In this document: one piece after another, positions 1-64,000 of the stretch
Position numbering within the stretch: position 1 is the first letter of the stretch
Layout: each line of letters begins with the position of its first letter
IMG/VR virus record: IMGVR_UViG_3300049893_003686
DNA length: 64,000 nt
From: a virus
Direction: 5' to 3' (one strand)
The notes under the pieces: generated by a model
What the model saw: the letters and a program-made list of their open reading frames with translations, nothing else
Told to the model about the DNA's origin: nothing
Databases searched by the model: none
Made by a program: the position numbers and the translations under genes

Positions 1-160
1 GGGCTTCTAGGGCTTATAGGGCTTCTAGGGTTTCTTGGGCTTCTGAGGCTTCTGTGGCTTCTTGGGTTTCTGGGGCTTATAGGGCTTCTTGGGTTTCTGT
101 GGTTTCTGGGTTTTCGGTGGTTTATAGAGGTTATGTGGTCTCTATAGTAAGAGGCGGTAG

Positions 161-412
161 ATGATTTCTTATGCTGTAGTTTATTTTTATTCTGGGGCTT
201 CTAGGGCTTCTGGGGCTTCTGGGTCTTATAGGGCTTCTGGGTCTTATAGGGCTTCTTGTGTTTCTAGGGCTTCTTGGATTTCTAGGGTTTCTGGGGTTTC
301 TGTGGCTTCTGTGGTTTCTGGGGCTTCTTGGGCTTCTTGGGCTTCTGGCGCTTCTAGGGCTTCTAGGGTTTCTGGGGTTTCTTGGGTTTCTGGAGTAAGG
401 GGTGGTAGATGA
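161..412 (+). CDS. Candidate small repeat protein (unit A1): N-terminal [10 protein letters not shown] followed by (A/V)-S-(G/R/W) triplets, ending RGGR
   Basis: AAGAGG lies 6 nt upstream of the ATG. The TGA stop overlaps the next ATG (ATGA). Low-complexity sequence, so coding status is unproven. Confidence 0.3.
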
Positions 413-678
413 TTTCTTATGCTGTAGTTTATTTGTATGGCGGGGCTTCTTGGGCCTCTAGGGCTTCTGGGGCTTCTAGGGCTTCTGGCGCTTCTGGGGC
501 TTCTGGGGCTTCTGGGGCTTCTGGGGCTTCTAGGGTTTCTAGGGTTTCTGGGACTTCTAGGGCTTCTTGGGCTTCTTGGGTTTCTAGGGCTTCTGGGGCT
601 TATAGGGTTTCTTGGGCTTCTGGGGCTTCTTGGGCTTCTGGAGGTTGTGCAACCTCTATAGTAAGGGGTAGTAGATGA
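409..678 (+). CDS. Candidate small repeat protein (unit A2)
   Basis: AAGGGG-N6-ATG and ATGA junctions at both ends; same (A/V)-S-(G/R/W) frame as unit A1. Confidence 0.3.
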
Positions 679-971
679 TTTCTTATGCTGTAGTTTATTT
701 TTATTCTGGGGCTTCTGGGGCTTCTTTGGTTTCTGGGGCTTCTAGGGCTTCTTGGATTTCTGGGGCTTCTAGGGCTTCTAGGGCTTCTAGGGCTTCTAGG
801 GCTTCTAGGATTTCTGAGGCTTCTGTGGCTTCTTGGGTTTCTGGGGCTTCTGGGGTTTCTGGGGCCTCTGGGGCCTCTGGGACTTCTAGGGTTTCTGGGG
901 CTTCTAGGGCTTCTTGGGTGTCTAGGGTTTCTTGGATTTCTAGGGCTTCTAGAGTAAGAGGCGGTAGATGA
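675..971 (+). CDS. Candidate small repeat protein (unit A3)
   Basis: Same architecture as units A1 and A2. The following copy (ATG 968) runs out of repeats and terminates after ~25 codons. Confidence 0.3.
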
Positions 972-1601
972 TTTCTTATGCTGTAGTTTATTTTTATGGT
1001 GAGGTTTCTGACGCTAACTCATATAGTAGGATATAAGGATCTATCTTTGACGCAGTAGCATCTACATCGGGATTACATCTTGATATAGCTGTTCGTGAGC
1101 ATAATTTTAATTTTCGCAAAGATCAATAGTTGCTAATAATATAGTTTATGATAAATAGCCTAAGTCTAATCCTTAATGTCTATCTATATAGAGATTTGCA
1201 ACAAACCTTATATCAAGGTCCGCAGTCAGTGGGTTATCGGTGTTTATGATTCTTCCCACTACATCATATAGACCTTATTACCAATATAGCTTAATTTAAA
1301 GCCCCGGATTGTAACTGGGAGATGCGAGCTTATATGCTCGCTATTGGTATTTGTAATTTACATATAATCGTATGCCAGTCGCACATACATCTGCTTATAG
1401 CACTTCGATATAATTATAGTTTATTCTGCTTAGAGGGCCATGTGATTACTTCATCACAGGCAGTCTAAAGCGATTTAAACCTTCTTGAAGAAAGCAATTA
1501 TATACACTAGAAAAATACCTAACCTAGATTAAGGAAGGGTAATTCCGTCAGAGGCAATTTTCTACTGCTATCGTATATGATTTTTATATCTCTACACTAG
1601 A

Positions 1602-1715
1602 AGGTTAATATCTTAGCGTCCAAGATATTAAATACTTTTGCGAAAAAACCGATCTATAAGATCACTGAGATCGCGGGGGAAAATATTCTTAGACAAATGC
1701 ATAGGGCGATCCGAG
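1602..1715 (+). repeat. Direct repeat copy 1 (114 bp) inside the gene-free core
   Basis: Matches 2172-2284 with 3 differences seen (two substitutions and one G indel in ..ATCACTGAGATCGCGGGGGA..). Contains the hairpin AATATCTT-agcgtcc-AAGATATT and the palindrome GATCT-ATA-AGATC. Confidence 0.95.
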
Positions 1716-2171
1716 TCTATACTTACTATTATTTCCTCAAGTAAATATATCCTAAGTACCCTATATAATTCTACGAGTTTATTCGACTAATGAGATTCTT
1801 CTTTTCGCGGCCAATAAATGGCACAGCCAGCTACTAGAAGCGCCTCATATTCGGTATAAACGCATTTTATAATAATAATTCTGAGCAACCCGCATAGGCC
1901 ATCTGGGCACCCATTTGGGTCTACTGTAATCATGTATATTTATAAGATTTTATCAAAGCCACTAGTGTGTGAAAAATATATTTGGGTTAATAAATTACTA
2001 ATCTACAATATCCTGCGGCAATTTTATAGTAGGCATCGCAGGTTGCAACATTTTCTATCTTGAAGATGGCGATAAGAATCCATTATATAGCGAGCGTTCT
2101 CACCAAGTGGAAATGTGTCACATCACATTAAGACAATCGTATATAGAGACATCCAGCAATAAATACCGCAT

Positions 2172-2284
2172 AGGTTAATATCTTAGCGTCCAAGATATTA
2201 AATACTTTTGCGAAAAAACCGATCTATAAGATAACCGAGATCGCGGGGAAAATATTCTTAGACAAATGCATAGGGCGATCCGAG
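2172..2284 (+). repeat. Direct repeat copy 2 (113 bp) inside the gene-free core
   Basis: See copy 1; same orientation, about 570 bp downstream. Confidence 0.95.
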
Positions 2285-2630
2285 GATTGGATCTAACACT
2301 ACTAGATCTATTCTAATACAATAGATAGTAACTTTAATTCTCTATATGTTAACCATACTCTAAACTTAAGAGTAATTCTAATCTACCAATATCATGCCTT
2401 TGCTATAAGATCTCCGATATCTATCAAAGCTATAAGTGCGTAATAATTTTTATTAGGTTAATACATTATTAACATTAATATAAATAACTGCCTAAATTCT
2501 ACACCCTAAGTCGCATTTCTTCAGATAATTAACTACACATTAACTGTGTGGGCAGCATACAGATGAGTTTGGTAACAGCTAACCCTAAAAACCTATACGA
2601 CATCATAATATAGCTATGGAGAGCGACGAG

Positions 2631-2846
2631 ATGATTTCTTATACGGCAATTTATTGGTATGGTGAAGATTCTAATACTTATGGGGTTTCTAGGGTTTCTG
2701 GGGATTATAGGGCTTCTTGGGCTTCTGGGACTTCTTGGGATTCTGCGGCTTCTAGTGTTTCTAGGGCTTCTAAGGTTTATAGGGCTTCTTGGGTTTCTGG
2801 GGTTTTTTGGGGTTATGTAATCTCCAGAGCAAGGAGTGGTCAATGA
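2631..2846 (+). CDS. Candidate small repeat protein (unit B1)
   Basis: The homologous ATGATTTCT start is at 2631; the ORF track extends it to an upstream ATG at 2616. ATGA junction at 2843-2846. Confidence 0.25.
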   Translation: MISYTAIYWYGEDSNTYGVSRVSGDYRASWASGTSWDSAASSVSRASKVYRASWVSGVFWGYVISRARSGQ

Positions 2847-3031
2847 TCTCTCATGCGACAGTTTATCTTTATGGTGGAGCTTATTGGACTTCTAAGGCTT
2901 CTAAGGCTTCTGGGATTTCTAAGGCCTCTTGGATTTCTAAGGCTTCTGGGGTTTCTAGGGTTTCTATGGCTTCTAGGGCTTCTGGGGGTTATGGGAGCTA
3001 TATAGTCTCCAGAGCAAGAGGTGGTAGATGA
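2843..3031 (+). CDS. Candidate small repeat protein (unit B2)
   Basis: AAGGAG lies 6 nt upstream of ATG 2843. ATGA junctions at both ends. Confidence 0.3.
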
Positions 3032-3279
3032 TTTCTCATGTGGGAGTTTATTTTTATTCTGTGGCTTCTTTGGTTTCTGGGGCTTCTTTGGTTTCTAGGG
3101 CCTCTAGGGCTTCTAGGGCTTCTAGGGCTTCTGTGGCTTCTGGGGCTTCTGGGGCTTTTAGGATTTCTGGGGTTTCTGGGGCTTCTTTGGTTTCTATGAC
3201 TTCTGGGGTTTCTGGGGCTTCTGGGGTTTCTGGGGCTTCTGGGGTTTCTGGGGTTTCTGGGGCAAGAGGTGGCAGATGA
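3028..3279 (+). CDS. Candidate small repeat protein (unit B3)
   Basis: AAGAGG-N6-ATG and ATGA junctions at both ends. Confidence 0.3.
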
Positions 3280-3551
3280 TTTCTCATGTGGGAGTTTATT
3301 TTTATTCTGGGGCTTCTTGGGTTTCTTGGGTTTCTGGGGTTTCTGTGACTTCTTGGGTTTCTAGGGTTTCTGGGGTTTCTGGGGTTTCTGTGACTTCTGG
3401 GGTTTCTGGGGTTTCTGGGGCTTCTGGGGTTTCTAGGGCTTCTAAGGCCTCTATGGTTTCTGGGGCAAGAGGTGGTAGATTATTTCTCATGTGGGAGTTT
3501 ATTGGTACGGCGAGGTTACTGGAGCGGACCTATTCGTATAGGAATAGATAA
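3276..3551 (+). CDS. Candidate small repeat protein (unit B4), reading through a decayed fifth linker
   Basis: AAGAGG-N6-ATG. The next junction is mutated (AGATTA instead of AGATGA), so the ORF continues to 3551. Confidence 0.25.
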
Positions 3552-3589
3552 TTTAAGTATAAAGCAATATACTTCACATAGAGAGTGAC

Positions 3590-4078
3590 ATGAATATCTT
3601 CCTAGTAGATACTGATCCAATTAAAGCAGCACAAGCGTTATGCGACAAACATTGTATCAAAATGATTCTAGAAACAGCACAATTGCTATCAACATCAGTA
3701 TACCTCACAAAAGGAGATTTAACAGGGCTGTATAAGCCAACCCATTTAGCACATCCATGTACTAAGTGGGCCTCAGAGTCTAAGATTAATTTTAATTGGC
3801 TAAAGAACCATGGATTAGGCCTTCTGTCGGAATATACGTTTCGATATCGAAAAGAGCATAAGTCAACACAGATAATATTAAAATGCACTAATGAATCTCT
3901 ACCAGACTTACCTGCTACAGATTTTGTTCAGGTAATGCCAGAGGTATATAGACGACCAGATCCTACAGAAGCATATAGGGCTTATTATAATAGTGCAAAG
4001 TATATGATGGCCACGTGGACAAGGCGGCAGCCTCCAGAATGGTGGTGCTCACAATTGTACGTAGAAAAGCACGAATAA
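3590..4078 (+). CDS. Conserved hypothetical protein
   Basis: 162-aa ORF and the first gene after the repeat region. The motifs DKHCIKMILETAQLLS and HPCTKWA recall a widespread phage/bacterial family that I cannot name with certainty. Confidence 0.7.
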   Translation: MNIFLVDTDPIKAAQALCDKHCIKMILETAQLLSTSVYLTKGDLTGLYKPTHLAHPCTKWASESKINFNWLKNHGLGLLSEYTFRYRKEHKSTQIILKCTNESLPDLPATDFVQVMPEVYRRPDPTEAYRAYYNSAKYMMATWTRRQPPEWWCSQLYVEKHE

Positions 4079-4114
4079 AGATAATCTATTATAAAATAAT
4101 ATTGAGGAGAATAG

Positions 4115-4477
4115 ATGCAGCCATCAGATATGATAATTAATCAAAAAGACTGCAGAGGGCTATTCGAGCAGCTGATCACATCGCAACCCTATGCTTTGAT
4201 AGATAAAATAAAGCTAGGTGAATTATCCAATGCGCGTATGGGAGAAGCGCTGGAGATAATAGGTCAGCTTAATTACGAATTGATACATGATATCTATGCC
4301 AATTTAGTAAATCATCATAACTCATTGGTACGTGGTGGCATAGTTTGCGGACTAGCCCTACATTCAGAAAATGTACAAGCTAGGCAATTACTTAAACAGA
4401 TGGCTGACTCAGATCCATCAGAGACAATACGATACGCTGCCGGACAAATATATTTCGAACATAGGTCAGTAAAATGA
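4115..4477 (+). CDS. Hypothetical protein, possibly HEAT-like repeats
   Basis: GAGGAG SD upstream. The helical-repeat-like C-terminus (..VQARQLLKQMADSDPSETIRYAAGQ..) is weak evidence. Confidence 0.6.
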   Translation: MQPSDMIINQKDCRGLFEQLITSQPYALIDKIKLGELSNARMGEALEIIGQLNYELIHDIYANLVNHHNSLVRGGIVCGLALHSENVQARQLLKQMADSDPSETIRYAAGQIYFEHRSVK

Positions 4478-4965
4478 TGCAGCATGTAGTTATCCATGAA
4501 GGGTCACTCCTTGATTCTAAGGATCAGTACTTGGCCCACCAGACAAACTGCATTTCAAAAAGAGCAGCACACCTAGCAGATGAGGTATTTGCTAAATATC
4601 CATATGCGAACGTTTATTCCAAACGCACATCTCAGGATGAACCAGGAACAATCATCATTAGCGGTAACGGCAACGATGAAAGATACGTCATCAATATGAT
4701 GGGGCAGGTCTATCCAGGCAAACCTAAGTATAGCGAGAGTGCCACTGATGGGTACAGAGCCCGATATAGATATTTTTTTCTATGCCTAAAAGCTATATCT
4801 AAAATAGATAATTTGCAAAGTATTGCATTTCCATGGCAGATAGGCTGTGGCGCAGCAGGTGGCAACTGGGAAGATTACTATAATTTACTAAATAAATTCG
4901 CGAAACATTTATCAGGTAAAGTAGAAGTAAAGATATATAGACTCCCAGATGATGATCATATATAA
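4474..4965 (+). CDS. Macro-domain protein (ADP-ribose binding/hydrolase, Poa1p/TARG1-like)
   Basis: ATGA overlap with the upstream gene. Motifs YLAHQTNC and IAFPWQIGCGAAGGNW resemble the macro-domain phosphate-binding loops. Confidence 0.65.
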   Translation: MMQHVVIHEGSLLDSKDQYLAHQTNCISKRAAHLADEVFAKYPYANVYSKRTSQDEPGTIIISGNGNDERYVINMMGQVYPGKPKYSESATDGYRARYRYFFLCLKAISKIDNLQSIAFPWQIGCGAAGGNWEDYYNLLNKFAKHLSGKVEVKIYRLPDDDHI

Positions 4966-4988
4966 TTTGTTATAACAAAGGTAAATTC

Positions 4989-5387
4989 ATGAAACAAATG
5001 GCAAGTCCTGGATGGAAGAACAAATCAGGTTACTATATCATAGAAAGAGAGGAATGGCGAGCAGAAATATATCCAAGCTCCAATAATTATGCCTGGCGTC
5101 TAGATCGTGCAGGATATACCCGATTCTCGGGAGAAGATAATAATTTAGAAGAGATTAAAAGAAATTTAGAATTAATACTAGGATATAGATTTCTTGTTAA
5201 AGAAGAGATTGTTATTGATAAATATTGCACATGTGGCGGATGCGCAAGATTTACTGGTCGATGGCAAGTACTTGACTGTATGGGCGAGGAAGAGCCGATC
5301 TTTCAGAGTGAGGATGATGCATTAGCTTGGATAGCCAATCAAGACATGAAGCACGAAATAGCTAATCTGGCACACAAAATGCAATAA
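4989..5387 (+). CDS. Hypothetical protein
   Basis: 132-aa ORF with AAGG upstream of the ATG and no recognised motif. Confidence 0.65.
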   Translation: MKQMASPGWKNKSGYYIIEREEWRAEIYPSSNNYAWRLDRAGYTRFSGEDNNLEEIKRNLELILGYRFLVKEEIVIDKYCTCGGCARFTGRWQVLDCMGEEEPIFQSEDDALAWIANQDMKHEIANLAHKMQ

Positions 5388-5457
5388 TCTGTACATGTGA
5401 TACTCATATTAGCTTAACTTAATATTTGCATATCAGGATATATGTGGAGAACATAAC

Positions 5458-5697
5458 ATGTTATTTACGATAGGAAATAGAGAATTTGAATTTGCTAGAC
5501 AAACTTCTGAAATAGGCAAGCTCTTCTGTGGTATGTATAATACCGAGACTGATGCGTATATAGGGGTACATTTCTTTGTATCAAAACCGACTCATAAGTA
5601 TTGGGGATTTCAGCAAGATGAGTTGGGCGGAACTTTAATGAAGCAATTTGGATTAGGTCCAATAGCATTATTTGTGTGGGTGGCATATGGCGAATAA
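5458..5697 (+). CDS. Hypothetical protein
   Basis: 79-aa ORF with GGAGAA upstream. Confidence 0.55.
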   Translation: MLFTIGNREFEFARQTSEIGKLFCGMYNTETDAYIGVHFFVSKPTHKYWGFQQDELGGTLMKQFGLGPIALFVWVAYGE

Positions 5698-5863
5698 AAA
5701 TAGCTTGAGAGTAGCACATAAAGGGTTGGCCTATCATGAAATGACTTCAGATGTTTATGATGGTCCAAGATCTATAAGTGACCGAAAATGGTGGAAGCGA
5801 TATGCCGCGAAGCGCAAAAGACGCACTGAAGATAATGAAATTGTAGAACAGATTGGCAAGTAA
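5687..5863 (+). CDS. Hypothetical small basic protein
   Basis: ATG at 5687 overlaps the upstream gene by 11 nt; the track's alternative start is 5672. An 8-bp hairpin (GTCTCTTA-atac-TAAGAGAC, 5877-5896) follows. Confidence 0.45.
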   Translation: MANKNSLRVAHKGLAYHEMTSDVYDGPRSISDRKWWKRYAAKRKRRTEDNEIVEQIGK

Positions 5864-6133
5864 GACCTGTACCACAAGTCTCTTAATACTAAGAGACGTA
5901 TGATAGAGAAATTAGGATGGATATAAATAAACGAAATTTAGAGGATGCTGGCGATCACATAGAAGCACACTTTTTGCTCAGAGCGTGGTTATCACGAACT
6001 ATGGTAAGTATTATATATGCTTAGGCTATACTGACAGTTAATTATAGTAATTATTATTGCCTTTACTTACCTCGTATAACGCATCATCAGAGATAATACG
6101 CGGTAACTGAAATCTTATTACTAGAGATTTTAT

Positions 6134-7243
6134 ATGCATGATGAAATCAATGTTGGAGTTGTAATCGGAAGATTCCAACCTCTACACATCTGTCACCTCT
6201 CAGAGGCGATCTTGCCCGCCCTAGATGAATCAGACACATTAATCATTCTTCTCGGATCATCGCACAGACCAAGTACACCTAAAAATCCATGGACGGACTC
6301 TGATAGGGCGGAGATGATTCATCTTGGCCTAAAAGACGCAGGGATGACCGTAGAGGCATATGGAAATTGGTTATTAAAGATAGGTGCGAGTGACACTACT
6401 CAAAAGACGGTATATATTGTTCCAATAAGAGACTTTGCTTATTCAGATATTCAGTGGCAGATGCAAGTGCAGGAGAAAGTAAGAGAGATCGTTTCATCCT
6501 GCTCAAATCTCGATAGCAAATATGAATCTGCAAAAATTAATCTATTTGGAGTAGATCGTGATGATACCACATTCTACCTTAAATTATTTCCTCAATGGAT
6601 AGATAAAACAACTAAGCGGGATAAGAGCTCCGATCAAGTTAAGGGCACAATGTGCAGAGAGCTGATTTTTGCTAGCGGCGCAAAAGGTCATGGGGAGTGG
6701 GGAAAGTACTTGTCACCCCAGGTATCAGAATTCATATTAAATTGGTGTAACTCAATATCATTTTCATCACTTAAAGAAGAGTTTGATTTTCTCAAACGAT
6801 ATAAGGCAGACTTATCTGGATATAAATATCCAATTATATTTCAAACAGTAGATAATATTATTCTATATAAGGGGCACGTCTTCTTGCTAAATAGGAGGAG
6901 TTTCCCTGGAAAAGGATTGCTATCTTTACCGGGCGGGTTTATAGATTCCAGTCTAACTCTACTTCAGAGCGCGCTATCTATAGCCAAAGAGAAAAGTAAA
7001 CTTAATCTTAAATTAGACTGGCTTGTAGCAAGCAAGACTTTCGATTATCCCGGACGCTCACTAAGAGGCAGGACTATCACTACAGCATTTCTCTGGAAAT
7101 TACCCGAGACAATGAATGTAATAGTTGCAGGGGCAAATAAAGAACACTGGTATCAGCTATGCGATATCATGAAAATGAGTGATTTCTTATATGAAGATCA
7201 CTATGATATCATAATTGATATGCTACAGCTTAGCAAGACATAA
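6134..7243 (+). CDS. Bifunctional-type nicotinamide-nucleotide adenylyltransferase (NMNAT) with a C-terminal Nudix-like domain
   Basis: The N-terminal GRFQPLHICH matches the cytidylyltransferase (H/T)xGH motif of NadR/NadM-type NMNAT. The C-terminal LPGGFIDSS..LSIAKEKSKL is a degenerate Nudix box that has lost the REx2EE acidic residues. Confidence 0.8.
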   Translation: MHDEINVGVVIGRFQPLHICHLSEAILPALDESDTLIILLGSSHRPSTPKNPWTDSDRAEMIHLGLKDAGMTVEAYGNWLLKIGASDTTQKTVYIVPIRDFAYSDIQWQMQVQEKVREIVSSCSNLDSKYESAKINLFGVDRDDTTFYLKLFPQWIDKTTKRDKSSDQVKGTMCRELIFASGAKGHGEWGKYLSPQVSEFILNWCNSISFSSLKEEFDFLKRYKADLSGYKYPIIFQTVDNIILYKGHVFLLNRRSFPGKGLLSLPGGFIDSSLTLLQSALSIAKEKSKLNLKLDWLVASKTFDYPGRSLRGRTITTAFLWKLPETMNVIVAGANKEHWYQLCDIMKMSDFLYEDHYDIIIDMLQLSKT

Positions 7244-7286
7244 GTCGATATACGACGCATATAACTTATTTTCGGAGGAATATACC

Positions 7287-8768
7287 ATGGAATTTTCAAA
7301 ATTTCTACATACTGACAGTTATAAATTAGCTCACTTCGAGCAATATCCAGCAGCCAAGAAGATGGTTGCTTATGGTGAATTTCGCAAGCCGTATCCTAAT
7401 ATTAAAGATGAGCGAATTGTTGTATACGGCATACAGTATTTAGTAGATAAATTTTTAAACAAACAGTGGACGGTAGAAGAACTTAATGCCGCATCACAAT
7501 TTGCCAGCAAACATAATGCTGGTTTAAAAGAATACCCATTTCCTCGGAAATTATTTACCGACATGATTGCTGAAAATAACGGATACTTTCCAGTTAAGGT
7601 AGAGGCTGTTCCGGACGGAACAGTGGTATACCCACATGTGCCAGTGTATCAGATTACAGCAGAGGGGAAGTATTCGGGTCTGGTAACATACATCGAAAGT
7701 TTTCTGTCGCACTTATGGTATTCAACTACTGTAGCAACTCTTTCACGACATACTAAAACACTTATCAAAAATGCGTTCGATCTTACTGTAGATGATAATA
7801 TGAGGTGGTTACTTGGGAGTCGATTGCATGATTTTGGTTATCGAGGCTGTGCGTCTGATGAGCAGGCTATGATCGGAGGTGCCGCACACCTACTTAATTT
7901 TGATGGTACAGATACGATGCTAGCTGCTGCATATGCACACTATCAAAATAATGGAGAAGAATTTGCACAAAGTATTCCAGCTACAGAGCATTCGGTAATG
8001 ACATCATGGCCATCAGAAGTTGATGCAGTTCGAAATATGATCCACCACTACGGAGATGGTGTATTTGCCTGTGTAGCTGATAGCTATGACTATAAGCACT
8101 TTCTTCATCATGTATTGCCAGCAGTAGCAGCTGATGTGCAGGCTAAGGGCGGCACAATGGTAATTAGACCAGACTCTGGCGATCCACTTAAATCAGTGAT
8201 AGACGGACTCTATGCTTGTCAAAGATATTTTGGAATATCCTATAATAAAAAGGGATTTAAGGTACTGAACAATAGCGCAATAATTCAAGGTGACGGCATT
8301 AATATAGAGATAGTTGATAACATACTTACTGAGGTTATTAATAATGGATTCAGCGCACAGAACGTAGCCTTCGGCATGGGCGCCGGCCTATTACATAAAC
8401 ATAATAGAGATACTATGAGTTTTGCCACTAAGTTATCATATATTGAATATGCAGATGGGACAAGTAGGAACATTATGAAGGCACCTAAAACGGATCCGGA
8501 GAAGTACTCACTACCTGGTATACTTAAGGTAATTAATGATGACCTATTGAAGGTTGGAACAGAAGAAGATCGTGGTAATAACTTGCTGATAACAGTGTAT
8601 GATGGCAGACCAGTAGATTTTAAAGAGAAATTTTCTAACATCCGCGCTAAGGTAGAACATCAATGGAATCTCTTACCGCCTAAAGTAGAAAACCTATTTA
8701 CAGATAAGTTAAAGATGAAGATAAATGAGACAATCTTTAACTTAAGAAATAGCACGTCCAAATCCTAA
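7287..8768 (+). CDS. nadV: Nicotinamide phosphoribosyltransferase (NAMPT)
   Basis: The N-terminal HTDSYKLAHFEQYP matches the TDSYK signature. CGGAGGAA SD at 7273-7280. The length (~493 aa) and the GYRG and GDG blocks fit NAMPT. The track start at 7215 is probably an upstream extension. Confidence 0.9.
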   Translation: MEFSKFLHTDSYKLAHFEQYPAAKKMVAYGEFRKPYPNIKDERIVVYGIQYLVDKFLNKQWTVEELNAASQFASKHNAGLKEYPFPRKLFTDMIAENNGYFPVKVEAVPDGTVVYPHVPVYQITAEGKYSGLVTYIESFLSHLWYSTTVATLSRHTKTLIKNAFDLTVDDNMRWLLGSRLHDFGYRGCASDEQAMIGGAAHLLNFDGTDTMLAAAYAHYQNNGEEFAQSIPATEHSVMTSWPSEVDAVRNMIHHYGDGVFACVADSYDYKHFLHHVLPAVAADVQAKGGTMVIRPDSGDPLKSVIDGLYACQRYFGISYNKKGFKVLNNSAIIQGDGINIEIVDNILTEVINNGFSAQNVAFGMGAGLLHKHNRDTMSFATKLSYIEYADGTSRNIMKAPKTDPEKYSLPGILKVINDDLLKVGTEEDRGNNLLITVYDGRPVDFKEKFSNIRAKVEHQWNLLPPKVENLFTDKLKMKINETIFNLRNSTSKS

Positions 8769-8812
8769 AATAGTATTTAGGAATAAATTTCACCATCTCA
8801 ATAAAAAATCTT

Positions 8813-9016
8813 ATGATAACAAGATTAAAACAAAGTCTGAATTTGATTTTAAAAAAACTATCACAGGAGCATAAATCTTCTTTAGATTATGATATTCCTG
8901 AGTTAAATACAATATGCTGGAAATCCCCAGCGTATCCAACTCAAATTCATAAAGAAATACAGTTATTTGATAATGATATAATTAAATGGGAGAGGTATTT
9001 CCCAAGAGTGGAGTAG
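8813..9016 (+). CDS. Hypothetical protein
   Basis: 67-aa ORF only. Confidence 0.5.
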   Translation: MITRLKQSLNLILKKLSQEHKSSLDYDIPELNTICWKSPAYPTQIHKEIQLFDNDIIKWERYFPRVE

Positions 9017-9023
9017 AATTAAG

Positions 9024-9149
9024 ATGGCTAATATAATATATAGATTATTGCTGATTATGGCAGTACCAGCATTAATATTTGGATTATTCACTAAATGCTG
9101 GGCACCACTCAATATCTATAGAAAGTGTATACTTGTGAATTTTGAATAA
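9024..9149 (+). CDS. Possible 41-aa membrane peptide
   Basis: ATG 9024, stop 9147-9149. Hydrophobic core LLLIMAVPALIFGLF. Below the ORF-track cutoff. Confidence 0.3.
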   Translation: MANIIYRLLLIMAVPALIFGLFTKCWAPLNIYRKCILVNFE

Positions 9150-9168
9150 AGTTATTAAGGATTAGTAT

Positions 9169-9417
9169 ATGGAAAGAACGCAAATACAAGAAAGGCTCAG
9201 GTTATTAACGGAACGACAGACACTTTTAAGAGAATATTTGATGCGTCCACTGCAAGTGGCTAAAGATAAATCAAAATTATCAATAGTTGATATTAAGAAG
9301 CATCAGGTCTTACCACAACACCTATGGAAAGAAATGCAACTGCAATATTTTAAAACCTCAAAGGAAATTGAAACACTTACTGCTCAAATTGTCGATCACG
9401 GTCAAAATAAAATATGA
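9169..9417 (+). CDS. Hypothetical protein (coiled-coil-like)
   Basis: 82-aa ORF with an ATGA overlap to the next gene. Confidence 0.55.
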   Translation: MERTQIQERLRLLTERQTLLREYLMRPLQVAKDKSKLSIVDIKKHQVLPQHLWKEMQLQYFKTSKEIETLTAQIVDHGQNKI

Positions 9418-9809
9418 TACCGACTACGCTAAATACTTTAGAACAAGCACTTACAACTGGATTTTGGGAAGACCTTTTAGAGGTTTTACTTAAGCTTAAA
9501 GCTGATAAACAAGAATTGCCTAAGCAATTTAGAGGAGTGAAGAATATATATAAGGCTAAGGACCTCAAAGGGCTCTGTTTTGATCGATTAGGTGATGATC
9601 CAGATTGTGAATGGATTTTAGATGATAGACTATGGGGAGTTTTTCAAAAGCATAAAATTACAGGATACTTCGCCCATCTCGATGATAGCACGACTACATA
9701 TATTGGAACTTACTTCATGGAAGGATATGCATATAAAGCAGATGTGCTTCATAAAATGGATATGAATATTGTAGTGCGAGCGGCAGAGGAATTAAAACCT
9801 AAGGTATAA
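9414..9809 (+). CDS. Hypothetical protein
   Basis: 131-aa ORF, translationally coupled to the upstream gene. Confidence 0.6.
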   Translation: MIPTTLNTLEQALTTGFWEDLLEVLLKLKADKQELPKQFRGVKNIYKAKDLKGLCFDRLGDDPDCEWILDDRLWGVFQKHKITGYFAHLDDSTTTYIGTYFMEGYAYKADVLHKMDMNIVVRAAEELKPKV

Positions 9810-9816
9810 TTCATAC

Positions 9817-10827
9817 TTGCGGGAAGCAAAGACACTGATGCTAATTCCATGGAAAACAATACGCTCATTGCTATTTCGTCTAGATGCGGAAGATGCACAT
9901 AGTTTAGCAATTAAATATTTAAAAATATTATCCAAAGCACTCCCAGCTACATCACCAAATATTAGCTCCCCTGTAGAAGTATTCGGCGTACAATTTCCTA
10001 ACCCTTTAGGCTTAGCAGCTGGATTTGATAAAGACGGTGAAGCCATACTTGCCTGGCAAAGACTTGGCTTCGGATTTGTTGAAGCAGGGACAGTAACCGC
10101 ACATCCTCAACAAGGAAATCCTCGTCCGCGTCTAACTAGGATACCAGAGCACTATGCGCTTAAAAATTGTATGGGCTTCAATAATGCCGGAGCCAAGGCC
10201 TTAGGAATTAAGCTGCAAAAGTTACGCGACAAAGAAATAGTAAATATTCCAATAGGAATTAATATTGGAAAATCAAAAATAGTATCAAATGAAGAGGTAA
10301 TACAAGACTATTGCAAGTCGTTCTCATATATAAAAGACGTAGCTGATTATGTCGCAATAAATATCTCAAGCCCAAACACTCCAAGCTTACGAGATCTTCA
10401 GACTGCTAATATGATTAAAAAAATCATGGATGCTTTAATGGAATTAAATCGCAAGCAGGTACCGATACTTATCAAACTTTCTCCAGATTTGGATGATGAT
10501 ACATTAATAAGCTGTGCCATAGGAGCTATTGACTGTGGAGCCCAAGGTCTTATATTAGCAAATACATCTACCTCTACAGGACTGATGCCTAACATGAGCG
10601 GAGGAGTTTCCGGTCAACCTATACGAGAGCGAGCGAATTCCACAATTAAACTCATTAGGACTGCCGTTAGTGATAAGATTCCATTAATTGGAGTTGGAGG
10701 AATAATTGATCATAATGATGCCAACGAGAGGATTAAATCAGGAGCTACGCTTATACAGGCATACACTGGATTTGTTTATGGTGGACCATCGTTTGCAAAA
10801 GACATCATTCGACAATTAGATATATGA
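9817..10827 (+). CDS. pyrD: Dihydroorotate dehydrogenase (quinone), class 2
   Basis: Motifs FPNPLGLAAGFDKDGEA, GFGFVEAGTVT, GNPRPRL and MGFNNAG. The start may be TTG 9817 or ATG 9838. Confidence 0.9.
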   Translation: MREAKTLMLIPWKTIRSLLFRLDAEDAHSLAIKYLKILSKALPATSPNISSPVEVFGVQFPNPLGLAAGFDKDGEAILAWQRLGFGFVEAGTVTAHPQQGNPRPRLTRIPEHYALKNCMGFNNAGAKALGIKLQKLRDKEIVNIPIGINIGKSKIVSNEEVIQDYCKSFSYIKDVADYVAINISSPNTPSLRDLQTANMIKKIMDALMELNRKQVPILIKLSPDLDDDTLISCAIGAIDCGAQGLILANTSTSTGLMPNMSGGVSGQPIRERANSTIKLIRTAVSDKIPLIGVGGIIDHNDANERIKSGATLIQAYTGFVYGGPSFAKDIIRQLDI

Positions 10828-10828
10828 A

Positions 10829-11035
10829 ATGCAGTTCATAGATAAAAATACATACATTGTAATGCTATGGAATATGATACATGGCTGGATACCAGTCACA
10901 AACCCTTTAACTCAAGAGCTAGCAGAAGCCGCATGGCATAGTTTAACGTGTTCAGGCACACTAAATTCCAAATACGAAGACGGCAATTACTTTAAGATCT
11001 TCATACATAGCACTACAGATACCATACAGGATTAA
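10829..11035 (+). CDS. Hypothetical protein
   Basis: 68-aa ORF abutting pyrD. Confidence 0.5.
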   Translation: MQFIDKNTYIVMLWNMIHGWIPVTNPLTQELAEAAWHSLTCSGTLNSKYEDGNYFKIFIHSTTDTIQD

Positions 11036-11039
11036 CAAA

Positions 11040-12137
11040 ATGAAGCTACCGACATTATTTTCTCGTACCTCCAGTGGGGCTATCCAAATATGGGAAGTTG
11101 AAGTAATTGATAATAAACATCGCGTAATATCAGGACAGATTGATGGGCAAAAAGTTCAGTCAGAATGGACTGTGTGCGTATCAAAAAATATCGGAAAAAG
11201 CAATGAGACATCTCCAGCTCAGCAGGCCGAACTAGAAGCAGGAGCTAAGTGGAAGAAGAAATTAGAGTCCGGCTATAAGGAGTCTATAGCCGATATAGAT
11301 CAGGTAGGTTTTATTGAGCCAATGCTAGCCAAATCATTTAGTGATTATGAACACGAGATCAAATATCCTGTGTTTAGTCAGCCTAAGTATGACGGGATTA
11401 GGTGTGTAGCTACAAAAAATGGCCTCAGTAGTAGAGGTGGCAAAAGATTCTCTAGCGTACCTCATATAATGGAGGCACTACGACCAATATTTGATAAATT
11501 CCCGCAGCTAGCTTTTGACGGCGAACTATACTGCGATAAATTTGCTAATGATTTTAATCAAATATGCTCTCTCGTAAAGAAGTCAAAGCCATCTACTCAA
11601 GACCTTAAAAATAGTGCTGAAGCAATAGAGTATTGGGTATATGATATTCCCAATGATGAGATGAACATATTTTCAGACCGATATGAGCTACTAGCCACTT
11701 TATTAAAAGATGCGCCAAAGTGCATTAGGATTGTTCCCACACGAATAGTCTATGATAAGTCCCAATTAGATAACGAATATTCTTCATACCTAGAGTTAGG
11801 ATATGAAGGACAGATGGTTCGACTTAATGGCCCTTATGAGAATAAGAGAAGCAAGTTTCTCTTAAAAAGAAAAGAATTTGTTGATAATGAATATCTGATA
11901 GTTGATATAATTGAGGGCGACGGCAACAAGAGTAATATGGCAGCCTCTATGCTATTGCGAGACTCTACTAGTAAAGAATTTAATTCAAATATTAAAGGTA
12001 ATAGACAATATCTACGCAAACTCTTAATAGACAAGAATAACCTTTTAGGCAAACTGGCAACAGTGAAATATTTTAATTTAACGCCTGATGGTATACCTAG
12101 ATTCCCATATGTGATTGCCATAAGAGATTATGAGTAG
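11040..12137 (+). CDS. ATP-dependent DNA ligase (T7-like size)
   Basis: Motif I KxDG is present as SQPKYDGIRC. The 365-aa length and the EGQMVR and LLKRK blocks resemble adenylation and OB-domain motifs. Confidence 0.9.
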   Translation: MKLPTLFSRTSSGAIQIWEVEVIDNKHRVISGQIDGQKVQSEWTVCVSKNIGKSNETSPAQQAELEAGAKWKKKLESGYKESIADIDQVGFIEPMLAKSFSDYEHEIKYPVFSQPKYDGIRCVATKNGLSSRGGKRFSSVPHIMEALRPIFDKFPQLAFDGELYCDKFANDFNQICSLVKKSKPSTQDLKNSAEAIEYWVYDIPNDEMNIFSDRYELLATLLKDAPKCIRIVPTRIVYDKSQLDNEYSSYLELGYEGQMVRLNGPYENKRSKFLLKRKEFVDNEYLIVDIIEGDGNKSNMAASMLLRDSTSKEFNSNIKGNRQYLRKLLIDKNNLLGKLATVKYFNLTPDGIPRFPYVIAIRDYE

Positions 12138-12161
12138 AGATATTACAATATAGGAGCGGCA

Positions 12162-13163
12162 GTGACTTTAAATAGTGATTGGCAAATGGCCAAAGTGACA
12201 GACCCTAATATAATAAATTTGGCTGTAGGGGAACCATACTTCCTGCAAAATGCATTGCGACAAAGTAATATTCTAGATAAATGTACTGTACGACTATCTG
12301 GTTTAGAGTACCCACCTTTTGGAGGAGAACCTAAATTAATTGAAGCTATCAAACGGTTGCCTAACTTCGGTGACTATAAGCATGTAGTAATTACTAATGG
12401 GGCAAAGCAGGCCATCTCAGCAGCACTGTATGCTGCAACTGAAGTTAGGCATGCCAAGCGACTCGTACATAGTGCCCCATACTGGCCGTCGTACCCAACT
12501 CTAGCATATCAATGTGGACTTCAGTTCTCTGAAATAGGGAGTGGGTTAGATACGGTAGTTGCCATAACATCGCCAAATAATCCAGATGGAATGCAGGTAT
12601 CGGAACAGAAGTGTTATATTTGGGACGCAGCATATGCGTCTCCTCTATATGGATATAAGGGGGATCATCCGACTGCTGAAGTAGCTATAGTAAGCCTAGC
12701 TAAGTCTTTAGGCATATCAGGGTTACGTATAGGAGCAGCACTTACAAATGATGATGTGCTGGCAAAGTACATGGCATATTTCGTTGAAATATCAACTAGC
12801 GGAGTATCTACAACAGCACAAGAGCAGTGTACAATGCTCATCAAGCATATACTTTCAGATGGAAGTGACGAATTCGCTTCAGTTATTGAGCGCGCTAGAA
12901 GCACACTATCGAACAATCGCAGCTTATTTCGTCAAGTATTATTACCGATTTGTGATGAGGCCAAATTTTCTCACGGTATGTTTGCCTGGTTTAAGCCCAA
13001 TAATAAAGTTGAATTCTCAAATATACTTGAGCATGCAGGAGTTAGGGTAGTAGATGGAGGGGCCTGCGGCGTTCAGGGATGGTTTAGAATGAGTTTAGGA
13101 CTGGATATAAATGCATTTACTGCAGCGATAGAAGCGATATCAACACATATATCAGATCAATAA
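12162..13163 (+). CDS. PLP-dependent aminotransferase, class I/II
   Basis: NLAVGEP, ITSPNNPDG, and SLAKSLGISGLRIGA (the PLP-lysine motif S-x-x-K..G-x-R-x-G). GTG start at 12162 or ATG at 12186. Confidence 0.8.
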   Translation: MTLNSDWQMAKVTDPNIINLAVGEPYFLQNALRQSNILDKCTVRLSGLEYPPFGGEPKLIEAIKRLPNFGDYKHVVITNGAKQAISAALYAATEVRHAKRLVHSAPYWPSYPTLAYQCGLQFSEIGSGLDTVVAITSPNNPDGMQVSEQKCYIWDAAYASPLYGYKGDHPTAEVAIVSLAKSLGISGLRIGAALTNDDVLAKYMAYFVEISTSGVSTTAQEQCTMLIKHILSDGSDEFASVIERARSTLSNNRSLFRQVLLPICDEAKFSHGMFAWFKPNNKVEFSNILEHAGVRVVDGGACGVQGWFRMSLGLDINAFTAAIEAISTHISDQ

Positions 13164-13186
13164 AATTCATAATATTAGGAGATAAT

Positions 13187-13396
13187 ATGCCGTTATTTGA
13201 TTACAAATGTAAGTTATGTAATAGTAAAACAGAGTATCTACTCAAAAATAGCGATGAGATTCCCTATATATGCGAGAATTGTGGGGCAGTATTATCATTA
13301 GTTAAAGAGATATCTAGAAGCACATTTGCATTAAAGGGCTCTGGATGGTATAAGGACCTCTATGGAAATAAATCAGAGACGTCATCAAGTAATTAA
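13187..13396 (+). CDS. FmdB-family zinc-ribbon protein
   Basis: MPLFDYKCKLC..CENCG follows the CxxC..CxxC pattern typical of this family. AGGAG SD. Confidence 0.7.
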   Translation: MPLFDYKCKLCNSKTEYLLKNSDEIPYICENCGAVLSLVKEISRSTFALKGSGWYKDLYGNKSETSSSN

Positions 13397-13557
13397 TTAC
13401 ACCAGTGTAGCTAAGCATACATATTAAGATTGATTACTGCATAAGGAAATATGCAGGCTATGCAATCACAAAAGCTGGTTACCAACGAAGCTTTCAGCTC
13501 ACAATATAATAGATGAGTAAAGTATAAAGATTCACTCTCTTCAAGGAAAGATTACAA

Positions 13558-14136
13558 ATGACTATATGGTTCACCAGCGACCTTCATTTCGGACACGCAA
13601 ATATCATCAAATACTGCAAAAGACCCTATTCTAATGTTGATGATATGAATGAAGCTCTAATAGATAATTGGAATAGCATAGTGCAGAAGGATGATATTGT
13701 ATATGTCCTAGGAGATTTTGCATACGGAAGGCACTTTACACCAGATAAAGCAGCGCGTGTGCTACAGAGATTATCAGGGATTAAAGTTCTAATTGCCGGA
13801 AACCATGATGAAGACAACTTAAGATCTTCACAATTTCGCTCTAAGTTCGAAGAGATACATTCATTATTTGAGCTAAAAATTCCACCAAAGCGTGGTGAAC
13901 GACACGGCACTATGATTGTAATGTGCCATTACCCTATGCGCAAATGGAATCAGTCACATAGAGGATCTATTCATCTGTTCGGACATGAGCATGGGTCTTC
14001 GCCTGAAGATAAGGCATCTCGTAGTATGGATGTTGGAGTAGATTGCCATAATTATTACCCAATTTCTTTTGAAGAAGTTTTGGAAAAAATGGAAACTAAG
14101 ACCTGGAAGCCCAAACGAAATAATAATGAGGAATAG
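13558..14136 (+). CDS. Calcineurin-like metallophosphoesterase
   Basis: SDLHFGH, LGDF, GNHD and GHEH motifs in the canonical order. Confidence 0.8.
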   Translation: MTIWFTSDLHFGHANIIKYCKRPYSNVDDMNEALIDNWNSIVQKDDIVYVLGDFAYGRHFTPDKAARVLQRLSGIKVLIAGNHDEDNLRSSQFRSKFEEIHSLFELKIPPKRGERHGTMIVMCHYPMRKWNQSHRGSIHLFGHEHGSSPEDKASRSMDVGVDCHNYYPISFEEVLEKMETKTWKPKRNNNEE

Positions 14137-14139
14137 AAA

Positions 14140-14592
14140 ATGAAGAAGGCATATATCTACGCACCGTTACCACAAGCAGTTCATCATTATTTTCCCAAAG
14201 ATCGAGGAGGAGATGATGACAGCGAACCACACTGTACGATCTTATATGTTGGCGAGATACAAGATTCACTAATACCTAAGTTAAAACAGATTCTTGATGA
14301 AGCTACAAGTGATATGCCACCTATCAAATGTAGTTTTGGACAATTAAAATCATTTCCGGGCGGGGAATACGGAGTGCCGTGGTACGTAGAGATAGATGCG
14401 GATCAAGCACTAGAGCAATTACATAAATCATTATGGAAGAACCTAGAAAACGCAGGTATTGATGTACAGCACAGGTTTAAAAACTATAAGCCACACGCTA
14501 CACTCAAATATCTTCCTGAAGGTAAGAAATATTCCGGAGATATTCCTGTAGGCGACTTCAGTATTTCTGTGGTAGAATTAGATATCCAATAA
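14140..14592 (+). CDS. 2H phosphoesterase superfamily protein (LigT/2'-5' RNA ligase-like or Acb1-like)
   Basis: Two H-x-T-x motifs (HCTI near aa 31 and HATL near aa 118) in a 150-aa protein. Confidence 0.65.
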   Translation: MKKAYIYAPLPQAVHHYFPKDRGGDDDSEPHCTILYVGEIQDSLIPKLKQILDEATSDMPPIKCSFGQLKSFPGGEYGVPWYVEIDADQALEQLHKSLWKNLENAGIDVQHRFKNYKPHATLKYLPEGKKYSGDIPVGDFSISVVELDIQ

Positions 14593-14627
14593 CCATAATT
14601 ATAGTATAATTAGAAGTAATATCAATT

Positions 14628-17222
14628 ATGAATCCAGGCAAATATACACTACAAGCACAGTCTCTATTTATTGACAGCCAGCGAATTGCTAAAGCATATC
14701 AGCACCAGGCAATTGAGCCCGAGCATATGCTGAAGGCACTATTGCAAAATAAGCATGTCTGCAGTGCATTAAGCAAATATACTATCATTAGCGAGCTTGA
14801 GCGTAAAATAGATTTAGAACTACATAAGATACCTCAAGTGCAGGCAGTGAATTATTTGTCACCACGATTTCTTAAAATTGCTTCTGCAGCAGAGGTAATC
14901 GCTACAAAAGCAAACGTTAAGACCGACATAGTGCATTTCTTACTAGCTCTTACCGACGCACGTGTAAATACTTCGATGAGCGGAAGAATATTGCGCGATG
15001 CGGGCTTGACCAGAGAGTATATCGAAGGTGGTATGGCAAGAGCTGGTAAGCCAAAGCAGAAAGCAACAACGGACTCTGCAGTTAGCAAATACGCCATTGA
15101 TCTCACTCAGCGCGCTAGGGACGGGAAAATAGACCCTATAATTGGCAGGGACGAGGAGATACGTAGAATCATTCAGGTTCTCTCCCGACGTTCGAAGAAT
15201 AGTCCAATTCTAATAGGCAAACCAGGTGTAGGGAAAAATACAATTATAAATGGGCTTGCACAGCGAATTGCGGCAGGAGATGTCCCATCCCCACTAATAG
15301 ATTGTAGAATCATGGCGCTAGATATGGGAGCGCTGTTGGCCGGAGCATCATTGCGTGGCCAATTCGAAGAGCGCATGAAGGCAGTAATTGCTGAGGTAAA
15401 TCAAGAAGATGAGAATATCATTTTGTTTATCGATGAAATCCATACATTGGTAGGAGCCGGTGGAGAGGGGGCATCTGATGCTAGTCAGATGCTAAAACCC
15501 CCGCTTGCTCGTGGCGAGATTCAGGTACTTGGAGCTACCACACCAGACGAATATCGCAATTCAATCGAGAAAGATAAGGCTTTGGAGCGTAGATTCCAAC
15601 CCATTCTTGTCGAAGAACCATCATATGATGAGACATTGCGAATTTTACGCGGAATAAAGACCAAATATGAAGTTCATCACGGGGTTCGCATCCAAGATGC
15701 TTCCCTATCTGCTGCCATAAAGTTCTCACAACGGTATATATCTGGACGACATCTACCAGATAAAGCCATTGATTTAATTGATGAGGCAGCCTCTAGGTTG
15801 CGGGTGGCAATAGATTCTGTGCCAGATGAGCTTGATAGTGAAAGTAGAAAGCTAACTCAATTAAAGATGGAATTAGCTGCAATTCATGGTGACTCTGGAC
15901 ACGATACGCACGAGCATAAGAGTAGATTGGAGCATCAAATTTCAGAGGCGGAGAAATCAGTATCAGGATTGAAGTCCAGATGGGAATCCGAGGTTAGCCT
16001 TATACAATCAATTAGGGCTATCAAGGAAGGTATAGAAGAGTCTAGCGCTAAGCTAGAATCCGAAACTAGAAGTGGAAATATAAGCAAGGCCTCAGAATTA
16101 AAGTACGGACAACTACAACGTCTAAAGGCAGATTTAGAAGTAACTACACGCGATTTAAAATCACTACAAAAAGATGCCCCGCTTATCAAAGAAGAGGTAG
16201 ATCCTAGCGATATTGCCGGCGTAGTAGGTGACATTACAGGAATTCCAATTGCATCAATGCTAGAGTCCGAAAAGGAAAAGCTGCGCAACATGGAACAGTA
16301 CTTATCATCACGTGTAATTGGACAAAAGGAGGCATTAAAGGCGATATCTCAAGCCATTCGCCGTAGTCGCTCAGGCCTTAATGATCCAAATCGACCAGTA
16401 GGTAGCTTCTTTTTTCTGGGCCCAACAGGTGTCGGGAAAACTGAGTTAGCTAAAGCGCTTACCCAATTTCTCTTTGATGACGAACGATCTATGATTCGCT
16501 TGGATATGAGTGAATTCCAAGAAAAGCATACTGTAGCGCGACTTATCGGAGCTCCTCCAGGATATAAAGGTGCCGATGATGGAGGGCAATTAACTGAAGC
16601 CGTCAGACTTAAACCATACTCAGTCATCCTATTTGACGAAGTAGAAAAAGCGCACCCTGATATATTCAATATATTATTGCAAGTACTTGATGATGGTCGA
16701 CTAACAGATAGTCAGAGTAGGCTCGTAGATTTCAAGAATACGGTTATTATTATGACATCAAATGTAGGTTCGCAGCATCTACTTACAGCTACAGCCAGTG
16801 ATGGCAGTCTGCCTGATGAGGCAAAAAATGCAGCATTCTCCGATCTACGAAAGTTATTTAGACCAGAATTTCTTGGAAGAATTGATGACGTAATCATGTT
16901 TCACGGTCTCACCAGAAATAATATAGAACATATTGCCAACATTCAACTAAAGAAAGTTTCAGGAATGTTGGCGACACGTAAATTAACGATGAATATATCA
17001 GAAGCAGCACTTAAGGCCATAGTAGATGCTGGGTTTGAGCCACAATTCGGAGCACGACCATTAAGAAGAGCAATCCAGCGTTGGCTGCAAGATCCATTAT
17101 CTTCAGCTATTCTTGAAGGGGGCTACACAGAAGGTGACACCGTATCTGTAGATTTAGCAGAGGATGATGAAAATACAGGCCTTATATTTAGGCGTATAAA
17201 CACTAATGTGAAAAGCAACTAA
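14628..17222 (+). CDS. clpB: ClpB-type AAA+ disaggregase
   Basis: Clp N-domain, two Walker A loops (GKPGVGKN and GPTGVGKT), a long coiled-coil middle domain between them, and 864 aa. Confidence 0.95.
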   Translation: MNPGKYTLQAQSLFIDSQRIAKAYQHQAIEPEHMLKALLQNKHVCSALSKYTIISELERKIDLELHKIPQVQAVNYLSPRFLKIASAAEVIATKANVKTDIVHFLLALTDARVNTSMSGRILRDAGLTREYIEGGMARAGKPKQKATTDSAVSKYAIDLTQRARDGKIDPIIGRDEEIRRIIQVLSRRSKNSPILIGKPGVGKNTIINGLAQRIAAGDVPSPLIDCRIMALDMGALLAGASLRGQFEERMKAVIAEVNQEDENIILFIDEIHTLVGAGGEGASDASQMLKPPLARGEIQVLGATTPDEYRNSIEKDKALERRFQPILVEEPSYDETLRILRGIKTKYEVHHGVRIQDASLSAAIKFSQRYISGRHLPDKAIDLIDEAASRLRVAIDSVPDELDSESRKLTQLKMELAAIHGDSGHDTHEHKSRLEHQISEAEKSVSGLKSRWESEVSLIQSIRAIKEGIEESSAKLESETRSGNISKASELKYGQLQRLKADLEVTTRDLKSLQKDAPLIKEEVDPSDIAGVVGDITGIPIASMLESEKEKLRNMEQYLSSRVIGQKEALKAISQAIRRSRSGLNDPNRPVGSFFFLGPTGVGKTELAKALTQFLFDDERSMIRLDMSEFQEKHTVARLIGAPPGYKGADDGGQLTEAVRLKPYSVILFDEVEKAHPDIFNILLQVLDDGRLTDSQSRLVDFKNTVIIMTSNVGSQHLLTATASDGSLPDEAKNAAFSDLRKLFRPEFLGRIDDVIMFHGLTRNNIEHIANIQLKKVSGMLATRKLTMNISEAALKAIVDAGFEPQFGARPLRRAIQRWLQDPLSSAILEGGYTEGDTVSVDLAEDDENTGLIFRRINTNVKSN

Positions 17223-17278
17223 TATAGTCCTGCAGTAACGGAAATCATAATAATGACTACCTCCTATAAAGAGAATAT

Positions 17279-18409
17279 ATGAAATTCCCTATTATCGAGC
17301 ACACAATTTTACTTACAATAGCAGGCTCTAGGAGTTACGGTATGCACAAAAGTGACTCCGATATAGACCTAAAAGGGATAGCCATCCCTCCTATAGATTC
17401 CTATATTGGAGTTTTACCAAATTTCGAACAAGTAGAGTCATCAGAAGCAATGATGGTATATTATCCTCTACTATCGAATGATGAGAAAGATATTTCAGAT
17501 AAATATAAGCTTGAAGGGGTTATATATGATTTGCGTAAATTCATACGACTGGCATCTGGTTCAAATCCCAATATCTTAGATGTATTATTTTGCGATGATG
17601 AGCACGTCAGGTTCTCATCAAAGGCAGGAGATATCATAAGGGCTAGCAGAGATCTATTCATATCTGCACAGGCTAAGCATACATATTCTGGTTATGCAAC
17701 GGCGCAATTTAAGCGCATTAAGACTCATAGGGGATATCTGCTAAATGCTCCAAAGACAGAGCCAGACAGGAGTGAGTTCGGTCTATCAAAGGACCACTGC
17801 ATTCCACGTGCCCAGGTAGAGGCATCTTTATCAGAGATTAATAAGAAACTTGATGAGTGGGAATTAGATCTTAGCTCTATAGATTCTGAGTCTGACAGAA
17901 TGTCGATATTAAATAATATTGCACAAGTACTATCAGAAATAATGTCAACAACTGACTCTAAATGGAAGAGCTCCGCTAGAAACATCGGCTATGGCGATAA
18001 CCTTATTGAAATTCTAGACAAGGAGCGTAGATTTAGACAGGCTAAGAACGAATGGGATAAATATCAATATTGGAAGAAGGGGCGAAACTCAGCACGAGCG
18101 AAACTAGAAGAAAAATACGGGTATGATACCAAGCACGCTTCTCACTTAGTTAGATTAATGAGGATGTGTTATGAGATTTTAGTAGATGGCAAGGTCAATG
18201 TCAATCGCAAGAAAATAGATGCCGATGAATTAGTTGCGATTCGAGATGGCTCATGGAGCTACGATAAGCTAGAGGAATTCTTTATAACGATGGATAATAA
18301 ATGCAGCGAGCTGTATAATAGTAAGTCATATAGCATTCCACATAGGGTAGATATGAGTGCGATAAATGCATTGTGCGTACAACTCATCTCCGATAAGTAC
18401 AAAATGTGA
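17279..18409 (+). CDS. Pol-beta-superfamily nucleotidyltransferase, RlaP-like (RNA-repair-associated family)
   Basis: The N-terminal GSRSYGMHKSDSDIDLKG matches the G-S-x-x-Y-G..S-D-x-D minimal NTase motif of that family, as I recall it. Confidence 0.6.
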   Translation: MKFPIIEHTILLTIAGSRSYGMHKSDSDIDLKGIAIPPIDSYIGVLPNFEQVESSEAMMVYYPLLSNDEKDISDKYKLEGVIYDLRKFIRLASGSNPNILDVLFCDDEHVRFSSKAGDIIRASRDLFISAQAKHTYSGYATAQFKRIKTHRGYLLNAPKTEPDRSEFGLSKDHCIPRAQVEASLSEINKKLDEWELDLSSIDSESDRMSILNNIAQVLSEIMSTTDSKWKSSARNIGYGDNLIEILDKERRFRQAKNEWDKYQYWKKGRNSARAKLEEKYGYDTKHASHLVRLMRMCYEILVDGKVNVNRKKIDADELVAIRDGSWSYDKLEEFFITMDNKCSELYNSKSYSIPHRVDMSAINALCVQLISDKYKM

Positions 18410-18441
18410 TAGCTTTAACTTTTAAAAGAAAATTGTGATAT

Positions 18442-18644
18442 ATGAATATTAAAGATTTGGATTCAGATAATAAGAAGGTTAAATTTAAGTTTTATCGTAA
18501 GGGTTATATGTATTATGAGACTGATACAGGTTTCCAGTACCAGCAGACGATTGCGGCGATGCGACATTCTTAGCAGAAGACCGAGCCATGTTATTTATGC
18601 GCTATATAAGAAAAGAACTTGAATTGACTCAATCGAACGAGTAA
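18442..18644 (+). pseudogene. Small ORF split by a -1 frame change (43-aa N-part plus 34-aa C-part)
   Basis: ATG 18442 reads ..YYETDTGFQ and stops at 18571-18573. The -1 frame from ~18535 reads FPVPADDCGDATFLAEDRAMLFMRYIRKELELTQSNE up to the stop at 18642-18644. Confidence 0.35.
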
Positions 18645-18649
18645 TAGGC

Positions 18650-18997
18650 CTACAAGCCTAACTTATCAAGCTTATTATAGTACTGCCCATCTTCTTTCAG
18701 ATGAGCCCATGCTATACGTCCGGCATCAAGATAGTTGTGATGAATAACGTCAGTTTCTTGGTCATGCGAGCCATGCTCAAGCTCCACAGCTAATCCTCTG
18801 CGAAAATCATGCAAGCTAAATTTAGCAATACTGAAATCTATGCCTATAGCATCAGCTATTAATCTAGCCTCTTCAAGATCAAATGGAGGAGAGACGTCAT
18901 CTAAAATAGCAATAACGGTAATATCGACGGCATTAGCTAAAGAATAGTGAGCTATACTATCTAGATAATTAGCAATTTTAATTAAGGTATTTAGCAT
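18650..18997 (-). CDS. Hypothetical protein (ELEHG..AHL..YY block, DUF5661-like from memory)
   Basis: 115-aa minus-strand ORF. The N-terminal LIKIANYLDS..ANAVD motif is shared with 18999..19355 and 39464..39910. Confidence 0.65.
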   Translation of the reverse strand: MLNTLIKIANYLDSIAHYSLANAVDITVIAILDDVSPPFDLEEARLIADAIGIDFSIAKFSLHDFRRGLAVELEHGSHDQETDVIHHNYLDAGRIAWAHLKEDGQYYNKLDKLGL

Positions 18998-18998
18998 A

Positions 18999-19355
18999 TT
19001 AATCTCTGCCAGGCCGAGTGGATGCTATACTGACGGTAATTGATGGGTATTTTCGCTTCACTGACTTAACCACAATATTAACGAGTTCCTGTAGCGTACC
19101 ATCCCACCATTCAGGCCTCTTCTTAAATTGATTAACACGAGCTAGTGCATTTCTAGCTTGAGTCAAGCTTCCTAACGGAAAATGATCTCTATTATCAGTT
19201 ACCTTTGGATGAGCGCTTGGTATAGCAGGATTTGCGCGATTGCGTGATTCATTAGCTGAAGCAAGGTGAATAATAAGGTCATCAATAATATCAGCATAGG
19301 AGTACAACCCAGACTTGTCAAGTATATTGGCAATTTTATATAATTGTTCGATCAT
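18999..19355 (-). CDS. Hypothetical protein with the shared KIANxLD..AD.ID motif
   Basis: 118-aa minus-strand ORF. One nucleotide separates it from the downstream minus-strand gene. Confidence 0.65.
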   Translation of the reverse strand: MIEQLYKIANILDKSGLYSYADIIDDLIIHLASANESRNRANPAIPSAHPKVTDNRDHFPLGSLTQARNALARVNQFKKRPEWWDGTLQELVNIVVKSVKRKYPSITVSIASTRPGRD

Positions 19356-19375
19356 TTAAAGCCTCGAGGAGAAAA

Positions 19376-20062
19376 ATGCATTCTATAGTTACATATTATA
19401 ATAATAGAAATGGAGAGACAACTGAAATAATACAATCGATCATTCCGCACTCTCAAGTAGATTTTGATATAGATACATCTCAGTATTATACTCTCGATCC
19501 AGTCACAGAAAAGATGGTCTTACTTCACTCATTTAATGATGAGCCGTGCTTGATTGAAGTCGCGGATAGGCGCCATTGGATGTGGTATGGTGTCCTGCAT
19601 CGGACGTCAGGTCCGGCATTCGAGACATCATCAAATCAAGAATGGTTTGTATTTGGTCAGCCACTTGATCTAGAAGAGTTTGACCAATACAAGGACTATC
19701 TATTTAAAGTTGAGGCGATGGCATTGGCAAATGATATAGCCATGTACGACATTTCCCAGTCTTGCATAGTTGATAATGATGAGAGTATGAGCAAGTACAA
19801 ATACTGCTTATGCTTTCGCGACGAGAGAGAGATAATTCACTATGCGGCACACAATTCAGTTCCACTTAAAAATCTACAAACTGGAGAGGTATCGGTAGTT
19901 AAGCTGGACGAACTTAATGATGAAATTAATAAAGAGTACAATGTAGGCAGTACGATAGCTCTATCTATTATAGGAGCAGCCACAATAGCTATGATCAATA
20001 ATCTTTCTAATCCTAAGAAGGAATTAGTTACGGCAACAGATCGGAGGCAAATTAATGCTTGA
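19376..20062 (+). CDS. Hypothetical protein with a MORN/YwqK-like segment and a C-terminal TM helix
   Basis: GAGGAG SD. The segment WMWYGVLHRTSGPAFE..EWFVFGQP and the hydrophobic stretch IALSIIGAATIAMI. Confidence 0.65.
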   Translation: MHSIVTYYNNRNGETTEIIQSIIPHSQVDFDIDTSQYYTLDPVTEKMVLLHSFNDEPCLIEVADRRHWMWYGVLHRTSGPAFETSSNQEWFVFGQPLDLEEFDQYKDYLFKVEAMALANDIAMYDISQSCIVDNDESMSKYKYCLCFRDEREIIHYAAHNSVPLKNLQTGEVSVVKLDELNDEINKEYNVGSTIALSIIGAATIAMINNLSNPKKELVTATDRRQINA

Positions 20063-20672
20063 CTTAAATAACCATAGCCTCTCAGTGCAATATAAGAATT
20101 ATACATTAAGCCATTGTCAACATCCATCAAAGTTTGTAATAAATACATTCAAACGACATGGTCAAATAACATATTTTTACCTCGCAAAATATAATGTCGA
20201 TAAATGTGGAGAGTATGACTATCACTACAATTCTACAAATCAATACATCACCCTTCCAATAGACAAAATTAGTTCAACACGAGATATAATAGAAGTATGT
20301 GGCGCGAGAGGTATGAGCGAGATTGGGATAACCTCACTTGTGAAAACAATACATGGAAATGCCAACCTTCCTATGATAGATTTTATAGGAAGGCCGCCAA
20401 TAGAAGAAATACAACAATTGTGCATAAAGCTAGCAGATATATTTAATATGGATAGGGTATTTGAAATATATGACAGTGGAAACTCATATCACGCATATTT
20501 CGCTAGCTTATTAGAGCCAGACCACTATAAGGAATACTTGTCATTATTAAAAGATTATAGTATAGTAGATCGTGGTTGGGTTCATTATGCGCTAAGGGGT
20601 CAGACGCCTGTAGCTGTACTCAGATGGTCAGCATTCACAGGTATAAAGGGTGTAATATCAAAAATCGCATGA
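20055..20672 (+). CDS. Hypothetical protein (weak primase-polymerase-like SGNSYHAYF motif)
   Basis: 205-aa ORF. The motif resemblance to the AEP sGxGxH block is weak. Confidence 0.6.
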   Translation: MLDLNNHSLSVQYKNYTLSHCQHPSKFVINTFKRHGQITYFYLAKYNVDKCGEYDYHYNSTNQYITLPIDKISSTRDIIEVCGARGMSEIGITSLVKTIHGNANLPMIDFIGRPPIEEIQQLCIKLADIFNMDRVFEIYDSGNSYHAYFASLLEPDHYKEYLSLLKDYSIVDRGWVHYALRGQTPVAVLRWSAFTGIKGVISKIA

Positions 20673-21322
20673 TTAAAAGTATAACACAAATACCGTTAAC
20701 CTTTCATTGGTCGGTATCGGGAATGATAGCACTTTCTTCTATCATTAGTGGTCCAATAGGAATCTATTATGCTTTTGCAATCTTCCTTTCGGTAATCATA
20801 CATGAATATGCTCATGCTATAGCAGCAAGCAGTCGTGGATTCACTACATCCGGCATTACCATTCATGGTTTTGGAGGAATGGCCAATATAACTGGGTTAG
20901 CGACAGCAAATCAGAGAGATGTAGCTATCATCGCTCTTGCAGGTCCATTAGCCAATGCCGTTGTGGCCGGAATTATGCTCCCAATGACAACTATAGTCCT
21001 AAATACAGGACTAACTACATTATATACTATATGTAATATTCTGCTATTATCAAACATATATATGGCTATAGTGAATATGGCTCCAGTATATCCACTAGAT
21101 GGCGGAAAAGCGCTATCCGCGCTACTAAAGATACACTTTGGCTATTATAAATCTGAACAAATCACTCAAAGAATATGCGCCATATTCCTTATTGCCATGT
21201 GGATAGTAACACTTTCACACCTTCACTCTCTAATAGAGACAACTATACTTCTATCTATTATTGGAATTATATCACTTAGCCTTAACAAAAAGAAAGATAT
21301 TGATTATTCAAAAGTAGATTAA
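20669..21322 (+). CDS. M50-family (site-2 protease-like) membrane metalloprotease
   Basis: HEYAH (HExxH) lies in a TM segment, NMAPVYPLDGG supplies the second motif, and the protein is multi-pass hydrophobic. ATG 20669 forms an ATGA overlap with the upstream stop. Confidence 0.8.
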   Translation: MIKSITQIPLTFHWSVSGMIALSSIISGPIGIYYAFAIFLSVIIHEYAHAIAASSRGFTTSGITIHGFGGMANITGLATANQRDVAIIALAGPLANAVVAGIMLPMTTIVLNTGLTTLYTICNILLLSNIYMAIVNMAPVYPLDGGKALSALLKIHFGYYKSEQITQRICAIFLIAMWIVTLSHLHSLIETTILLSIIGIISLSLNKKKDIDYSKVD

Positions 21323-21406
21323 AAAATTAATTACAGAGTACTGCTCCCGATATCATAGAACTAGTTGCACTAATTGCGGTTTATCCGCAGCATAGGAGAG
21401 AAATAA

Positions 21407-21607
21407 GTGACCACACATGTAGTATATCAAAGCACGGAACATACATTCATTATGTCTATTGATGATGAGGCGGAATTTGTGGCTCGCTTTTTTGGCGAAG
21501 ATGGTATTGACAATGATGAGTGGGAGAGGTTTGAGGTAGATGGTCCTGTAGAAATTGAGACCGCCAAACCATCAATTATTGATGTATATGAGACATATGA
21601 TATGTAA
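21407..21607 (+). CDS. Hypothetical acidic protein
   Basis: 66-aa ORF with a GTG start and AGGAGAG upstream. Confidence 0.45.
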   Translation: MTTHVVYQSTEHTFIMSIDDEAEFVARFFGEDGIDNDEWERFEVDGPVEIETAKPSIIDVYETYDM

Positions 21608-21655
21608 GTTATCTATTTAGATTCATGATATGAAAAGTTAGATCAGCTACCAAAT

Positions 21656-21785
21656 AGCGACATGGTGAAGTGGTATCACGTGAGAACAAACATCTCGGTT
21701 CTTTATAACCTTGCCAGATCTATGGCCGAATAAGAATCGTTATCTTAGTCAATCTTAAATCTCCTGTTCGATTCAGGATGTCGCT
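21656..21785 (+). tRNA. tRNA-like gene with canonical acceptor, D and T arms but about 60 nt of extra sequence in the anticodon/variable region; anticodon unassigned
   Basis: Acceptor AGCGACA/TGTCGCT, then T8-G9. D arm GTGA-AGTGGTA-TCAC with G18-G19. T arm TCCTG-TTCGATT-CAGGA. The 82 nt between 21680 and 21761 replace the expected ~23 nt. Confidence 0.5.
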
Positions 21786-21806
21786 GTCTTTTCAGGATTA
21801 GATATA

Positions 21807-22088
21807 ATGAATAAAATATGGATGTTAACTGCAGTAGTATTACTATCAGCATGTAATGATTCGCAATATGCACGACAAAAGGCATGTAAATCCGTACTAA
21901 CAATCTACTGTCATAAAGTAGCAGAATGCAGCTCTTCTTCAGAAGAAGAGTGCCTAGAGTTCATTGAAAGTAATGCATTGTGCAATAAAGAGATCAAATC
22001 TTATGTTAAGGAAATTTCAGAATGCGGCAAGGCTCTAAGTGCTAATGACTGTACTGGTCTGCCAGCAGAATGTACTACTCTAGAATAA
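21807..22088 (+). CDS. Cys-rich lipoprotein
   Basis: Signal peptide with a lipobox (VVLLSAC) and multiple Cys residues in the mature part. Confidence 0.7.
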   Translation: MNKIWMLTAVVLLSACNDSQYARQKACKSVLTIYCHKVAECSSSSEEECLEFIESNALCNKEIKSYVKEISECGKALSANDCTGLPAECTTLE

Positions 22089-22094
22089 AGATCC

Positions 22095-22781
22095 CTATAC
22101 AAGCCTTCTAGCATGTTCAAGAACAGCCCTAACCTCAGACCAGGACACTATCAAACTAATAGTGTTATGAACATGCATATCCTCTCCTGCATGAAATATA
22201 TGCTCTACGAGGGCGTGTACAACTCCTATAACCTGACCATTATGCAATGATATAACAGGGCCGCCAGATTCGCCGGGATAGCTAATACCTTTACTGACCA
22301 ATAACGACACTCCATTACTGGTAGTATAATCCATTATAATACCTTCTTCAAAGATAAATTGCTGCTGATAATAACCGGGATAGCCCATACTTACAATAGA
22401 GCTTCCTATCTTAGGCATACCATAAAGTCTTTCGCTCCACAGTATCATTGGCTGACCCTTAAAGCCCATAGCCTCAAATACAGCCACGTCCCTATCATTA
22501 TCTACTAGAATTTGTCTCACAGAGTATACTAGCTCCATATCATCTACAATAGTATACTCCTTAGTGTGCTGCAGGCAGTGCCCTGCAGTAATAAAAAGGT
22601 TTCGTCCAACATAAAAGGCGCTGCAACTACTATCATCAGTTTGCAGCCTGACGACAGCATGTCGAGACTCGGATATGCGGGTGGGTAAAAGGTCATACTC
22701 TACACCCTTACTATCTAGGCGACACCCTATTAGTGCAAGTAATAGATAGGATAGGAATAAGAGATATCTGAGCATACTCAT
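22095..22781 (-). CDS. Trypsin-like (S1) serine protease, probably a lipoprotein
   Basis: TAGHC (His), a catalytic-Asp candidate (..NDRDVAV..) and GESGGPV (Ser). The N-terminal LLALIGC is a lipobox. Confidence 0.85.
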   Translation of the reverse strand: MSMLRYLLFLSYLLLALIGCRLDSKGVEYDLLPTRISESRHAVVRLQTDDSSCSAFYVGRNLFITAGHCLQHTKEYTIVDDMELVYSVRQILVDNDRDVAVFEAMGFKGQPMILWSERLYGMPKIGSSIVSMGYPGYYQQQFIFEEGIIMDYTTSNGVSLLVSKGISYPGESGGPVISLHNGQVIGVVHALVEHIFHAGEDMHVHNTISLIVSWSEVRAVLEHARRLV

Positions 22782-22845
22782 ATCAAATATTAACTTATAT
22801 TGGTAGATAATTATATTAGTGACTAATATAAGCTGGGGACTATAA

Positions 22846-23052
22846 ATGGTATCTACAATGATAATATGTATGTTACTTGGGGTAGCATTAGGTACACCAA
22901 TCGGCGGACTTCTAGCTACGTCTTTTCAAGAAAATCGTTGTGGCGATGAATCATGTCATGGCCGCAAAAGTTCGGTGTGTATAGATGGTCTATGCTCACG
23001 TCACTGTCGTGATCTTCACAACAATAAATGCACTAAAGCATTTATAATGTAG
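22846..23052 (+). CDS. Small membrane/Cys-rich protein
   Basis: N-terminal TM helix followed by 7 Cys in 40 aa. Confidence 0.5.
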   Translation: MVSTMIICMLLGVALGTPIGGLLATSFQENRCGDESCHGRKSSVCIDGLCSRHCRDLHNNKCTKAFIM

Positions 23053-23113
23053 TAATTACTAATGTGGTAAAGCAAGCTATTTCGGCAGCACTATATTTAG
23101 GAGAGAGATAAGT

Positions 23114-23926
23114 ATGAAAAATTTTACGAGATTAGTTGGCGCACTTTCTATTGCTCTATTGCATGGCTGCGGCTGTGAAATTGTTGATCCAGGAAATAGA
23201 GGTGTGGTGGTAGAATGGGGTAAAGTACAAGAGCCAGCAAGAGGAGAGGGATTCCAAACTTATTGTCCAATTGGTTGTACCTTAGAGCAAGTAAGTGTGC
23301 GACAGCAAAAAATCGACGTAGCTGCACCATGCTTCAGCAGTGATTTACAACAGGTAAATCTTAATGTCACAGTCATGTATCGCATTCCTGAAAAGTCAGT
23401 TCCAGCTATTTTTCGAGATTTCCACGGAGAACCATTCGATGTACTAGTGTCACCACGAGTGCAGGAATCGATCAAAGAGGCTACAGCCACACGATCTGCT
23501 GAGATGATTGTTAAGGAAAGAGAAACAGTAAAGAATCTGGCACTTGAAGCAGTACGTAAAAAGGTTGGGCCAATCCTTGTAATTGAGGATATGATTATTT
23601 CAGATGTTAAATTAAGCAAGCAACTAACCGACTCAATTGAAAGCAAAATGGTACAAGAACAAGAAGCCGCAAAGGCGAAGTATATGCAACAACAAAAGCA
23701 AATTGAAGCAGATACTCGCGTATTGGAGGCCACTGCAGAGGCAAAGGCCACTCTAGCTCGTGCTCAAGCCGAGGCAGAGTCAATCAAAATTCGCGGCGAG
23801 GCACTGCAGGAGAATCCTGGAGTAGTCCAATTGCAACTGATTGAAAAGTGGAATGGCATTAGTCCCCAGATTATTTCCGGAGCAAGCGGAATAAATGTAC
23901 TACTACCAGCCTCAACCACAAAATAG
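23114..23926 (+). CDS. SPFH/band-7 (prohibitin-like) protein, lipoprotein-type signal
   Basis: The signal ends LLHGC. The SPFH core (..VVVEWGKV..NLNVTVMYRI..) is followed by an Ala/Glu/Gln-rich coiled coil. Confidence 0.85.
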   Translation: MKNFTRLVGALSIALLHGCGCEIVDPGNRGVVVEWGKVQEPARGEGFQTYCPIGCTLEQVSVRQQKIDVAAPCFSSDLQQVNLNVTVMYRIPEKSVPAIFRDFHGEPFDVLVSPRVQESIKEATATRSAEMIVKERETVKNLALEAVRKKVGPILVIEDMIISDVKLSKQLTDSIESKMVQEQEAAKAKYMQQQKQIEADTRVLEATAEAKATLARAQAEAESIKIRGEALQENPGVVQLQLIEKWNGISPQIISGASGINVLLPASTTK

Positions 23927-24148
23927 TAGGCCGACAACTTACAGCATAAGTACGTCGAGGTATTCATGAAAATGATGTATATAAAATAATTTATATAGTA
24001 TGGATACCTATAAGAAGTAAATTAGCTATAGTTACATCAACTAGGTCTAGCGCTAATCATGTAGATTAATGATGATGGGACGGAAGCTATTTATGAAGTA
24101 GCAGACTACAGAGATGGCCCAGACGACATCTTTTTTGCAGAGAAAGAT

Positions 24149-24640
24149 GTGCCATTAGAAAAGATAGAAATATTATCAATGAGTCTCTGCGCAGAAAAGG
24201 AGATAACAATGGATGACAATTATATCGGATATTTTTTATATTCCACAAATAACGACGAGACTCTTATTACCGAAGCACTTAGTCTTTTTACTGATATTGA
24301 ACTACTTTGTAGTTGGATAGAGGAGTTTCTTATAGATAATCCTAATTCGAATATCTTTTTCGAAATGTTGCTCTTAAATCCTTCACCAGGAAGCTATCAT
24401 ATTGATAACTCACATTATAGTGGAGAAGGAGCAATCCTTCACACAATGAAAAACGGGCATATTGAAGAGATCCTCTGTATGTTTACTGATACAGATAAAT
24501 TTATCGAATGGGCAGAAGATTTCGTCAAAAAGAACCCATCGATAGATCTTTACTATACTGTATTAGCAGTAAATCCGCTTCCAGGAGAGCGGCTGCATAC
24601 TACAGAGCGCTATCGTGCAATTAAAATGTTATCAAGATAA
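24149..24640 (+). CDS. Hypothetical protein with an internal two-fold duplication
   Basis: The halves ..FTDIELLCSWIEEFLIDNPNSNIFFEMLLLNPSPG.. and ..FTDTDKFIEWAEDFVKKNPSIDLYYTVLAVNPLPG.. align. The start is uncertain (GTG 24149, ATG 24179 or ATG 24209). Confidence 0.55.
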   Translation: MPLEKIEILSMSLCAEKEITMDDNYIGYFLYSTNNDETLITEALSLFTDIELLCSWIEEFLIDNPNSNIFFEMLLLNPSPGSYHIDNSHYSGEGAILHTMKNGHIEEILCMFTDTDKFIEWAEDFVKKNPSIDLYYTVLAVNPLPGERLHTTERYRAIKMLSR

Positions 24641-24660
24641 GGTCAGTAGGTGATTGAAGA

Positions 24661-25164
24661 GTGAAACTTAATGATCTTAAGAATTTCCCGCCCTCCTATA
24701 AACTGAGCCACTTATTGTCACTACAGCGTATCACTCCAGAGTATGGCACGAATATATGCCATCGGTATAGTTATTGGGATGGAATTCTTTCAGGAATACT
24801 AAGGTGGAATGGAGGACTATTCTATTTTCACTGCATTCTTGATGAAATGGATTTTGCCCTTCCGGTATCATCAAATCCACATGATTCAGGCATCGGGTTT
24901 GAACATACTTCTGACGGCACGAGGAGATACTACGCTGTATGTTTGTACTCAACAGCTAAGATGATAGATATGGTAAGAACTGCCGTGTCGCACAGAAGGT
25001 ATGTGAACCCACGGGGTGATTATCGTTATATGGCTAGGCACAATCTTTCAGAAAGTACATTGCTATCAAAAAAGAATGATCGGCCATCATGGTCAAATAG
25101 AAATCTCCGTAAGGTACGTGAGGAGCCCTACGATGGCGAGGTAATTGCCTGGTTTACTCTATAA
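24661..25164 (+). CDS. Hypothetical protein
   Basis: 167-aa ORF with a GTG start. Confidence 0.5.
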   Translation: MKLNDLKNFPPSYKLSHLLSLQRITPEYGTNICHRYSYWDGILSGILRWNGGLFYFHCILDEMDFALPVSSNPHDSGIGFEHTSDGTRRYYAVCLYSTAKMIDMVRTAVSHRRYVNPRGDYRYMARHNLSESTLLSKKNDRPSWSNRNLRKVREEPYDGEVIAWFTL

Positions 25165-25226
25165 TACTATATTTGTTATATAAACATAATTTCCTTATCT
25201 AGAAAAAGGTAACCTGGTGGTGGTTA

Positions 25227-25496
25227 ATGAAAATACTTGAAGTAGACTTCTATTTGGATGGCGGTTCAGCAAAGATTGTTACAGATAATGGCATCTATTT
25301 TGTAAATAGAAGAGTTGATGCTAAAGATAATTGGTGCGAACTATATGATAGGTATCCTGGAGATCGTGAGGCAAAAAAGATATCTCTAGATAAAGACTTG
25401 CTAATCTCTGCTCTAAAAGAATTTACTGTAAACACAGAGATGTCTAATTCTCTAAATTTACTATTAGAACATCTAATAGGCAATGATGTGGCGTGA
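25227..25496 (+). CDS. Hypothetical protein
   Basis: 89-aa ORF with GGTGGTGG upstream. Confidence 0.6.
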   Translation: MKILEVDFYLDGGSAKIVTDNGIYFVNRRVDAKDNWCELYDRYPGDREAKKISLDKDLLISALKEFTVNTEMSNSLNLLLEHLIGNDVA

Positions 25497-25567
25497 TAAT
25501 TAATTGCTCCGGATATCTGGGAGTACACATATAATATAGCATAGGTAGTTGATAACAACAACAAAAT

Positions 25568-25643
25568 GCGCCTGTAGCTCAGCGGATAGAGTACTTGTCT
25601 TCTAAATAAGGTGTCGTAGGTTCGAATCCTACCAGGCGCGCCA
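25568..25643 (+). tRNA. tRNA-Arg (anticodon TCT), CCA encoded
   Basis: Cloverleaf read by hand. Acceptor GCGCCTG/CAGGCGC. D arm GCTC-AGCGGATA-GAGT. Anticodon arm CTTGT-CTTCTAA-ATAAG. Variable loop GTGTC. T arm GTAGG-TTCGAAT-CCTAC. Discriminator G followed by CCA. Confidence 0.9.
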
Positions 25644-25708
25644 CTTAGTCAGTTAATTAATCACTCCATACTGCTATCTCGTAGATAATATCGTTCACAA
25701 CGTCATAT

Positions 25709-25792
25709 GGGCCAGTAGACGCGCTCCGCTCATAACGGAGTAAGGGTAATTTGGTTCTGAAAATGTGGGTTCAAGTCCCACCTGGCCCACCA
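25709..25792 (+). tRNA. Atypical tRNA-like element, copy 1 (CAU anticodon loop, no canonical D arm, 24-nt variable region, CCA encoded)
   Basis: Acceptor GGGCCAG/CTGGCCC. Hairpin CTCCG-CTCATAA-CGGAG. T arm GTGGG-TTCAAGT-CCCAC. Discriminator A followed by CCA. Only 8 nt (TAGACGCG) lie in the D-arm position. Identical to 42249..42332. Confidence 0.5.
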
Positions 25793-25936
25793 TTTACACG
25801 TACTCAATTCCTAATCTGACGTACGGTAATAGAATGATTAGGATCTCACTCTTCGGGATTTAAGAGCAACCCTTTAGCCTTAGGCGTTGTAGTACGGAGA
25901 GAAAAGGCCATCTTCTTTTAAGGAGAGCGTCAGCTA

Positions 25937-26560
25937 ATGCTTAGAGCTGAAGGTAAGCTGCCTAGAGATGTATACGTAGCTTGTTCTGGCGGCGTAGACA
26001 GTATGGCAGTGCTTGCGTTTTTAATGCGCCGAGAAGTTAAGCCACAAGTAGTCTACTTTAATCATAGGACTGATCATTCAGAAAAAGCAGAAGAACATGT
26101 ACGTACATTCTGCACTAAGCACGCCCTCAATCTTACCATAGGAACTATTCTTCGTGATCGCCTTAGCCGTGAGTCTAAAGAGGAATTTTGGCGAAACGAG
26201 AGATATAAATTCCTGCACGGACTATCTCTACCAGTAATTACAGCGCATAACTTAGACGATTGTATTGAAACATGGATCTTCTCTTCATTGCATGGAGAAG
26301 GAAAAATGATTCCATACAGAAATCGAAATGTAATTAGACCATTTAGACAAACACATAAGGCAGAGTTTATCAGATGGTGCACGAAGAATAACATCCCATG
26401 GATAGAGGACGAGTCAAATAAGAATATATTATTTGCACGCAATAGAATCAGACATGCACTTATGCCAGAAGTTCTAAAAATCAATCCTGGAATTTCTAAA
26501 GTAATTAGAAAGAAAATCTTGGCAGAAAGTGATATGCATAGGCTTTCCCCGCCACTCTAA
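25937..26560 (+). CDS. tilS: tRNA(Ile)-lysidine synthetase-like PP-loop ATPase (N-terminal catalytic domain only)
   Basis: PP-loop ACSGGVDSMAV, then ..VYFNHRTDHSEKAEEHVRTFC..L.. as in TilS. AAGGAGAG SD. At 207 aa it lacks the long TilS C-terminal domains. Confidence 0.7.
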   Translation: MLRAEGKLPRDVYVACSGGVDSMAVLAFLMRREVKPQVVYFNHRTDHSEKAEEHVRTFCTKHALNLTIGTILRDRLSRESKEEFWRNERYKFLHGLSLPVITAHNLDDCIETWIFSSLHGEGKMIPYRNRNVIRPFRQTHKAEFIRWCTKNNIPWIEDESNKNILFARNRIRHALMPEVLKINPGISKVIRKKILAESDMHRLSPPL

Positions 26561-26572
26561 AGAAGGATAATT

Positions 26573-27049
26573 ATGTACTATAACCATATGGCCTTTGCCG
26601 AACGTGTTGCTCGCAAATTTAGCAATGAAGATAGGCATCTTGTTGCCGCACTGCAGATTCGGGGAGGTAATATAGTCAATTATGGGATTAACCGACTTCA
26701 GTATAAAAGAGGCAGTAGCTATTTCGACTGTAGTATTCATGCAGAGGTAGACCTCGCGAGAAAAAGTGGATTCTCGCTAAATGGAGATAAAATCTGCATA
26801 TACCGGTTCAATCGAGCCCAAGAAACAAATGACTATAGAGACAGTAAGCCATGTCCTTTATGCGTAAGGGTCTTATTCCAATCTGGAGCAGGCAAGGTAT
26901 ATTATTCTTTAAACAACAAGGTTCTTAGTAGCAAGGTACACTCTCTTCCCATGCTGGCAGTGGATCCAATCATGTTTACCAAGCAGTATATTCCAAAATA
27001 CAGTACCGAAAGTACAAGGCATATGGATTTTGATGGTTACCTCATTTAG
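26573..27049 (+). CDS. CDA-fold (cytidine/deoxycytidylate-type) zinc deaminase, specificity unknown
   Basis: HAE (..CSIHAEVD..) and PCxxC (..SKPCPLC..) zinc-binding motifs with the expected spacing. Confidence 0.6.
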   Translation: MYYNHMAFAERVARKFSNEDRHLVAALQIRGGNIVNYGINRLQYKRGSSYFDCSIHAEVDLARKSGFSLNGDKICIYRFNRAQETNDYRDSKPCPLCVRVLFQSGAGKVYYSLNNKVLSSKVHSLPMLAVDPIMFTKQYIPKYSTESTRHMDFDGYLI

Positions 27050-27058
27050 GATTCAAAT

Positions 27059-27283
27059 ATGAACGCACGCTTATTGCCGGGAATCTTTTGGCCATATGGT
27101 GATTTCGACACTAAAGTTCGAATGTCCACATTACTATGGAATATTAAATGCGAGTATTTGTTGACAGCTGAACTAGCAGATGATGGGTCGATTTATGATC
27201 AGTCCGAGATAGAGTGTGAATTAGCTCGCGCACGCAGATATATTGTCAAGCAGACAGACGAGCTAATATCGCTACTTGCCTAA
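27059..27283 (+). CDS. Hypothetical protein
   Basis: 74-aa ORF. Confidence 0.5.
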   Translation: MNARLLPGIFWPYGDFDTKVRMSTLLWNIKCEYLLTAELADDGSIYDQSEIECELARARRYIVKQTDELISLLA

Positions 27284-27293
27284 TAAAGCTATT

Positions 27294-27692
27294 ATGACAT
27301 CAAGTTTTACTACACGAGCAGAGCAAGCAGCATTGCTTTTATCTAGATTGAATGATGATGACATTGCAGATGAGAGAGCCAGAAATGCATTGCGCACGAT
27401 TACAAAGTCAGAACTAGAAACATGTATAAAATTATACTTTGCTTGGTGCAGCATTGCGATTACGGCAAAGAAGTTATCAGATATAGGCTACGAGCTAGAT
27501 CCGCAATGGGAAGAGCGGCTTACATCTGCATACATGCATATAATTAATCTCTGCGTATCTAATCTTCAAGTAGCAGATCTAGCAAAGTTCAATCGAAATA
27601 ATATAATTATATTTTCAAATGCATTACACTTGAATCCATATGTTGCAGTAGCTGGTTATACTGAAGAATTAGATCTAAAAGACTTCTTATAG
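27294..27692 (+). CDS. Hypothetical protein
   Basis: ATG at 27294; the track's start is TTG 27276. Confidence 0.55.
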   Translation: MTSSFTTRAEQAALLLSRLNDDDIADERARNALRTITKSELETCIKLYFAWCSIAITAKKLSDIGYELDPQWEERLTSAYMHIINLCVSNLQVADLAKFNRNNIIIFSNALHLNPYVAVAGYTEELDLKDFL

Positions 27693-27709
27693 CATACGGA
27701 TAACATCGG

Positions 27710-28075
27710 ATGAGTAATAGTAAGTTCCATAAATTAAAGAAGAGACTGAAATTTCGAGCTGTAAAAGCCGGAATGGCATGTGATGTATCAACAGAATTTC
27801 TACGGTTTATATGGAATGCTGACACTAAATGTCAGATATGCAGTGTAAGTTTTGTATTAGATATGAACAGCGCGTCATCTAAATCAATAGACAGATTTAA
27901 TTCAGAACTTGGATACACTAAGGATAATGTGCATGTCATGTGTAGAAGATGCAATTCAATTAAATCAGTATTTGATCGTGACGGCCTATCTGGGCTGAGA
28001 ACGTACCAGCTTCGTAATCCAAGAATGCCAGTAGATAATTTAATTAAATGGATTACTAAAAATAAGAAGGATTAA
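27710..28075 (+). CDS. HNH/Endo-VII-like zinc-finger nuclease family protein
   Basis: CQIC..SIDRFNSELGYTKDNVHVMCRRCNSIK follows the CxxC..D-R-x-x..GY..N..CxxCN pattern seen in phage HNH-type proteins. Confidence 0.45.
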   Translation: MSNSKFHKLKKRLKFRAVKAGMACDVSTEFLRFIWNADTKCQICSVSFVLDMNSASSKSIDRFNSELGYTKDNVHVMCRRCNSIKSVFDRDGLSGLRTYQLRNPRMPVDNLIKWITKNKKD

Positions 28076-28076
28076 T

Positions 28077-28430
28077 ATGCTTTTGATGTTTGACCTCTCA
28101 GGTAATCGTGTTGCTGAATGGAGTCTGGGGAAAAAGCTAGTTTTTCCAAAAACCATAGATGCGGTAGACATTACGGCTATATGTACCGAGGGATTGGAGT
28201 TAGAATTTCTAGCATCAATATTAGAAAATTTAGTATATCCTAAAAATTATAGCACTGTTTGGTGGTACGGTGCAGACGCAAAGACAGTTGCTTCTGTAAT
28301 GGAATCCTACCATTCCTTGGAAAAAGATAGCAGGGATTTTTTACAACGTAAGTTGAAAATTGATTCAGCAAAGAAAAAGGTTGGCGTCGCATTAGACAAG
28401 ATAAAGGATCTTACATTCCCTCAATCCTGA
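28077..28430 (+). CDS. Hypothetical protein
   Basis: 117-aa ORF starting 1 nt after the upstream stop. Confidence 0.55.
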   Translation: MLLMFDLSGNRVAEWSLGKKLVFPKTIDAVDITAICTEGLELEFLASILENLVYPKNYSTVWWYGADAKTVASVMESYHSLEKDSRDFLQRKLKIDSAKKKVGVALDKIKDLTFPQS

Positions 28431-28510
28431 GAGAATTAATCTAGATATAAGGTCACATTAACTATAACTATAGCGTCATGCTGGCGTATATAGGAATAAT
28501 CGGAGAAAAG

Positions 28511-30802
28511 ATGAAGAAATATATTTTCGCAACGCTACTGCTCGCAACTACAGCGGCAGCATCAAATAGCGATAAATCTCATCATGAAAAGGTGGAGATT
28601 TGTCATAAGGATCATCATGAAATTAGTGTCGACGAGCATGCTGTCGAGGCGCATATTGATCACGGCGATTGTCTCGGGACATGTCCATGCGCCCCATTGC
28701 CAGAATGCCAATCTGATGCTGATTGTACTAACGATCTATTCTGTGATGGCAACGAATCATGCCTCAATGGAAGCTGTGTGGCAGGAGAGTCTCCGTGTGA
28801 GCACAGCTTATCATGTGACGAAGTGGAAGACCTATGTGTGCAACAGCCAGATTGCATTACCGATAGCGATTGTGACGACGGAGTATTTTGTAATAATCAA
28901 GAATTATGTTTAAATGGCTCCTGTGTTTCTTTTGGAGATAGTCCATGCCCAGACTACATTTGTGTAGAAAAGTATGCCATATGCGTATTGCCACCAGAGT
29001 GTCATGTAGATGACGATTGTACGAATGGACTATTTTGCGACGGGCACGAATTATGTTCAAATGGAGCATGCGTATCCAATGTACTTCCATGCCCTGAAAC
29101 AGAACAGTGTGACGAAGAATCTGATGCTTGTTTTAATGCAGGTGAGGGTGAAGGAGAAGGCGAGGGAGAAGGTGAGGGTGAAGGAGAAGGCGAGGGAGAA
29201 GGTGAGGGTGAAGGAGAAGGCGAGGGAGAAGGTGAGGGTGAAGGAGAAGGCGAGGGAGAAGGTGAAGGCGAGGGTGAAGGTGCCGAGAAAACAAACTTAT
29301 TTGTCTCAGGGTCAGGGATTTTTTCATGCTCTGAGTCATCATCTCCAGACCTGTTTATACTTGCACTATTCTTGCCAGCACTGCTAATATCACAAAAGCG
29401 TAGGGCACTAGTAGCAACCTTAGTAATTGGACTATTTTCATTCTCTGCTTCTGCAGAAGGATTAAATCGTGTAGGTGGCCCAACATCATTTAACGATTCC
29501 CCGCAAGCATCATCAGCGGATCTACTGCCTAACCTTACATTGCAGACTGGTCTAAACTTAGATTACTCGCATGCTCCATTGGTGCTCAGAGACGTAGCTT
29601 TTATTAAGCATAGTGATTTGGTCGAACACCAATTCTCAAGTAGCATCAATGCAGCAATGGGATTTCGCGATGTCGTGCAATTAGATCTAGCATTGCCCAT
29701 TTCAGTCGCAACAGGACAGGGTTTAAATTTGGATGGAACACCATCAGCTGGTCTTCAGGATATGACAGCTGGTGTTAGATTGCGGTTGACTGACAGCAAA
29801 GCACCATTACGCACTGCCCTTAGCCTTAAAGGTACGATGCCAACATCGCTATTGTCATTTAATGGAATGCCAACATTTGGAGAGGTATTCCCGACGCTTA
29901 CCCCAGGAGTCTTACTTACTGCCGGCAATGAGTTGGCATCAGTTACACTAAATACAGGATACACTATTCGTATTCCTAAAAATGTAGCGGATCTTCAAAT
30001 GGGACATACTGTAAATGCAGCTGTAGGTGGACAACTGTGCTTACTTAAAGATAGCTTGTGGTTAGTCGGAGATGTTGGCACAAGTCTATCAGCACAAGGC
30101 TTGTTTACAAATCGATTATTTATGCCAGTAGAGGCGACACTTGGCTTTAAAGGAAAGCACGGTCCTTTCTATGGAATGGTAGCCGCTGGCTCTGGGCTAT
30201 TGCCCGACGTTGGGACCCCTGATGTGCGCGTTTTGGCTTCATTAGGTCTTAATTTTGACTTTGCAACTAAGCAGAAAGCACGTACCACTAGCAAGTTAGT
30301 TACAGAGCATAATCCTCTGCCACCTCCACTTGATTCCGATGGCGATGGGATCCTTGATCAAGATGATAAGTGTCCAAATGATCCAGAGGATTTTGATGGA
30401 TTTGAGGATTCAGATGGGTGCCCAGAGCAAGAGTTAGTAGTAATAGAGTCAGAAAAAATCATATTGTTATCCCCAGTGTACTTTTTCTTTGACTCAGATC
30501 AAATTAAACCAGAAAGCTTTCAAGTATTGAATGATGTGGCAACTGTACTAAAAGAGCATACTGAGATTAAGCTATTGTCTATTGAGGGGCATGCCTCAGC
30601 AGAAGGTGAATTGGATTATAACCAAGCACTTAGTGAACGCCGAGCTTTGGCAATAGTAAAATTCCTCCAAAAGGCAGGAGTTGCTACAGAACGACTTGTT
30701 GCACTCGGGCATGGAGAGAATAATCCGGCTGAATCAAATAAGACAAAAGCTGGACGTGAAAAAAATCGCCGCGTAGAGTTTCGTATTCTAGAAAAGCAGT
30801 GA
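28511..30802 (+). CDS. Composite OmpA-family envelope protein: signal peptide, 4 Cys-rich repeats, (EG)n tract, internal sorting-signal-like/TM pair, putative beta-barrel region, thrombospondin type-3 (DxDxDG) repeats, OmpA C-terminal peptidoglycan-binding domain
   Basis: GGAGAAAAG SD precedes ATG 28511 (MKKYIFATLLLATTAAAS). Four repeats match DxDCxxxxFCxGxExCxNGxC. The TSP3 repeats read DSDGDGILDQDDKCPNDPEDFDGFEDSDGCPE. The OmpA_C domain reads ..IEGHASAEG..YNQALSERRA..NRRVEF. Confidence 0.85.
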   Translation: MKKYIFATLLLATTAAASNSDKSHHEKVEICHKDHHEISVDEHAVEAHIDHGDCLGTCPCAPLPECQSDADCTNDLFCDGNESCLNGSCVAGESPCEHSLSCDEVEDLCVQQPDCITDSDCDDGVFCNNQELCLNGSCVSFGDSPCPDYICVEKYAICVLPPECHVDDDCTNGLFCDGHELCSNGACVSNVLPCPETEQCDEESDACFNAGEGEGEGEGEGEGEGEGEGEGEGEGEGEGEGEGEGEGEGEGEGEGEGAEKTNLFVSGSGIFSCSESSSPDLFILALFLPALLISQKRRALVATLVIGLFSFSASAEGLNRVGGPTSFNDSPQASSADLLPNLTLQTGLNLDYSHAPLVLRDVAFIKHSDLVEHQFSSSINAAMGFRDVVQLDLALPISVATGQGLNLDGTPSAGLQDMTAGVRLRLTDSKAPLRTALSLKGTMPTSLLSFNGMPTFGEVFPTLTPGVLLTAGNELASVTLNTGYTIRIPKNVADLQMGHTVNAAVGGQLCLLKDSLWLVGDVGTSLSAQGLFTNRLFMPVEATLGFKGKHGPFYGMVAAGSGLLPDVGTPDVRVLASLGLNFDFATKQKARTTSKLVTEHNPLPPPLDSDGDGILDQDDKCPNDPEDFDGFEDSDGCPEQELVVIESEKIILLSPVYFFFDSDQIKPESFQVLNDVATVLKEHTEIKLLSIEGHASAEGELDYNQALSERRALAIVKFLQKAGVATERLVALGHGENNPAESNKTKAGREKNRRVEFRILEKQ
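29141..29282 (+). repeat. Perfect 30-bp tandem repeat x4 plus a partial copy, encoding (GE)n inside the OmpA-family gene
   Basis: GGTGAGGGTGAAGGAGAAGGCGAGGGAGAA occurs at 29141, 29171, 29201 and 29231 with no mismatch seen. A divergent partial copy spans 29261-29282. Confidence 0.95.
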
Positions 30803-30805
30803 TAT

Positions 30806-30835
30806 AAGGCGGCTCCATTATGGAGCTCGCGCCTT
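30806..30835 (+). terminator. Terminator-like bulged hairpin after the OmpA-family gene
   Basis: AAGGCG-GCTCCA-tta-TGGAGC-(tcg)-CGCCTT. There is no clear U-tract. Confidence 0.4.
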
Positions 30836-30857
30836 AAGCGCAGCTATAATAATATTT

Positions 30858-31628
30858 ATGAGCAGTAATGAACTTGGTTTGAAGATTAAAAGTTTATATG
30901 AAAATCGTACACGACTCTTGCTAGATCAAGATGAGTATATAATTATCAGAATTGATGGTAAGAATTTTTCAAGATATACTCGTAAGCTCAAAAAGCCATT
31001 CGATCAGGATCTTGCAGATGATTTCGACCAAACTGCTAAGATATTGTGCTCTCAAATCATGGGAGCACATATGGCATATACTCAAAGTGATGAGATAAGT
31101 ATTGTAGTTTCGAATTTTAGTTCTTCAGGTAAGGACATCTGGTTTAACGGAAATATACAAAAAATAGTTTCAGTATCATGTTCAATGGCAACAGCATCAT
31201 TTAATGATTCAAGAATAAAGCGAAGTGTTGATTATAAAGGTGGAATTTTTGATTCTAGGGTATTTACAATACCTGATCGCTCATCAGTATTAGAGTATTT
31301 AACCTGGAGACAAAAGGATGCAAGTAGAAATTCCATTTCCATGATTGCAAGAAGCGTAATGAGTAGTAAAGAAATGCATGGAATTTCTACTGGCAAAATA
31401 ATAGAGATTTTAAAAGATAGAGGAATAGACCTCAAAATATATAATCAAGGTCTATTGTATGGAAGAATTATTTTCAAAGAAAAATTTACAGTAACCGCTA
31501 CTCATAGTGAATACGGGATTGCTCAAAATTCTGATTCACTCAGAACAAGATGGGTAGCTAAGACAGCACCAAATTTCTCTAAAGAAGACATTTCCATAGA
31601 ATTGATTCCAGAAAGAAAGCTTTCTTGA
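30858..31628 (+). CDS. Thg1-like protein (tRNA-His guanylyltransferase / 3'-5' polymerase family, TLP)
   Basis: IIRIDGKNFSRYT..KPFDQDLADDF..MAYTQSDEISIV matches the Thg1 palm-domain blocks. Confidence 0.8.
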   Translation: MSSNELGLKIKSLYENRTRLLLDQDEYIIIRIDGKNFSRYTRKLKKPFDQDLADDFDQTAKILCSQIMGAHMAYTQSDEISIVVSNFSSSGKDIWFNGNIQKIVSVSCSMATASFNDSRIKRSVDYKGGIFDSRVFTIPDRSSVLEYLTWRQKDASRNSISMIARSVMSSKEMHGISTGKIIEILKDRGIDLKIYNQGLLYGRIIFKEKFTVTATHSEYGIAQNSDSLRTRWVAKTAPNFSKEDISIELIPERKLS

Positions 31629-31640
31629 TAGGAGCATAAT

Positions 31641-31973
31641 ATGAACGTATTTATAAGCACAAATTTCTATCTTTCAATGTTCCAAGATTTAGATAAGAAG
31701 GCAAAGATAGTGACATTTGACCAAATTGGTCTTAATATGGTAAAGCGATTTCTCGGACAAAATCCTATTAGTGTAAATATTGATTTACGTACAGCAACAG
31801 CGTTATCGGCAGCCCTATCTATTCCTATTATGGAATCATCAAGATTTGAAGTTGTAAAATCAGGCGATGCAGTCGTGATTGCCAAATATCATGGTCCAGA
31901 TTTGAAGACAACAAAAGACAAAGCTATGCCGCATAACGGCAGGTTTGACTTTTACCGTGCGGTTATCTCATGA
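31641..31973 (+). CDS. Hypothetical protein
   Basis: 110-aa ORF with a GGAG SD. Confidence 0.55.
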   Translation: MNVFISTNFYLSMFQDLDKKAKIVTFDQIGLNMVKRFLGQNPISVNIDLRTATALSAALSIPIMESSRFEVVKSGDAVVIAKYHGPDLKTTKDKAMPHNGRFDFYRAVIS

Positions 31974-32182
31974 AACTTATAGCACGATTAATCCTCTCAC
32001 CAGCCATACTTACGACATATGCTACATATGGAGCTGTATTAGCTGCACAATCTTGTAGAGATGATTGCACTCTCTTATCTAGTTTAAAGCACGGATTATC
32101 AGGTTGTGTAGCGGGATTTGCTCATGGATCCTATTATATTGTAAGCGGTCGTAAACTAAGTAACTCTTTATTTGATGAGTAA
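31970..32182 (+). CDS. Hypothetical membrane protein
   Basis: ATGA overlap with the upstream gene and two hydrophobic segments. Confidence 0.5.
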   Translation: MKLIARLILSPAILTTYATYGAVLAAQSCRDDCTLLSSLKHGLSGCVAGFAHGSYYIVSGRKLSNSLFDE

Positions 32183-32184
32183 AT

Positions 32185-33492
32185 ATGATTAAGATTCCGC
32201 TTTCAATCTCCCCGTCATATGTTAGCTGGTCATGGTGGCATGCAATGCGCGAATTATTCCAAAATGGAATGGACGCACATGAGCAAGGGCTGCTAATGAC
32301 CTATTCATTTGATGAGAAGTTGCGACAATTAGCGATCAAGAATGAGGGAGCTAGTTTACCTAGAGAATCGCTTGTTCTTGGAGTTACATCGAAGAGAAAT
32401 GCCGCTAATCAACGCGGAGAATTTGGAGAGGGCTATAAGCTTGCAATGGCAACACTGTGTCGCTTAGGAGCGCATGTTACTATTTTTAACGGTAAAGAGA
32501 TCTGGATTCCGGAACTAATTCACTCAGATGTATTTAATACAGAAGTTCTATCATTTACCATTAAACCTAGCGCTATAGAGCATTCGCTTACAATTGTAGT
32601 AACAGGGATTCCAGTAGCAGAGTGGGAATTAGCAAATGAAAGATTGCTATTCTTATATGATACCCAACCTAAAGCGCTATCATGCAATGATGGCTCTATT
32701 TTATTAGAGCCGCAATATGCCGGTAAATTATATGTAAAAGGCATTTTTGTAAATGACTTACCAGATAAACATAAATTTGGATATGATTTATCTAAAATTA
32801 AGCTAGATCGAGATAGGCAAATTCCAGACATATATGCGTTAAGATATGCTTTATGCTGCCTGCTAAAAAGAACTACAGAGCTTGGCTTGCTAAAGCCGCT
32901 AGAAGTACTGGAAATTCTAGAGGCAGAATCAGGTGAGATTAGAGCATTTGATGCAGATTTTGCGAAATCTCCAGTCTTTGAGAAAATTGTAGCAGAAGCA
33001 TTCGATACAAAATACGGGAAAGATGCCATCCCAGTTAAATCATTAGATGACAGTATCAGAGCCAAAGATTTTGCTCTAAAAGGAGTAATTGTTAACTCTA
33101 CCCTTCTAAGGATTCTTAATAATACCAAGGTATCATTAAATCAGATTGTGGAATCTATGGTTCTATTGCCAACTAAAATCTGGTCGGCAAATGAACTTTC
33201 TAATGAGGAGATTTCAAATTTAAAATGGGCTGTAGAGTTAACGGCAAGGGTAGAGCCAATATCACTAACTCAAATTTCTGTTGTAGATTTTATAGGCGAT
33301 AAATTATATGGAAAGTTTGAATTTAGTACAGAGCACGTATCTATCGCTAGAAGAATTTTATGCGACAAGGTAGAACTAATTGCCACCATGGTGCATGAAA
33401 TATGTCATCGCTATGGTCCAGATGGCGACCTGAGACACAGATATGCAGTAGAAAATAGGTTGTCAAAACTCATCCTACTAGGGCAGAACTAA
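32185..33492 (+). CDS. GHKL/sacsin-like ATPase-fold protein with a C-terminal HExxH motif
   Basis: The N-box ExxxNxxD appears as MRELFQNGMDAH. RGEFGEGYK resembles the GxFGxGF block. VHEICH lies near the C-terminus. Confidence 0.55.
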   Translation: MIKIPLSISPSYVSWSWWHAMRELFQNGMDAHEQGLLMTYSFDEKLRQLAIKNEGASLPRESLVLGVTSKRNAANQRGEFGEGYKLAMATLCRLGAHVTIFNGKEIWIPELIHSDVFNTEVLSFTIKPSAIEHSLTIVVTGIPVAEWELANERLLFLYDTQPKALSCNDGSILLEPQYAGKLYVKGIFVNDLPDKHKFGYDLSKIKLDRDRQIPDIYALRYALCCLLKRTTELGLLKPLEVLEILEAESGEIRAFDADFAKSPVFEKIVAEAFDTKYGKDAIPVKSLDDSIRAKDFALKGVIVNSTLLRILNNTKVSLNQIVESMVLLPTKIWSANELSNEEISNLKWAVELTARVEPISLTQISVVDFIGDKLYGKFEFSTEHVSIARRILCDKVELIATMVHEICHRYGPDGDLRHRYAVENRLSKLILLGQN

Positions 33493-33572
33493 TCTATTAG
33501 ATTAAATAATCTGCTTATAATTATAACACAATGTTAATTATAATATAACCAAGGATATCGGTATGCAGTTAA

Positions 33573-33938
33573 ATGAAAGACATAACAAGAGAATATATTA
33601 AGTTCTTTGCAATAGAGGAACAGATAAATAATATACTAGATGATTTCTTTGCAATGCTAATGAATTCATTAAATACATATGATGCTAATTATTTTCTCAG
33701 ACTGAGAGCTGGCTTTGATATGATCCTTCTATCTGAGAAAATTGGAGCAATTTTAGAAGATACATTTTCAGATGCAGAGTTACAGGAAATAATTGTTCTA
33801 TATAAGGCAAACCCTGTTCTGCTCAAAGTATTAGATGCCAGAGATGTTATATCATCCGCTCAGGCTAAAGCCGGCCAGGAAATGGTTGAAGAGGCGCTAT
33901 GCAAGGTACCTTTTGTCGTTTCTGATGGGAGCTGTTAA
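33573..33938 (+). CDS. Hypothetical protein
   Basis: 121-aa ORF. Confidence 0.55.
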   Translation: MKDITREYIKFFAIEEQINNILDDFFAMLMNSLNTYDANYFLRLRAGFDMILLSEKIGAILEDTFSDAELQEIIVLYKANPVLLKVLDARDVISSAQAKAGQEMVEEALCKVPFVVSDGSC

Positions 33939-34588
33939 TGAAAGTCGTATGTGTGAGTGATACACATAATTATGCTAATTATGTAGAAATTCCAGAAGGA
34001 GATGTGCTGGTTCATGCTGGAGATTTTACAATGAGCGGCTCACAAAAAGAATTTGAAGCATTCGCTAGATGGCTGGCCACTTTGACACACGAACATGTTA
34101 TTATAGTAGCCGGCAATCATGACTGGTTGGCTGAAAAAGACCCAGTACAAGCCAGGCAAATTATTGAAGGGGCCAGGCATAACATACATTATTTAGTAGA
34201 TCAATCTATAATACTTAGTGGAATTAAATTCTACGGATCGCCATATCAGCCAGAGTTTCGTCAATGGGCATTTAATTTACCAAGAGGAGATAGAAGTAAA
34301 GAGAAATGGGCTGAAATACCTGATGATACGAACGTGTTAATCACACATGGTCCACCAATTATGATTGGAGATCAGGTACATAGGAGTGATACTATTGTAG
34401 TTGAAAATGTTGGATGCAAAGATCTAGCGGAGAGGATAGCTACATTATCACAATTAAAAGCTCATATATATGGGCATATTCATGACGGATATGGACATAG
34501 GGTGATTAATAATATCTCCTATATTAATGCATCTGCGTTGAATGATAAATATCAGATAGCCCATAAACCAATTTTACTTAATCTATAG
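33938..34588 (+). CDS. Calcineurin-like metallophosphoesterase (second copy type, MPPED/239FB-like)
   Basis: SDTH, AGDF, GNHD, THGPP and GHIH motifs in order. Confidence 0.8.
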   Translation: MKVVCVSDTHNYANYVEIPEGDVLVHAGDFTMSGSQKEFEAFARWLATLTHEHVIIVAGNHDWLAEKDPVQARQIIEGARHNIHYLVDQSIILSGIKFYGSPYQPEFRQWAFNLPRGDRSKEKWAEIPDDTNVLITHGPPIMIGDQVHRSDTIVVENVGCKDLAERIATLSQLKAHIYGHIHDGYGHRVINNISYINASALNDKYQIAHKPILLNL

Positions 34589-34693
34589 CATGATAATTAA
34601 AATTAATAATATGAGCGGGAATCGCACTCTAATTTCTTTATATATGTAAAGATCTTATACATATATTGATATTAGCGATAGCAAATATAACAA

Positions 34694-34879
34694 ATGGGAG
34701 TATATAAAATGATTGATCTACATATCCAAGAAGCTCTTGAAGAGGTGCGCGACACTCTTTCGAATTATATGAGCGAAGCAGAGATGTTCGATGACACTGA
34801 TGAGCGATTGGCATCAGCAGAAGAAGTAATGCAGGAAGTGCTTGACAAGATTACGGCTTTAATTGAAGGTTCACTATGA
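34694..34879 (+). CDS. Hypothetical acidic protein
   Basis: 61-aa ORF with an alternative ATG at 34709. A 9-bp-stem hairpin lies upstream at ~34641-34668. Confidence 0.5.
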   Translation: MGVYKMIDLHIQEALEEVRDTLSNYMSEAEMFDDTDERLASAEEVMQEVLDKITALIEGSL

Positions 34880-35238
34880 AGGAATCGATAGAAATTTTCC
34901 AGATTAGAACTAAGTCTGGATTATTTAGCTCAGGTGGTATCAGACCGAGCTTTAAGAAAAAAGGAAAAGCATGGTATAAACTTACTGATGTGCTAAGACA
35001 TCTTGCTGAACTTGACGGTTTACGGCGAGAGGAAATATATAAAGGATGTGTTATTACCTCAAGAGTTTATGAGCTTAGGACACAGATAGATCAGCCAATA
35101 GAAAATGTACTGTCTGAATTAACAGAAAAAGAAAATAAGAAGATGCAGAAAAGAGAAGCTGATCGAAGGGCCTATATTGAGCGCGAAGAGTTAGCAGAAC
35201 TAGAGCGGCTAAAAGCCAAATATAGTAATGTGCGGTAA
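34876..35238 (+). CDS. Hypothetical protein
   Basis: ATGA overlap with the upstream gene; 120 aa. Confidence 0.6.
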   Translation: MKESIEIFQIRTKSGLFSSGGIRPSFKKKGKAWYKLTDVLRHLAELDGLRREEIYKGCVITSRVYELRTQIDQPIENVLSELTEKENKKMQKREADRRAYIEREELAELERLKAKYSNVR

Positions 35239-35288
35239 GTCATTGACCTTATTGGAAATAAAAGCTCCCTATTATAGCAGAATATTAT

Positions 35289-35450
35289 ATGGCAAAGAAA
35301 AATAAAAAGAAAAATAAGATACGTATTCCAAGAAAGCTTGCACGCTTAGCATGGGAGCGTAATGGGGCAGGTCAACATAAGGACAAGAAACATCAAAAAA
35401 ATATAGATGAATGTCGCAAGTGGACTGCAGATCAGGAGTTAGATAATTAA
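35289..35450 (+). CDS. Possible 53-aa highly basic protein
   Basis: Begins MAKKNKKKNKIRIPRKLARLAWERNG.. and is below the ORF-track cutoff. Confidence 0.35.
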   Translation: MAKKNKKKNKIRIPRKLARLAWERNGAGQHKDKKHQKNIDECRKWTADQELDN

Positions 35451-35527
35451 TTCCACCAGTCGACAGACATGCTCATATATTTTATTATCAACAATTCTCT
35501 AACAAATCTATATAATTTGGTGATAAT

Positions 35528-35929
35528 ATGATTGAATTTACATCTGCAGAAAATGGTGACCCTCAATATGATAATCGCAAATGGGTGGATAAAATGTTCA
35601 CCGATGCTAGTCAAAACGGACCTGTCCCACTAGATGTTGTCGTACATGATTGCAGTGATAAATCAAATTTAGGAACAGTAGAGCTAAATCCCAATAGTAT
35701 TAGCGTACTGGCAGATTTTGCTATAAATACTTCAAGTAAGAATATCCTAAAGGGAGAACACATACTTGTACTTGGAGGAAATCGTCAAGCAAGAGGTGGA
35801 CTGGGTAGACTGTGGGTGCCAGCAAGCCAGCTAGGAGATTTGATCAATCATCTACAGACACTAAAAGCATCTCTTGACCAGGACCTAACTAGATTAGTTG
35901 AGCAGATGCGCTCAGAGCGGGATGACTAG
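35528..35929 (+). CDS. Hypothetical protein
   Basis: 133-aa ORF. Confidence 0.6.
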   Translation: MIEFTSAENGDPQYDNRKWVDKMFTDASQNGPVPLDVVVHDCSDKSNLGTVELNPNSISVLADFAINTSSKNILKGEHILVLGGNRQARGGLGRLWVPASQLGDLINHLQTLKASLDQDLTRLVEQMRSERDD

Positions 35930-36039
35930 AACTAGCAAATAATTTGAAAGAAAAAAGTCACGCAGTACTTTACGTAGGGATGCTACCTGATTATATTACC
36001 AATAATCAGGCGCACATGCGCACCTTACGGAGGTATACT

Positions 36040-36435
36040 ATGCTGTTCAAGTACTTAACTTTGGATCCAATGGATAATTTGCTTGGGTCATTTGGGCGTA
36101 CATATAACTCAACCCACAATAAGCTACCAGCGAATATTTCATCTCAACAAGATAAATACGAAATAAGCATCCTTATTCCAGGATTTACCAAAGACGAGAT
36201 TAAGTTAACTGTAAGTGGTAATACTATGCTAATTTTAGCTGAAAAATCAACCATTTCTGATGTGGAATATTTCCATAAAGAATTTGCAATTGAAACAGTA
36301 GAGCGTAAAATATCATTACCTTCTTCAGTTAAGAAGGATGCCATTTCAGCATCATATAATGAAGGAATTCTGACCATTACACTCCCACACTCTAACTTAA
36401 GAAATGAGTCTTCCATTGAAATTCAAGTTTGCTAA
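36040..36435 (+). CDS. Hsp20/alpha-crystallin small heat-shock protein
   Basis: The alpha-crystallin domain reads ..ISILIPGFTKDEIKLTVSGNTMLILAEK..ISLPSSV..ISASYNEGILTITLP. A GGAGG SD precedes ATG 36040. Confidence 0.85.
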   Translation: MLFKYLTLDPMDNLLGSFGRTYNSTHNKLPANISSQQDKYEISILIPGFTKDEIKLTVSGNTMLILAEKSTISDVEYFHKEFAIETVERKISLPSSVKKDAISASYNEGILTITLPHSNLRNESSIEIQVC

Positions 36436-37300
36436 CAATCACCATAATGGTATAGATTACTGTATCATCTATCATGCTAACTGTGCCGACGGCTTTGCGG
36501 CTGCTTGGGCCATATGGAAAGTGCTAGGGGACCAGCTGGCCAGCTATCATCCGGCAGCATACGGCTCAGAGCCACCTGAAGAAATAAAGGATAGGCACGT
36601 AGTTATAGTAGATTTTTCATACTCTCGTAAGGTTCTTGAAGAAATCAAGAGCAAGGCAAAAAGCCTGTTAGTTCTCGATCATCATAAAAGTGCTGAAGAG
36701 AGTTTGCGTGATTTCGAGGGAGCTCATTTTGATATGAATCGCAGCGGGGCCGGTATGGCATGGGATTATTTCCATGAAAAGCCCCGTCCGCCACTCATTA
36801 ATTATGTAGAGGATCGAGACTTATGGAACTGGAAGCTGCCATATGCTAAAGAACTAACCGCTATGTTTGAAATTGATAATCAATCATTTCAAGATCTCTC
36901 TGAATTTAATAGCAAGTTAGAGTCACCTGAAGAATTTCAAGTCTTGGTAACTAAGGGGTCTGCTGTCCTAGAATATAAGAATTCTAGAGTTAAAATGCTG
37001 TCCTCCAAACCTTATATGGTAGACATATCCAGTATATGTATGTTAGATGACCTGACATTGCAGATTCCATGTGTCAATTCTCAACTTTTTCAAAGTGAAA
37101 TTGGTAATGTTTTGGCTCAAAAGCATCCAATGGCAATAGTTTGGTATCGCGCAGAAGACGGATCATATAGACACTCATTGCGTTCGAATGGCAAAATTGA
37201 TTGTAGCAAGATTGCTCAATTTTGGGGAGGCGGGGGTCATGCAAATGCAGCAGGATTTACAACGCAAGAACCCTTAGTTAGAATGGATGATAAAAGCTAA
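36404..37300 (+). CDS. DHH/DHHA1-family phosphoesterase
   Basis: YHANCADGFAAAW, the DHH motif in VLDHHKS, and the C-terminal GGGGHANAAG (DHHA1 GGGH). Confidence 0.8.
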   Translation: MSLPLKFKFANNHHNGIDYCIIYHANCADGFAAAWAIWKVLGDQLASYHPAAYGSEPPEEIKDRHVVIVDFSYSRKVLEEIKSKAKSLLVLDHHKSAEESLRDFEGAHFDMNRSGAGMAWDYFHEKPRPPLINYVEDRDLWNWKLPYAKELTAMFEIDNQSFQDLSEFNSKLESPEEFQVLVTKGSAVLEYKNSRVKMLSSKPYMVDISSICMLDDLTLQIPCVNSQLFQSEIGNVLAQKHPMAIVWYRAEDGSYRHSLRSNGKIDCSKIAQFWGGGGHANAAGFTTQEPLVRMDDKS

Positions 37301-37320
37301 GCTTGCATATAATTTATGGG

Positions 37321-37484
37321 TGATGGACCCACAAGCCATCAGTTGGTCGCTAAAAGACTCGGCAAGGGCTGCCGCTATAATAGCCTATATTTATTAGTTT
37401 AATAGCTTATTAAACCACCCACAAGCAGATATATACATATGCCTTAATTTTAAGGTAGTATTATGTACTGCTTGTGGGTGGGTT
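37321..37484 (+). ncRNA. Candidate structured RNA upstream of the Ro60/TROVE gene (possible Y-RNA-like or regulatory element)
   Basis: First hairpin: TGATGG-ACCCACAAG-CCATCA (37321-37341). Second, long hairpin at 37413-37484: AACCACCCACAAGCAG..CTGCTTGTGGGTGGGTT, with 14 perfect bp, a bulged G and an inner CCTTAA-tt-TTAAGG. CCCACAAGC occurs twice and its complement once. Confidence 0.35.
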
Positions 37485-37506
37485 ATTAATAACTATATAC
37501 TGATAT

Positions 37507-37782
37507 ATGGCAATTACTCCATTAGAGTTGCAAACTCTTAGTACAGAGCAGATATCGAGCATCTCTCGGGCACGCTCTATAATAGACGCAGAGTTACGAT
37601 TAAAAGTCGACGAAGCATTTCCTATAAAGATTAGGCAGGGTATAATTGACTTTATTTTTAAAGAAAATGCAATGGTGCTCGATGCTCTGATATCAGAGTA
37701 CCGCGCAGCAGGATGGGAAGTGGTTACTTATTTGAGCGACAGTCAAGGTACATGGCTCAGCTTCTATCCTAGTTCTACGTGA
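37507..37782 (+). CDS. Hypothetical protein
   Basis: 91-aa ORF. Confidence 0.55.
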   Translation: MAITPLELQTLSTEQISSISRARSIIDAELRLKVDEAFPIKIRQGIIDFIFKENAMVLDALISEYRAAGWEVVTYLSDSQGTWLSFYPSST

Positions 37783-37852
37783 GCGGTAGAATTTATAATT
37801 CACATCATATATACTCTATATTTCTACTTGTCAGGCAAGCAGTAGGTGATTT

Positions 37853-39460
37853 ATGTCAATATTAAATACCGATGCAACTCAAACTCAGATATATGATAAT
37901 CGACAGATAAGAAATTCTGCTGGCGGCTATTCATTTGCAGTGGAAAATATGGATTATGTGCGGCGATTTCTAATTTTAGGAAGCGAGGGCGCGCAATATA
38001 GCCTACAGAATAGGCCAACTCTGTCGTTAGAGAACTGCCCGCATATATTGTTTATGCTAGATGCCGATGGCCAAAAAGTAGTAGAAGAGCTGGTCAAGGT
38101 ATCATTACAAGGCAGGGCGCCGAAGCAAGAGCCGACACTATTCGTATTAGCACTGGCAGCTAGACATAAGGATCTCGCTGTGCGTAAAGCCGCATTTGAT
38201 GCCGTGCAGAAGGTATGTCGCACAGCAACTATGCTATTTACCTTCTTAGATTTCTATAAAAAGTCCGGGGTGACATCTGGCTGGGGTCGCCTTATGCGAG
38301 ATGCGATATCGTCATGGTATAATAATAAGGATTTGCAATCTTTAATATATCAAGTTACGAAATATGGTAGTAGAAATGGGTGGTCGCATCAAGATGTGCT
38401 ACGTTTAGCACACACAAGGCCAGTAGATCAAGATCATTCTCTGTTATATAAGAAGATTACTTCTAAAAATAAGTTTAATATCGACATCAATATCGCTTCT
38501 GATAAGAATGCTTTTAATAAACTGCTAGCCATTGAAGCGGTGAAATTAGCAACAGAGGCAAAAAGTATCATCCCGTTAATTACAGAATTTAATTTAGTAC
38601 ATGAGCAGGTACCATCATCGCTAAAGCTTTGTCCCGATGTATGGGATGCATTGCTAGATAATATGCCATTAACTGCATTAATTCGTAATCTAGGAGCGAT
38701 GACATCCTCCGGGTTGCTTGTTAATGGAAATAGTGCTTCAAGAAGAGTGAGAGAAAAGCTATCTAATTTAGATACAATTAAGAGTGCAAGAATACATCCA
38801 TTTAATGTACTCACAGCATACAATACCTATGCAAAAGGAGTTGGTCAATTAGGTCACAAAAAATGGAACCCTAGTGAAGATATTATTGAAGCGCTAGATA
38901 GCCTATTCTATACCTCATTTACATTTATAGATCCATCGCATAAGCGCACACATCTCGCTATTGATGTATCGCGTTCGATGGATATGGGTACAATTCTTGG
39001 CTCGCCGGGGATGTCTCCTCGATTCGGCGCAGCCGCAATGTCAATGGCAACGCTGCGTTCTGAGGATAATGTTTCGATGAGCGCATTTTCGCATACATTA
39101 GTACCGCTACAATTTTCACCCAAAGATGATTTGCAGACAGTTATCAAGAAGATGAGGTCTATTAAAATGGGCGCCACAGATTGCGCCCTACCAATAACCA
39201 CTGCCATGCAGTCGAAGACCCCTATTGATACATTTGTTATATATACCGATAATGAAACTTGGTTCGGAAACGTTCACCCAATGGCAGCATTGCGCCAATA
39301 TCGAGATAGAATGGGAATTCCTGCCAGACTCATTGTCGTTGCAATGAAAGAAACAAACTTTACCATTGCAGATCCCGAAGATGCGGGTGCATTGGATGTA
39401 GTTGGATTTGATTCTGCCACTCCAGCTGTCATAGCAGAATTTTCACGCGGGGAGTTATAA
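37853..39460 (+). CDS. Ro60-related TROVE-domain protein with a C-terminal vWA domain
   Basis: The N-terminal NSAGGYSFAVENMDYVRRFLILGSEGAQY is characteristic of Ro/Rsr. The MIDAS DxSxS motif appears as IDVSRSM. 535 aa. Confidence 0.9.
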   Translation: MSILNTDATQTQIYDNRQIRNSAGGYSFAVENMDYVRRFLILGSEGAQYSLQNRPTLSLENCPHILFMLDADGQKVVEELVKVSLQGRAPKQEPTLFVLALAARHKDLAVRKAAFDAVQKVCRTATMLFTFLDFYKKSGVTSGWGRLMRDAISSWYNNKDLQSLIYQVTKYGSRNGWSHQDVLRLAHTRPVDQDHSLLYKKITSKNKFNIDINIASDKNAFNKLLAIEAVKLATEAKSIIPLITEFNLVHEQVPSSLKLCPDVWDALLDNMPLTALIRNLGAMTSSGLLVNGNSASRRVREKLSNLDTIKSARIHPFNVLTAYNTYAKGVGQLGHKKWNPSEDIIEALDSLFYTSFTFIDPSHKRTHLAIDVSRSMDMGTILGSPGMSPRFGAAAMSMATLRSEDNVSMSAFSHTLVPLQFSPKDDLQTVIKKMRSIKMGATDCALPITTAMQSKTPIDTFVIYTDNETWFGNVHPMAALRQYRDRMGIPARLIVVAMKETNFTIADPEDAGALDVVGFDSATPAVIAEFSRGEL

Positions 39461-39463
39461 ACC

Positions 39464-39910
39464 CTATTCTATATCAAATAGCAGGTCGTCAATCTTATCG
39501 GCCAAAAGAAAATTTCCAGCCAGGTCAAGATCATTAGCTAGTTTAGCTAGGGTGGCCAGCTTTATTGGGCTTAGAGTACCCTTTTGTACCGCCATCCCTA
39601 CGGCTATAATTGCAGCCCTTTGCACAGTTGGCATGGTAACTGTAGAGGTAAAAGCTGAAGCCTTTTGTTGGGCCATACCTACTTCTTGCGCTGTTAGCAT
39701 GCCAGTTGATTGAAGTTGGCGTAATACTTCACGGCACTCATCTTCGGTAAATGATCGCTTGATAGCAGATACTAATTCGCTTGCTTCAGTAAAAACACGA
39801 GCGCCTATTTTAATAGGCGCAGTACGGCCCTTCATAGATTGGCCACCAGTTAGAAATGACATTTCACGTTCAGAAATACCCAGATCAGCATCACTCATAC
39901 TATCCTCCAA
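39464..39910 (-). CDS. Hypothetical protein ending with the shared LAKLANDLD..ADKIDDL motif
   Basis: 148-aa minus-strand ORF with GGAGGA upstream of the ATG on the minus strand. Confidence 0.65.
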   Translation of the reverse strand: MEDSMSDADLGISEREMSFLTGGQSMKGRTAPIKIGARVFTEASELVSAIKRSFTEDECREVLRQLQSTGMLTAQEVGMAQQKASAFTSTVTMPTVQRAAIIAVGMAVQKGTLSPIKLATLAKLANDLDLAGNFLLADKIDDLLFDIE

Positions 39911-39977
39911 GATTGTAATAGTATGTAACTATGCGTATATTTATGGCCAATAACTAAATAGCAAAAGGACGCAGATA

Positions 39978-40217
39978 TTGATCACCATAGTATCAAACTT
40001 CTTTGAAGATATAAATAAAGCTACCCATAGTAATATAGCCCTGGCATCATTGCTAATGAAGATGCCTGAATATATTCTTCATATAGGGGCACTGTCAGAA
40101 CAAGAATATTTAGATACTATTGAAAAGGCCAAGGATATTACTTCAGATACCCAGCTTCAGGCTTTGTTAATAGAGGTTCTAACTAAAATGAGATCTACAG
40201 GCAAATCTTATTCTTAA
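39978..40217 (+). CDS. Hypothetical protein
   Basis: 79-aa ORF with a TTG start. Confidence 0.45.
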   Translation: MITIVSNFFEDINKATHSNIALASLLMKMPEYILHIGALSEQEYLDTIEKAKDITSDTQLQALLIEVLTKMRSTGKSYS

Positions 40218-40285
40218 TTTTATTGAGAGATAATTTACTATTGAAATTACTGCTATAAAATATTGCGATAATAGCGATAAATATT

Positions 40286-40762
40286 ATGAATACAATGTTA
40301 GTATTATTGCAGTTAATAACATTAACATATCAGGCCGAGGCAGTGCAGCATAAGTATACTGCTGGGTATATCCGTGGCACACCAGTCAAACTAAGAGTTG
40401 TAGAGGTGGGCGGTTATGATAATGATGGAAGGCCGCTAATGCTTGAGCAGAGAGCAGCTGATAGTTTTATCAAAATGAGAGCAGCCATGGTAGCTGATGG
40501 GTTAAATTTGCAAGTAAATTATGCTCACAGATCAATGAAGCAGCAAACATCGCTTTTTCGTAAAAATCATAAATTGGCCAGCCGACCAGGAACAAGCCCT
40601 CATCAAAAAGGTATCGCTATAGATGTAGCTAATTGTACTAAATATATAAGTAATCGTAGGGTTGATACTAGAACATGTCGATGGTTAAGACGACATGCAA
40701 AACAATATGGATTTTCTAGAACAATAAAAAGTGAGCCATGGCACTGGCAGTATATATACTAA
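40286..40762 (+). CDS. Peptidase M15 (VanY / D-Ala-D-Ala carboxypeptidase-like) with an N-terminal signal; endolysin candidate
   Basis: SPHQKGIAIDV matches SxHxxGxAxD. EPWHWQY is also present. The N-terminus is hydrophobic (MNTMLVLLQLITLTYQAEA). Confidence 0.8.
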   Translation: MNTMLVLLQLITLTYQAEAVQHKYTAGYIRGTPVKLRVVEVGGYDNDGRPLMLEQRAADSFIKMRAAMVADGLNLQVNYAHRSMKQQTSLFRKNHKLASRPGTSPHQKGIAIDVANCTKYISNRRVDTRTCRWLRRHAKQYGFSRTIKSEPWHWQYIY

Positions 40763-40764
40763 AT

Positions 40765-40938
40765 ATGCAAACCATACACTTATTCATCTTTATTATGATA
40801 GTTGGCGTGACGCCACACTTGTATATATTATCAGTAATTTTAAAGAGACAAATCAGGAGTATTTATGACCGATCCAAACAATACTACAGACGCAAATACA
40901 GCAGCAATCTGCATGGCAATACAGCACCTCTTGATTAA
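40765..40938 (+). CDS. Possible holin-like small membrane protein
   Basis: ATG lies 3 nt after the peptidase stop. A TM core (IHLFIFIMIVGVTPHLYILSVIL) is followed by a basic tail. It overlaps the next, SD-led gene by 74 nt, which weakens the call. Confidence 0.3.
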   Translation: MQTIHLFIFIMIVGVTPHLYILSVILKRQIRSIYDRSKQYYRRKYSSNLHGNTAPLD

Positions 40939-41161
40939 AAAGGGAGTATGTTCATATAATGAGCTGGTCGAAGCCAATGGTAAGGCGCAGAAAGTTTTAG
41001 AGAAAATTTACGCATCTGTTTCAGATGAAAGTGGCAACATTAATGCCTTACATGAATCTGTTAAAGATATGTTAATGTTTATTGGAGGAGAAGAGGCAAT
41101 GCCCTCATTAGAAGCTGCATTTGCACGTGCAGCTGATTTGACCCCAGAGGAGAATGAATAA
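40865..41161 (+). CDS. Hypothetical protein
   Basis: Strong AGGAG SD; 98 aa. Confidence 0.6.
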   Translation: MTDPNNTTDANTAAICMAIQHLLIKKGVCSYNELVEANGKAQKVLEKIYASVSDESGNINALHESVKDMLMFIGGEEAMPSLEAAFARAADLTPEENE

Positions 41162-41677
41162 GTGGCTCTAATAGGATTCAATCCACGTCATAACTATGAT
41201 GTACGACTTACTATAGAAGATGGCCCGCAACTTGGAGTTTATAAGTTACAGGATGCAATAAGAATTGCCACAGAGCGTGGATTGGATCTGGTAAATATAT
41301 CGCCGCAAGCTAAGCCGCCAGTAGCAAAGATAATGGATCATGGTCGGTTCAAGTATCGCCAAAAGCAGGCTGCTAAAGAGGCTAAGAAGAAGCAGCATGT
41401 GGTTGTGCTCAAAGAAATCAAATTAGGCGTAAACATAGAGAGGCACGATCTTGATGTTAAGCTATCTAAGATTAAAGAATGTATTGTTGATGGATGCAAG
41501 GTAAAGATTGTCATTCGATTCTATGGTAGAGAAAACGCTCATAAGGAACTCGGTTCTACATTGATGGATGCAATTCTTACGGAAATCAAAGATTTTGTCA
41601 TAATAGAAACCCCACCTACCTCAGAACGCAGGGAGATTTTCGCTATAGTGAGACCTAAAAATGATAAAAAAGCTTAA
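41162..41677 (+). CDS. infC: Translation initiation factor IF-3
   Basis: The N-domain reads VRLTIEDGPQLGVYKLQDAIRIATERGLDLV, the linker reads KYRQKQAAKEAKKKQ, and the C-domain reads LKEIKLGVNIERHDLDVK..FYGRENAH. The predicted GTG start abuts the upstream stop. Confidence 0.9.
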   Translation: MALIGFNPRHNYDVRLTIEDGPQLGVYKLQDAIRIATERGLDLVNISPQAKPPVAKIMDHGRFKYRQKQAAKEAKKKQHVVVLKEIKLGVNIERHDLDVKLSKIKECIVDGCKVKIVIRFYGRENAHKELGSTLMDAILTEIKDFVIIETPPTSERREIFAIVRPKNDKKA

Positions 41678-41822
41678 AACAATAGCATATACTCTTGCTG
41701 GAACTACAGTTACGCTAGCATCACTAATTTATATTGAGAGGGCGCTCAGCAATATTATTTTAAAGCATGCAAGTAAGCATGCTCGTAAGATTAATAGTGT
41801 AGATGAGAAAAATGACAGATAA
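41661..41822 (+). CDS. Possible 53-aa membrane peptide overlapping the infC end
   Basis: Begins MIKKLKTIAYTLAGTTVTLASLIYIERAL.. and is below the track cutoff. It overlaps both neighbours by 17-20 nt. Confidence 0.3.
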   Translation: MIKKLKTIAYTLAGTTVTLASLIYIERALSNIILKHASKHARKINSVDEKNDR

Positions 41823-42201
41823 TATACTATATGTTGATTTTAAGAATAAAAAACGAATAGAACACTCCATTGCAGAGGCCCCATCTGCAGTGCCTACATT
41901 GTTTAATGAAAAAAGGCGGAGATTCCTAGAGCTACTAGAACTTGGCATTGTCCGGACGGTATCTTCTGGTAATGATCCAAATCTATTGCTTCCACAGCAC
42001 ATATACGCTCAAGAAGTTCATTTAAATTGGAGCTCTAAATTTCTGATATCAGATTTAGTGATCAATGATAATGGTATAAGTGGAACATTATCATTTAATC
42101 AAACGCCATCGCATGTTACGGTACCGTGGAGTTCTATTATTTCCATGTGGAGCCTCAGTCATCCAAAAGATTATAGATTCGACTGGGATATAAATGAGTG
42201 A
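41803..42201 (+). CDS. SspB-like (ClpXP adaptor family) protein
   Basis: ..HLNWSSKFLISDLVINDNGISGTLSFNQTPSHVTVPWSSIISMWS aligns by eye with E. coli SspB ..LNIAPRAVGNLELANDEVRFNARFGGIPRQVSVPLAAVLAIYA. Confidence 0.5.
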   Translation: MRKMTDNILYVDFKNKKRIEHSIAEAPSAVPTLFNEKRRRFLELLELGIVRTVSSGNDPNLLLPQHIYAQEVHLNWSSKFLISDLVINDNGISGTLSFNQTPSHVTVPWSSIISMWSLSHPKDYRFDWDINE

Positions 42202-42248
42202 AAATAAATTAATTAACGCCATCTTCTGTCAGTAGCATAATTAGGTGC

Positions 42249-42332
42249 GGGCCAGTAGACGCGCTCCGCTCATAACGGAGTAAGGGTAATTTGGTTCTGA
42301 AAATGTGGGTTCAAGTCCCACCTGGCCCACCA
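42249..42332 (+). tRNA. Atypical tRNA-like element, copy 2 (identical to 25709..25792)
   Basis: The 84 nt are identical by eye, including the CCA. Identity continues for 3 nt (TTT) downstream, while the upstream flanks differ. Confidence 0.5.
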
Positions 42333-42346
42333 TTTTAACATCTTAG

Positions 42347-42616
42347 ATGAAATCTATACTAAATACTATAATGTTAAATAATGATAAATCATTTTTAACT
42401 AAAGCAATAATTGCTATTAAAGCAGCTCACTTGGGACCATTTATTTCGAGTGATGATATGAGTATGCTTCATGCTTATTATGCATCGGCAGAGCAAGAGT
42501 TGTATGCGCATTTTTGTGCGCAAGTAAACATACTCTATAAAACCAATGAAGTTAATAAACAAGATATTAATGTCTCTAATAGAGAAAGAGCCGTCTTTAG
42601 AAAAGATCATTCATGA
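42347..42616 (+). CDS. Hypothetical protein
   Basis: 89-aa ORF. Confidence 0.5.
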   Translation: MKSILNTIMLNNDKSFLTKAIIAIKAAHLGPFISSDDMSMLHAYYASAEQELYAHFCAQVNILYKTNEVNKQDINVSNRERAVFRKDHS

Positions 42617-43085
42617 ATTGGAACTATCATTAATTGATGATCCGCTCTTTGCATGTGCAGCAATATCAATTAAGGATGGTAATGTTGTACTTACCATTAA
42701 TCAAAGAAAATTCGATCTTTTAACTCAAGATGAGATGGTCGCTGTTATGGCCCATGAGATAGGACATCTTATATTAGGTCACCTATCTCATCGTACAATT
42801 CATGCTAATGATAGATTTATCATTAGCTTAGCTCAAGATTTGGCATTAAATTCTGGACTCGAACAATCATATACGCTGCCAAAGTGGTTTGTCACAGCAG
42901 AAAAGCTAAAGTTACCGCCTATGCTATCTACAGAGCAATACATAGAGCTACTTAGCCTTGATAATCAGTATGAGCTTAAAAAAATAGTTAAGATACCAGA
43001 TATTATAATGAATAGTGATCACGTCTCTAATAAAAAAATACTGAAGTCATTGATAGATAAAGTGCCCATGTCAATTATATTATAA
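42546..43085 (+). CDS. Putative zinc metallopeptidase (HExxH)
   Basis: VAVMAHEIGHLILGH. The start is uncertain: 42546 overlaps the upstream ORF by 71 nt. Confidence 0.55.
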   Translation: MKLINKILMSLIEKEPSLEKIIHELELSLIDDPLFACAAISIKDGNVVLTINQRKFDLLTQDEMVAVMAHEIGHLILGHLSHRTIHANDRFIISLAQDLALNSGLEQSYTLPKWFVTAEKLKLPPMLSTEQYIELLSLDNQYELKKIVKIPDIIMNSDHVSNKKILKSLIDKVPMSIIL

Positions 43086-43097
43086 TAAACAACTATA

Positions 43098-43340
43098 ATG
43101 TTTATGATGACAGCAAAAATATCTCTCGATGCAGATAGCAATCTCGTCATCAGTATGGATGATTACCCAAATAGATATCTTAGCGACTCATTAATTAAAC
43201 TGTCTATAGATAATAAAACATTCTCCGCTCCATCAGGATCAAGTCCTCAGAATCCTTGGAGTTGGAGATTTGCACAACAATTCAAACCAGCTCTTCTTTC
43301 TTTGTTAGAAAAGCATAAGATTGCAATAGAATATTTGTGA
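43098..43340 (+). CDS. Hypothetical protein
   Basis: 80-aa ORF. Confidence 0.55.
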   Translation: MFMMTAKISLDADSNLVISMDDYPNRYLSDSLIKLSIDNKTFSAPSGSSPQNPWSWRFAQQFKPALLSLLEKHKIAIEYL

Positions 43341-43825
43341 TGTCAAGCAGACCTGATTGGGATCAGTATTTTCTTAACTTAGCTGCAGCTGCAGCCACTC
43401 GTGCTACATGTGATCGGGCTAAAGTGGGCTGTGTTCTGGTAAGAGATAACAGGATTATCTCTACGGGATACAATGCATCTATTAGCGGGCATGCACATTG
43501 CGACGATGCTGGGCATATAATTGTGAATAATTCATGCATACGAGCTGCTCATGCGGAAGAGAATGCAGTTATTACGGCAGCTAAATTCGGCACATCAATT
43601 GCTGATACGACCGCATATACTACACATTTTCCGTGCTGGAGATGCTTTAGGATGCTAGCAAATGCCGGGATTACGCGTATAGTATTCTTAAATATTAAAA
43701 TTAGTGATATGACGGCCGAGATACTAGACGAGTATCTCGCATCTTCAATAATGATCGAGAATGGTGAAGGTGCAACCTTGACCGATTTAAAACAAGTTAT
43801 CATTCAACAGATATCTAATAGATAA
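43337..43825 (+). CDS. dCMP deaminase (ComEB/Dcd-type)
   Basis: WDQYFLNLA..TCDRAKVGCVLV..HAEENA..PCWRC..GITRIVF. Start is GTG 43337 or ATG 43340. Confidence 0.9.
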   Translation: MMSSRPDWDQYFLNLAAAAATRATCDRAKVGCVLVRDNRIISTGYNASISGHAHCDDAGHIIVNNSCIRAAHAEENAVITAAKFGTSIADTTAYTTHFPCWRCFRMLANAGITRIVFLNIKISDMTAEILDEYLASSIMIENGEGATLTDLKQVIIQQISNR

Positions 43826-43836
43826 GGTAGAAATAA

Positions 43837-44925
43837 GTGGCAGACCAAACAAGCACTGTTCCATCTACAGTTGATTTTGAGCGTGTACTAAAATCTTTAG
43901 GAATTAAAGCAACTGTAGTCTGTGTAGAGATAAACTTTCCGCTTGCAAGGTATCAGATCAGATTAGATCCTAAGACTAGATTATCAAAATTAGAGAGCAT
44001 GGCTGACGATATCGCACTTGCCATGAAGCCACTTGCGCCACCAGTAATTAGACCGGCATTTACGAGCGGCATGGTCATTGCTGAAATGATGTTTGCAGAA
44101 CATCCAATAGTAGAATTTGATTCCATCTTTACTAAGCATGCAAGCGGTAACCTTCCGCTAACCTTAGGAGCTACCGATATAACAACTCCGCTTGTTATTG
44201 ATCTAACAAAGATGCCGCACCTGATAATTGCCGGAACTACAGGCAGTGGGAAAAGCATGTTACTACATGCCATTATTACATCAATAATTAGACTATATTC
44301 AGATATAGGAATTAAACTAGCCCTTCTAGATCCTAAGCTAGTAGAATTTGCAAGATATACGGATCACAACTCGTTACTATACTCAGTTATTAATGAGCCA
44401 GAACAGGCGATTGAGATGCTGGATGATTTAAGAGAAGAGATGAATAACAGATATAGGGTTTTTCAAAAGTTTAACTGCAGGGATATATCAGAATATAGAG
44501 TTAAATTTAAAAAAATACCATATATAGTATTAGTAATAGATGAGCTAGCTGACTTGATGCGTATCAAGGGTTTTGAAAAAGGCCTATGTGAAATAGCTCA
44601 AAAGAGTCGTGCCGCCGGCATACATATAGTAGCTGCTACACAGCACCCGTCATCAAAAGTATTGACCGGAGAAATCAGAGCAAACTTTCCAAGTAAAATA
44701 GCGTGCAAAGTAGCCACTCAAGTGCACTCTCGGGTTGTTCTAGATAGAAGCGGCGCAGAGAATTTACTGGGTAAAGGAGATGCTATTTTACTTGACGAAG
44801 CCGGGAATTCATTTAGATTTAGGGGAGCCTATGTTCCAAATGAAAAGCGTAATATAATAAATAAGGGGCCACATAATAAAGAGACTATACTTACCAAATT
44901 AGTCAAGGCCATGTCAAAGAAGTGA
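43837..44925 (+). CDS. FtsK/SpoIIIE-family DNA translocase ATPase
   Basis: Walker A IIAGTTGSGKS, Walker B LVIDELADL, and the ..IHIVAATQHPS.. block. GTG start. Confidence 0.85.
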   Translation: MADQTSTVPSTVDFERVLKSLGIKATVVCVEINFPLARYQIRLDPKTRLSKLESMADDIALAMKPLAPPVIRPAFTSGMVIAEMMFAEHPIVEFDSIFTKHASGNLPLTLGATDITTPLVIDLTKMPHLIIAGTTGSGKSMLLHAIITSIIRLYSDIGIKLALLDPKLVEFARYTDHNSLLYSVINEPEQAIEMLDDLREEMNNRYRVFQKFNCRDISEYRVKFKKIPYIVLVIDELADLMRIKGFEKGLCEIAQKSRAAGIHIVAATQHPSSKVLTGEIRANFPSKIACKVATQVHSRVVLDRSGAENLLGKGDAILLDEAGNSFRFRGAYVPNEKRNIINKGPHNKETILTKLVKAMSKK

Positions 44926-44958
44926 TTGAATTAATTAACTTCATACAAAGCCGCCGTT

Positions 44959-45318
44959 CTACATAGAACGTTTCGGACGCATTGATACTGTGCCGATTGG
45001 TTTTGAAGGAGCGTCTTCGCGGCCCTTCTCTAGAATGCTACGAAGCAGTTCTTCATATTCAGGACTAAGAGATTCAGCCGTAGGATCAGGCTCTCCAGGA
45101 ACCTTGCCAAAAACTAAGTCAACATCGTCTTCTCTAGAAGCTTGTTTGGTTGTAGTGCCGATTAGGCTCAGTAAGCGCGTACGGATATCTTCAATGCGGC
45201 CATCTTCGGTCAACTGACCTGTATTTACGGGGTTATTTATAGCTGAAGGCGGAAGAGGCAGATCAGTGGTGTCAGCGGCAGTGACTAAAAATTTATAAAG
45301 CTCGTTTTTAGAGATCAT
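44959..45318 (-). CDS. Hypothetical protein
   Basis: 119-aa minus-strand ORF with AAGGAG upstream on the minus strand. Confidence 0.55.
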   Translation of the reverse strand: MISKNELYKFLVTAADTTDLPLPPSAINNPVNTGQLTEDGRIEDIRTRLLSLIGTTTKQASREDDVDLVFGKVPGEPDPTAESLSPEYEELLRSILEKGREDAPSKPIGTVSMRPKRSM

Positions 45319-45359
45319 CTATATACTCCTTGTGTTAATATAGATAAATTAGTATTAGA

Positions 45360-45857
45360 ATGGAGTCAAAAATGACCGATGCTCAGTTATCAGATTCAGA
45401 TTCACGTAGAATAACAGTTATGCGTGGCGTAAAAGAAGGTGCACTTAAAAGTGTTGTTGATAAATTAGTGCATACGATGTCAGACCCAGTCTGTCAAGCA
45501 ATTATGCCAAAGTTTAAAGAAACTTTTCCTCAGGGAGGGCACATGCTTGAGCCGGCTGTTAAAGTCGCCCTAGAATTTGCTTTTATTATGGGGATCGCAG
45601 AGCTCATGCTATTCGCTGCTCCAACAGCATCTAGAATAATTCCTACAACCTCTCCAGAAGAGATGACCAAAAAGAGTCAGCTACTGGCGACATGGATGCG
45701 CAAATATGCTGGTGAGCGCGTAGGAGAGCAGCTTGTTGAAGCGGCATTGGCAGTATTTCCCATGGTAATGACTCAGTTTAGTGAAATTAGCTCTACTGAT
45801 GTGGCGGAAATTCTTGGAGAATCAACAGTTGAGCTAGCTGGCTCTGAGCGAAAATAA
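45360..45857 (+). CDS. Hypothetical protein, paralog family member 1
   Basis: Aligns along its whole length with 47280..47786 (RGVKEGALKS/RGVKQGMLKS; EPAVKVALEFAF/DPAVKSLLEFAL; YAGERVGEQLVEAA/YSGEKLGEQAVDAA). Confidence 0.65.
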   Translation: MESKMTDAQLSDSDSRRITVMRGVKEGALKSVVDKLVHTMSDPVCQAIMPKFKETFPQGGHMLEPAVKVALEFAFIMGIAELMLFAAPTASRIIPTTSPEEMTKKSQLLATWMRKYAGERVGEQLVEAALAVFPMVMTQFSEISSTDVAEILGESTVELAGSERK

Positions 45858-45894
45858 GCGGATGTCTAAACGCTGTTAGCAAGTACTAGTACTG

Positions 45895-46209
45895 ATGACG
45901 CATTCGGGCGTCAAACAACATATGCATTTTGCATTCGGAGTAGTGATGAAGTCAAAGGTTAGTACTTTCGATCTCGCCGTATCTCAGGTTCGCGCGGCGA
46001 TTCGCCGTCGACTGCGGCGTGAGCGCACAATTAGTGCGCTAAATATAGCGAACGTAGCGCTCTCAGTCAAGGGCGCCCGGCGCGGTGCTGTCGTACGTAC
46101 AGCATTTCGCCAACTTGAATCAGAGGGGGTGATTGAACCGACTGCCGAACAGGCATATAATGAACGTAATCGACATTACGTTACAGTATATAGTCGGAAA
46201 GGTCGCTAA
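45895..46209 (+). CDS. Hypothetical Arg-rich protein, possibly a winged-helix DNA binder; locally GC-rich
   Basis: ..RGAVVRTAFRQLESEGVIEP.. resembles a wHTH wing. The composition is visibly more GC-rich than its neighbours. Alternative ATG at 45946. Confidence 0.55.
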   Translation: MTHSGVKQHMHFAFGVVMKSKVSTFDLAVSQVRAAIRRRLRRERTISALNIANVALSVKGARRGAVVRTAFRQLESEGVIEPTAEQAYNERNRHYVTVYSRKGR

Positions 46210-46214
46210 GAATT

Positions 46215-46244
46215 ATTCCCGCCGCAAGGCGGGAATTTCATTTG
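46215..46244 (+). terminator. Rho-independent terminator
   Basis: 9-bp GC-rich stem ATTCCCGCC-gcaa-GGCGGGAAT followed by TTCATTTG. Confidence 0.75.
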
Positions 46245-46354
46245 TGTTAGTATGTTGACCCGGTCTACATATGATGTAGGTCAGGTCACCAGATAGGTGA
46301 TGATAGTAGTTGGATAAGAATAACGTCAATACGACACTTACAAAAGGTACGGAA

Positions 46355-46690
46355 ATGCAAAAGTTAAGCCTACATACCAAACTTCGTTCATTGTTAGAAT
46401 TAGGGAGCCTGCATCTTAGGCAAGACCCTGATTTGGGGCATGTGCTCACCGGCGAAGGCAGTTACTATATGGGCGACGATAAGGTGGAGATTTTAGCAAA
46501 TTTTCACGGCACATTGCCAGGTGATGCTGACATTACATTTTCTGCTCCAAGCGATGTAGCGTGGATTCCAAGGACAGGAGTTATTGTAGCATTCGCATTG
46601 GCAGAAGACGAGCCATTTGAGATCATGCCTGCACCTCTACGAGATGTGGTCTCTAAGTTTAAACAGAAGCAAAGTTCATCACTTAACTGA
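46355..46690 (+). CDS. Hypothetical protein
   Basis: ATG at 46355; the track's start is TTG 46310. Confidence 0.5.
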   Translation: MQKLSLHTKLRSLLELGSLHLRQDPDLGHVLTGEGSYYMGDDKVEILANFHGTLPGDADITFSAPSDVAWIPRTGVIVAFALAEDEPFEIMPAPLRDVVSKFKQKQSSSLN

Positions 46691-46702
46691 AAGGGTATAT
46701 TT

Positions 46703-47038
46703 ATGAATTCAACACAAGATTCACAAGTCAAGAAATTCTTAAAGCAAGTTGGAAATATCGTTGCCGTACAGGCCGTTGCAGGAGCAGTTACAGAGTTAGG
46801 CAAAAAGGTTTGGCCGAAGGCAAAGGAAAAGCTTAATTTTGTACTAGACAAGGCTGAGGAATTACAGAAGGCCAAAGAGATGCGTCAAGGTTTAAATGAT
46901 CTTGTTAAGGATACAACATCGCATTATAAGCGAGTGCGTAAAGTTAGTAAAGAGGACCTTGCTGCACAATTAGATGCTCAGCTATCAGAAGATCCGCCAG
47001 TAGATGCAACTTTTGCAGAGGATAGTAGCAGTGAGTAA
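46703..47038 (+). CDS. Hypothetical protein
   Basis: 111-aa ORF. Confidence 0.55.
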
Positions 47039-47255
47039 AGCAGATAAGATTGAATTTGAAGGCGTTGTAATAGACGTTTGTAAGGATAAATTCAGAGTTG
47101 AGGTTGCTCAGCAAAGCGGCACCCTTATTGTGATATGTACACCATCAGGCAAGATGCGTCAAAATTCAATTAAAATTGTGCCAGGAGATATGGTAGATGT
47201 AGAAGTATCTCCATATGATTTAAGTCGCGGTAGAATCATCTATAGGGCTAAGTGA
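47031..47255 (+). CDS. infA: Translation initiation factor IF-1
   Basis: ..[52 protein letters not shown] aligns with E. coli IF1 (..[53 protein letters not shown]). GTG 47031 overlaps the upstream stop, with GAGGA 8 nt upstream. Confidence 0.9.
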
Positions 47256-47279
47256 TATATTTTTAGCATAGGAGAATTT

Positions 47280-47786
47280 ATGGCAGGTGTTCCAAAGGAG
47301 AAGATTGTGAAAGTTGTTAAAGAAAAGCGTACCAGTCAGGTTGCGCGTGGCGTAAAGCAAGGTATGCTAAAAAGTACACTTGATCGCTTCGTAGATCAAC
47401 TCATTACCCCAATTACAGATAGTATCACGCCTAAGCTACATGAGTTTCATCCGGGATTGCGGTTAGCCGATCCTGCAGTAAAATCATTGTTAGAATTTGC
47501 ATTACTTAATGCTATTGCTGAAATTCTAGATGTAGGAGGCCCTTTGATTGCTAAGGCTCCTGGCATTTCTTTATCCAAAGATGAAGCCTCAGCTAAAGCG
47601 CAAGCTCTATCATTATGGATCCGGAATTACTCAGGTGAAAAACTAGGGGAGCAGGCTGTCGATGCAGCAATACAACTCACTCCACTGTTTAAAGATCTAT
47701 TAGTTCAAACCGATCTAGGCGAACTACTTAACGCTGCTGATCTAACATCAGAAGAGCACGTTGAAGAGAAGTCGCTATTATCATAG
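47280..47786 (+). CDS. Hypothetical protein, paralog family member 2
   Basis: See 45360..45857. GGAGAA SD. Confidence 0.65.
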   Translation: MAGVPKEKIVKVVKEKRTSQVARGVKQGMLKSTLDRFVDQLITPITDSITPKLHEFHPGLRLADPAVKSLLEFALLNAIAEILDVGGPLIAKAPGISLSKDEASAKAQALSLWIRNYSGEKLGEQAVDAAIQLTPLFKDLLVQTDLGELLNAADLTSEEHVEEKSLLS

Positions 47787-47796
47787 GTATAAATAT

Positions 47797-47997
47797 ATGG
47801 CAAGAAAAACTTTAACAGAAAAGGTAGTAGATATATTTATTTCTACTATTGCACGTGACATTAGCAAAACAGCACTTAAGAAAATCAAGGGTTCGTTTAC
47901 GTCAAGCGCGGTTTCCCGTAAGCGCTTGCGAAAAAATACAGAATATCTTGAGCCAACGAATCCTACGGGCGATATTGACGGAGAGCAGAATGTTTAA
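47797..47997 (+). CDS. Hypothetical basic protein
   Basis: ATG at 47797; overlaps the protease start by 8 nt. Confidence 0.45.
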   Translation: MARKTLTEKVVDIFISTIARDISKTALKKIKGSFTSSAVSRKRLRKNTEYLEPTNPTGDIDGEQNV

Positions 47998-49327
47998 CTT
48001 TGGTAAAAAGATGCTATATCTAGCACTATTTTTAGGTCAATCAGCTGCACTTGCATCACCAATTAAATTAATTGTCGACTTTCGCGATGAAGCATCAGAT
48101 AGTGATATTTCAGATACAGAAGATGATTTAGGAATAAAGCTAAATTCAAATTCAAAGATGTTCTCATCTACAAAGATAATGACTGCAATTGTAGATTCTG
48201 ACAATGTAGAAGAGCTAATTCAGAGCATCGAAGATGATTCTGATATTCAAAGTGTTGAAATATCACAAACATATAGGATACTATCTGACGGTGTAGACTT
48301 TGATGTGCCAAACGATCCATTTTTGACTAAGCAACTATGGCATTTTGATATGATCGGACTGCAACAAGCCTGGCGTCATACTACAGGAAAGGGTGCAGTA
48401 GTAGCGGTATTGGATACTGGAGTTTCAGGACCACATAGCAAATTCCCGCAGGTACCAGATTTAAAAGATACCTGCTTTGTTCCTGGCTATAACTTTGCAG
48501 ATAATACGTCAGATCCATATGATGCTCAAAGTCACGGTACGCATGTAGCATCGACTATCGCTGAGAGTACAAATAATTCTTTGGGTGGAGTAGGTATTGC
48601 ATTTGGCGCATGCATTATGCCAGTTAAGGTACTAAATGACTACGGCAGTGGCAGTACAGAGGACATTGCTGAAGGAATCAGATTTGCAGCAGACAACGGA
48701 GCACATATCATTAATATGTCTCTTGGTGGCGGAGGATATAGCCAGGTAATGCAAGATGCGATAGACTATGCTGTAGATAAAAATGTTTTAATATTTTGTG
48801 CTGCTGGTAATTCTGGGCGTGATCGGATCGAATATCCTGCAGGTATGGAAGGCTGTTTGGCGATATCATCGGTCGGACCAGATCAAAAACTAGCGCCATA
48901 TTCATCGCATGGACGAGATGCCAATGATCAAGAAGGGCTATTCTTAGCTGCTCCTGGTGGAAATATGATGGACTTTGGGCCAGACGGTGGTGTATGGCAA
49001 TCTACAATTAATCCTGATGATCCATATACATGGGGTATGTTTCCATATCAAGGGACTTCTATGGCTACGCCAATGGCTGCAGGGTCAGCAGCATTATTAG
49101 TATCATTACTAGGTCCAGGTGTAGATAGGGAAGAAGTCATTAAACTGATGTCCTCTACAGCATTAGATGTTGATGATGAGTATAAGTATGGTGCAGGAAT
49201 ATTAAATGTTGGGGCTGCAGTTGAAGAGGCAAAGGGTAAGGGTGTAACACGCAATTCCGTGATGATGGCAATGGTGCTCTTTGTATTGTTTGCTATATTT
49301 GTTGCCGGCAAAAAGGTGTTCGGGTAG
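47990..49327 (+). CDS. Subtilisin-like (S8) serine protease with a signal peptide and a C-terminal TM anchor
   Basis: Catalytic triad blocks VAVLDTGV, SHGTHVAS and GTSMATPMAAG. The N-terminal MFNFGKKMLYLALFLGQSAALA is the signal, and the C-terminal VMMAMVLFVLFAIFVAG is the anchor. Confidence 0.9.
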   Translation: MFNFGKKMLYLALFLGQSAALASPIKLIVDFRDEASDSDISDTEDDLGIKLNSNSKMFSSTKIMTAIVDSDNVEELIQSIEDDSDIQSVEISQTYRILSDGVDFDVPNDPFLTKQLWHFDMIGLQQAWRHTTGKGAVVAVLDTGVSGPHSKFPQVPDLKDTCFVPGYNFADNTSDPYDAQSHGTHVASTIAESTNNSLGGVGIAFGACIMPVKVLNDYGSGSTEDIAEGIRFAADNGAHIINMSLGGGGYSQVMQDAIDYAVDKNVLIFCAAGNSGRDRIEYPAGMEGCLAISSVGPDQKLAPYSSHGRDANDQEGLFLAAPGGNMMDFGPDGGVWQSTINPDDPYTWGMFPYQGTSMATPMAAGSAALLVSLLGPGVDREEVIKLMSSTALDVDDEYKYGAGILNVGAAVEEAKGKGVTRNSVMMAMVLFVLFAIFVAGKKVFG

Positions 49328-49333
49328 GTACTT

Positions 49334-50161
49334 ATGATAAACACTATACCAGCAGAGCTGACTGAAGAATTATTTATAGAGCTTGAGCCAGCTCTTGCTG
49401 GTATAGCAGCGAAATTAGGTACAGCAGATCCGGCGGGAGAGGCTAGATCTTGGTATGCTAGATTTTCGGAAATAATTCAAGCATTTAATTCTGGCAGATT
49501 ACATGGAGAAATTCATAGAGATGATGGTACGATTGAGCAGTTGTCGGACCATCCTACCAAAGAGCAGGTCGCAGCGTTTAAGAAATCGCTCAAAGCATAT
49601 TTGAAAACTTCATTCAAGAACGACTTAAGACAAGCTTATAAGATTAGAAGTAGACATGCCTCACTTTCATCAGATTTAGAACAAAGCAGTATAGAGAAGA
49701 CACTACATCATGATCATAATCTTTCAGAAGAAGAGGTAATTCGATTATCAGATCTCGTCCTATTAATCAAACGAGATGTTGAAAGACAAAGGCGTACGGC
49801 CACGGCAGCAAGAGATCATGCCAATCTACTATTTCTAGTAGCTATGTTAGATTTTCATATGCAACTTATTGCGGATTACGGTGACATGCCAATTGTACGC
49901 GATCTCAGCGCATGTGATCCACGGGAATTTTTCGTATATGATATACGAGAAGGTAGGACTGCAGCAATAAGTAAGAGATTAAAGGAATTATTAGAGAGTG
50001 AGCCTGCAAAGGCAGTGCATTTGTGTAGTAAAAAGCTTTTGTCGCCAGACAAGGGATATTTTACTTTAAATAGAAAGATTTCTAGATATTTTAACGATAA
50101 TTTAGGTGGAATGCCCTTGCGATTAAAAAAGATAAGACTAGAACTTAGTAGCAGTAAGTAA
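49334..50161 (+). CDS. Hypothetical protein
   Basis: 275-aa ORF with no recognised motif. Confidence 0.65.
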   Translation: MINTIPAELTEELFIELEPALAGIAAKLGTADPAGEARSWYARFSEIIQAFNSGRLHGEIHRDDGTIEQLSDHPTKEQVAAFKKSLKAYLKTSFKNDLRQAYKIRSRHASLSSDLEQSSIEKTLHHDHNLSEEEVIRLSDLVLLIKRDVERQRRTATAARDHANLLFLVAMLDFHMQLIADYGDMPIVRDLSACDPREFFVYDIREGRTAAISKRLKELLESEPAKAVHLCSKKLLSPDKGYFTLNRKISRYFNDNLGGMPLRLKKIRLELSSSK

Positions 50162-50166
50162 TATTT

Positions 50167-50349
50167 ATGAATTTCAAATCAGTAGCTACAAAAGCCTTAT
50201 TAGCCTCAATGGTAATTATTATGCCAGGAGGCTTTCTAATTTGGTCAGGAATTGTATCATATAAAGGTATAATGGAGAAAATTAATGCAGTTCGTATTAA
50301 AACTCGCAACGGAAGCGCCGGCCAAAACAAGGACGAAAAATCTACCTGA
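50167..50349 (+). CDS. Small membrane protein
   Basis: 60 aa with a TM core (LLASMVIIMPGGFLIWSGIV). Confidence 0.45.
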   Translation: MNFKSVATKALLASMVIIMPGGFLIWSGIVSYKGIMEKINAVRIKTRNGSAGQNKDEKST

Positions 50350-50611
50350 TATTTCAAATTCTGGACTTGAGCCAGGAGAATATGTTACCGCTGAGGCTCT
50401 AGCAGAAGAATTTAAGATACCCAGAGAATTAGTATTGAGAATATTAGATCATGCCAAGGTCTGGCCTATAGCTAAAGTACTCAATCGTGAACCTTCGGCA
50501 GATGGAATTGGTTTAGGATTACGTAAGGATGGTAGACCGAAAATGGCCTTCGCATCAGCTATAGCAAGAGGGGCGGTAGAATCAGGAATAGAAGCAGTGT
50601 ACGGAAGGTAA
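50285..50611 (+). CDS. Hypothetical protein (possible HTH)
   Basis: 108-aa ORF that overlaps the upstream ORF by 65 nt, so one of the two may be spurious. Confidence 0.5.
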   Translation: MQFVLKLATEAPAKTRTKNLPDISNSGLEPGEYVTAEALAEEFKIPRELVLRILDHAKVWPIAKVLNREPSADGIGLGLRKDGRPKMAFASAIARGAVESGIEAVYGR

Positions 50612-50662
50612 AAATTCCTTACTCACCATTGTATATATTTATATATTCAATACAGGTGAGTT

Positions 50663-52498
50663 ATGTCAATAAAGAGCAAGGACTGGGTTTCAGTTTTAAA
50701 AGAAATAAAGAGATGCCCATCTAAAATTTCTATCAGAAAAGACAGAGTTTCGATCGGCCCAAATACATCATTAATGTTAGATGGAGAAGAGATTCCATAT
50801 GAGCATTTATCACTAGCATTTGATTGCCTCTCATATAGAACAAAAAGGCAATTTGAAGATGATGGTTCTCGCAAAACAACTAACTTTTTAGATGTAGATG
50901 ATGCTCATTTTACCTATATTAAATTCGATAATGGCGACTTTGAGATTAGGGTCAATAATAAGTTGCATTGTTCTTCTGGTGCAGCAAGAAAATGTGGAGC
51001 TACAACAGAGTACTATAAGCATGGATTGTTGCACAATGAGATTGGCCCTGCCGTAGTTGTAGGTTATAAGAATAAATTTTATCTTGATGGAAAAGAGTTA
51101 ACACAAGCAGAATTACTGGAATGTAGTCCTAAATCTACCCATTCATGGGGAATTATAGGGGATAAGTCATTTACCATTGCAAAGTTAGGGGACCACGCTA
51201 TTGTTAGAGGGGTAGACGGCACAGCCGCTCTACTTACCAAAAGTGATAATTCTCCAAATATAGATGACTTAGTATTGGATTTAATTGGTACTAGAATAGC
51301 AGGTTATAAGGTAGAGAAGTATCTTAATGTTGGAAATAAAATCGGGCCACTTTATGATTACCTTGTATCAGAAAATGGCACATGGAAGATGGAGTATGAG
51401 CGGGAGCAGATTAAAGCATCATGCCTGCATACAGACGGAACAGAAATAAAGCTCTCATTAGCTATTAGAACCAGGCATTTGAGTCTAAAAATAAAATTAC
51501 CAGATGAACATATTTATTCGGTAGTGACAAACTTCACATTCAATGATATCAGCGCTCAGACTTCTGCATTTTTGCAATTTCCAACAATTGAAGTTCATAG
51601 AAGCGATGGACTGTTGCACAATACAATGGGGCCAGCAATTATTTTGCCAGCCGCCACAAGGAATTCTACTCAATATGAAGGTTACTTTATTAATGGTAAA
51701 AAAACAGATCTTACATCTCAACGTAAGTACAACAATTCATTGTTAGAATTAATTACTGATACTAATAGTTCAACTCAAAGCAGACATGACATAGACGATA
51801 TAGAGGGCTCTCATTTACAGAATATATTAGATCATGTTAATGAGAATAATAATAGTACTCTTAGCTCTTTCGGTGGTGATAAGTTAATTAACTCAACAGA
51901 GGCGATGATGACGACATATACAGATACGAACGTTAGTAATGAGCAGCGTCAAAGTAAATTTGAAGAGGCGCTAAAGCGCGTAGCACGAAAAAATGCTGAC
52001 GCAAATAAAATCAATCTTATCGGAGATACGATGGAAACCAAGACAATTAAATATGGCGATACGACTGCATCTAGTAAGGATTCTCGCGTCAGACAAGTAA
52101 CGTCTGGTGCTAAACTTGGCGTTCAAAAGGCTGCATTGCGGACGGTATCGCAAAAGGCAGCAGAGAAGATTGTCGACATAGCTTCACCAACAGATAATAT
52201 TGTCGTACAACGAATAGTGCAACTAGCGCTTTTATTGGGGACGGCAGAGTTAAGCGAACGCCTTCCAGATGGAGCAGCATCAAAAATAGGCCTTACTGAA
52301 GATAGGCGTGAAGGCTACGGCGGTCTCGCCAGATATGTTGCAGGTGAGACGCTGGGTCGCGATGCAGTTGATATTATGAATTATATAGCGCCACTATTAC
52401 TTGATAAGCTGCAGGATATTTCGGCCGAAGAAATTGCCGAGCTTACAGTTGATTCAGAAGAGTACGACTCTCTTAAAATACCAACATTTTCTAAATAA
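50663..52498 (+). CDS. Large hypothetical protein: MORN/YwqK-like repeats in the N-terminal two-thirds and a C-terminal domain paralogous to 45360 and 47280
   Basis: The repeats read YYKHGLLHNEIGPAVVVGYKNKFYLDGKEL and HRSDGLLHNTMGPAIIL..YFINGKK. The C-terminus reads SGAKLGVQKAAL..VQLALLLGTAEL..YVAGETLGRDAVD. Confidence 0.7.
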   Translation: MSIKSKDWVSVLKEIKRCPSKISIRKDRVSIGPNTSLMLDGEEIPYEHLSLAFDCLSYRTKRQFEDDGSRKTTNFLDVDDAHFTYIKFDNGDFEIRVNNKLHCSSGAARKCGATTEYYKHGLLHNEIGPAVVVGYKNKFYLDGKELTQAELLECSPKSTHSWGIIGDKSFTIAKLGDHAIVRGVDGTAALLTKSDNSPNIDDLVLDLIGTRIAGYKVEKYLNVGNKIGPLYDYLVSENGTWKMEYEREQIKASCLHTDGTEIKLSLAIRTRHLSLKIKLPDEHIYSVVTNFTFNDISAQTSAFLQFPTIEVHRSDGLLHNTMGPAIILPAATRNSTQYEGYFINGKKTDLTSQRKYNNSLLELITDTNSSTQSRHDIDDIEGSHLQNILDHVNENNNSTLSSFGGDKLINSTEAMMTTYTDTNVSNEQRQSKFEEALKRVARKNADANKINLIGDTMETKTIKYGDTTASSKDSRVRQVTSGAKLGVQKAALRTVSQKAAEKIVDIASPTDNIVVQRIVQLALLLGTAELSERLPDGAASKIGLTEDRREGYGGLARYVAGETLGRDAVDIMNYIAPLLLDKLQDISAEEIAELTVDSEEYDSLKIPTFSK

Positions 52499-52505
52499 AG
52501 AGTTA

Positions 52506-52880
52506 ATGATGCAATCTAAGTTTTCACTAGTCGACAGCAAGTACCTTTTTCATGATGAAAGCATCATGGCAGTAGTTTCTAATGTAAAAAAGGCCAGACA
52601 GCTACTTTCCAAGTTAGAGAATATAGAGTGCGCTGAAGGTACGGACTATGCGATTAAGCTATTACGCGAATTGTTATCTTCAAATGACCTGGCCACTAAA
52701 ATCTCAAGTAGAGAACCATCTGACGCAGATCGCATAGCCATCAGATCTTCATTGTGTGGTCCTCAAACAAAACATGGTCGAAAGCATACGTGCACTAAGT
52801 GTAATCAGAAATTTTTCGATTTGAATGGCAAGATTGATAAATGTCCAGGTTGCAAAACACCAATATCATCAAACAAATAA
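52506..52880 (+). CDS. FYDLN-type zinc-ribbon protein (TIGR02300-like, from memory)
   Basis: The C-terminal CTKCNQKFFDLNGKIDKCPGCKT. ATG at 52506. Confidence 0.6.
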   Translation: MMQSKFSLVDSKYLFHDESIMAVVSNVKKARQLLSKLENIECAEGTDYAIKLLRELLSSNDLATKISSREPSDADRIAIRSSLCGPQTKHGRKHTCTKCNQKFFDLNGKIDKCPGCKTPISSNK

Positions 52881-52892
52881 GGAGAATGGTTA

Positions 52893-53078
52893 ATGTTAAT
52901 TGACGTAGAAGAGCTGAAAACCCTAATCAAGGATCATCTTCCTTCGATTGCAGCTAAAAATGCTGGCGTACAACTACTTATTAAATTTGTAGGTAAAACA
53001 GTTCATGCCGTAAATGCTTTAGATACTCGCTTAAAGGCAGTAGAAGCCTCGCTAAAGACGGAACAACCTAAGGACTAA
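52893..53078 (+). CDS. Hypothetical protein
   Basis: GGAGAA SD; 61 aa. Confidence 0.5.
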   Translation: MLIDVEELKTLIKDHLPSIAAKNAGVQLLIKFVGKTVHAVNALDTRLKAVEASLKTEQPKD

Positions 53079-53080
53079 AT

Positions 53081-53308
53081 ATGAGAAGGGTTACATTAAC
53101 TCTTCAGTCAGGTGATAAAAGTGTAGAGTATATAATAGATCTTAGTACTAATACATTTAATTCTACCGTAACCGATGCTTCGGGCGACAGAACGACTATT
53201 CAAACCGGGATGGTAGGACAATCTGATGTAGAAAAGCAAGATCTAGCACTACGCTTATATCATATAATGCTAGCAGCATTAAGAGCGTCTGATAATGAAG
53301 GAAGCTGA
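53081..53308 (+). CDS. Hypothetical protein
   Basis: 75-aa ORF. Confidence 0.5.
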   Translation: MRRVTLTLQSGDKSVEYIIDLSTNTFNSTVTDASGDRTTIQTGMVGQSDVEKQDLALRLYHIMLAALRASDNEGS

Positions 53309-53654
53309 TATTATAGTTATTGCAGAGGATTTAATAAGGGAATATATAAATATTCTTCATATAGATCCGTACTTCAAGATTCAGCTAGAAATTTCAGATG
53401 CGGCAAAAATATCAGAGTGCATAGAGTCAGACGCTCCGGCCACATGGATCTTGAGATTAAATCCAAATAGGCATGGAGACGAGATAGACATAAGACTATC
53501 AGTAGTCAATGCCACTTTAAACATACTCTTCAGGGATGTGCCTACATCAAATAGATTAAATGAGGCGCTTTCAAAGCTGACGCACTCTATAGTAGAGCTA
53601 ACATCTGCAGATGATGATGGTGACATGGAAGAAGAAGAGTATGTTGAAGATTAA
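53295..53654 (+). CDS. Hypothetical acidic protein
   Basis: 119-aa ORF overlapping the upstream gene by 14 nt. Confidence 0.55.
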   Translation: MKEADIIVIAEDLIREYINILHIDPYFKIQLEISDAAKISECIESDAPATWILRLNPNRHGDEIDIRLSVVNATLNILFRDVPTSNRLNEALSKLTHSIVELTSADDDGDMEEEEYVED

Positions 53655-53743
53655 AAAGAGCCGTCCAAGACGTCCGTGAGAACACTAACTACTCTCACTA
53701 GTAGTAATGGCAGCGTGGTACAAACCTCATACAAGGAGAATAT

Positions 53744-53965
53744 ATGACTGGATTATTAAAGTTACTTGGTGTAGCAGCTGCCGGAGGCGCAGCAGTAGGC
53801 GTTTTAGCGTCGAAAAAAATTAATCAGATGCTTTCTGGTGAAAAAGCCAGAGTTAGTAAGAAGAGAGTTTCAGTAGTAGAAGTACCAGTTGAAGACGGAG
53901 ATCCAGAAGAATTGGATATAGTGGTACTTAAGCGCTCTCGCAAACAATTGAGAGAGCGGGAGTAA
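53744..53965 (+). CDS. Small protein with an N-terminal TM helix and a basic/acidic tail; first gene of the Ubl cassette neighbourhood
   Basis: AAGGAGAA SD. Begins LLKLLGVAAAGGAAVGVLA. Confidence 0.5.
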   Translation: MTGLLKLLGVAAAGGAAVGVLASKKINQMLSGEKARVSKKRVSVVEVPVEDGDPEELDIVVLKRSRKQLRERE

Positions 53966-54097
53966 CAGTTTTAACTTATTACCCATAGCATTGCTATGGC
54001 AAATATTTGTGAAAGAAGATAGTTCACAACAATATCACCTCTGTTGTGGTGCTGAGGTTGGTAGAAGTATAAAAGCACACCACTTTAGGAGAATAGC

Positions 54098-54283
54098 ATG
54101 CAAGATACAGTAATTTTTCAAGGCATTACCTACCACCTTCCAACCGGCCATACTGAAGCTGAAATTCGAGCCGCGCTCGCTGAGCAGGCGCCCTCGATTA
54201 CCACAGCGCAAGTAGTCACCACCCTTAATGGCGATGGTTCAACTACCTGGGAGTTTTCAGAAAAGGCCGGCACCAAGGGCTGA
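54098..54283 (+). CDS. Ubiquitin-like (beta-grasp, Prok_Ub/PRTRC-C-like) protein ending in Gly
   Basis: 61 aa whose C-terminus is ..WEFSEKAGTKG followed by stop. TAGGAGAA SD. A strong terminator follows immediately. Confidence 0.65.
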   Translation: MQDTVIFQGITYHLPTGHTEAEIRAALAEQAPSITTAQVVTTLNGDGSTTWEFSEKAGTKG

Positions 54284-54301
54284 TAGCATTATGCAATAAT
54301 T

Positions 54302-54340
54302 ATGGCAGGAGGTTCTTTAAAAAGCCTCCTGCCATTTTGT
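54302..54340 (+). terminator. Rho-independent terminator directly after the Ubl gene
   Basis: 11-bp perfect stem ATGGCAGGAGG (54302-54312) / CCTCCTGCCAT (54325-54335), a 12-nt loop, then TTTTGTT. Confidence 0.8.
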
Positions 54341-54350
54341 TGGAGAAATA

Positions 54351-54620
54351 ATGAAAGTAAGTAGTTTAAGTGATACTATATATCACATTTTTTTTGGCGA
54401 GGAGTTTCACCATCATGAAAATAATATAACTCGCATCCTCTCATCTAGCTCATTTGATAAACTGCTGCAAGTTTATCAAACCTTGCAACAAGAAGATAAA
54501 AATTATATTTTTGACAGTTGCATTCAGAAAAATGTGGCATCCTCAAGATTTTCGACACGCGATTGTCAAAATATTTTTATGAGAATGAGAGCTGTTGATC
54601 ATAACGCTGATTTCATATAG
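54351..54620 (+). CDS. Hypothetical protein (cassette member)
   Basis: 89-aa ORF with GGAGAAA upstream. Confidence 0.5.
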   Translation: MKVSSLSDTIYHIFFGEEFHHHENNITRILSSSSFDKLLQVYQTLQQEDKNYIFDSCIQKNVASSRFSTRDCQNIFMRMRAVDHNADFI

Positions 54621-54629
54621 GGAATTTCA

Positions 54630-55493
54630 ATGAGACTTAGAGAGCAGCTGGCGGCAGTATTGTTAAATCACGTTTATGTAGTAGAGCACAGTTTAGCTAT
54701 AGGAAGCAGGCATCGAAAACCAACATCCTCTAAATATAATGAGATAAATAGTTTAGATTTCGATGATACTAATGCCGCCGCTAAACTAATAAAATCATTT
54801 GCAACATTTAATGCCAAACATTTTATTGAAAATAATCGCTTCTGCCTAGATAAAGAGATTAGTGAAATTAATGGTCTACATATCGAATGGGCACCCAAAG
54901 TTCTTGTGCGAGGTCTATCCGGCAAGATTATCATATTAGGCATGCCATATATCAAGGCAGCTACTTTTCTAAATGCAATGAGATATGCGCGGCAATCAGA
55001 TGACTGCATTGCGACTATAAGTAATATAGGAGATCTCGCTGGTGCTAGCAGTACCATAGCAGCATCCAACGAGTCTGTCGCCGCAATATCAATCCTAATA
55101 CCTGGGATGAGAACATCTGCATATCTAAATTTAGCTATGGAACAAAGAGATTTAGATATTCTTTTTAGAAAAAAGATTAACTTTGCTAAGATTTTAAATT
55201 TATGTAATTCACTTTCAGCAGATGAGTATCAACAAATTTTAGATGGACAAAGCAATCTCTATGTAGAATTTGTTAACGGTAGTCCATTAGCAGTTCGTTT
55301 AGATGAAACTGATGCTGCACGAGCACAGAGATTAGCACGAGAGGCTTTAGAAGCATTGCGTATAGCAAGGACGATGGTAATAAATGACGTAACCGATACC
55401 TCTAATGCTATTACTTACAATGTAAGTCCAATTAATAACATAGAAAACACACAAGACTTTTCTGTAGATACAGACTTCTTATTCGGATGGTAA
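54630..55493 (+). CDS. Hypothetical protein (cassette member)
   Basis: 287-aa ORF whose stop lies 1 nt before the E2-like gene. Confidence 0.6.
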   Translation: MRLREQLAAVLLNHVYVVEHSLAIGSRHRKPTSSKYNEINSLDFDDTNAAAKLIKSFATFNAKHFIENNRFCLDKEISEINGLHIEWAPKVLVRGLSGKIIILGMPYIKAATFLNAMRYARQSDDCIATISNIGDLAGASSTIAASNESVAAISILIPGMRTSAYLNLAMEQRDLDILFRKKINFAKILNLCNSLSADEYQQILDGQSNLYVEFVNGSPLAVRLDETDAARAQRLAREALEALRIARTMVINDVTDTSNAITYNVSPINNIENTQDFSVDTDFLFGW

Positions 55494-55494
55494 A

Positions 55495-56205
55495 ATGTTA
55501 GACATAAAAATTTCGGATGCAGGAACAACTTTAGGCTACACAGATCATGCTGGAAACAAAAGCGTAAAGGGAATCGATCTATCAGATTTAATAAAGGTAT
55601 TATCGGCAAATGTTGGATTCGATATGGGGTTTCTACCTATTGGTACCAGATACTTAGGTACCAGGGGAGAGCAAACTCATATTGTAATCGAGAGACCAGC
55701 TAGCACATATAAAATAAAGTTTGATGCAAGAAATTCATTGCCAGCTTATGAAATTGAAGATGTTAAGTTACCGCCGGCACTAATATTCTTCTGTTTGTCA
55801 AAAGCAAATGATGCTTATTTTGTTAGCGATTCACGAATATTTGCTATGGCGCAAAATCATATTATGCTTGGAATAGATGGATTATACAAGTATCCAACGC
55901 CCAATATTTATTCCGATGCCCGCATTTGTTGGGGTCAAAATGACGATGGAAATAAGAATTTTAAATCACTGGCAGCATTAAATGGTATCGTACAGAGATT
56001 TTTCACAGCGCCGTTTAATGATGACCTGTTTGGCACTACCATGGTCCAAACCTCATTTCCATGGGCGGGAAGCACAGGAGGAGCAATGGGGTATTTTAAA
56101 CAGCTGGTAAATCAACCGTTTGATAATAAATGGCTCGTGCCAGCGACAAATGAATTTAAGAACTTCGAAACAGCAGTCAAAACTATATTTAAGACTGGAG
56201 TATAA
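55495..56205 (+). CDS. E2/UBC-like protein (prokaryotic E2 family)
   Basis: YPTPNIYSDARICWGQ (aa 133-148) parallels the UBC HPN..C active-site block. The candidate catalytic residue is Cys145 (nt 55927-55929). Confidence 0.6.
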   Translation: MLDIKISDAGTTLGYTDHAGNKSVKGIDLSDLIKVLSANVGFDMGFLPIGTRYLGTRGEQTHIVIERPASTYKIKFDARNSLPAYEIEDVKLPPALIFFCLSKANDAYFVSDSRIFAMAQNHIMLGIDGLYKYPTPNIYSDARICWGQNDDGNKNFKSLAALNGIVQRFFTAPFNDDLFGTTMVQTSFPWAGSTGGAMGYFKQLVNQPFDNKWLVPATNEFKNFETAVKTIFKTGV

Positions 56206-56208
56206 TAT

Positions 56209-57372
56209 ATGAGCAACTCTCAGAATTTAGATTTAAAAACATTAATGGCCAGACAAAATACTGGATATATAACAGATGTGCAGTGGCCTACCGATCTCAA
56301 TCTTATTAAACCTATCAATTATATTGTTAGGCGAGATGGGTTATGGGAAATGCGTAAATCTCGAGCAGGAGTATTTGTGATGCAACGTGAGAAATTTGCC
56401 ACGCCACTACCGGGATTTCCTGAAGAAAATAATGTAGAATATGGACAAAGTCATTTCGGTAAGATCCCAGATGTTCTATTTAAGGAAATCATTGCATTTT
56501 TTAAGTCAATTTGTGATGAAAGCAAGGATGAAGCATATATACAGACATTCTGGGATCCTCTTGAAAAGAAGTGGTTTAATCACGTTCCAGTGCAACGTGT
56601 GAGTGGAGCGTCAGTTAATTTCGAACGCAACGTAGAACTAGAATCAAGATGCAACTTAGTATTAGAGACTCATTCCCATAATACCATGGAAGCATTCTTT
56701 TCTGGAACTGACAATGCGGACGAGAAGAGTGATAGGTTCTTTGGCGTAATAGGTCGATTAAATCAGAGCGTCCCCACTATGCTCTTTTCATTTGTTTGCG
56801 GTGGGAAAAGAGTTATTATAAATAAATCAGATATATTCGAATCAGAACCAGAGGTATCGTTTCCTTCTGATTGGAAGCAACGCATCACCAAATCTCAACC
56901 ACATCAGTCAAATTTATATTCTGGAGCTACTGGCTACACTCCACGTGCATATAATAACTATAAGTATAGCACTAGCCTAGCATATGAAGGCGAGGATGAT
57001 GTAGATGAAGCCATTTCAGAAGCGCGTCGTCGTTTAGGAGGTGCGACTACCAACCAACGTTTTTTTCCTCAAAACGCGAGAAGCGTAAACGAGACAAGCG
57101 CAACAGAAAAGGACGCTAATGCGAGCATTAGCAATATTATAACAAAGTTTAAGACATATGGAGTAACAATGACAAGAGTAGCAAAGCAGCGGATGTTTGA
57201 GAGTCTCATATCTCTTATGTCTGATGATGATGTAATTGATCTGGTCGGCTGTTTATTGGAAGCTGGACACGAGGAGACTATTGTAGCCTTGTTGCCAGAA
57301 GGGACAGTTGGTGCCGTTGAAGTAGATTTGACTGAAGCAAATAATGCGACAGAATTTGATTATAACGACTAA
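56209..57372 (+). CDS. JAB/JAMM metalloisopeptidase-domain protein with a long C-terminal extension
   Basis: Exact JAMM motif H155-S-H157-x7-S165-x2-D168 (ETHSHNTMEAFFSGTD, nt 56671-56712) with an upstream conserved-type Glu (KDEAY). Confidence 0.85.
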   Translation: MSNSQNLDLKTLMARQNTGYITDVQWPTDLNLIKPINYIVRRDGLWEMRKSRAGVFVMQREKFATPLPGFPEENNVEYGQSHFGKIPDVLFKEIIAFFKSICDESKDEAYIQTFWDPLEKKWFNHVPVQRVSGASVNFERNVELESRCNLVLETHSHNTMEAFFSGTDNADEKSDRFFGVIGRLNQSVPTMLFSFVCGGKRVIINKSDIFESEPEVSFPSDWKQRITKSQPHQSNLYSGATGYTPRAYNNYKYSTSLAYEGEDDVDEAISEARRRLGGATTNQRFFPQNARSVNETSATEKDANASISNIITKFKTYGVTMTRVAKQRMFESLISLMSDDDVIDLVGCLLEAGHEETIVALLPEGTVGAVEVDLTEANNATEFDYND

Positions 57373-57381
57373 GGTGTATAC

Positions 57382-58239
57382 ATGACAAAGATCAATTCTT
57401 TAAATATAGAGCGCATTTATCCGCTAAAGCCTCAACCTAATATACATAATATCTTAGTTATAGGCTGCGGCGGAACAGGCAGCTATATAGTTCCTAATCT
57501 AGTAAGACTGGCGGTAAATGGCAAGCATCCAGTATGTATCACACTTGCTGATGCTGATATTGTTGAGCATAAGAATCTTATTAGGCAGAATTTCATCAAA
57601 TCAGATATAGGTAGAAATAAAGCAGAAGTTCTTGCAAGCAGATACTCTGCTGCATTCGGCACACAGCTTCAATTTATTCCAAAATACCTAGAGACAGCAG
57701 AAGCCATCGGCACAGCTTTATCTAAAGCTCAGATTAATAACATCTCCTATGGAAAGGCAACCCCGCTAATTATTTCGTGCGTCGATAATATTAAATCACG
57801 AAAGAAAATGATTGAGGCTCTGACACTGCATTACCCACGTGGAGCATATATAATTGATTGCGGAAATGAAGAGATGACCGGACAGGTGCTGCTGACATGC
57901 CTTACTACTACTAATACTCCAGCTGCCGGGCTCTATAGCACTCCGCATCTTTTTCAGTTATTTCCTGAATTAAATGAGAGGGAGAAGAATGATAAACTAG
58001 CTAGTGAATTAAGTTGCGCAGAGCTAGCAGAGTCATCAGAACAATTTGGGTTCGTAAATCTTAATGCGGCCACAATTGCTCTAAATTTCATTCATATGTT
58101 GTTAAATAGAAGCCATATATCAACATATATGACTGAGTTTTCAATAGAAAATAAATTCTCTCAGCGCTCTCTTAAAGAATCCGCCCTTAAATCTTGGGCA
58201 TCGTTTGGCCTAAATCCAGATATTGCTACAGTTAAATGA
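57382..58239 (+). CDS. ThiF/MoeB/E1-like adenylyltransferase
   Basis: Rossmann loop VIGCGGTGSY, then DADIVEHKNLIRQNF and GRNKAEV. Confidence 0.85.
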   Translation: MTKINSLNIERIYPLKPQPNIHNILVIGCGGTGSYIVPNLVRLAVNGKHPVCITLADADIVEHKNLIRQNFIKSDIGRNKAEVLASRYSAAFGTQLQFIPKYLETAEAIGTALSKAQINNISYGKATPLIISCVDNIKSRKKMIEALTLHYPRGAYIIDCGNEEMTGQVLLTCLTTTNTPAAGLYSTPHLFQLFPELNEREKNDKLASELSCAELAESSEQFGFVNLNAATIALNFIHMLLNRSHISTYMTEFSIENKFSQRSLKESALKSWASFGLNPDIATVK

Positions 58240-58253
58240 CAGGAGTATAACTG

Positions 58254-58994
58254 ATGCGGAGCCTCACCTTTGCAGAAAAATACACGTTCACATCGGACTT
58301 CTCTCCACTTAACATGAGTTTGATAGCGCAAACAGAATCAAAGGAGCTTGCAAGAAAATACTTCTTTACAAAATACTTTGTACCATTAGCCTTAACTGCC
58401 TGGTATCAAGTAGAAGATTTTTCGCCGGCGGATAAATCACATTGTATTTCAATTGAGTTATCTCACAGTGAAAATGGGCTAATGCCTATATTATCTTTTA
58501 TAAAGACAATCACATCAGACAGAACTCATTTCCCTAAAGAGATCTATGAAAAGATATGTAGAATGGTATTTACGAAGCACACGCCTGATACATGGCTTGT
58601 AAATCATGATCAAAACATTAATTTCGACAGAATCCTACATTCAGTCTTTCACGATTGTCTTCCTGAAGAAGGTAAAAATATTTTCAATACAATGCTTGGC
58701 TCTATTAGACGAGCATATATCGGAACTTTGGGTGGATATAAAGTTTCACTCAGTATCATGGTCAAGACGAAGGACAAAGTTCCCTCTCAGCGTGCCCTAT
58801 TTAATCAAGCAGTGCATAAATCGGACCCATTAATCCTAGTTAATTCACAGAAATATAATAAAATGTTTAATGAAATTACTGGTAAATGGGCATCTCCTTG
58901 TAACAAATCATCCGAAAGCATATGCGCAGCATGTAATGCTATATATAACAGTCCAGCTGCTGATAATGCCTATGATGATCCTACAATAACATGA
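58254..58994 (+). CDS. Hypothetical protein (last co-directional gene of the cassette)
   Basis: 246-aa ORF with a GGAG SD. Confidence 0.6.
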   Translation: MRSLTFAEKYTFTSDFSPLNMSLIAQTESKELARKYFFTKYFVPLALTAWYQVEDFSPADKSHCISIELSHSENGLMPILSFIKTITSDRTHFPKEIYEKICRMVFTKHTPDTWLVNHDQNINFDRILHSVFHDCLPEEGKNIFNTMLGSIRRAYIGTLGGYKVSLSIMVKTKDKVPSQRALFNQAVHKSDPLILVNSQKYNKMFNEITGKWASPCNKSSESICAACNAIYNSPAADNAYDDPTIT

Positions 58995-59000
58995 GGATAT

Positions 59001-59459
59001 ATGCTATTACAATTTTTGAAATTAGATAAAGATGTAGTGCTCCCATCGCGTAAGAATATATCAGACGCAGGAGCTGATATACAGTGGTTTTCTCCAGATG
59101 AAAGAACTTTGAATTTAGAACCAGGTAAAAGTGTGAAGCTCAAAACTGGACTAAAGGTTCATGTTCCGCATGGTTATGCCCTAATCGTAATGAATAGGTC
59201 TGGAATTGCTTCCGATAAGGTCCTTAAGGTAGGAGCTCAGGTAATAGATCCGGGTTATAGCGGAGAGATTATGGTAAACCTCCATAATGACGGACTTACA
59301 ACTCAAGTCATCTCCCATGGTGAGCGGATAGCTCAGCTATTATTAATGCCAGTAGTACACTTTAATGCATTCGAATGCTCTTCTGAAGAAGAGCTATACG
59401 CTACTCCGCTGTATATATCTAAGCGTGGAACTGGGGGTTTTGGTTCCAGTGGGGAGTGA
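59001..59459 (+). CDS. dut: dUTP diphosphatase (trimeric dUTPase)
   Basis: Motifs AGADI, NRSGIA, IDPGYSGEI, RIAQLLL and RGTGGFGSSG. Confidence 0.9.
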   Translation: MLLQFLKLDKDVVLPSRKNISDAGADIQWFSPDERTLNLEPGKSVKLKTGLKVHVPHGYALIVMNRSGIASDKVLKVGAQVIDPGYSGEIMVNLHNDGLTTQVISHGERIAQLLLMPVVHFNAFECSSEEELYATPLYISKRGTGGFGSSGE

Positions 59460-61075
59460 TGTCTCTAATATCGAAATACCCATTCCAATCCTTTAGGCCA
59501 TATGCAGAAGATGCATTGCGCGATGCTGAGGGTGCTTTTAATTCAGGTAAAAGATTTGTACTTATAAATGCACCTACTGGTTCAGGGAAATCAGGTATTG
59601 CAGTAGCTTTTGCGCGCCACTTTAAATCAGCAATTTTAACTCCAACTAAAGTGCTTCAGAATCAATATGCTGATACTAAAGAGTTTGGAACTGAGTATGC
59701 TATATTTGGTAAAAATAATTACAGATGCGGCCTTAAAGCCTTTAAACATCTTACTGTAGATCAGGCGATATGTTGTTCTGATGCCGCTACTATAGAATAT
59801 GCTGATTTAACAGACTGGAGCAAAGAGTTAAGTTCAGAGAAATTACCCTCGGTAGCACTTAAGTCAAAATGCAAAAGTGCAGACATATGCCCATATTATA
59901 GTTTAATATCTAATATCCCTACTAGACCAGGACCAATAGTCAACTATGATCTGTTCTTTCATCTAAAAAAGAATCCTATTAATTCTCGTGATGGAATAGA
60001 TTTTGGTGAAAATATAGTTTTTGACGAGGCGCATCATATTTTGTCAAAAGCAAGATCTATATTTGGCTATAAAATTATAGAATCTGTGGCCGAGAAGCTT
60101 TTAGGACAAGCAGCTAAGCGCAATAAAGGGGAGACTCCAGCACAATGGTTAGCTCGACATGTAATGCTATCAGCAGAAGCTTTAAAGAGCGAATGCGATA
60201 TTAAGGCAGCGCCTGAGCTGCAAAAATTTTATTTAAACGCATCTTTTATCTCCCAGCTTGAAATAGATGATGAGAGAAAATTTTTTATAGATGACAGAGG
60301 TACTGAAGTAGATATTAAGCCGGTCAACTTCAAATACCTAAAAAATTTAATCTTCTATCCCTTCAAAAAGATACTTCTTCTCTCAGCCACCTTTCCGAAA
60401 AACTTCTGTGAGATATTCAATATATCAAATGATGAGATGGAAGCTATAGACATCCCATCATCCTTTAGCAAGGAAAGAAGACCTCTCGTTTTTGTCAAAA
60501 ATCTTCCATCACTAAACTATAAATCCGAATTGAGTGACACTCATCCTACGATCGTAGCCCTTAAAACAATTGTAGAAAAACATTCTGAAGATAAAGGAAT
60601 TATTCATTGTTCCAGCTACTCTTTCTTCAAGCAATTGAAGAGAGTGTTGAAAAGTGACAAAAGATTTTTGTGGGTAGAACAAGGTGATAATAAAAGCAGG
60701 TATTTAGCAAGACATGCCTCGACAAAAGATAACTCAGTGTTAGTTTCAGCTGCTATGCTAGAGGGTGTTGACCTAAAGGACAATCTAGCTAGATTCCAGA
60801 TTATGCTAAAGCTGCCATTTCCTAGTTTGGATGATTATATGCGTCGCATGATGTCATTATATGATAACTACTATGATAACGAGGTTGCAATGTCTATACT
60901 TCAAGCTTATGGCAGAGCGGTACGATCTGATACGGACTATGCGACGTTTTATATTCTAGATGGGGCATTTTATAAATTTCTCAGTAGAAAAGAGATTTTA
61001 TCGCATTATGCAGTAGAAGCTCTTCACTCTATAACAACAAACGATCTTGATAAAATCAAGATATTAATAGGATAG
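59456..61075 (+). CDS. Superfamily-2 DNA helicase, XPD/Rad3/DinG-like with a probable Fe-S Cys cluster
   Basis: Walker A NAPTGSGKS and DEAH box VFDEAHH. The Cys residues between them (..YRCG..ICCS..KCKSADICPYY) are arranged like the XPD 4Fe-4S insert. Confidence 0.85.
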   Translation: MMSLISKYPFQSFRPYAEDALRDAEGAFNSGKRFVLINAPTGSGKSGIAVAFARHFKSAILTPTKVLQNQYADTKEFGTEYAIFGKNNYRCGLKAFKHLTVDQAICCSDAATIEYADLTDWSKELSSEKLPSVALKSKCKSADICPYYSLISNIPTRPGPIVNYDLFFHLKKNPINSRDGIDFGENIVFDEAHHILSKARSIFGYKIIESVAEKLLGQAAKRNKGETPAQWLARHVMLSAEALKSECDIKAAPELQKFYLNASFISQLEIDDERKFFIDDRGTEVDIKPVNFKYLKNLIFYPFKKILLLSATFPKNFCEIFNISNDEMEAIDIPSSFSKERRPLVFVKNLPSLNYKSELSDTHPTIVALKTIVEKHSEDKGIIHCSSYSFFKQLKRVLKSDKRFLWVEQGDNKSRYLARHASTKDNSVLVSAAMLEGVDLKDNLARFQIMLKLPFPSLDDYMRRMMSLYDNYYDNEVAMSILQAYGRAVRSDTDYATFYILDGAFYKFLSRKEILSHYAVEALHSITTNDLDKIKILIG

Positions 61076-61081
61076 TCAAGA

Positions 61082-61327
61082 ATGAATAAGGCAATTGTAA
61101 AAAAGATGCTATTTGTTGCAACAGTTGGCGGTCTAGCAGTATTAGGGCTGCATGCACAGAAATATATTAGATTATTTCTAGCTTTTAGAGGAAAGAGTGC
61201 AGCTACAGAAGAGCGCACTGATTCAGACAGCAATGATGATTACTTAGATGATTTGATTAATTCTGGTGAGGCAGTCAAGGTGCGTATTGTGTCCACACCA
61301 GATGATGAGGACGGCGCTGCAGATTGA
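61082..61327 (+). CDS. Small membrane protein with an acidic tail
   Basis: TM core LFVATVGGLAVLGL; 81 aa. Confidence 0.5.
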   Translation: MNKAIVKKMLFVATVGGLAVLGLHAQKYIRLFLAFRGKSAATEERTDSDSNDDYLDDLINSGEAVKVRIVSTPDDEDGAAD

Positions 61328-61353
61328 TTAACTGGAGGATGAGGAGGTGATAG

Positions 61354-62775
61354 ATGGAACGAGATTGGCGAAAAACATTGACTAGAGTGGTAAATCAGCT
61401 CAATAGGCCTATAGTTAGAAATCTGTCTAAATTCTCATTTCTCCTTCTTGAGACACTTGATATGGTCAAGCGACGTGATCCGATAACGATCACAGCCGCA
61501 GGACTAAGCATGGCCAATGCTATAGCAGAATCGTTTAATCTACCACAACTAACTCCACTAGAATCATATCTGGCTACACTAGATATTGAGCGCGGATATG
61601 GATATTTACCACAATTAGTATTCACTTCCAATCTATTCTCTTCTTTAGACAAAGAAGTCATATTCGCCTCAGAACATGAGGAATTAATAGAGCTCAGGCC
61701 TACAAAAGACAGCTCGCTGTATATTATTCAATATAAAAATACAACAGATTCATATAAGCAGCTAAGAAGAGATGATGTTGGAATGGATTTCTTCTATTCC
61801 AGTACATTAGATTTTAACCTTCTATTTGATAAATTATGGAGCTTATACCCATTTGGAATTTTTTTAAAGAGGAATAAACAGACACAAACTCTAGAGCTAA
61901 AATCACTACCAGCAACAACACCAGAGTATGTAGGTAAGTATAATTTAGAAGAGTTTTGTGCAAGATTAAAGAAAGCACATGATGAGGGAATCTCAAGGTC
62001 TTTCCTATTTCACGGACCTCCTGGTGTAGGAAAAACAACATCAGTATTACAGATAGCGTATAGGCATTTCAATAGAATTATTAAAATAGATCCCGCTATT
62101 GCCAGAACATTAGAGACCGGTGAATTAGAATTCTTCATCAATCAGCTTAAGCCACAAATTATTGTTTTTGAAGACTTTGATAGGGCATATAATTCTGTTG
62201 ACGTGGCGCTATTTATGATAGAAAATATAAAGCAGTCACATCCAGATGTTGCCATATTTGCAACAGTGAATAATCTCAATAAGTTAGACTCAGCGCTATT
62301 GAGACCCGGCAGATTTGATAAATTAATGTACTTCGGCTATCCTCAAGATCATGAATACGAGGCGATAGTTGATATGTACTTCAGCAAATACAATGCATCT
62401 GTAACGAAAGAGCAGAGATTACAGATAGCTTCCAGTGTTATAGGTTTAAGTCCAGCATATCTTAAAGAACTAGCTATAGAGAGTAGAAATTTTTCTGAAA
62501 CATCATTTGATCAAGAATTAGCCGATGCTATTGATGAGTATAAGCAGAGAATAGCTAGAGAAAAGTTAGATTTTGAAAATGCGGCCGAGGTAGATTCAAC
62601 TGAAGAAAATGATTCTGCTAGTGAAAACTTACGAACAATAGATATAGATGAAGGCTTGTCTTTGCTTAGTGAGATAAAGGCCGGACTATCTTCAGAAGAT
62701 TGGGAATCTCTTAAAGATCAACTCGTTGAGATGTATGCTAGAGATGCAGATCCGGAACAAATAAAGGAATTATAA
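61354..62775 (+). CDS. Classic AAA-family ATPase
   Basis: Walker A GPPGVGKTT, Walker B IIVFEDFD, and the second region of homology ATVNNLNKLDSALLRPGRFD. Confidence 0.85.
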   Translation: MERDWRKTLTRVVNQLNRPIVRNLSKFSFLLLETLDMVKRRDPITITAAGLSMANAIAESFNLPQLTPLESYLATLDIERGYGYLPQLVFTSNLFSSLDKEVIFASEHEELIELRPTKDSSLYIIQYKNTTDSYKQLRRDDVGMDFFYSSTLDFNLLFDKLWSLYPFGIFLKRNKQTQTLELKSLPATTPEYVGKYNLEEFCARLKKAHDEGISRSFLFHGPPGVGKTTSVLQIAYRHFNRIIKIDPAIARTLETGELEFFINQLKPQIIVFEDFDRAYNSVDVALFMIENIKQSHPDVAIFATVNNLNKLDSALLRPGRFDKLMYFGYPQDHEYEAIVDMYFSKYNASVTKEQRLQIASSVIGLSPAYLKELAIESRNFSETSFDQELADAIDEYKQRIAREKLDFENAAEVDSTEENDSASENLRTIDIDEGLSLLSEIKAGLSSEDWESLKDQLVEMYARDADPEQIKEL

Positions 62776-63593
62776 TGGCCAAGCCTTTTCTAAAGTGGGC
62801 TGGCGGAAAAACTCAGCTGCTCGAAGAGATCCTCTCTCGCCCACCAGAATCATATAGCAGATACATTGAGCCAATGGTCGGCGGAGGTGCGGTCTTCTTC
62901 TCACTTGCATCAAGAAATAATCCGCCAGAATCAGTAATTAATGATTTAAATGCAGAATTGATAAATGCTTATAGACAGATAAAGGCAAATCCAAACCTGG
63001 TAATAGAAGAATTGCAGGCTCTTGCACAAAATTCTGAAACATATTATCATATTAGAGATGCTGAGCGCTCACCAGAATTCTTGACGTGGGAGCTGCATAA
63101 GAAGGCGGCCAGAACTATCTACCTTAATAAATTAGGATTTAATGGTCTATATAGAGTTAATTCATCGGGATTTTTTAACGTGCCCTTCGGCAAGAGATCC
63201 GGTATTGATTTTAATTCTACAAATATACTAGCCGCATCTGAGGCGCTCCAGAGTTGTGAGATCATGAATGTCTCATATGTTGATATATTACAACACATTT
63301 TACCTGGTGACTGGGTGTACTTGGATCCACCGTACCTACCTATTAATGAGACATCTAACTTTACGCAATATACTGCAGGTGGCTTTGATATAACGGATCA
63401 TAGAGCGCTAAGACAATTCTGTGATACTATAACAGAGCGCGGCGCTAAATTTACTTTATCAAATGCCCATTCTAATCAAATAATTGAACTATATAGTAAT
63501 TATAATATTTCTGTTGTTTTTGCTAAAAGAAGCATTAATAAAAACGGTGCGCGCAGAGGCGCCATCCCTGAAGTAATAATTAGAAATTTTTAA
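62775..63593 (+). CDS. dam: DNA adenine methyltransferase (Dam family)
   Basis: The N-terminal FLKWAGGK and the catalytic DPPY (YLDPPYLP). Confidence 0.9.
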   Translation: MAKPFLKWAGGKTQLLEEILSRPPESYSRYIEPMVGGGAVFFSLASRNNPPESVINDLNAELINAYRQIKANPNLVIEELQALAQNSETYYHIRDAERSPEFLTWELHKKAARTIYLNKLGFNGLYRVNSSGFFNVPFGKRSGIDFNSTNILAASEALQSCEIMNVSYVDILQHILPGDWVYLDPPYLPINETSNFTQYTAGGFDITDHRALRQFCDTITERGAKFTLSNAHSNQIIELYSNYNISVVFAKRSINKNGARRGAIPEVIIRNF

Positions 63594-63594
63594 T

Positions 63595-64000
63595 ATGATA
63601 AAAGAGATTTCTTATGGCATAATTCCTGTTAGAGATGGGAAGGTACTACTTCTACGCTCATATCATATATGGGACTTTCCTAAGGGTAAGCCTAATCCGT
63701 CAGAAAGTCATATTAATACCGCAGTGCGCGAATTGCGCGAAGAGACTTCTCTCGAATCACCATTATTTATCTGGGGATTAGATCATGTAGAATCTATGCC
63801 GTATAAGAAAGGTAAGAAGATAGCGGTATATTTTATAGCATCATGTCCATTTGGGGAGGTACAGTTACTACCAAATCCAGAGTCGGGAATAGTAGAACAT
63901 CACGAGTTTGCATGGTTTTCTCTAGAGAACGCCAAAAGGTTAGTCGGAGATAGGTTGCAGCCAGTAATGAGTTGGATAGAGGAGAGGCTATCTTATGTCG
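63595..64000 (+). CDS. Nudix hydrolase (3' end beyond the window)
   Basis: Near-canonical Nudix box GKPNPSESHINTAVRELREETSL. The frame stays open to the window end, so the ORF is absent from the track. Confidence 0.8.
   Translation, partial: MIKEISYGIIPVRDGKVLLLRSYHIWDFPKGKPNPSESHINTAVRELREETSLESPLFIWGLDHVESMPYKKGKKIAVYFIASCPFGEVQLLPNPESGIVEHHEFAWFSLENAKRLVGDRLQPVMSWIEERLSYV

Follow-up and report, generated by a model that had tools for sequence, protein, structure and literature searches.

A duplicated tRNA-like gene beside a lysidine synthetase gene

The window analyzed here, a stretch of 64,000 nt of viral DNA with a G+C content of 39% (IMG/VR record IMGVR_UViG_3300049893_003686), carries a canonical tRNA-Arg(UCU) gene immediately upstream of an 84-nt tRNA-like element with a CAU anticodon (copy 1), and the start of a gene encoding a TilS-like lysidine synthetase lies 145 nt downstream of this element (Table 1). 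A second copy of the element (copy 2) is found further into the window, and apart from tRNA-Arg(UCU) and the two CAU copies no other tRNAs were identified in the window. A repeat finder (family D4) and direct reading both revealed a direct repeat of 87 nt with 100% identity between 25709-25795 and 42249-42335, composed of the 84-nt element including its encoded CCA followed by TTT, and the two repeats are spaced 16,540 nt apart. The 5' flanks of the two copies diverge right up to the first G, which is tRNA position +1, in agreement with the initial annotation of two identical copies with unrelated upstream flanks. Also the acceptor stem, discriminator, CCA, T arm, CAU hairpin and the 8-nt and 24-nt segments described there are all present as written.

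Table 1. Features of the element, its second copy and the neighboring genes in the 64,000-nt window.
Feature	Coordinates	Strand	Basis and remarks
Canonical tRNA-Arg(UCU)	25568..25643	+	Immediately upstream of copy 1; ARAGORN and Rfam
Copy 1, putative rearranged-core tRNA(CAU), 84 nt including encoded CCA	25709..25792	+	Sequence and family comparison
Acceptor stem, 5' strand GGGCCAG	25709..25715	+	Pairs with CTGGCCC (25782-25788), including C4-G69 and C5-G68; family covariation
U8 A9	25716..25717	+	Same in 54/54 distinct family members
Helix X, 5' strand CGC	25720..25722	+	Like D-stem positions 23-25; partner GGG (25744-25746)
Anticodon arm CTCCG-CTCATAA-CGGAG	25724..25740	+	Anticodon CAT at 25731-25733; U33, A37, A38, C29-G41
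3'-side bulge TAA between anticodon stem and helix X	25741..25743	+	In the model, would correspond to positions 44-45
Helix X, 3' strand GGG	25744..25746	+	Like D-stem positions 10-12; family covariation
D-loop-like connector TAATTTGGTTCTGAAAAT	25747..25764	+	Family comparison; invariant T-A (A14 analogue 25748); A15 analogue 25749 pairs with U48 analogue 25764; G18 G19 analogues 25753-25754; U20 analogue 25755
T arm GTGGG-TTCAAGT-CCCAC	25765..25781	+	Reading and family alignment
Discriminator A73 and encoded CCA	25789..25792	+	A73 in 38/38 Ile-type members
TilS-like lysidine synthetase, 207 aa	25937..26560	+	N-terminal catalytic PP-loop domain only; profile match
Hairpin just upstream of the Ro60 gene	37383..37511		Very stable
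Ro60 gene	37853..39460		
Copy 2	42249..42332	+	Matches copy 1 over 87 nt, to 42335; IF3 and SspB-like genes upstream

The element combines a 7-bp acceptor stem, a discriminator base, a 5-bp T stem with a 7-nt loop and a 5-bp anticodon stem with a 7-nt loop, with U33 and a purine at position 37. No D-arm hairpin is present between positions 9 and 26; in both copies the 8-nt segment TAGACGCG stands in the D-arm position and the 24-nt segment TAAGGGTAATTTGGTTCTGAAAAT in the variable position. Both copies matched the Rfam tRNA model RF00005 with 42.1 bits (gathering score 29), in a cmscan alignment where the D arm is deleted, 3 nt standing for 13 model positions, and a 21-nt insertion is placed in the variable region. 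ARAGORN in bacterial mode called neither copy and found only tRNA-Arg(UCU), and its mitochondrial, mammalian-mitochondrial, pseudogene and intron modes gave no call or incoherent, flank-dependent calls on the element. Of the programs suggested earlier for checking the element, Infernal recovered it above the gathering score of the tRNA family, whereas ARAGORN produced no coherent call in any mode. The minimum free energy fold of the element is -30.8 kcal/mol (z = -2.4), and around the two copies no promoter or terminator signal exceeded the level expected from shuffled sequence. Comparison with 50,697 phage records by megablast and blastn turned up nothing closely related to the region or the 87-mer, and blastn of E. 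coli genomes gave no match.

A family of relatives and its covarying helices

Relatives of the element were collected in three IMG/VR motif scans, one JGI metagenome scan and one GTDB genome scan. The pattern of the first scan (CTCATAA...GGTTCAAGTCC) was rejected, as it returned mostly chance matches, in T5-like phages and canonical class-II tRNAs. A covariance model (R1) built from 25 members gave 56 matches, 54 of them distinct, with scores between 48 and 89 bits, while the canonical tRNAs of the same loci stayed below 38 bits; two weaker members, at 43 and 39 bits, were parsed by hand. The window element scores 72.2 bits under R1, a model that had the window sequence in its seed, and a 95% identical element on contig L213, absent from the seed, reaches 79.8 bits.

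The relatives come from viral and metagenomic contigs and from two cultured phages, and they sit in phage tRNA arrays, on the same strand as the canonical tRNAs and a few nt from them, without annotation. Five of these arrays (L040, L044, L045, L055, and L067) have no canonical tRNA-Ile called in the stretch examined, and one contig (L078) carries four members, namely Ile-UAU, CAU, Arg-UCU and Arg-UCG. Of the cultured phages, Kehishuvirus 'tikkala', a crAss-like phage of Bacteroides (B. cellulosilyticus), and Maribacter phage Panino each carry one unannotated member in a gap of the tRNA array, which in Panino is overlapped by a spurious ORF for a 35-aa "hypothetical protein." The 'tikkala' member is an Ile-GAU gene at 95577-95653 of OQ198717, and that of Panino an Arg-UCU gene at 28066-28145 of PP540027. 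Among the matches listed for 596 Gb of bacterial and archaeal genomes, almost all were canonical tRNAs (mostly Thr, Ser, and Leu), and the true members were on four MAG contigs. Since true members were on MAG contigs only among the matches listed, the sequence data suggest that the family is absent from cellular chromosomes. By sequence, the family is a mostly viral and previously unannotated group of predicted Ile and Arg tRNA genes with at least 54 distinct members, so that the architecture is not unique to the present phage, and it appears to be widespread among phages. The long tRNA-Ile and tRNA-Met genes (88-98 nt) of the same arrays were considered as evolutionary intermediates and rejected, as they have a normal D arm and a long variable arm.

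An unbiased covariation test was performed on a MAFFT alignment of 25 sequences (A2) that was fitted to no structure. With a structure of four helices 95.4% of the cells in A2 pair and the covariation score is 0.98, compared to 0.23 for column shuffles, of which none in 500 reached 0.98, and 0.11-0.17 when the partners were slid. In the model-based alignment of the 54 members (A5), which served for counts, 94.4% of the cells are paired and the score is 0.91 versus 0.22. A MAFFT alignment of 55 members (A4) had the 8-nt-linker subgroup one column out of register and was set aside. The four covarying helices are the acceptor, anticodon and T stems and a fourth, here called helix X, in which 3 nt of the 8-nt linker pair with 3 nt of the 24-nt region. 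Helix X is paired in 89% of cases across the family and covaries strongly: pair 12-43 is CG in 46 members, UA in 7 and AU in 1, with none unpaired, and pair 13-42 is GC in 25, AU in 11, CG in 9 and UA in 7. In the window element two of the three pairs form (C-G, a G.G mismatch, and C-G), and this middle mismatch is seen among the members only here and in the L213 element.

Directly 3' of helix X every member shows U-A-R-Y-Y-G-G-N, which is the canonical D-loop consensus from A14 to N20. The third base of this connector, a purine, covaries without exception with the base that immediately precedes the T stem (A-U in 50 members and G-C in 4), and two further G-C cases lie outside the 54-member alignment; the R15-Y48 Levitt pair of ordinary tRNAs covaries likewise. 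The window connector follows the motif with TA, TAA, GG-T and a final T, giving the A-U pair, and carries one extra U in the D-loop-like motif that is shared with the L224 element. Invariant throughout the family are U8, A9, the T-A of the connector, A37 and T54, T55 and A58. An alternative hairpin within the connector, formed by ATTT/AAAT in the window element and by GTAA/TTAC in other members, was rejected, as its bases are invariant or overlap those of helix X and the elements of L058 and L060 do not form it. Apart from its helix X strand, the 24-nt region thus reads as a D loop (A14, R15, G18 G19, and N20) followed by a linker similar to positions 46-48. Given the covariation of helix X, the D-loop sequence and the perfect R-Y covariation, a D stem and D loop exist but are wired differently, with segments 10-21 and 22-45 apparently swapped in order. 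The earlier reading of the element as lacking a D arm and having a 24-nt variable region was therefore right in that there is no canonical D hairpin, but three bases of the 8-nt segment pair with three of the 24-nt segment, which also holds the D-loop motif, so that neither is an unstructured spacer. Standard tRNA finders miss the family because its D arm would be rebuilt from two separated segments.

Amino acid identity elements and proposed decoding role

All anticodons of the family are of the Ile or Arg type (UAU 20, GAU 13, CAU 6, and Arg-type 17), and this was also the case for members found with patterns that left the anticodon unconstrained, although the sampling was motif-driven and the restriction could partly reflect the search design. 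The base after GG in the D-loop motif is U in 37 of the 38 Ile-type members and A in 15 of the 16 Arg-type members (p = 2e-13 by the Fisher test, without correction for relatedness), and the discriminator is A in every Ile-type member. In bacterial identity sets A20 is the main determinant for ArgRS, U20 and A73 belong to the Ile set, and U4-A69 and A5-U68 belong to the Met set (PMC9976931). The window element has CAU within CUCAUAA, A37, A38, A73, C4-G69, C5-G68, C29-G41 and GG-U, and thereby carries the bacterial Ile identity elements A73, C4-G69, C29-G41, A37, A38 and, by analogy of its D loop, U20 (table in PMC9976931). Since these features differ from the Met pairs at 4-69 and 5-68, the element fits a tRNA-Ile2 rather than a tRNA-Met.

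The gene downstream of copy 1 matches the TilS N-terminal equivalog model TIGR02432 with 123 bits (cutoff 93.6), and in alignments with solved TilS structures its product covers nothing but the catalytic domain; the C-terminal domains that bind the tRNA body are missing. This TilS is presumed to modify C34 of the element. In L213, a contig from a lake metagenome, and in L219, a 95% identical element is located directly upstream of a TilS gene, the product of which is only about 54% (tblastn) or 52% (tblastx) identical to the TilS of the window. The L213 element differs from the window element at four positions, including a compensatory change from U-A to C-G in the anticodon stem. Copy 1 and the L213 gene both have TCATATG upstream and TilS downstream, and from these sequences copy 1 is assigned as the ortholog of the L213 gene; copy 2 is probably derived, as a recent duplicate or a product of gene conversion, since it lies in a different context with IF3 and an SspB-like gene upstream. 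In L086, another relative by its TilS, the order is the same as in the window, except that tRNA-Arg(UCU) is followed by two canonical tRNA(CAU) genes and then TilS. Because the element is linked to TilS in L213 and L219 and canonical CAU tRNAs are found there in L086, the position upstream of TilS reads as a tRNA-Ile2 slot, filled by the rearranged form in the present lineage. Phage TilS genes have been noted before in PA5oct and MIJ3 (PMC6892783), and at 12 other phage TilS loci (nine IMG/VR viral contigs, PA5oct, and two uncultured phages of 630-640 kb) no rearranged tRNA was found beside TilS.

The codon usage of the window points in the same direction for the decoding role proposed here. 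ATA accounts for 40% of the Ile codons, corresponding to 30 per 1000, compared to 22 per 1000 for ATG, and AGA makes up 38% of the Arg codons. Of the four functions offered in the initial annotation, a decoder of AUA encoded next to the TilS-like gene is thus the one favored by the linkage in L213, the canonical CAU tRNAs in the corresponding slot of L086 and the high share of ATA. We consider it probable that both copies are functional tRNA-Ile2-type genes (CAU), belonging to an unannotated and mostly viral family of Ile and Arg tRNAs with a rewired D domain, and that their product acts as a lysidine-dependent decoder of AUA. Points that count against this reading are the G.G mismatch in helix X and the extra U of the element, the truncated TilS, and the 12 phage TilS loci with no such tRNA beside them. 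In such a role, the gene would be co-transcribed with its neighbors and both ends of the transcript processed as in tRNAs, C34 would be converted to lysidine by the TilS catalytic domain, the host IleRS would charge the RNA with isoleucine and the charged RNA would read AUA, with the second identical copy raising the dosage.

A functional tRNA with the same rearranged core could also leave C34 unmodified and serve as an extra elongator tRNA-Met reading AUG. The anticodon is indeed CAU, unmodified tRNA-Ile2 is known as a substrate of MetRS, and the short TilS is devoid of the domains that bind the tRNA body; yet this function would require that the element escapes modification by TilS, and the adjacency to TilS is kept across roughly 46% protein divergence. 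Moreover, the acceptor stem has C4-G69 and C5-G68 in place of the Met pairs, the relatives with unambiguous anticodons are all Ile or Arg, the element has the Ile-type GGU and A73, and the codon in unusual demand is ATA, not ATG, making a tRNA-Met very unlikely. That the two copies are only substrates or remnants of recombination, either as repeats bracketing a 16.5-kb segment for site-specific or homologous exchange or as a decaying tRNA pseudogene, we regard as extremely unlikely. Two perfect direct repeats at this distance would suit such an explanation, and tRNA genes are common targets of integration. However, integration leaves just a 3' portion of a tRNA gene duplicated, whereas the present repeat spans the entire gene from position +1 onward instead of starting within its 3' half, which speaks against the attachment site considered earlier. 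The large ORFs that were scanned, in the interval between the copies and on either side, showed no integrase domain, and among the 120 genome matches listed no sequence was identical to the element. Decay is at odds with the family, which shows purifying selection with compensatory changes and covariation throughout.

Alternatively, the element may mimic a tRNA outside translation, either drawing off host anticodon nucleases and further defenses that target tRNAs, as a decoy or sponge, or serving Ro60 as a partner RNA. The window encodes Ro60, RlaP and a Thg1-like enzyme, suggesting that the repair and quality control of RNA are of importance for this phage, and a core altered in this way could evade or capture proteins recognizing the D arm. 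Bacterial Y RNAs (YrlA) have a tRNA-like domain that is bound by Ro60, and the element resembles them in its T arm and elbow as well as in the presence of a Ro60 gene in the same genome, located such that the copies are 2.8 kb downstream and 12 kb upstream of it. In contrast to Y RNAs, the element has a true anticodon loop and ends in a 7-bp acceptor stem with CCA rather than in a Ro-binding helix, no match to a Y-RNA family was obtained even at E <= 1 near Ro60, and no Ro60 homolog was detected in the flanks examined at the other loci of the family, where members lie in tRNA arrays, several of them without a canonical tRNA-Ile called in the stretch examined. The Ro60 partnership raised in the initial annotation is therefore disfavored. 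Further, the choice of A20 or U20, A73 and intact anticodon loops are under selection, which a nuclease decoy or a Ro60 ligand would not need, and synthetase identity elements that match the anticodon have no reason in a mimic. Taken together, a role outside translation seems unlikely. A more promising candidate for a Ro60 partner may be a hairpin just upstream of the Ro60 gene (z = -8.3; Table 1).

Proposed architecture and implications

In the architecture that we propose for the AUA-decoding tRNA, the chain would leave the acceptor stem through U8 and A9 and enter one strand of a short helix continuing into the anticodon stem. Past the anticodon arm and a bulge of 2-5 nt, it would form the complementary strand of this helix, followed by the D-loop sequence A14, R15, Y, Y, G18, G19 and N20, a short linker ending in Y48, and the T arm. 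In canonical numbering the order would be 1-9, [22-45], [10-21], 46-76, creating three new junctions that would link residues already neighboring in the canonical core. In yeast tRNA-Phe, A9 lies on the 12-23 pair and the U8-A14 pair stacks on the 13-22 pair (9 to 22), 10, 25 and 45 form a triple (45 to 10), and residues 21 and 46 lie in adjacent layers (21 to 46). Helix X, a single unpaired base and the 5-bp anticodon stem would approximate the layers of D stem, position 26 and anticodon stem. Since neighbors in the core would be joined, the RNA could retain its L shape, the spacing between anticodon and elbow, and the contacts of the elbow (U8-A14, R15-Y48, and G18G19 with the T loop). On the basis of canonical tRNA structure, an overall L shape and a normal elbow are thus plausible.

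Rearranged segment order is known from the permuted tRNA genes of Cyanidioschyzon merolae, where the transcript is circularized and re-cut into a canonical mature tRNA. The phage element likewise departs from the canonical order in the gene, but its acceptor ends are in the normal place, and hence the rearranged order would persist in the mature RNA. With bacterial tRNA-Ile2 of the ileX type, such as E. coli ileX, in which TilS modifies the CAU anticodon to lysidine, the element shares CAU in a CUCAUAA loop, A37, A38, A73, C4-G69, C5-G68, C29-G41 and a UUCAAGU T loop, and also the TilS catalytic domain, encoded next door, and the expected reading of AUA. It differs from this tRNA in having no D hairpin, its D stem and loop coming from the 5' linker and a segment after the anticodon, and in being phage-encoded in two identical copies, and the phage TilS differs from the bacterial enzyme in consisting of roughly 200 aa of the N-terminal domain only.

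The D-armless tRNAs of mitochondria, such as bovine and human mt tRNA-Ser(AGY) and nematode mt tRNA-Ser(UCU), also have no D hairpin between acceptor and anticodon stems, and their flanking segments pair so as to lengthen the anticodon helix (PMC7609411, PMC9976931), as is the case here. In contrast, they have lost the elbow contacts between G18G19 and the T loop and need specialized partners, whereas the phage family keeps a canonical T loop (TTCAAGT in the element), the GG of the D-loop motif, U8, the A14 analogue and the covarying R15-Y48 analogue, and presumably uses ordinary bacterial enzymes. Allo-tRNAs with 8/4 or 9/3 acceptor/T branches, from bacteria and phages (Mukai et al., PMC5389517), are similar to the phage family in that they deviate in structure, were mined from metagenomes, are partly phage-encoded and occur in tRNA clusters. 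However, they have altered acceptor and T-stem lengths and keep the D arm, while the phage family has a 7/5 branch and a rearranged D domain.

Reviews of non-canonical tRNAs list loss of the D arm for mitochondria only (PMC7609411, PMC9976931), and a metagenomic survey of novel cloverleafs reports changed acceptor and T-stem lengths, not a rearranged D domain (PMC5389517). In agreement with the initial annotation, which knew of no D-armless tRNAs from phages, no description of a phage tRNA with a rearranged D domain was found in full-text searches of the literature outside subscription journals. We judge the odds to be slightly in favor of phages carrying a natural topological isomer of tRNA, which would be aminoacylated and competent on the ribosome, with 10-21 and 22-45 exchanged in the mature chain and the L core kept. 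This isomer would be confined to Ile and Arg, common to many unrelated lineages of phages, overlooked by standard annotation and, in the present phage, paired with a single-domain TilS. For such an isomer the restriction to Ile and Arg would go together with the fact that the synthetases of both amino acids read D-loop position 20 and the anticodon.

As far as we are aware, the cloverleaf is treated as universal outside organelles. If the topological isomer is real, no tRNA from outside organelles would have lacked the canonical D hairpin before it, and cloverleaf connectivity would be dispensable for translation by the bacterial ribosome. The family would then reveal which tRNA features are truly required by RNase P, the CCA-adding enzyme, synthetases, EF-Tu and the bacterial ribosome, and its naturally orthogonal-looking scaffold could serve genetic-code expansion. 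As ARAGORN misses these genes and two deposited phage genomes leave them unannotated, the tRNA repertoires of phages would be under-counted, especially for the Ile and Arg decoders (AUA and AGA) on which codon-usage arguments draw. For the phages themselves, the restriction to Ile and Arg raises the possibility that the altered core evades host defenses targeting tRNAs, and the element together with the single-domain TilS would constitute a compact and portable module for decoding AUA.

tRNA architectures in phage arrays

A single phage array (L078) was found to hold four rearranged tRNAs (Arg-UCU, Arg-UCG, CAU and Ile-UAU), in which the D arm appears to be rebuilt from two separated segments, besides the canonical tRNAs Arg-UCU, Arg-CCU, Arg-ACG and two Ile-GAU, indicating that both architectures are retained for the same codons. 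Phage arrays with rearranged tRNAs also include tRNA-Ile(UAU) and tRNA(CAU) genes that measure 88-94 nt and combine a normal D arm with a long, stem-forming variable arm. Such a class-II-like architecture, shared by these phage genes with Leu, Ser and Tyr tRNAs, is normally confined to the latter three.

In an Ile-GAU member of the rearranged family (L055 and L043), the acceptor 5' strand fails to pair with the 3' strand, and this member may be a pseudogene, contain an insertion or have a split 5' end. A weak match to the covariance model of the rearranged family at window 3753-3816 (+; 16.5 bits, E = 0.13) probably arose by chance.

The rearranged tRNA gene lacks annotation in two isolate genomes as deposited, those of Maribacter phage Panino and Kehishuvirus 'tikkala'. 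In Panino, it is overlapped by a CDS for a 35-aa "hypothetical protein," which is probably spurious.

Coordinates of the tRNA genes and of the window features discussed in the text
Feature	Sequence	Coordinates	Remark
Array with four rearranged tRNAs	L078	2248-3223	IMGVR_UViG_3300050139_000117
tRNA-Ile(UAU)/tRNA(CAU), long variable arm	L075	7373-7466
	L060	948-1040, 1666-1759
	L035	4858-4945
	L004	~3085-3165
	L034	~7973-8068
Rearranged Ile-GAU, unpaired acceptor	L055	9734-9806
	L043	6223-6292
Rearranged tRNA, 'tikkala'	L081	2495-2571	OQ198717 95577-95653
Rearranged tRNA site and overlapping CDS, Panino	L082	2430-2537	PP540027 27999-28106
ClpB	window	14628-17222
RlaP	window	17279-18409
Deaminase-family ORF	window	26573-27049	directly after TilS
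OmpA-domain protein ORF	window	28478-30802	repeat at 29110-29300
Thg1-like	window	30858-31628
Long hairpin	window (+)	37383-37511	~340 nt upstream of Ro60
Ro60	window	37853-39460
IF3	window	41162-41677

Repeats of the window

The first ~1500 nt (from position 1) form a very long array with a 9-nt period and >60 overlapping copies (repeat families D1 and D2), which probably encodes a collagen-like, tripeptide-repeat protein running off the window start. Two direct repeats of ~115 nt (1602-1715 and 2172-2284) are 96-100% identical at a spacing of 570 nt, and the GGTGAGGGTGAAGGAGAAGGCGAGGGAGAA repeat within the OmpA-domain protein ORF has a 30-nt period and codes for a Gly-Glu dipeptide run.

Quality-control genes and the hairpin upstream of Ro60

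The hairpin is nearly perfect and very stable (MFE -54 kcal/mol, z = -8.3), and its sole similarity in Rfam, a weak one, is with the hairpins of miRNA precursors. Its candidate roles are those of a terminator or, alternatively, of the stem of a Y-RNA-like partner of the phage Ro60, a protein with TROVE and vWA domains. Ro60 belongs to a host-like gene set for quality control of RNA and protein, together with ClpB, IF3, RlaP (a nucleotidyltransferase of an RNA repair pathway) and a Thg1-like enzyme of the tRNA 5'-end repair type. The cytidine/deoxycytidylate deaminase-family protein may act on nucleotides or on tRNA. Further genes encode NAMPT, DHODH, an ATP-dependent DNA ligase and FtsK, and this content, together with the quality-control set, is typical of a very large phage.

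Follow-up and report, generated by a model that had tools for sequence, protein, structure and literature searches.

An in-frame TraA-like/TraB-like fusion gene in a probable jumbo phage: a candidate precursor for both partners of an outer-membrane surface complex

LPXTG, PEP-CTERM, and MYXO-CTERM sorting signals are defined by their position at the very end of a protein. The gene at 28511..30802 (+ strand) in the 64-kb stretch of viral DNA analysed here, hereafter the window, places a sorting-type signal in mid-protein, ahead of a second signal peptide and an outer-membrane barrel, which raises the question of what such an arrangement could be for. The answer that we favour, with modest confidence, is that one doubly cut precursor supplies both partners of a TraA/TraB-type outer-membrane surface complex in a probable jumbo phage. 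TraA and TraB, which myxobacteria use to stick together and fuse their outer membranes, are to our knowledge the sole proteins that forward genetic screens have found to be needed for myxobacterial outer-membrane exchange. The reference system throughout is the Myxococcus xanthus pair (MXAN_6895/MXAN_6898; NCBIfam models NF033759 for TraA and NF033763 for TraB). Neither this kinship nor the phage setting figured in the first-pass annotation of the locus.

In the open reading frame (ORF) listing of the 64-kb window, the gene is a single uninterrupted ORF of 763 codons plus a stop, within an open frame that extends to 28478..30802, and translation probably begins at the ATG at 28511, given the GGAG 6 nt before it (28501-28504). 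A scan around the gene for promoters and terminators returned none above chance. The encoded parts follow one another in the order signal peptide, His/Cys tip, three Cys repeats, Glu-Gly run, Gly/Ser-Cys motif, short helix, and KRR, and then signal-peptide-like helix ending SASA/EG, 12-strand barrel, TSP3 motif, and OmpA_C. The uninterrupted, in-frame ORF of the OmpA family described in the first-pass annotation is borne out by the listing, and the junction reads as it was quoted there (..NLFVSGSGIFSCSESSSPDLFILALFLPALLISQKRR-ALVATLVIGLFSFSASA-EGLN..). The same annotation had cautioned that a sequencing error could hide a stop or start at the junction. An artefact of this kind, whether a sequencing or assembly error or a chimeric contig, is in our view hardly credible. 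Low-complexity Glu-Gly DNA such as that upstream of the junction can cause assembly slips, and nothing was found that would point to one. In contrast, independent assemblies of different samples (L001/L002/L003, L004, and L006) share the identical open frame, which rules out a sequencing error; the frame is also uninterrupted in dozens of distant relatives, and both halves of the protein are conserved at the protein level in one frame.

The fused frame has a wide distribution. At least three further phage-like contigs—L001 (368 kb), L004, and L006—contain the ORF in the same uninterrupted form, with full-length orthologues at 9479-11689 in L001 and 10001-12298 in L004. The fused ORF is found as well in many bacterial proteins of Myxococcota type, P0139-P0146 have a layout identical to that of the window protein, and in approximately one-third of the 150 best-matching barrel relatives the barrel is preceded by a Cys-helix-basic-helix hairpin. 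Because the two-part layout recurs in relatives with as little as 24-30% identity, and neither the Gly nor the Cys of the motif varies among them, it is, on this comparison of sequences, not a product of chance. Other searches returned little. Scanning GTDB species genomes with a phage-clade alignment of junction plus barrel produced no relative, no chromosomal copy, and no host clue, and the same scan of IMG/VR viral contigs found none. Only generic OmpA domains were matched by tblastn with the fused protein, and a homologue search with an alignment of low-G+C relatives recovered only P0145 of the wanted set. No internal MYXO-CTERM, fused TraAB, or phage-borne copy was described in the literature that we searched.

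Our alignments and structural prediction show that the C-terminal half of the protein (C-half) is a collinear TraB homologue, with signal peptide, predicted 12-strand barrel, TSP3 motif, and OmpA domain. BLASTP against M. xanthus TraB returns one collinear alignment (27% identity, E 3e-36), which pairs C-half residues 24-444 with TraB residues 49-500, and when the phage-clade C-half is compared with a TraB profile by hhalign, the probability is 100% (E 1.3e-56) over 451 columns that take in the signal peptide, the match running from query position 7 and TraB position 9 onward. NF033763 is the top NCBIfam match for the window protein and for all four other relatives tested (146-266 bits), and in the L001 orthologue one stretch covers positions 43-498 of the 522 in this model; the window protein itself scores 160 bits, far under the 700-bit cut-off. 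The TraB-like outer-membrane β-barrel (residues 316-593; 29456..30289, + strand) is predicted by AF2 to have 12 strands, with high confidence across its ~278 residues (pLDDT ~90 or more), in good agreement with the ~270 residues of β-rich sequence that had been noted at this place. It is followed by a thrombospondin-type-3-like calcium-binding motif (residues 606-639, DSDGDGILDQDDKCPNDPEDFDGFEDSDGCPE; 30326..30427, + strand), delimited from conserved columns and the TraB alignment, whose D/G/C columns are invariant in a 30-sequence alignment. The earlier description of thrombospondin type-3 repeats stands as far as the motif goes, since DxDxDGxxDxxDxCP can be read in the sequence and lines up with TraB's TSP3 region, but Pfam TSP_3 (PF02412) scores 15.2 bits (E 0.018), under its gathering cut-off of 25 bits. 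The OmpA C-terminal peptidoglycan-binding domain (residues 641-763; 30431..30799, + strand), likewise proposed earlier and also seen in the AF2 prediction, is confirmed by a match to PF00691 (OmpA_C) over residues 657-753, with 74.1 bits against a gathering cut-off of 27.2.

The N-terminal half (N-half), as far as sequence comparison can tell, is TraA-like in its layout and Cys-rich stalk but in nothing else. It opens with a Sec signal peptide (residues 1-17, MKKYIFATLLLATTAAA; 28511..28561, + strand), read from the sequence as MKK, a hydrophobic core, and AAA, which is weakly conserved among the orthologues (24-47% identity), as signal peptides usually are. Next comes a His/Cys-rich tip module of 45 residues (residues 18-62, ..HHEKVEICHKDHHEISVDEHAVEAHIDHGDCLGTCPC; 28562..28696, + strand), which is the best-conserved part among the phage orthologues (67-71% identity) and recurs, in some cases twice, in the distant relatives P0139-P0146; a Pfam search assigned it to no family, and AF2 gives its residues 30-50 a pLDDT of ~75. 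Three 49-residue repeats with eight Cys each follow (residues 63-209; 28697..29137, + strand), recognised from the positions of their Cys, which span Cys66-207, and from hhalign to the TraA stalk. This region is presumed to be a disulfide-stiffened stalk. The first-pass annotation had counted four Cys-rich repeats, whereas there are three full repeats preceded by the separate His/Cys module, and it had put the ensuing Glu-Gly stretch at ~70 residues, whereas the low-complexity linker delimited by a tandem repeat scan has 47 (residues 211-257; 29141..29281, + strand). The DNA of this linker is a tandem repeat at 29140-29282 (30-nt unit, 4.7 copies), and its length differs between orthologues. 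A match to PF22807 ('TrAA12-like') was below its own cut-off and was discounted, since it reflects the low complexity of the Glu-Gly run. Downstream of the repeats there is a single Cys, Cys273, which belongs to the motif ahead of the helix. With respect to TraA, hhalign of the N-half to the stalk gives a probability of 92% (E 5.4e-7) over 67 columns, the TIGR04201 Cys-rich repeat model scores 12.7 bits (E 0.11; cut-off 25), and the TraA model NF033759 (cut-off 750 bits) is absent among the N-half NCBIfam matches listed at E up to 10. There is no Pfam match to a PA14-like domain, and the stretch from the signal peptide to the first Cys repeat is just 45 residues long.

Both units occur elsewhere as separate genes, traA and traB, which fits the in-frame fusion of two units that had been proposed from the sequence. 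In 21 of the 22 Myxococcaceae/Archangiaceae loci that we fetched, these separate genes share an ATGA overlap, the DNA reading ..R-x-R ATGA AGC.. and TraB beginning MKPS..hydrophobic..AxA/QPD; a four-base overlap has been reported for every orthologous pair examined (PMC3325183, PMC6372800). In the fused gene there is no stop at the junction, which corresponds to the point of overlap between traA and traB. Given the ATGA overlap, a one-base change would fuse both genes. It could be argued that two proteins are nevertheless translated separately, the TraB-like half being made from an internal start, as in the JGI gene call for P0001, which has a 476-residue product from the TTG at 29372 ('LPALLISQ'). 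Such a product would begin M-PALLISQKRR-hydrophobic-SASA, which is signal-peptide-like. We nevertheless find this very improbable. That TTG is the only in-frame ATG/GTG/TTG between the Glu-Gly run and AEG, there is no Shine-Dalgarno-like sequence upstream of it, and it falls in the middle of the short hydrophobic helix described below. Moreover, its position is not conserved, the JGI call for L001 using another internal codon and Logan calling P0002 full length.

The junction itself comprises three elements. The first is a sorting-signal-like signature (residues 262-281, NLFVSGSGIFSCSESSSPD; 29294..29353, + strand; Cys273 codon at 29327-29329), whose Gly and Cys are invariant in nine relatives, down to 24% identity; AF2 gives residues 261-270 a pLDDT of 83. 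The second, located by a hydrophobicity scan, is the putative stop-transfer part of the sorting-like tail (residues 282-298; 29354..29404, + strand), which consists of a short hydrophobic helix (H1, LFILALFLPALLIS) and the residues QKRR. H1 has ~14 hydrophobic residues, as in TraA's own tail (TTFLLLLAAGLTFL), and this region is 24-47% identical among orthologues. The third is a signal-peptide-like helix (H2, residues 299-315, ALVATLVIGLFSFSASA; 29405..29455, + strand). The second signal peptide that had been suspected after the basic cluster is supported by hhalign, in which H2 aligns with TraB's own signal peptide. A signal peptidase I site is predicted after Ala315, between 29455 and 29456, and an AxA-like ending is present in 34 of 42 relatives, while identity among orthologues rises from 18-24% in H2 to 67% in the 27 residues directly after AEG. 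In the AF2 model, the first barrel strand begins only ~27 residues after H2, a tether that we infer would be too short to reach the outer membrane uncut.

The Cys273 signature, hydrophobic helix, and basic QKRR reproduce the three-part layout of a MYXO-CTERM, with the basic cluster lying internally, 465 residues of protein downstream of it, and not at the extreme C terminus. The idea of a sorting-signal-type tail at this place was right about the three-part layout, with its invariant Gly and Cys, but the window copy matches no NCBIfam sorting-signal model, including the two for MYXO-CTERM (TIGR03901, cut-off 20 bits; TIGR03382, cut-off 15.85 bits). The tail of the L001 orthologue matches neither of these two models, and that of the P0002 orthologue is below both cut-offs (16.1 and 14.9 bits, respectively). 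A true TraA tail, used as a control, scores 20.6 bits on TIGR03901, and the internal tail of the bacterial fused relative P0023 is above both cut-offs (24.2 and 18.7 bits). No CPBP/myxosortase gene was found in the window and none was flagged within 10 kb in related loci, so processing at the Cys would depend on the host. The failure of the window copy to match a sorting model, and the lack of a CPBP gene in the window and fetched flanks, would both suit a half-processed anchor, in which signal peptidase cuts after H2 and the Cys motif stays uncut. The N-half would then remain in the inner membrane via the H1-KRR-H2 hairpin and face the periplasm, perhaps contacting the freed barrel/OmpA part, which would bridge the envelope instead of giving a surface stalk. 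However, the invariance of the Gly and Cys before H1 at such low identity, the model-passing MYXO-CTERM at the equivalent place in P0023, the resemblance of H1 with its ~14 hydrophobic residues to the cleaved TraA tail, and the disordered acidic linker that precedes the motif both here and in MYXO-CTERM proteins (PMC11980579) make this alternative unlikely.

In the doubly cut precursor that we favour, the first signal peptide would route the N-half through Sec, and the short H1 together with KRR would halt transfer, leaving KRR in the cytoplasm. H2 would then re-insert as an internal signal peptide, exporting the C-half. Cleavage by signal peptidase I after SASA (Ala315/Glu316) would free the TraB-like part, whose barrel would be inserted in the outer membrane by BAM and whose OmpA domain would bind peptidoglycan. 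Finally, a Cys-directed sorting protease from the host, of myxosortase (CPBP) type, would cleave at the presumably lipidated Cys273, so that the Cys-rich stalk and His-rich tip would end up lipid anchored on the cell surface and docked on the barrel. There is precedent for the last cut, since MrtX cleaves MYXO-CTERM in a Cys-dependent manner (PMC11980579), and we infer that the junction here is cleaved on both sides. TraA and TraB form a 1:1 complex (PMC12045341), a ratio that would be guaranteed by the fusion.

The window is probably part of the genome of a jumbo phage, that is, a phage with a genome over 200 kb. Its ORFs are nearly all on one strand and many match PHROG families, the best matches of its helicase are from jumbo phages (~25% identity), and a syntenic relative lies on a contig of 367,953 bp (L001; JGI 3300037501, Ga0394875_0000017). 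No capsid, portal, or terminase genes were seen in the 64 kb, so the assignment to a phage is based on gene content and synteny. When a 24-kb part of the window was compared with GenBank by megablast for close phage relatives, only a tRNA was matched, and a second OmpA-domain gene, which adjoins an ABC transporter in L001 and L004, is absent from the window. The only multi-TM protein of the window, considered as a possible phage-encoded myxosortase, is an M50 protease and not a CPBP protein. The first-pass annotation had read the Cys-rich repeats and the tail as a hint of a Myxococcota-type host. The bacterial relatives do have Myxococcota-like contexts or labels (cluster look-ups yielded hardly any names, one 'Deltaproteobacteria bacterium' and one 'MYXO-CTERM domain-containing') and P0023 has its internal MYXO-CTERM, but as a hint about the host this is weak, the window being phage-like with a G+C content of 39%, unlike cultured myxobacteria.

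The weakest step in the proposal is the role of the complex. An infecting phage may decorate the surface of its host with an adhesin or fusogen-like complex, which could promote cell-cell contact, outer-membrane mixing, or some other surface change. Alternatively, biogenesis could be the same and the job different: a phage 'moron' product consisting of a peptidoglycan-tethered barrel with a decorative stalk, which would stabilise the envelope during a long jumbo-phage cycle or mask a receptor against superinfection, with no TraAB-like adhesion or fusion. This is a possibility to be taken seriously, although we incline against it. Phage proteins with a barrel and an OmpA domain exist (BFVD matches, e.g., Cellulophaga phage phi17:2, and tblastn matches), the PA14 recognition domain is missing, the TraB score is well below the equivalog cut-off, and the tip is conserved and not polymorphic, unlike a kin-recognition receptor. 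Against this, the whole two-part layout is kept in phage-like relatives in which junction plus barrel are 24-30% identical, which argues that stalk and tip matter, and TraB is the closest characterised family for the whole C-half. A bolder extension of the adhesin/fusogen role, which we regard as doubtful, is that jumbo phages of one clade encode a self-contained TraAB-type adhesin/fusogen polyprotein of their own, with an internal Cys sorting signal and then a second signal peptide, by which infected cells would stick to their neighbours or fuse outer membranes with them, e.g., sharing receptors, spreading phage factors, or recruiting hosts, the design being common in Myxococcota-type metagenomic proteins.

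If the junction is indeed cut on both sides, this gene would encode a bacterial membrane polyprotein that gives a surface protein and its barrel partner 1:1, and polyproteins of this kind would be missed by annotation models demanding a C-terminal position for the sorting signal. If true, the internal-sorting-signal polyprotein would be a general, so far undescribed route to equal amounts of surface protein and barrel partner. Furthermore, a reduced, fused TraAB relative that is without a recognition domain and has been kept across diverse giant-phage-like contigs would amount to a natural experiment, which bears both on the parts needed for adhesion/fusion and on phage manipulation of host cell contacts.

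Comparison with known systems highlights similarities and differences. Like known phage outer-membrane proteins, such as the OmpA-domain protein of Cellulophaga phage phi17:2, the product would go to the host outer membrane and bind peptidoglycan, but those proteins are single-part, and none among those searched has a Cys-rich stalk, an internal sorting tail, or collinearity across the whole of TraB. The 12-strand barrels of COG4313/Phenol_MetA_deg channels and FapF (PDB 4rl8 and 5o65) are 11-13% identical to the window barrel, are without a TSP3 and OmpA extension, and have no fused partner upstream. Autotransporters also combine a passenger and a 12-strand β-domain in one polypeptide; their passenger passes through its own barrel or alongside it, and no hairpin in the membrane intervenes. 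The two parts here have a stop-transfer helix plus a second signal peptide between them, so that each would be exported across the inner membrane independently. With MYXO-CTERM proteins and their myxosortase MrtX (TIGR03901/TIGR03382 and NF040593, respectively) the window protein shares an invariant-Cys signature, a short hydrophobic helix, and a basic cluster, with a low-complexity linker before them. It differs in that the tail is internal, with a signal peptide and 465 further residues directly after it, its signature reads SGSGxFxCS instead of GGGCxC, the window copy has no HMM match, and no myxosortase gene is seen nearby. The closest parallel is with TraA/TraB, from which this system departs in being encoded by one ORF instead of two ATGA-overlapping genes, in a phage-like genome of 39% G+C instead of a myxobacterial chromosome, in having a conserved 45-residue His/Cys tip in place of the variable PA14-like domain and Cys repeats of a different type (TIGR04201 below cut-off), and in scoring far under the NF033763 cut-off, with no listed match to NF033759. 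In both, the A part precedes the B part. The N-half has, like TraA, a signal peptide, a Cys-rich stalk, a disordered linker, a Cys tail, a short helix, and basic residues, and the C-half can be aligned with TraB end to end in the order signal peptide, barrel, TSP3, and OmpA; the 1:1 products that have been measured for TraA/TraB (PMC12045341) would be expected here.

The ORF at 28478-30802 (+ strand) is best described as a gene for a TraA-like stalk with a Cys-containing sorting-type tail, read through into a homologue of TraB, and this reading is well supported. Its likely start codon is ATG 28511, since GGAG lies 6 nt upstream, which gives a product of 763 residues. The protein opens with a signal peptide, MKKYIFATLLLATTAAA (residues 1-17), a His/Cys-rich module (residues 18-62, window 28562-28696) and three 49-residue repeats with eight Cys each (residues 63-209). 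These are followed by a 47-residue Glu-Gly run (residues 211-257), whose DNA (29140-29282) is a tandem repeat of a 30-nt unit, and by the motif NLFVSGSGIFSCSESSSPD, which carries Cys273, the sole Cys downstream of the repeats. Next come a first hydrophobic helix (H1), LFILALFLPALLIS, followed by QKRR, and a second, signal-peptide-like helix (H2), ALVATLVIGLFSFSASA, leading into EGLN. The remainder consists of a beta-barrel of ~278 residues, predicted by AlphaFold2 with pLDDT of ~90 or more, a DxDxDG..CP motif (residues 606-639) that matches Pfam TSP_3 at 15.2 bits, under the cut-off, and an OmpA_C domain (PF00691, 74 bits) at the C-terminal end. The first-pass annotation had this layout right, but it counted four repeats and about 70 Glu-Gly residues. 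The N-terminal His/Cys-rich tip module (28562-28696) matched no family. Its pattern, ..(K)V.ICH......H.I.V...A..AH..HGD.LG.C, recurs in one or two N-terminal copies in distant relatives (P0144, P0146), and the module may serve in metal binding or in recognition.

The relationship of the C-terminal half to TraB, one of the two outer-membrane exchange proteins of Myxococcus xanthus, is apparent at several levels. In BLASTP, the window C-half and M. xanthus TraB align collinearly in a single stretch that runs from the barrel through the TSP3 region to the OmpA domain (27% identity, E 3e-36), and when the phage-clade C-half is compared with a TraB profile in hhalign, 451 columns align at 100% probability (E 1.3e-56). 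NF033763 (Myxococcus outer-membrane exchange TraB) is the best NCBIfam match of the window protein and of all four other relatives tested, at 146-266 bits, far under its curated cut-off of 700; in the orthologue from locus L001, a single stretch spans profile positions 43-498 of 522. Because the hhalign alignment begins within the signal peptides, the fusion's "second signal peptide" corresponds to TraB's own. The N-terminal half shares a common layout with TraA but can be aligned to it only in the Cys-rich stalk (hhalign probability 92%, E 5.4e-7, 67 columns; pairwise BLASTP, E 0.013). It matches TIGR04201 weakly, lacks the PA14-like variable domain and does not match the TraA model.

The junction itself can be compared with true traAB loci, which we took from 30 Myxococcaceae/Archangiaceae genomes using the TraA tail given in PMC11980579 as query. 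In 21 of the 22 loci fetched, traA ends in R-x-R and its TGA shares the sequence ATGA with the traB start codon, while TraB begins with MKPS, a hydrophobic core and then AxA|QPD or APD. An overlap of 4 bases between traA and traB, and some overlap in all orthologous pairs examined, has been described (PMC3325183, PMC6372800). Read-through of the ATGA overlap would yield precisely the order seen here: Cys motif, short helix, basic residues, signal peptide, AxA and mature barrel.

The fused ORF is not an artefact. An orthologous ORF of 736 residues lies at L001 9479-11689, on a 367,953-bp JGI contig, where its GTG start overlaps the stop of the preceding gene, and a 765-residue orthologue (P0002) was recovered from a Logan assembly (locus L004). 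The three proteins share 51-60% pairwise identity, with an alignment unbroken across the junction, and the frame stays open in separate assemblies, which disposes of the sequencing error that the first-pass annotation had named as something that would refute the fusion. The fusion is not visible in public JGI annotations, in which P0001 (window) and P0003 (L001) each lack all or most of the N-half; the calls start at differing internal codons, TTG 29372 and a codon inside a Cys repeat (L001 10001), respectively. TTG 29372 is the sole in-frame ATG/GTG/TTG between the Glu-Gly run and AEG, but no Shine-Dalgarno-like sequence lies upstream and it falls inside the first helix, so we treat these shortened calls as annotation artefacts.

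Fusions of this kind are widespread. With the junction plus barrel as query, phmmer returned 363 clusters at E <= 1e-3 from 1.84 billion cluster representatives. Among these, P0139, P0140, P0141 and P0143-P0146 come nearest, and they share the layout of the window protein—tip module, Cys repeats, acidic linker, SGSxxxC, helix, RRK, signal-like helix, AEG, barrel and OmpA domain—and the Gly and Cys of the tail motif are invariant among them. One of these, P0145 (27% identity over junction plus barrel), sits in a further phage-like locus with genes for Thg1, RNA ligase, NUDIX, HSP20, SLT and Dam methylase. A second group (P0020-P0029, P0098 and others) comes from high-G+C bacteria, named where a name is given as Kofleriaceae or Archangium, and shows a long Cys-rich or other N-terminal part, GGGCxC-helix-RRRR, a signal-like helix, barrel, several TSP3 repeats and OmpA domain. 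The context of P0024 is bacterial, judging from its Ser/Thr kinase, FHA, ECF sigma factor and M1 peptidase neighbours. About one-third of the top 150 barrel relatives possess the hairpin, preceded by 3 to ~1,500 residues. In the bacterial TraB-like proteins P0004 (L005 6513-8360), P0019, P0028 and P0203, only 3-20 residues precede the GGGC-helix-RRRR-signal-peptide hairpin, with no exported N-terminal domain; in L005 a divergent gene lies just 74 bp upstream. Such a short start could be what remains of a TraA-like part since lost, or it could reflect another route of membrane entry. Scans of GTDB genomes and IMG/VR did not find the fused gene.

Whether the tail is a sorting signal was assessed by scoring each excised tail alone against NCBIfam (cut-offs of 20 bits for TIGR03901 and 15.85 for TIGR03382). 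A true TraA tail, used as control, scored 20.6 with TIGR03901 (TIGR03382 not listed), the tail of bacterial fused P0023 scored 24.2 and 18.7, respectively, that of P0004 17.7 and 20.3, and that of phage orthologue P0002 16.1 and 14.9. Neither model matched the window tail or that of the L001 orthologue, and the window tail is therefore not MYXO-CTERM by model. What survives of the earlier sorting-signal proposal is the three-part layout with its invariant Cys, and a bona fide MYXO-CTERM occupies the matching position in a homologous protein.

We favour cleavage of the junction over a plain membrane hairpin. Conservation within the set of three close orthologues is lowest in the two hydrophobic helices (H1, 24-47% identity; H2, 18-24%), and identity jumps to 67% in the 27 residues right after AEG, as expected at a signal-peptidase site. 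At the end of H2, positions -3 and -1 hold small residues in 34 of 42 relatives as well as in the window protein (SASA). H1 has ~14 hydrophobic residues, like the cleaved TraA tail, as against ~20 for a stable membrane span. Moreover, with just ~27 residues between H2 and the first barrel strand, the outer membrane would presumably be all but out of reach for a barrel still attached to the inner one. The topology fits cleavage as well: in the best-supported mechanism, a two-site processing predicted from sequence, the first signal peptide would export the N-half, H1 would halt transfer with KRR kept cytoplasmic, and H2 would resume export. Signal peptidase would then cut after H2 (SASA|EG), and a myxosortase-type CPBP protease would cut at the Cys, as suggested by homology and by PMC11980579, in which cleavage by the myxosortase MrtX needs Cys residues. 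No gene for such a protease was found in the window or fetched flanks.

The window probably derives from a jumbo phage. It has a G+C content of 39%, nearly all ORFs on one strand, and genes for NAMPT, cytidylyltransferase, ClpB-like ATPase, RlaP, Thg1, PP-loop ATPase, deaminase, Ro/TROVE-like protein, FtsK-like ATPase, DNA ligase, helicase, methyltransferase and HNH-like proteins, many of which match PHROG families. In GenBank, the best phage matches of the helicase come from jumbo phages, at ~25% identity in each case (phage G, XacN1 and a 636-kb uncultured phage); no capsid or terminase gene lies within the 64 kb. Cytidylyltransferase-like (phrog_395) and nicotinamide phosphoribosyltransferase (phrog_448, E 4e-117) genes side by side at 6134-8768 (+) look like an NAD+ salvage pair, and jumbo phages reportedly carry NAD+ synthesis systems (PMC11662467). 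A ClpB-type double-AAA chaperone of 864 residues is encoded at 14628-17222 (+; phrog_4871, E 5e-252). Around the fused gene is a tRNA/RNA-repair tool kit: RlaP (pol-beta family, 17279-18409), the one tRNA-Arg (TCT, 25568-25643), a TilS-like PP-loop ATPase (25937-26560), Thg1 (30858-31628) and a Ro/TROVE-like RNA-binding protein (37853-39460). Thg1 is directly downstream of the fused gene, adjoins the L004 orthologue and, in L006, precedes the relative by ~7.4 kb. A 435-residue protein (32185-33492, +), also a near neighbour in L001 and L004, had no Pfam or PHROG match; by eye, its ExxxNxxD..GxxGxG pattern resembles GHKL ATPases. L001 (2622-5710) and L004 (3302-6720) encode another OmpA-domain protein, which by eye resembles a solute-binding protein in its N-terminal part, followed by ABC permease and ABC ATPase genes, a cassette absent from the window. 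Two membrane-related genes lie upstream: an SPFH/Band 7 family gene a few kb away (23114-23926, +; E 4.9e-27), whose product is membrane-associated, and an intramembrane protease gene of this phage-like genome (20576-21322, +; 248 residues, five predicted TM segments; Peptidase_M50, site-2 protease family, E 1.7e-15). That the latter clears leftover signal or hairpin peptides is speculation.

The papers searched gave no description of a fused TraAB, of a MYXO-CTERM-type signal in an internal position or of a phage-borne copy. Our best guess for the role of the fused gene's product is that of a surface adhesin or fusogen-like complex shown by infected cells, with envelope stabilisation and superinfection exclusion as serious alternatives. 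In the 1:1 complex of TraA with TraB, the TraA stalk bears the recognition head and TraB tethers the pair to peptidoglycan (PMC12045341); a single fused precursor would fix that ratio. The head of TraA is polymorphic, whereas the small His/Cys tip that stands in for it in the phage version is conserved (67-71% identity), which makes a kin-discrimination device unlikely.

Follow-up and report, generated by a model that had tools for sequence, protein, structure and literature searches.

A bacterial-type Thg1-like protein gene, apparently intact, on a phage-like genome and its possible part in tRNA 5'-end upkeep

Introduction

What would a virus gain from an enzyme that extends the 5' end of a tRNA? 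The question is raised by an open reading frame at 30858..31628 (+ strand) in a 64,000-nucleotide stretch of DNA from an IMG/VR virus record, hereafter the window. The original prediction read this gene as a Thg1-like 3'-5' nucleotidyltransferase and joined it with several RNA-related genes of the window into a viral capacity for tRNA maintenance or repair. In vitro, all bacterial and archaeal Thg1-like proteins (TLPs) tested restore 5'-truncated tRNAs in a templated reaction, and the in vivo substrates of the bacterial ones are still unresolved (PMC6471195). In eukaryotic Thg1, N46 and the HINNLYN motif support an anticodon-dependent, non-templated G-1 addition; H154 of HINNLYN stacks on G36 of the GUG anticodon (PMC6471195). 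We asked which type of enzyme the window encodes, whether its active site is kept, and which role during infection fits the surrounding genes.

The TLP gene and its family

The gene starts with ATG at 30858, ends with a stop codon at 31626-31628 and encodes 256 aa; the strand opposite is packed with stops. Pfam PF04446 (Thg1) matches residues 14-139 with E 1.8e-26 and 93 bits (cut-off 29.2), and PHROG 4717, named 'tRNA-His guanylyltransferase', matches residues 4-247 with E 1.7e-65. The sequence of BtTLP (PDB 4kgk) is found with E 3.7e-42, while eukaryotic Thg1 structures reach only about 1e-9 (3otb, E 4.1e-09). By family, the product is a TLP and is predicted to be a templated 3'-5' nucleotidyltransferase. 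The Thg1 blocks on which the gene had been named, RIDGKNFSRYT and YTQSDEISIV, are confirmed at residues 31-41 and 74-83. Of the two profiles proposed as a check, PF04446 scored above its cut-off and PF14413 (Thg1 C-terminal domain) gave no match at E ≤ 1. We ascribe this miss to the sensitivity limit of the profile and not to loss of the domain, because the PHROG match extends to residue 247 and the structural alignments described below cover the C-terminal half. Membership in the Thg1 family is close to certain.

That the TLP gene and the DNA around it are no artefact of assembly follows from an independent Logan assembly (SRR35532387), which matches window 29236-41628 with 100% identity over 12,393 bp. 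The gene appears from its sequence to be intact and stand-alone. Between the stop codon of an upstream OmpA-like gene (30800-30802) and the TLP start lies an interrupted 12-bp hairpin (30806..30835, + strand) with a folding energy of -22.6 kcal/mol (z -2.5), which occurs once in the window. No U tract follows this hairpin and terminator prediction does not call it. No obvious Shine-Dalgarno sequence was seen upstream of the ATG.

Active site, enzyme type and predicted structure

The palm-like catalytic domain (30897..31274, + strand; residues 14-139 by the extent of the Pfam match) holds R31, D33, a KPFD loop (K46-D49), S77-D78-E79, K102 and R134. Alignment to BtTLP, with residue roles from PMC3701042, pairs R28, D30, K43, S74, D75, E76 and M158 of that enzyme with R31, D33, K46, S77, D78, E79 and M162, all of which are present. 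In hTHG1, the carboxylates D29, D76 and E77 bind metal, K44 and S75 serve activation, and R27, K96 and R133 serve transfer (PMC3701042, PMC4820378); the equivalents here are D33, D78 and E79, then K46 and S77, then R31, K102 and R134. A helix with the pattern W150-R151-Q-K-D154-A-S-R157-N158-S159...M162 (31305..31349, + strand) forms the putative nucleotide-transfer site and takes the place of the eukaryotic HINNLYN. Its R151, D154 and N158 correspond to R147, D150 and N154 of DdiThg1, which lie on a universally conserved helix facing the incoming NTP (PMC12632743). The mapped catalytic and helix residues, R151, D154 and N158 among them, are invariant in 49 of 49 aligned homologs, with the exception of K46 (Lys or Arg in 47/49) and M162. 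Elsewhere, of the 88 columns conserved at 85% or more, 24 differ in this protein from the family consensus, including PRR23-25 to DQD, D86 to N, and H38, present in 90% of relatives, to S. All the catalytic residues that could be mapped from BtTLP are in place, and the enzyme is predicted to be catalytically intact.

TLPs are told from eukaryotic Thg1 by a KPxD loop without the eukaryote-specific N46 (KPND in eukaryotes) and by the lack of HINNLYN (PMC12632743, PMC6471195). We looked for N46 and HINNLYN in this protein and found neither: the loop reads K46-P47-F48-D49, and D154-ASRNSISM stands where eukaryotes have HINNLYN. With the KPFD loop present and HINNLYN absent, the enzyme is a bacterial/archaeal-type TLP and not a eukaryotic-type Thg1.

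The AlphaFold2 model has a mean pLDDT of 92.4 and a pTM of 0.88. In a Foldseek search of the PDB, all 32 matches at E ≤ 1e-3 were Thg1 or TLP structures, the best being 4kgm (TM 0.80-0.90). Structural alignments to 4kgm and 4kgk span 239-249 columns with TM 0.72-0.90 and 34-36% identity. In the model, the protein shares the palm-like polymerase fold with the solved Thg1 and TLP structures. The bacterial/archaeal TLP type is further characterized by a homotetramer built as a dimer of dimers. Residues 203-236 (31464..31565, + strand; DSSP strands 203-218 and 221-236) are predicted to form a long β-hairpin, which carries the conserved R203, R229 and W232. In the archaeal MaTLP, a flexible β-hairpin measures the tRNA elbow and serves anticodon-independent tRNA binding (PMC4820378). 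The predicted hairpin is a likely candidate for the counterpart of the MaTLP elbow-measuring hairpin (R198-R215), and it is in keeping with the way in which TLPs bind tRNA independently of the anticodon.

Spread of phage TLPs and closest relatives

Database searches gave 6568 matches overall, and among viruses the TLP family occurs in 162 GenBank phage genomes and at least 546 IMG/VR contigs. The closest relative on record is 52% identical to the window's TLP, and every GenBank phage copy is less than 60% identical. An IMG/VR search with the single TLP protein gave no close relative, and no near-identical DNA to window 28000-40000 was found in GenBank phages. Phage Thg1-like genes are already common and annotated, and this one is an ordinary further member. 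By itself the finding is minor: it adds one divergent sequence to a family that is catalogued in phages and already predicted to act in RNA repair. We found no experimental or activity work on any phage TLP in the literature searched. The case is a reminder that no in vivo substrate is yet known for prokaryotic TLPs.

Nature of the element

The viral context named in the original prediction is borne out by phage-like gene content, though no virion or packaging hallmark (capsid, portal, terminase or tail gene) was found in the 64 kb. This lack would be expected if the TLP were a cellular gene carried by a plasmid or by part of a bacterial or archaeal chromosome, and so would the cell-like genes for ClpB, DHODH, IF3, FtsK, OmpA, Hsp20 and subtilase. 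TLPs are also found on at least 549 GTDB genome contigs, but none of these is more than 45% identical to the window's TLP. Against a cellular origin, the window encodes a T4 EndoV-like Pyr_excise protein, an HNH/EndoVII endonuclease, an ATP-dependent DNA ligase (phrog_114, E 6e-79), a NAMPT and NMNAT pair, an rIIA-like GHKL protein (phrog_6077), an AEP primase, Dam and dUTPase. Almost all genes lie on a single strand, and 20 of the 60 ORFs scanned have no Pfam match at the thresholds used. PHROG matches were obtained for the TLP, the rIIA-like GHKL protein, RlaP, Ro60, the DNA ligase, NAMPT and the HNH/EndoVII endonuclease. Searched against the phage collection, the window's genes find their best matches in huge phages: a 595-kb uncultured phage for the DNA ligase, and 635-642-kb uncultured phages together with PA5oct-like jumbo phages for TilS-N. 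Judged by gene content, that is, by the phage-typical accessory genes and the huge-phage best matches, the element is a large phage-like genome, probably that of a jumbo or huge phage with a diderm host. A cellular origin is very improbable.

RNA-related companion genes

The companions named in the original prediction are all in the window. An RlaP-family Pol-β nucleotidyltransferase is encoded at 17279..18409 (+ strand; PF10127 E 5.3e-20, phrog_388 E 8.5e-51). A 2H (LigT-like) 2',3'-cyclic phosphodiesterase lies at 14140..14592 (+ strand; PF13563 E 5.9e-13, PF02834 E 8.6e-09, TIGR02258 below cut-off), with a metallophosphoesterase gene upstream at 13558-14136. A Ro60/Rsr (TROVE + vWA) RNA-binding protein is found at 37853..39460 (+ strand; PF25045 E 5e-62, PF05731 E 4.3e-39, phrog_850), with NF041674 at 473 bits, under its cut-off. 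The window also encodes TilS-N, IF3 and a Macro protein.

These companion genes are scattered over about 25 kb at 6-16 kb from the TLP gene and do not form an operon. Directly around the TLP gene are genes for an OmpA-like protein, two small ORFs, an rIIA-like GHKL ATPase and a metallophosphoesterase. These flanks are shared only with a syntenic relative, L002, and are absent from the other TLP loci compared; no conserved operon partner of the TLP was found beyond L002. Within 10 kb of the TLP, RlaP homologs occur in 3 of 80 IMG/VR loci, and homologs of Ro60, 2H and TilS in none of the 80. No RNA ligase family (RtcB, Rnl1/Rnl2) matched among the 60 window ORFs scanned, the sole ligase being the DNA ligase (PF01068 + OB_2, phrog_114), and no polynucleotide kinase was found in the window. 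A gene for an RNA ligase may be located beyond the window. Near the Ro60 gene there was no Rfam match to a Y RNA and none of the YrlA type; what was seen there, just 5' of that gene, is a very stable hairpin (37407-37489).

tRNA genes and an odd tRNA-like RNA

A canonical tRNA-Arg(UCU) gene is present at 25568..25643 (+ strand; ARAGORN, Rfam 67.7 bits), with a perfectly paired acceptor stem. The two odd tRNA-like genes noted before are also present, as identical 87-nt copies with unrelated flanks: copy A at 25709..25795 (+ strand; Rfam tRNA 42.1 bits, missed by ARAGORN) and copy B at 42249..42335 (+ strand). The RNA has a CAU anticodon, a nearly absent D arm, a 24-nt variable region, a perfect 7-bp acceptor stem, A73 and an encoded CCA. 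The L002 version keeps 96% identity, against 62-70% at the DNA level for the genes; we conclude that the RNA is real and strongly constrained. An exact 24-mer of it is absent from IMG/VR and the metagenome collection, blastn against GenBank phages gave no match, and none of the other 85 loci (nearly all TLP loci) holds it with three or fewer mismatches. Nor does the odd tRNA occur upstream of TilS-N in the huge phage LR756502.1, which has ordinary tRNA arrays, or in PA5oct. As an item in its own right, this D-arm-less tRNA(CAU) beside the TilS-N gene is more unusual than the TLP.

The tRNA genes nearest to the TLP gene are 5 kb and 10.6 kb away. Acceptor stems are fully paired in the three tRNA or tRNA-like genes of the window and in the three of L002. 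Among 80 IMG/VR TLP loci, 20 have tRNA genes within 10 kb and 10 have arrays of four or more; a mismatch in the first three acceptor pairs is seen in 3 of these 132 neighboring tRNAs. A tRNA 5'-editing role of the DdiTLP3 kind was rejected on account of the perfectly paired stems. No tRNA-His gene was found in the window by ARAGORN or Rfam.

Discussion

The reading we favor, at somewhat better than even chances, is that an intact bacterial-type TLP on a phage-like genome serves general tRNA 5'-end upkeep. With a mechanism taken from its family, the enzyme would take hold of a tRNA with a recessed 5' end at its acceptor stem and elbow. ATP or GTP would activate the 5' phosphate through K46 and S77, with two Mg2+ held by D33 and D78. 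Nucleotides would then be added in the 3'-5' direction, with R31, K102, R134, R151, D154 and N158 in the addition step, each paired by Watson-Crick rules with its partner on the intact 3' strand, and addition would go on until the stem is whole again; on a tRNA-His with C73 the enzyme could restore G-1. Its role would be upkeep or quality control of the host and phage tRNA pool, as one of many translation-support genes with no dedicated operon. The activity, the substrates and the benefit to the phage are proposals, and some observations sit less well with them: the 24 altered columns among the 88 conserved ones, and the distance to the nearest tRNA genes.

As to the wider tRNA repair capacity, the parts exist and the idea has already been published as a prediction (PMC7824862). 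A specific functional link among them was not seen, since the genes lie 6-16 kb from the TLP gene, the flanks recur only in L002, no RNA ligase was found, the acceptor stems are paired and the described defenses cut elsewhere. We know of no process that yields 5'-recessed tRNAs during infection. In the papers covered, defenses that target tRNA cut the anticodon arm, the variable loop, the D loop or, within the acceptor stem, its 3' strand. It is this 3' strand that is nicked by Retron Eco2, and Schlafen takes off the anticodon loop. A defense that produces a 5'-truncated, 3'-intact tRNA was not found in the literature searched, and the proposal that the TLP might counter tRNA-cleaving host defenses gains no support on this point, as the described nucleases leave no such product.

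A dedicated function in tRNA-His maturation, in which G-1 is placed opposite C73 of a phage or host tRNA-His for charging by HisRS, is unlikely. TLPs do add G-1 to C73 tRNA-His in a templated manner, MaTLP has a second, anticodon-dependent mode (PMC4820378), phage genes in GenBank carry the name 'tRNA-His guanylyltransferase', and in 6 of the 80 IMG/VR loci a tRNA-His gene is found no more than 10 kb from the TLP. Yet tRNA-His makes up 8 of the 132 neighboring tRNAs (6%), which is no enrichment, and all eight encode G-1 opposite C73, so that RNase P can keep G-1 as in bacteria. For phage TLP neighborhoods, we accordingly rejected the premise that G-1 has to be added because the genes do not encode it. 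The protein also has S for H38 and lacks the HINNLYN whose histidine contacts G36. Action on RNAs other than tRNA (a Y-RNA-like partner of Ro60, small RNAs, or cap-like 5'-adenylylated or guanylylated ends) is improbable. DdiTLP4 is active on non-tRNA substrates (PMC6471195), the first reaction step gives an App- or Gpp-RNA intermediate (PMC8131947), and the window has both Ro60 and the stable hairpin upstream of its gene; the missing Y RNA match, the absence of Ro60 near the TLP in all 80 IMG/VR loci and the retained, predicted tRNA-binding hairpin speak against it.

We give still less weight, and consider it quite improbable, that the TLP matures or repairs the element's odd tRNA-like RNA, whose shape is perhaps mis-cut by host RNase P. 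The RNA is present in two identical copies, is conserved in L002 and occurs with the TLP in both known genomes of the lineage, but these genomes are syntenic relatives and the co-occurrence is not independent. Its perfect 7-bp stem, A73 and encoded CCA leave nothing to edit, which runs counter to the original suggestion of a maturation role. The RNA adjoins the genes for TilS-N and a deaminase, with the TLP 5 kb off, and was not found in the other loci and collections searched; the TLP family is more widespread than this RNA by a factor of hundreds. For binding, TLPs rely on the tRNA elbow, a feature that an RNA without a D arm may fail to form. Very improbable, too, is a broader version, in which the TLP would belong to a phage tRNA supply line around the duplicated D-arm-less tRNA(CAU), TilS-N and the deaminase, and would restore or set the 5' end of the odd RNA or of other phage tRNAs imprecisely processed by host RNase P. 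If true, it would mean that an in vivo substrate had for the first time been defined for a prokaryotic-type TLP. General tRNA 5'-end upkeep stays our preferred reading, and the negative results narrow the options: G-1 is encoded in neighboring tRNA-His, a 5'-mismatch signature is lacking, and no operon partner is conserved beyond L002. As a system for finding the substrate, a phage with a TLP along with its own tRNAs, TilS-N, IF3, RlaP, 2H and Ro60 would be reasonable.

Comparison with known systems

BtTLP (PDB 4KGK/4KGM) is the best match both in sequence and in structure, with 245 aa compared with 256 aa and the same catalytic residues, including M at the N161-equivalent position. It differs in being a bacterial protein, whereas the present TLP is on a phage-like element. 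H35 of BtTLP is replaced by S38, its P-E/R-R turn before strand 1 by DQD, and further conserved positions are altered. The eukaryotic Thg1 enzymes (human THG1 3OTB, yeast and Candida) have the same fold and carboxylate triad but show only about 20% identity in structural alignments. They carry KPND and HINNLYN; as both are missing here, non-templated G-1 addition opposite A73 is not expected. With the mitochondrial tRNA 5'-editing by Dictyostelium DdiTLP3, this TLP would share the chemistry, a templated refilling of a 5'-recessed acceptor stem. DdiTLP3 substrates are marked by mismatches encoded within acceptor pairs 1-3; this hallmark is missing from the window, from L002 and from 129 of the 132 tRNAs near phage TLPs.

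Among cultured phages, the PHROG 4717 proteins of Bacillus phages vB_BmeM-Goe8, Bcp1 and Bc431v3 and of Staphylococcus phage PMBT8 are 36-41% identical to the window's TLP. In these phages as in the window, the TLP gene has a large-phage setting of auxiliary genes and genes for nucleotide metabolism; the flanking genes are unlike those found here. For the predicted jumbo-phage RNA repair toolkit, Burroughs and Aravind (2016) are cited beside Iyer and colleagues. Iyer et al. (2021, PMC7824862) grouped phage Thg1 with RlaP, TROVE/Ro60, 2H and PTH2 as predicted RNA repair. Compared with that jumbo-phage toolkit, the parts are dispersed here, and neither an RtcB/Rnl ligase nor a polynucleotide kinase was found. 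The window shares with it Thg1, RlaP, TROVE/Ro60, 2H, Macro and tRNAs, PTH2 is present in L002, and beyond the toolkit the window adds TilS-N, IF3 and the odd tRNA(CAU).

Identity and distribution of the Thg1-like gene

The plus-strand open reading frame runs from an ATG at 30858 to a stop codon at 31626–31628 and encodes 256 amino acids; no reading frame lies opposite it on the other strand. The Thg1 family blocks RIDGKNFSRYT and YTQSDEISIV were located at residues 31 to 41 and 74 to 83. As the original prediction had anticipated, a Pfam search places the protein in PF04446 (Thg1) with E 1.8e-26 (93 bits; gathering score 29.2). Residues 4 to 247 match PHROG 4717 ("tRNA-His guanylyltransferase") at E 1.7e-65. 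The C-terminal Thg1 profile PF14413, proposed alongside PF04446, gave no match. An AlphaFold2 model built with 50 input sequences is confident (mean pLDDT 92.4, pTM 0.88). All of its significant Foldseek matches in the PDB (32/32) are Thg1 or Thg1-like protein (TLP) structures and the fold assignment therefore stands. The top matches are 4kgm/4kgk, the TLP of Bacillus thuringiensis (BtTLP), with TM of 0.72 to 0.90 across about 240 to 250 columns. An assembly from a separate run shows 100% identity across 12.4 kb surrounding the gene. It is almost certain that this gene encodes a TLP.

A search of the protein database at E ≤ 1e-5 yielded 6568 relatives, of which the closest has 52% identity and all others 48% or less. 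Relatives are encoded in 162 GenBank phage records, many labelled "tRNA-His guanylyltransferase", and also occur on viral contigs of IMG/VR (at least 546) and genome contigs of GTDB (at least 549). The protein is an ordinary phage-borne addition to a known family. Thg1 has been described as sporadic in jumbo phages and grouped with RlaP, CCA-adding enzyme, TROVE/Ro60, 2H phosphoesterases and PTH2, a group predicted to be an RNA-repair response to host attack on the translation apparatus (Iyer et al., 2021; PMC7824862). The RNA-repair interpretation of the original prediction is therefore already in print, as a prediction. No experimental study of phage TLPs was found in the literature, and a 2019 review regards the biological substrates of the bacterial and archaeal enzymes as unsettled (PMC6471195).

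Gene content of the window

Genes were assigned by Pfam, PHROG and NCBIfam, and nearly all are on the plus strand. In order of position, the window encodes a T4 EndoV-like glycosylase (3590), a Macro protein (4474), an NMNAT-like protein (6134), NAMPT (7215), DHODH (9817), an ATP-dependent DNA ligase (11040), an aminotransferase (12162), a metallophosphoesterase (13558), a 2H/LigT protein (14140), a full-length ClpB disaggregase (14628–17222), RlaP (17279), an AEP primase-like protein (20055), an M50 peptidase (20576), a trypsin-like peptidase (22095, minus strand), an SPFH protein (23114) and tRNA-Arg(UCU) (25568). An HNH/EndoVII protein (27710) and an OmpA-family protein (28478–30802) precede the TLP (30858–31628), and two small ORFs separate it from an rIIA-like GHKL ATPase (32185, phrog_6077). 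Further downstream are a second metallophosphoesterase (33938), an Hsp20 small heat-shock protein (35944–36435), a DHH protein (36404), Ro60/Rsr (37853), a VanY-like peptidase (40286, by Pfam), full-length IF3 (41162–41677; infC model 176.6 bits, cut-off 60) followed by an SspB-like ORF (41803–42201), an M48-like peptidase (42546), FtsK (43837), a subtilase (47849), a Prok-E2/JAB/ThiF (E1-like) cluster (55495–58239), a dUTPase (59001), a helicase (59456), an AAA ATPase (61354) and Dam (62775). The Ro60-like, 2H phosphoesterase, RlaP-like and odd tRNA-like companions named in the original prediction are each present. Neither a virion or packaging gene nor an RNA ligase was detected within the 64-kb window by the three collections.

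The best phage-collection match of the DNA ligase is from a 595-kb uncultured phage (50% identity); those of the TilS N-domain protein (see below) are from 635- to 642-kb uncultured phages and PA5oct-like jumbo phages. Our reading is that the window covers accessory genes of a jumbo or huge phage; support for its viral origin is strong, though short of conclusive within the window. The OmpA-family protein points tentatively to a diderm host. This 774-aa protein, encoded immediately upstream of the TLP, combines a signal-like N terminus with repeated Cys-rich modules and about 24 consecutive Gly-Glu dipeptides (repeat at 29140–29282), and it is kept at the same position (51% identity) in L002, a syntenic relative contig.

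Several other features were observed. Many of the best phage-collection matches of ClpB are short or unannotated records, and host contamination is possible for some. The Prok-E2/JAB/ThiF cluster resembles a ubiquitin-like conjugation system. Degenerate 9-bp tandem repeat arrays (GGGCTTCTA / TTCTGGGGC; up to 84 copies) occupy 1–950 and 2677–3466, where base composition is strongly skewed (AT skew -0.28) and the ORF list has few long entries. At 37407–37489, between the DHH gene and a small ORF ahead of the Ro60 gene, is a highly stable and almost perfect hairpin (14-bp GC-rich stem, CCACCCACAAGCAG/CUGCUUGUGGGUGG; z -4.7 for the region). It gave no match to the YrlA/Y RNA models and may act as a terminator or be an RNA bound by Ro60.

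A D-arm-less tRNA(CAU) beside TilS-N and deaminase genes

The odd tRNA-like gene occurs twice in the window, at 25709–25795 and, after the SspB-like ORF, at 42249–42335. The copies are identical across exactly 87 nt with unrelated flanks, and a third is found at L002:4454–4540. The RNA has a 7-bp acceptor stem and about 8 nt in place of the D arm; its anticodon loop is CUCAUAA (CAU) and its variable region, in which GG occurs, has 24 nt. The T arm is normal, the discriminator is A73 and CCA is encoded. Rfam scored the RNA as a tRNA at 42 bits and ARAGORN missed it. In L002 its sequence identity is 96%, against 62 to 70% for coding DNA, and the RNA clearly has a function. Searches of IMG/VR, GenBank phages, the metagenome collection and the other fetched loci gave no further copy.

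Directly downstream of the first copy are a 207-aa protein whose sole domain is the TilS N-terminal PP-loop (TilS-N; 25937–26560; TIGR02432, 123 bits, above cut-off) and a CDA-fold deaminase (26573–27049), an arrangement kept in L002 (4495–5699). This arrangement suggests that the phage makes a lysidine tRNA-Ile2 that serves AUA codons. A second cytidine/dCMP-type deaminase gene (43337–43825; PF00383, E 4.9e-25) follows the second copy at a distance of about 1 kb. L002:13652–13727 encodes a tRNA-Ile with anticodon AAU, and both elements carry deaminase genes; A at position 34 is normally expected to need deamination to inosine. The odd tRNA(CAU) with TilS-N and deaminase, and the phage-borne IF3, are more unusual items of the window than the TLP.

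Neighborhood of the TLP gene

The L002 TLP is 52% identical to the query, and the order OmpA-like protein, TLP, 107 aa, 69 aa, GHKL protein, 121 aa and metallophosphoesterase is kept, with an upstream block of odd tRNA, TilS-N and deaminase. L002 additionally encodes PTH2, YqeY, tRNA-Ile(AAU) and tRNA-Cys. In the fetched TLP loci other than L002, none of the window neighbors recurs beside the TLP. Homologs of window proteins were counted in 80 IMG/VR TLP loci with 10-kb flanks: NAMPT in 15, DNA ligase in 12, RlaP in three (directly adjacent in locus L098) and IF3 in two. Ro60, 2H and TilS homologs were found within 10 kb in 0/80. Since neighbors seldom recur, the TLP behaves as a stand-alone gene tending toward the nucleotide-metabolism/auxiliary part of large phage genomes. 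Of the original prediction, Thg1-family identity is borne out by PF04446, PHROG 4717, 4kgk and the fold; a specific link to the repair genes is not (Ro60/2H/TilS 0/80, RlaP 3/80).

On some MAG contigs (L014, a 397-kb GTDB "Bacteroidetes bacterium" contig, L022, L023 and L044), a same-strand array of four to nine tRNA genes lies within 1 to 3 kb after the TLP. This layout is typical of phages, and these contigs may therefore represent prophages or phage contigs that were assigned to MAG bins.

Possible roles of the TLP

Transfer RNA genes, including arrays of four or more, lie near the TLP in 20/80 IMG/VR and 10/80 GTDB loci, which mildly supports a tRNA-related role. The 5' editing of amoebal mitochondria needs tRNA genes mismatched in acceptor pairs 1 to 3, whereas the stems are perfect in the window tRNA-Arg and odd RNA and in all three L002 tRNAs. 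Such a mismatch occurs in 3/132 tRNAs near IMG/VR TLPs, one a CAU tRNA mismatched at 1:72, and an editing role is not supported. Maturation of the odd tRNA-like RNA, as originally proposed, is disfavored by its perfect stem, its TilS-N and deaminase neighbors and its restricted occurrence versus widespread TLPs.

In bacteria, the G-1 of tRNA-His is retained by RNase P. All eight tRNA-His genes within 10 kb of phage TLPs (L107, L121, L134, L157, L161 and L169) encode G-1, with ATG as the three bases upstream; by eye, seven have discriminator C73 and L169 is less clear. Neighboring tRNAs are not enriched for tRNA-His (8/132), and obligatory G-1 addition was rejected. With G-1 encoded in the DNA, the TLP could only be a back-up on tRNA-His. 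A TLP is templated by an intact 3' strand. The tRNA-directed defenses considered from the literature cut in the anticodon arm, variable loop, D loop or 3' strand of the acceptor stem, so there is no known cognate damage and the suggestion that the TLP counters such defenses found no backing.

We lean modestly toward templated 3'-5' refilling of tRNA 5' ends, serving tRNA upkeep in infection, as the best-supported mechanism. The TLP would refill recessed 5' ends, G-1 on tRNA-His with C73 among them, and would serve general tRNA upkeep during infection.

Active site and comparison with known enzymes

Residues were mapped to BtTLP by HMMER alignment. BtTLP R28, D30, K43, S74, D75, E76 and M158 correspond to query R31, D33, K46, S77, D78, E79 and M162; the roles of these BtTLP residues are metal binding, 5'-end activation and nucleotide transfer (Hyde et al., 2013; PMC3701042). 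Query K102 and R134 are the counterparts of ScThg1 K96 and R133. The query helix W150-R151-x-x-D154-x-x-R-N158 corresponds to the helix carrying R147, D150 and N154, which is conserved universally and in which D150 acts as a Watson-Crick checkpoint (PMC12632743). In the alignment with 49 homologs, no catalytic position varies except K46 (Lys or Arg in 47/49) and M162. As judged from the alignment, the active site is intact and the phage-borne TLP is probably active.

The query deviates from consensus at 24 of the 88 columns with at least 85% conservation, including PRR23-25 to DQD, H38 to S, D86 to N, T92 to K and W192 to L; no known catalytic residue is among them. By eye, some deviations (S38, L192 and L200) are shared with the closest relative (P0002) and others are query-only. 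By sequence it is a divergent family member.

A long beta-hairpin predicted at residues 203 to 236, with conserved R229 and W232, is likely the counterpart of the archaeal TLP hairpin, which gauges the acceptor stem and elbow independently of the anticodon (PMC4820378). The query matches BtTLP (4kgk) at E 3.7e-42 and eukaryotic Thg1 (human, yeast, Candida) at only 1e-9 to 1e-6. Its activation loop is KPFD, the TLP form, in contrast to eukaryotic KPND, and DASRNSISM stands in place of the eukaryote-specific HINNLYN motif.
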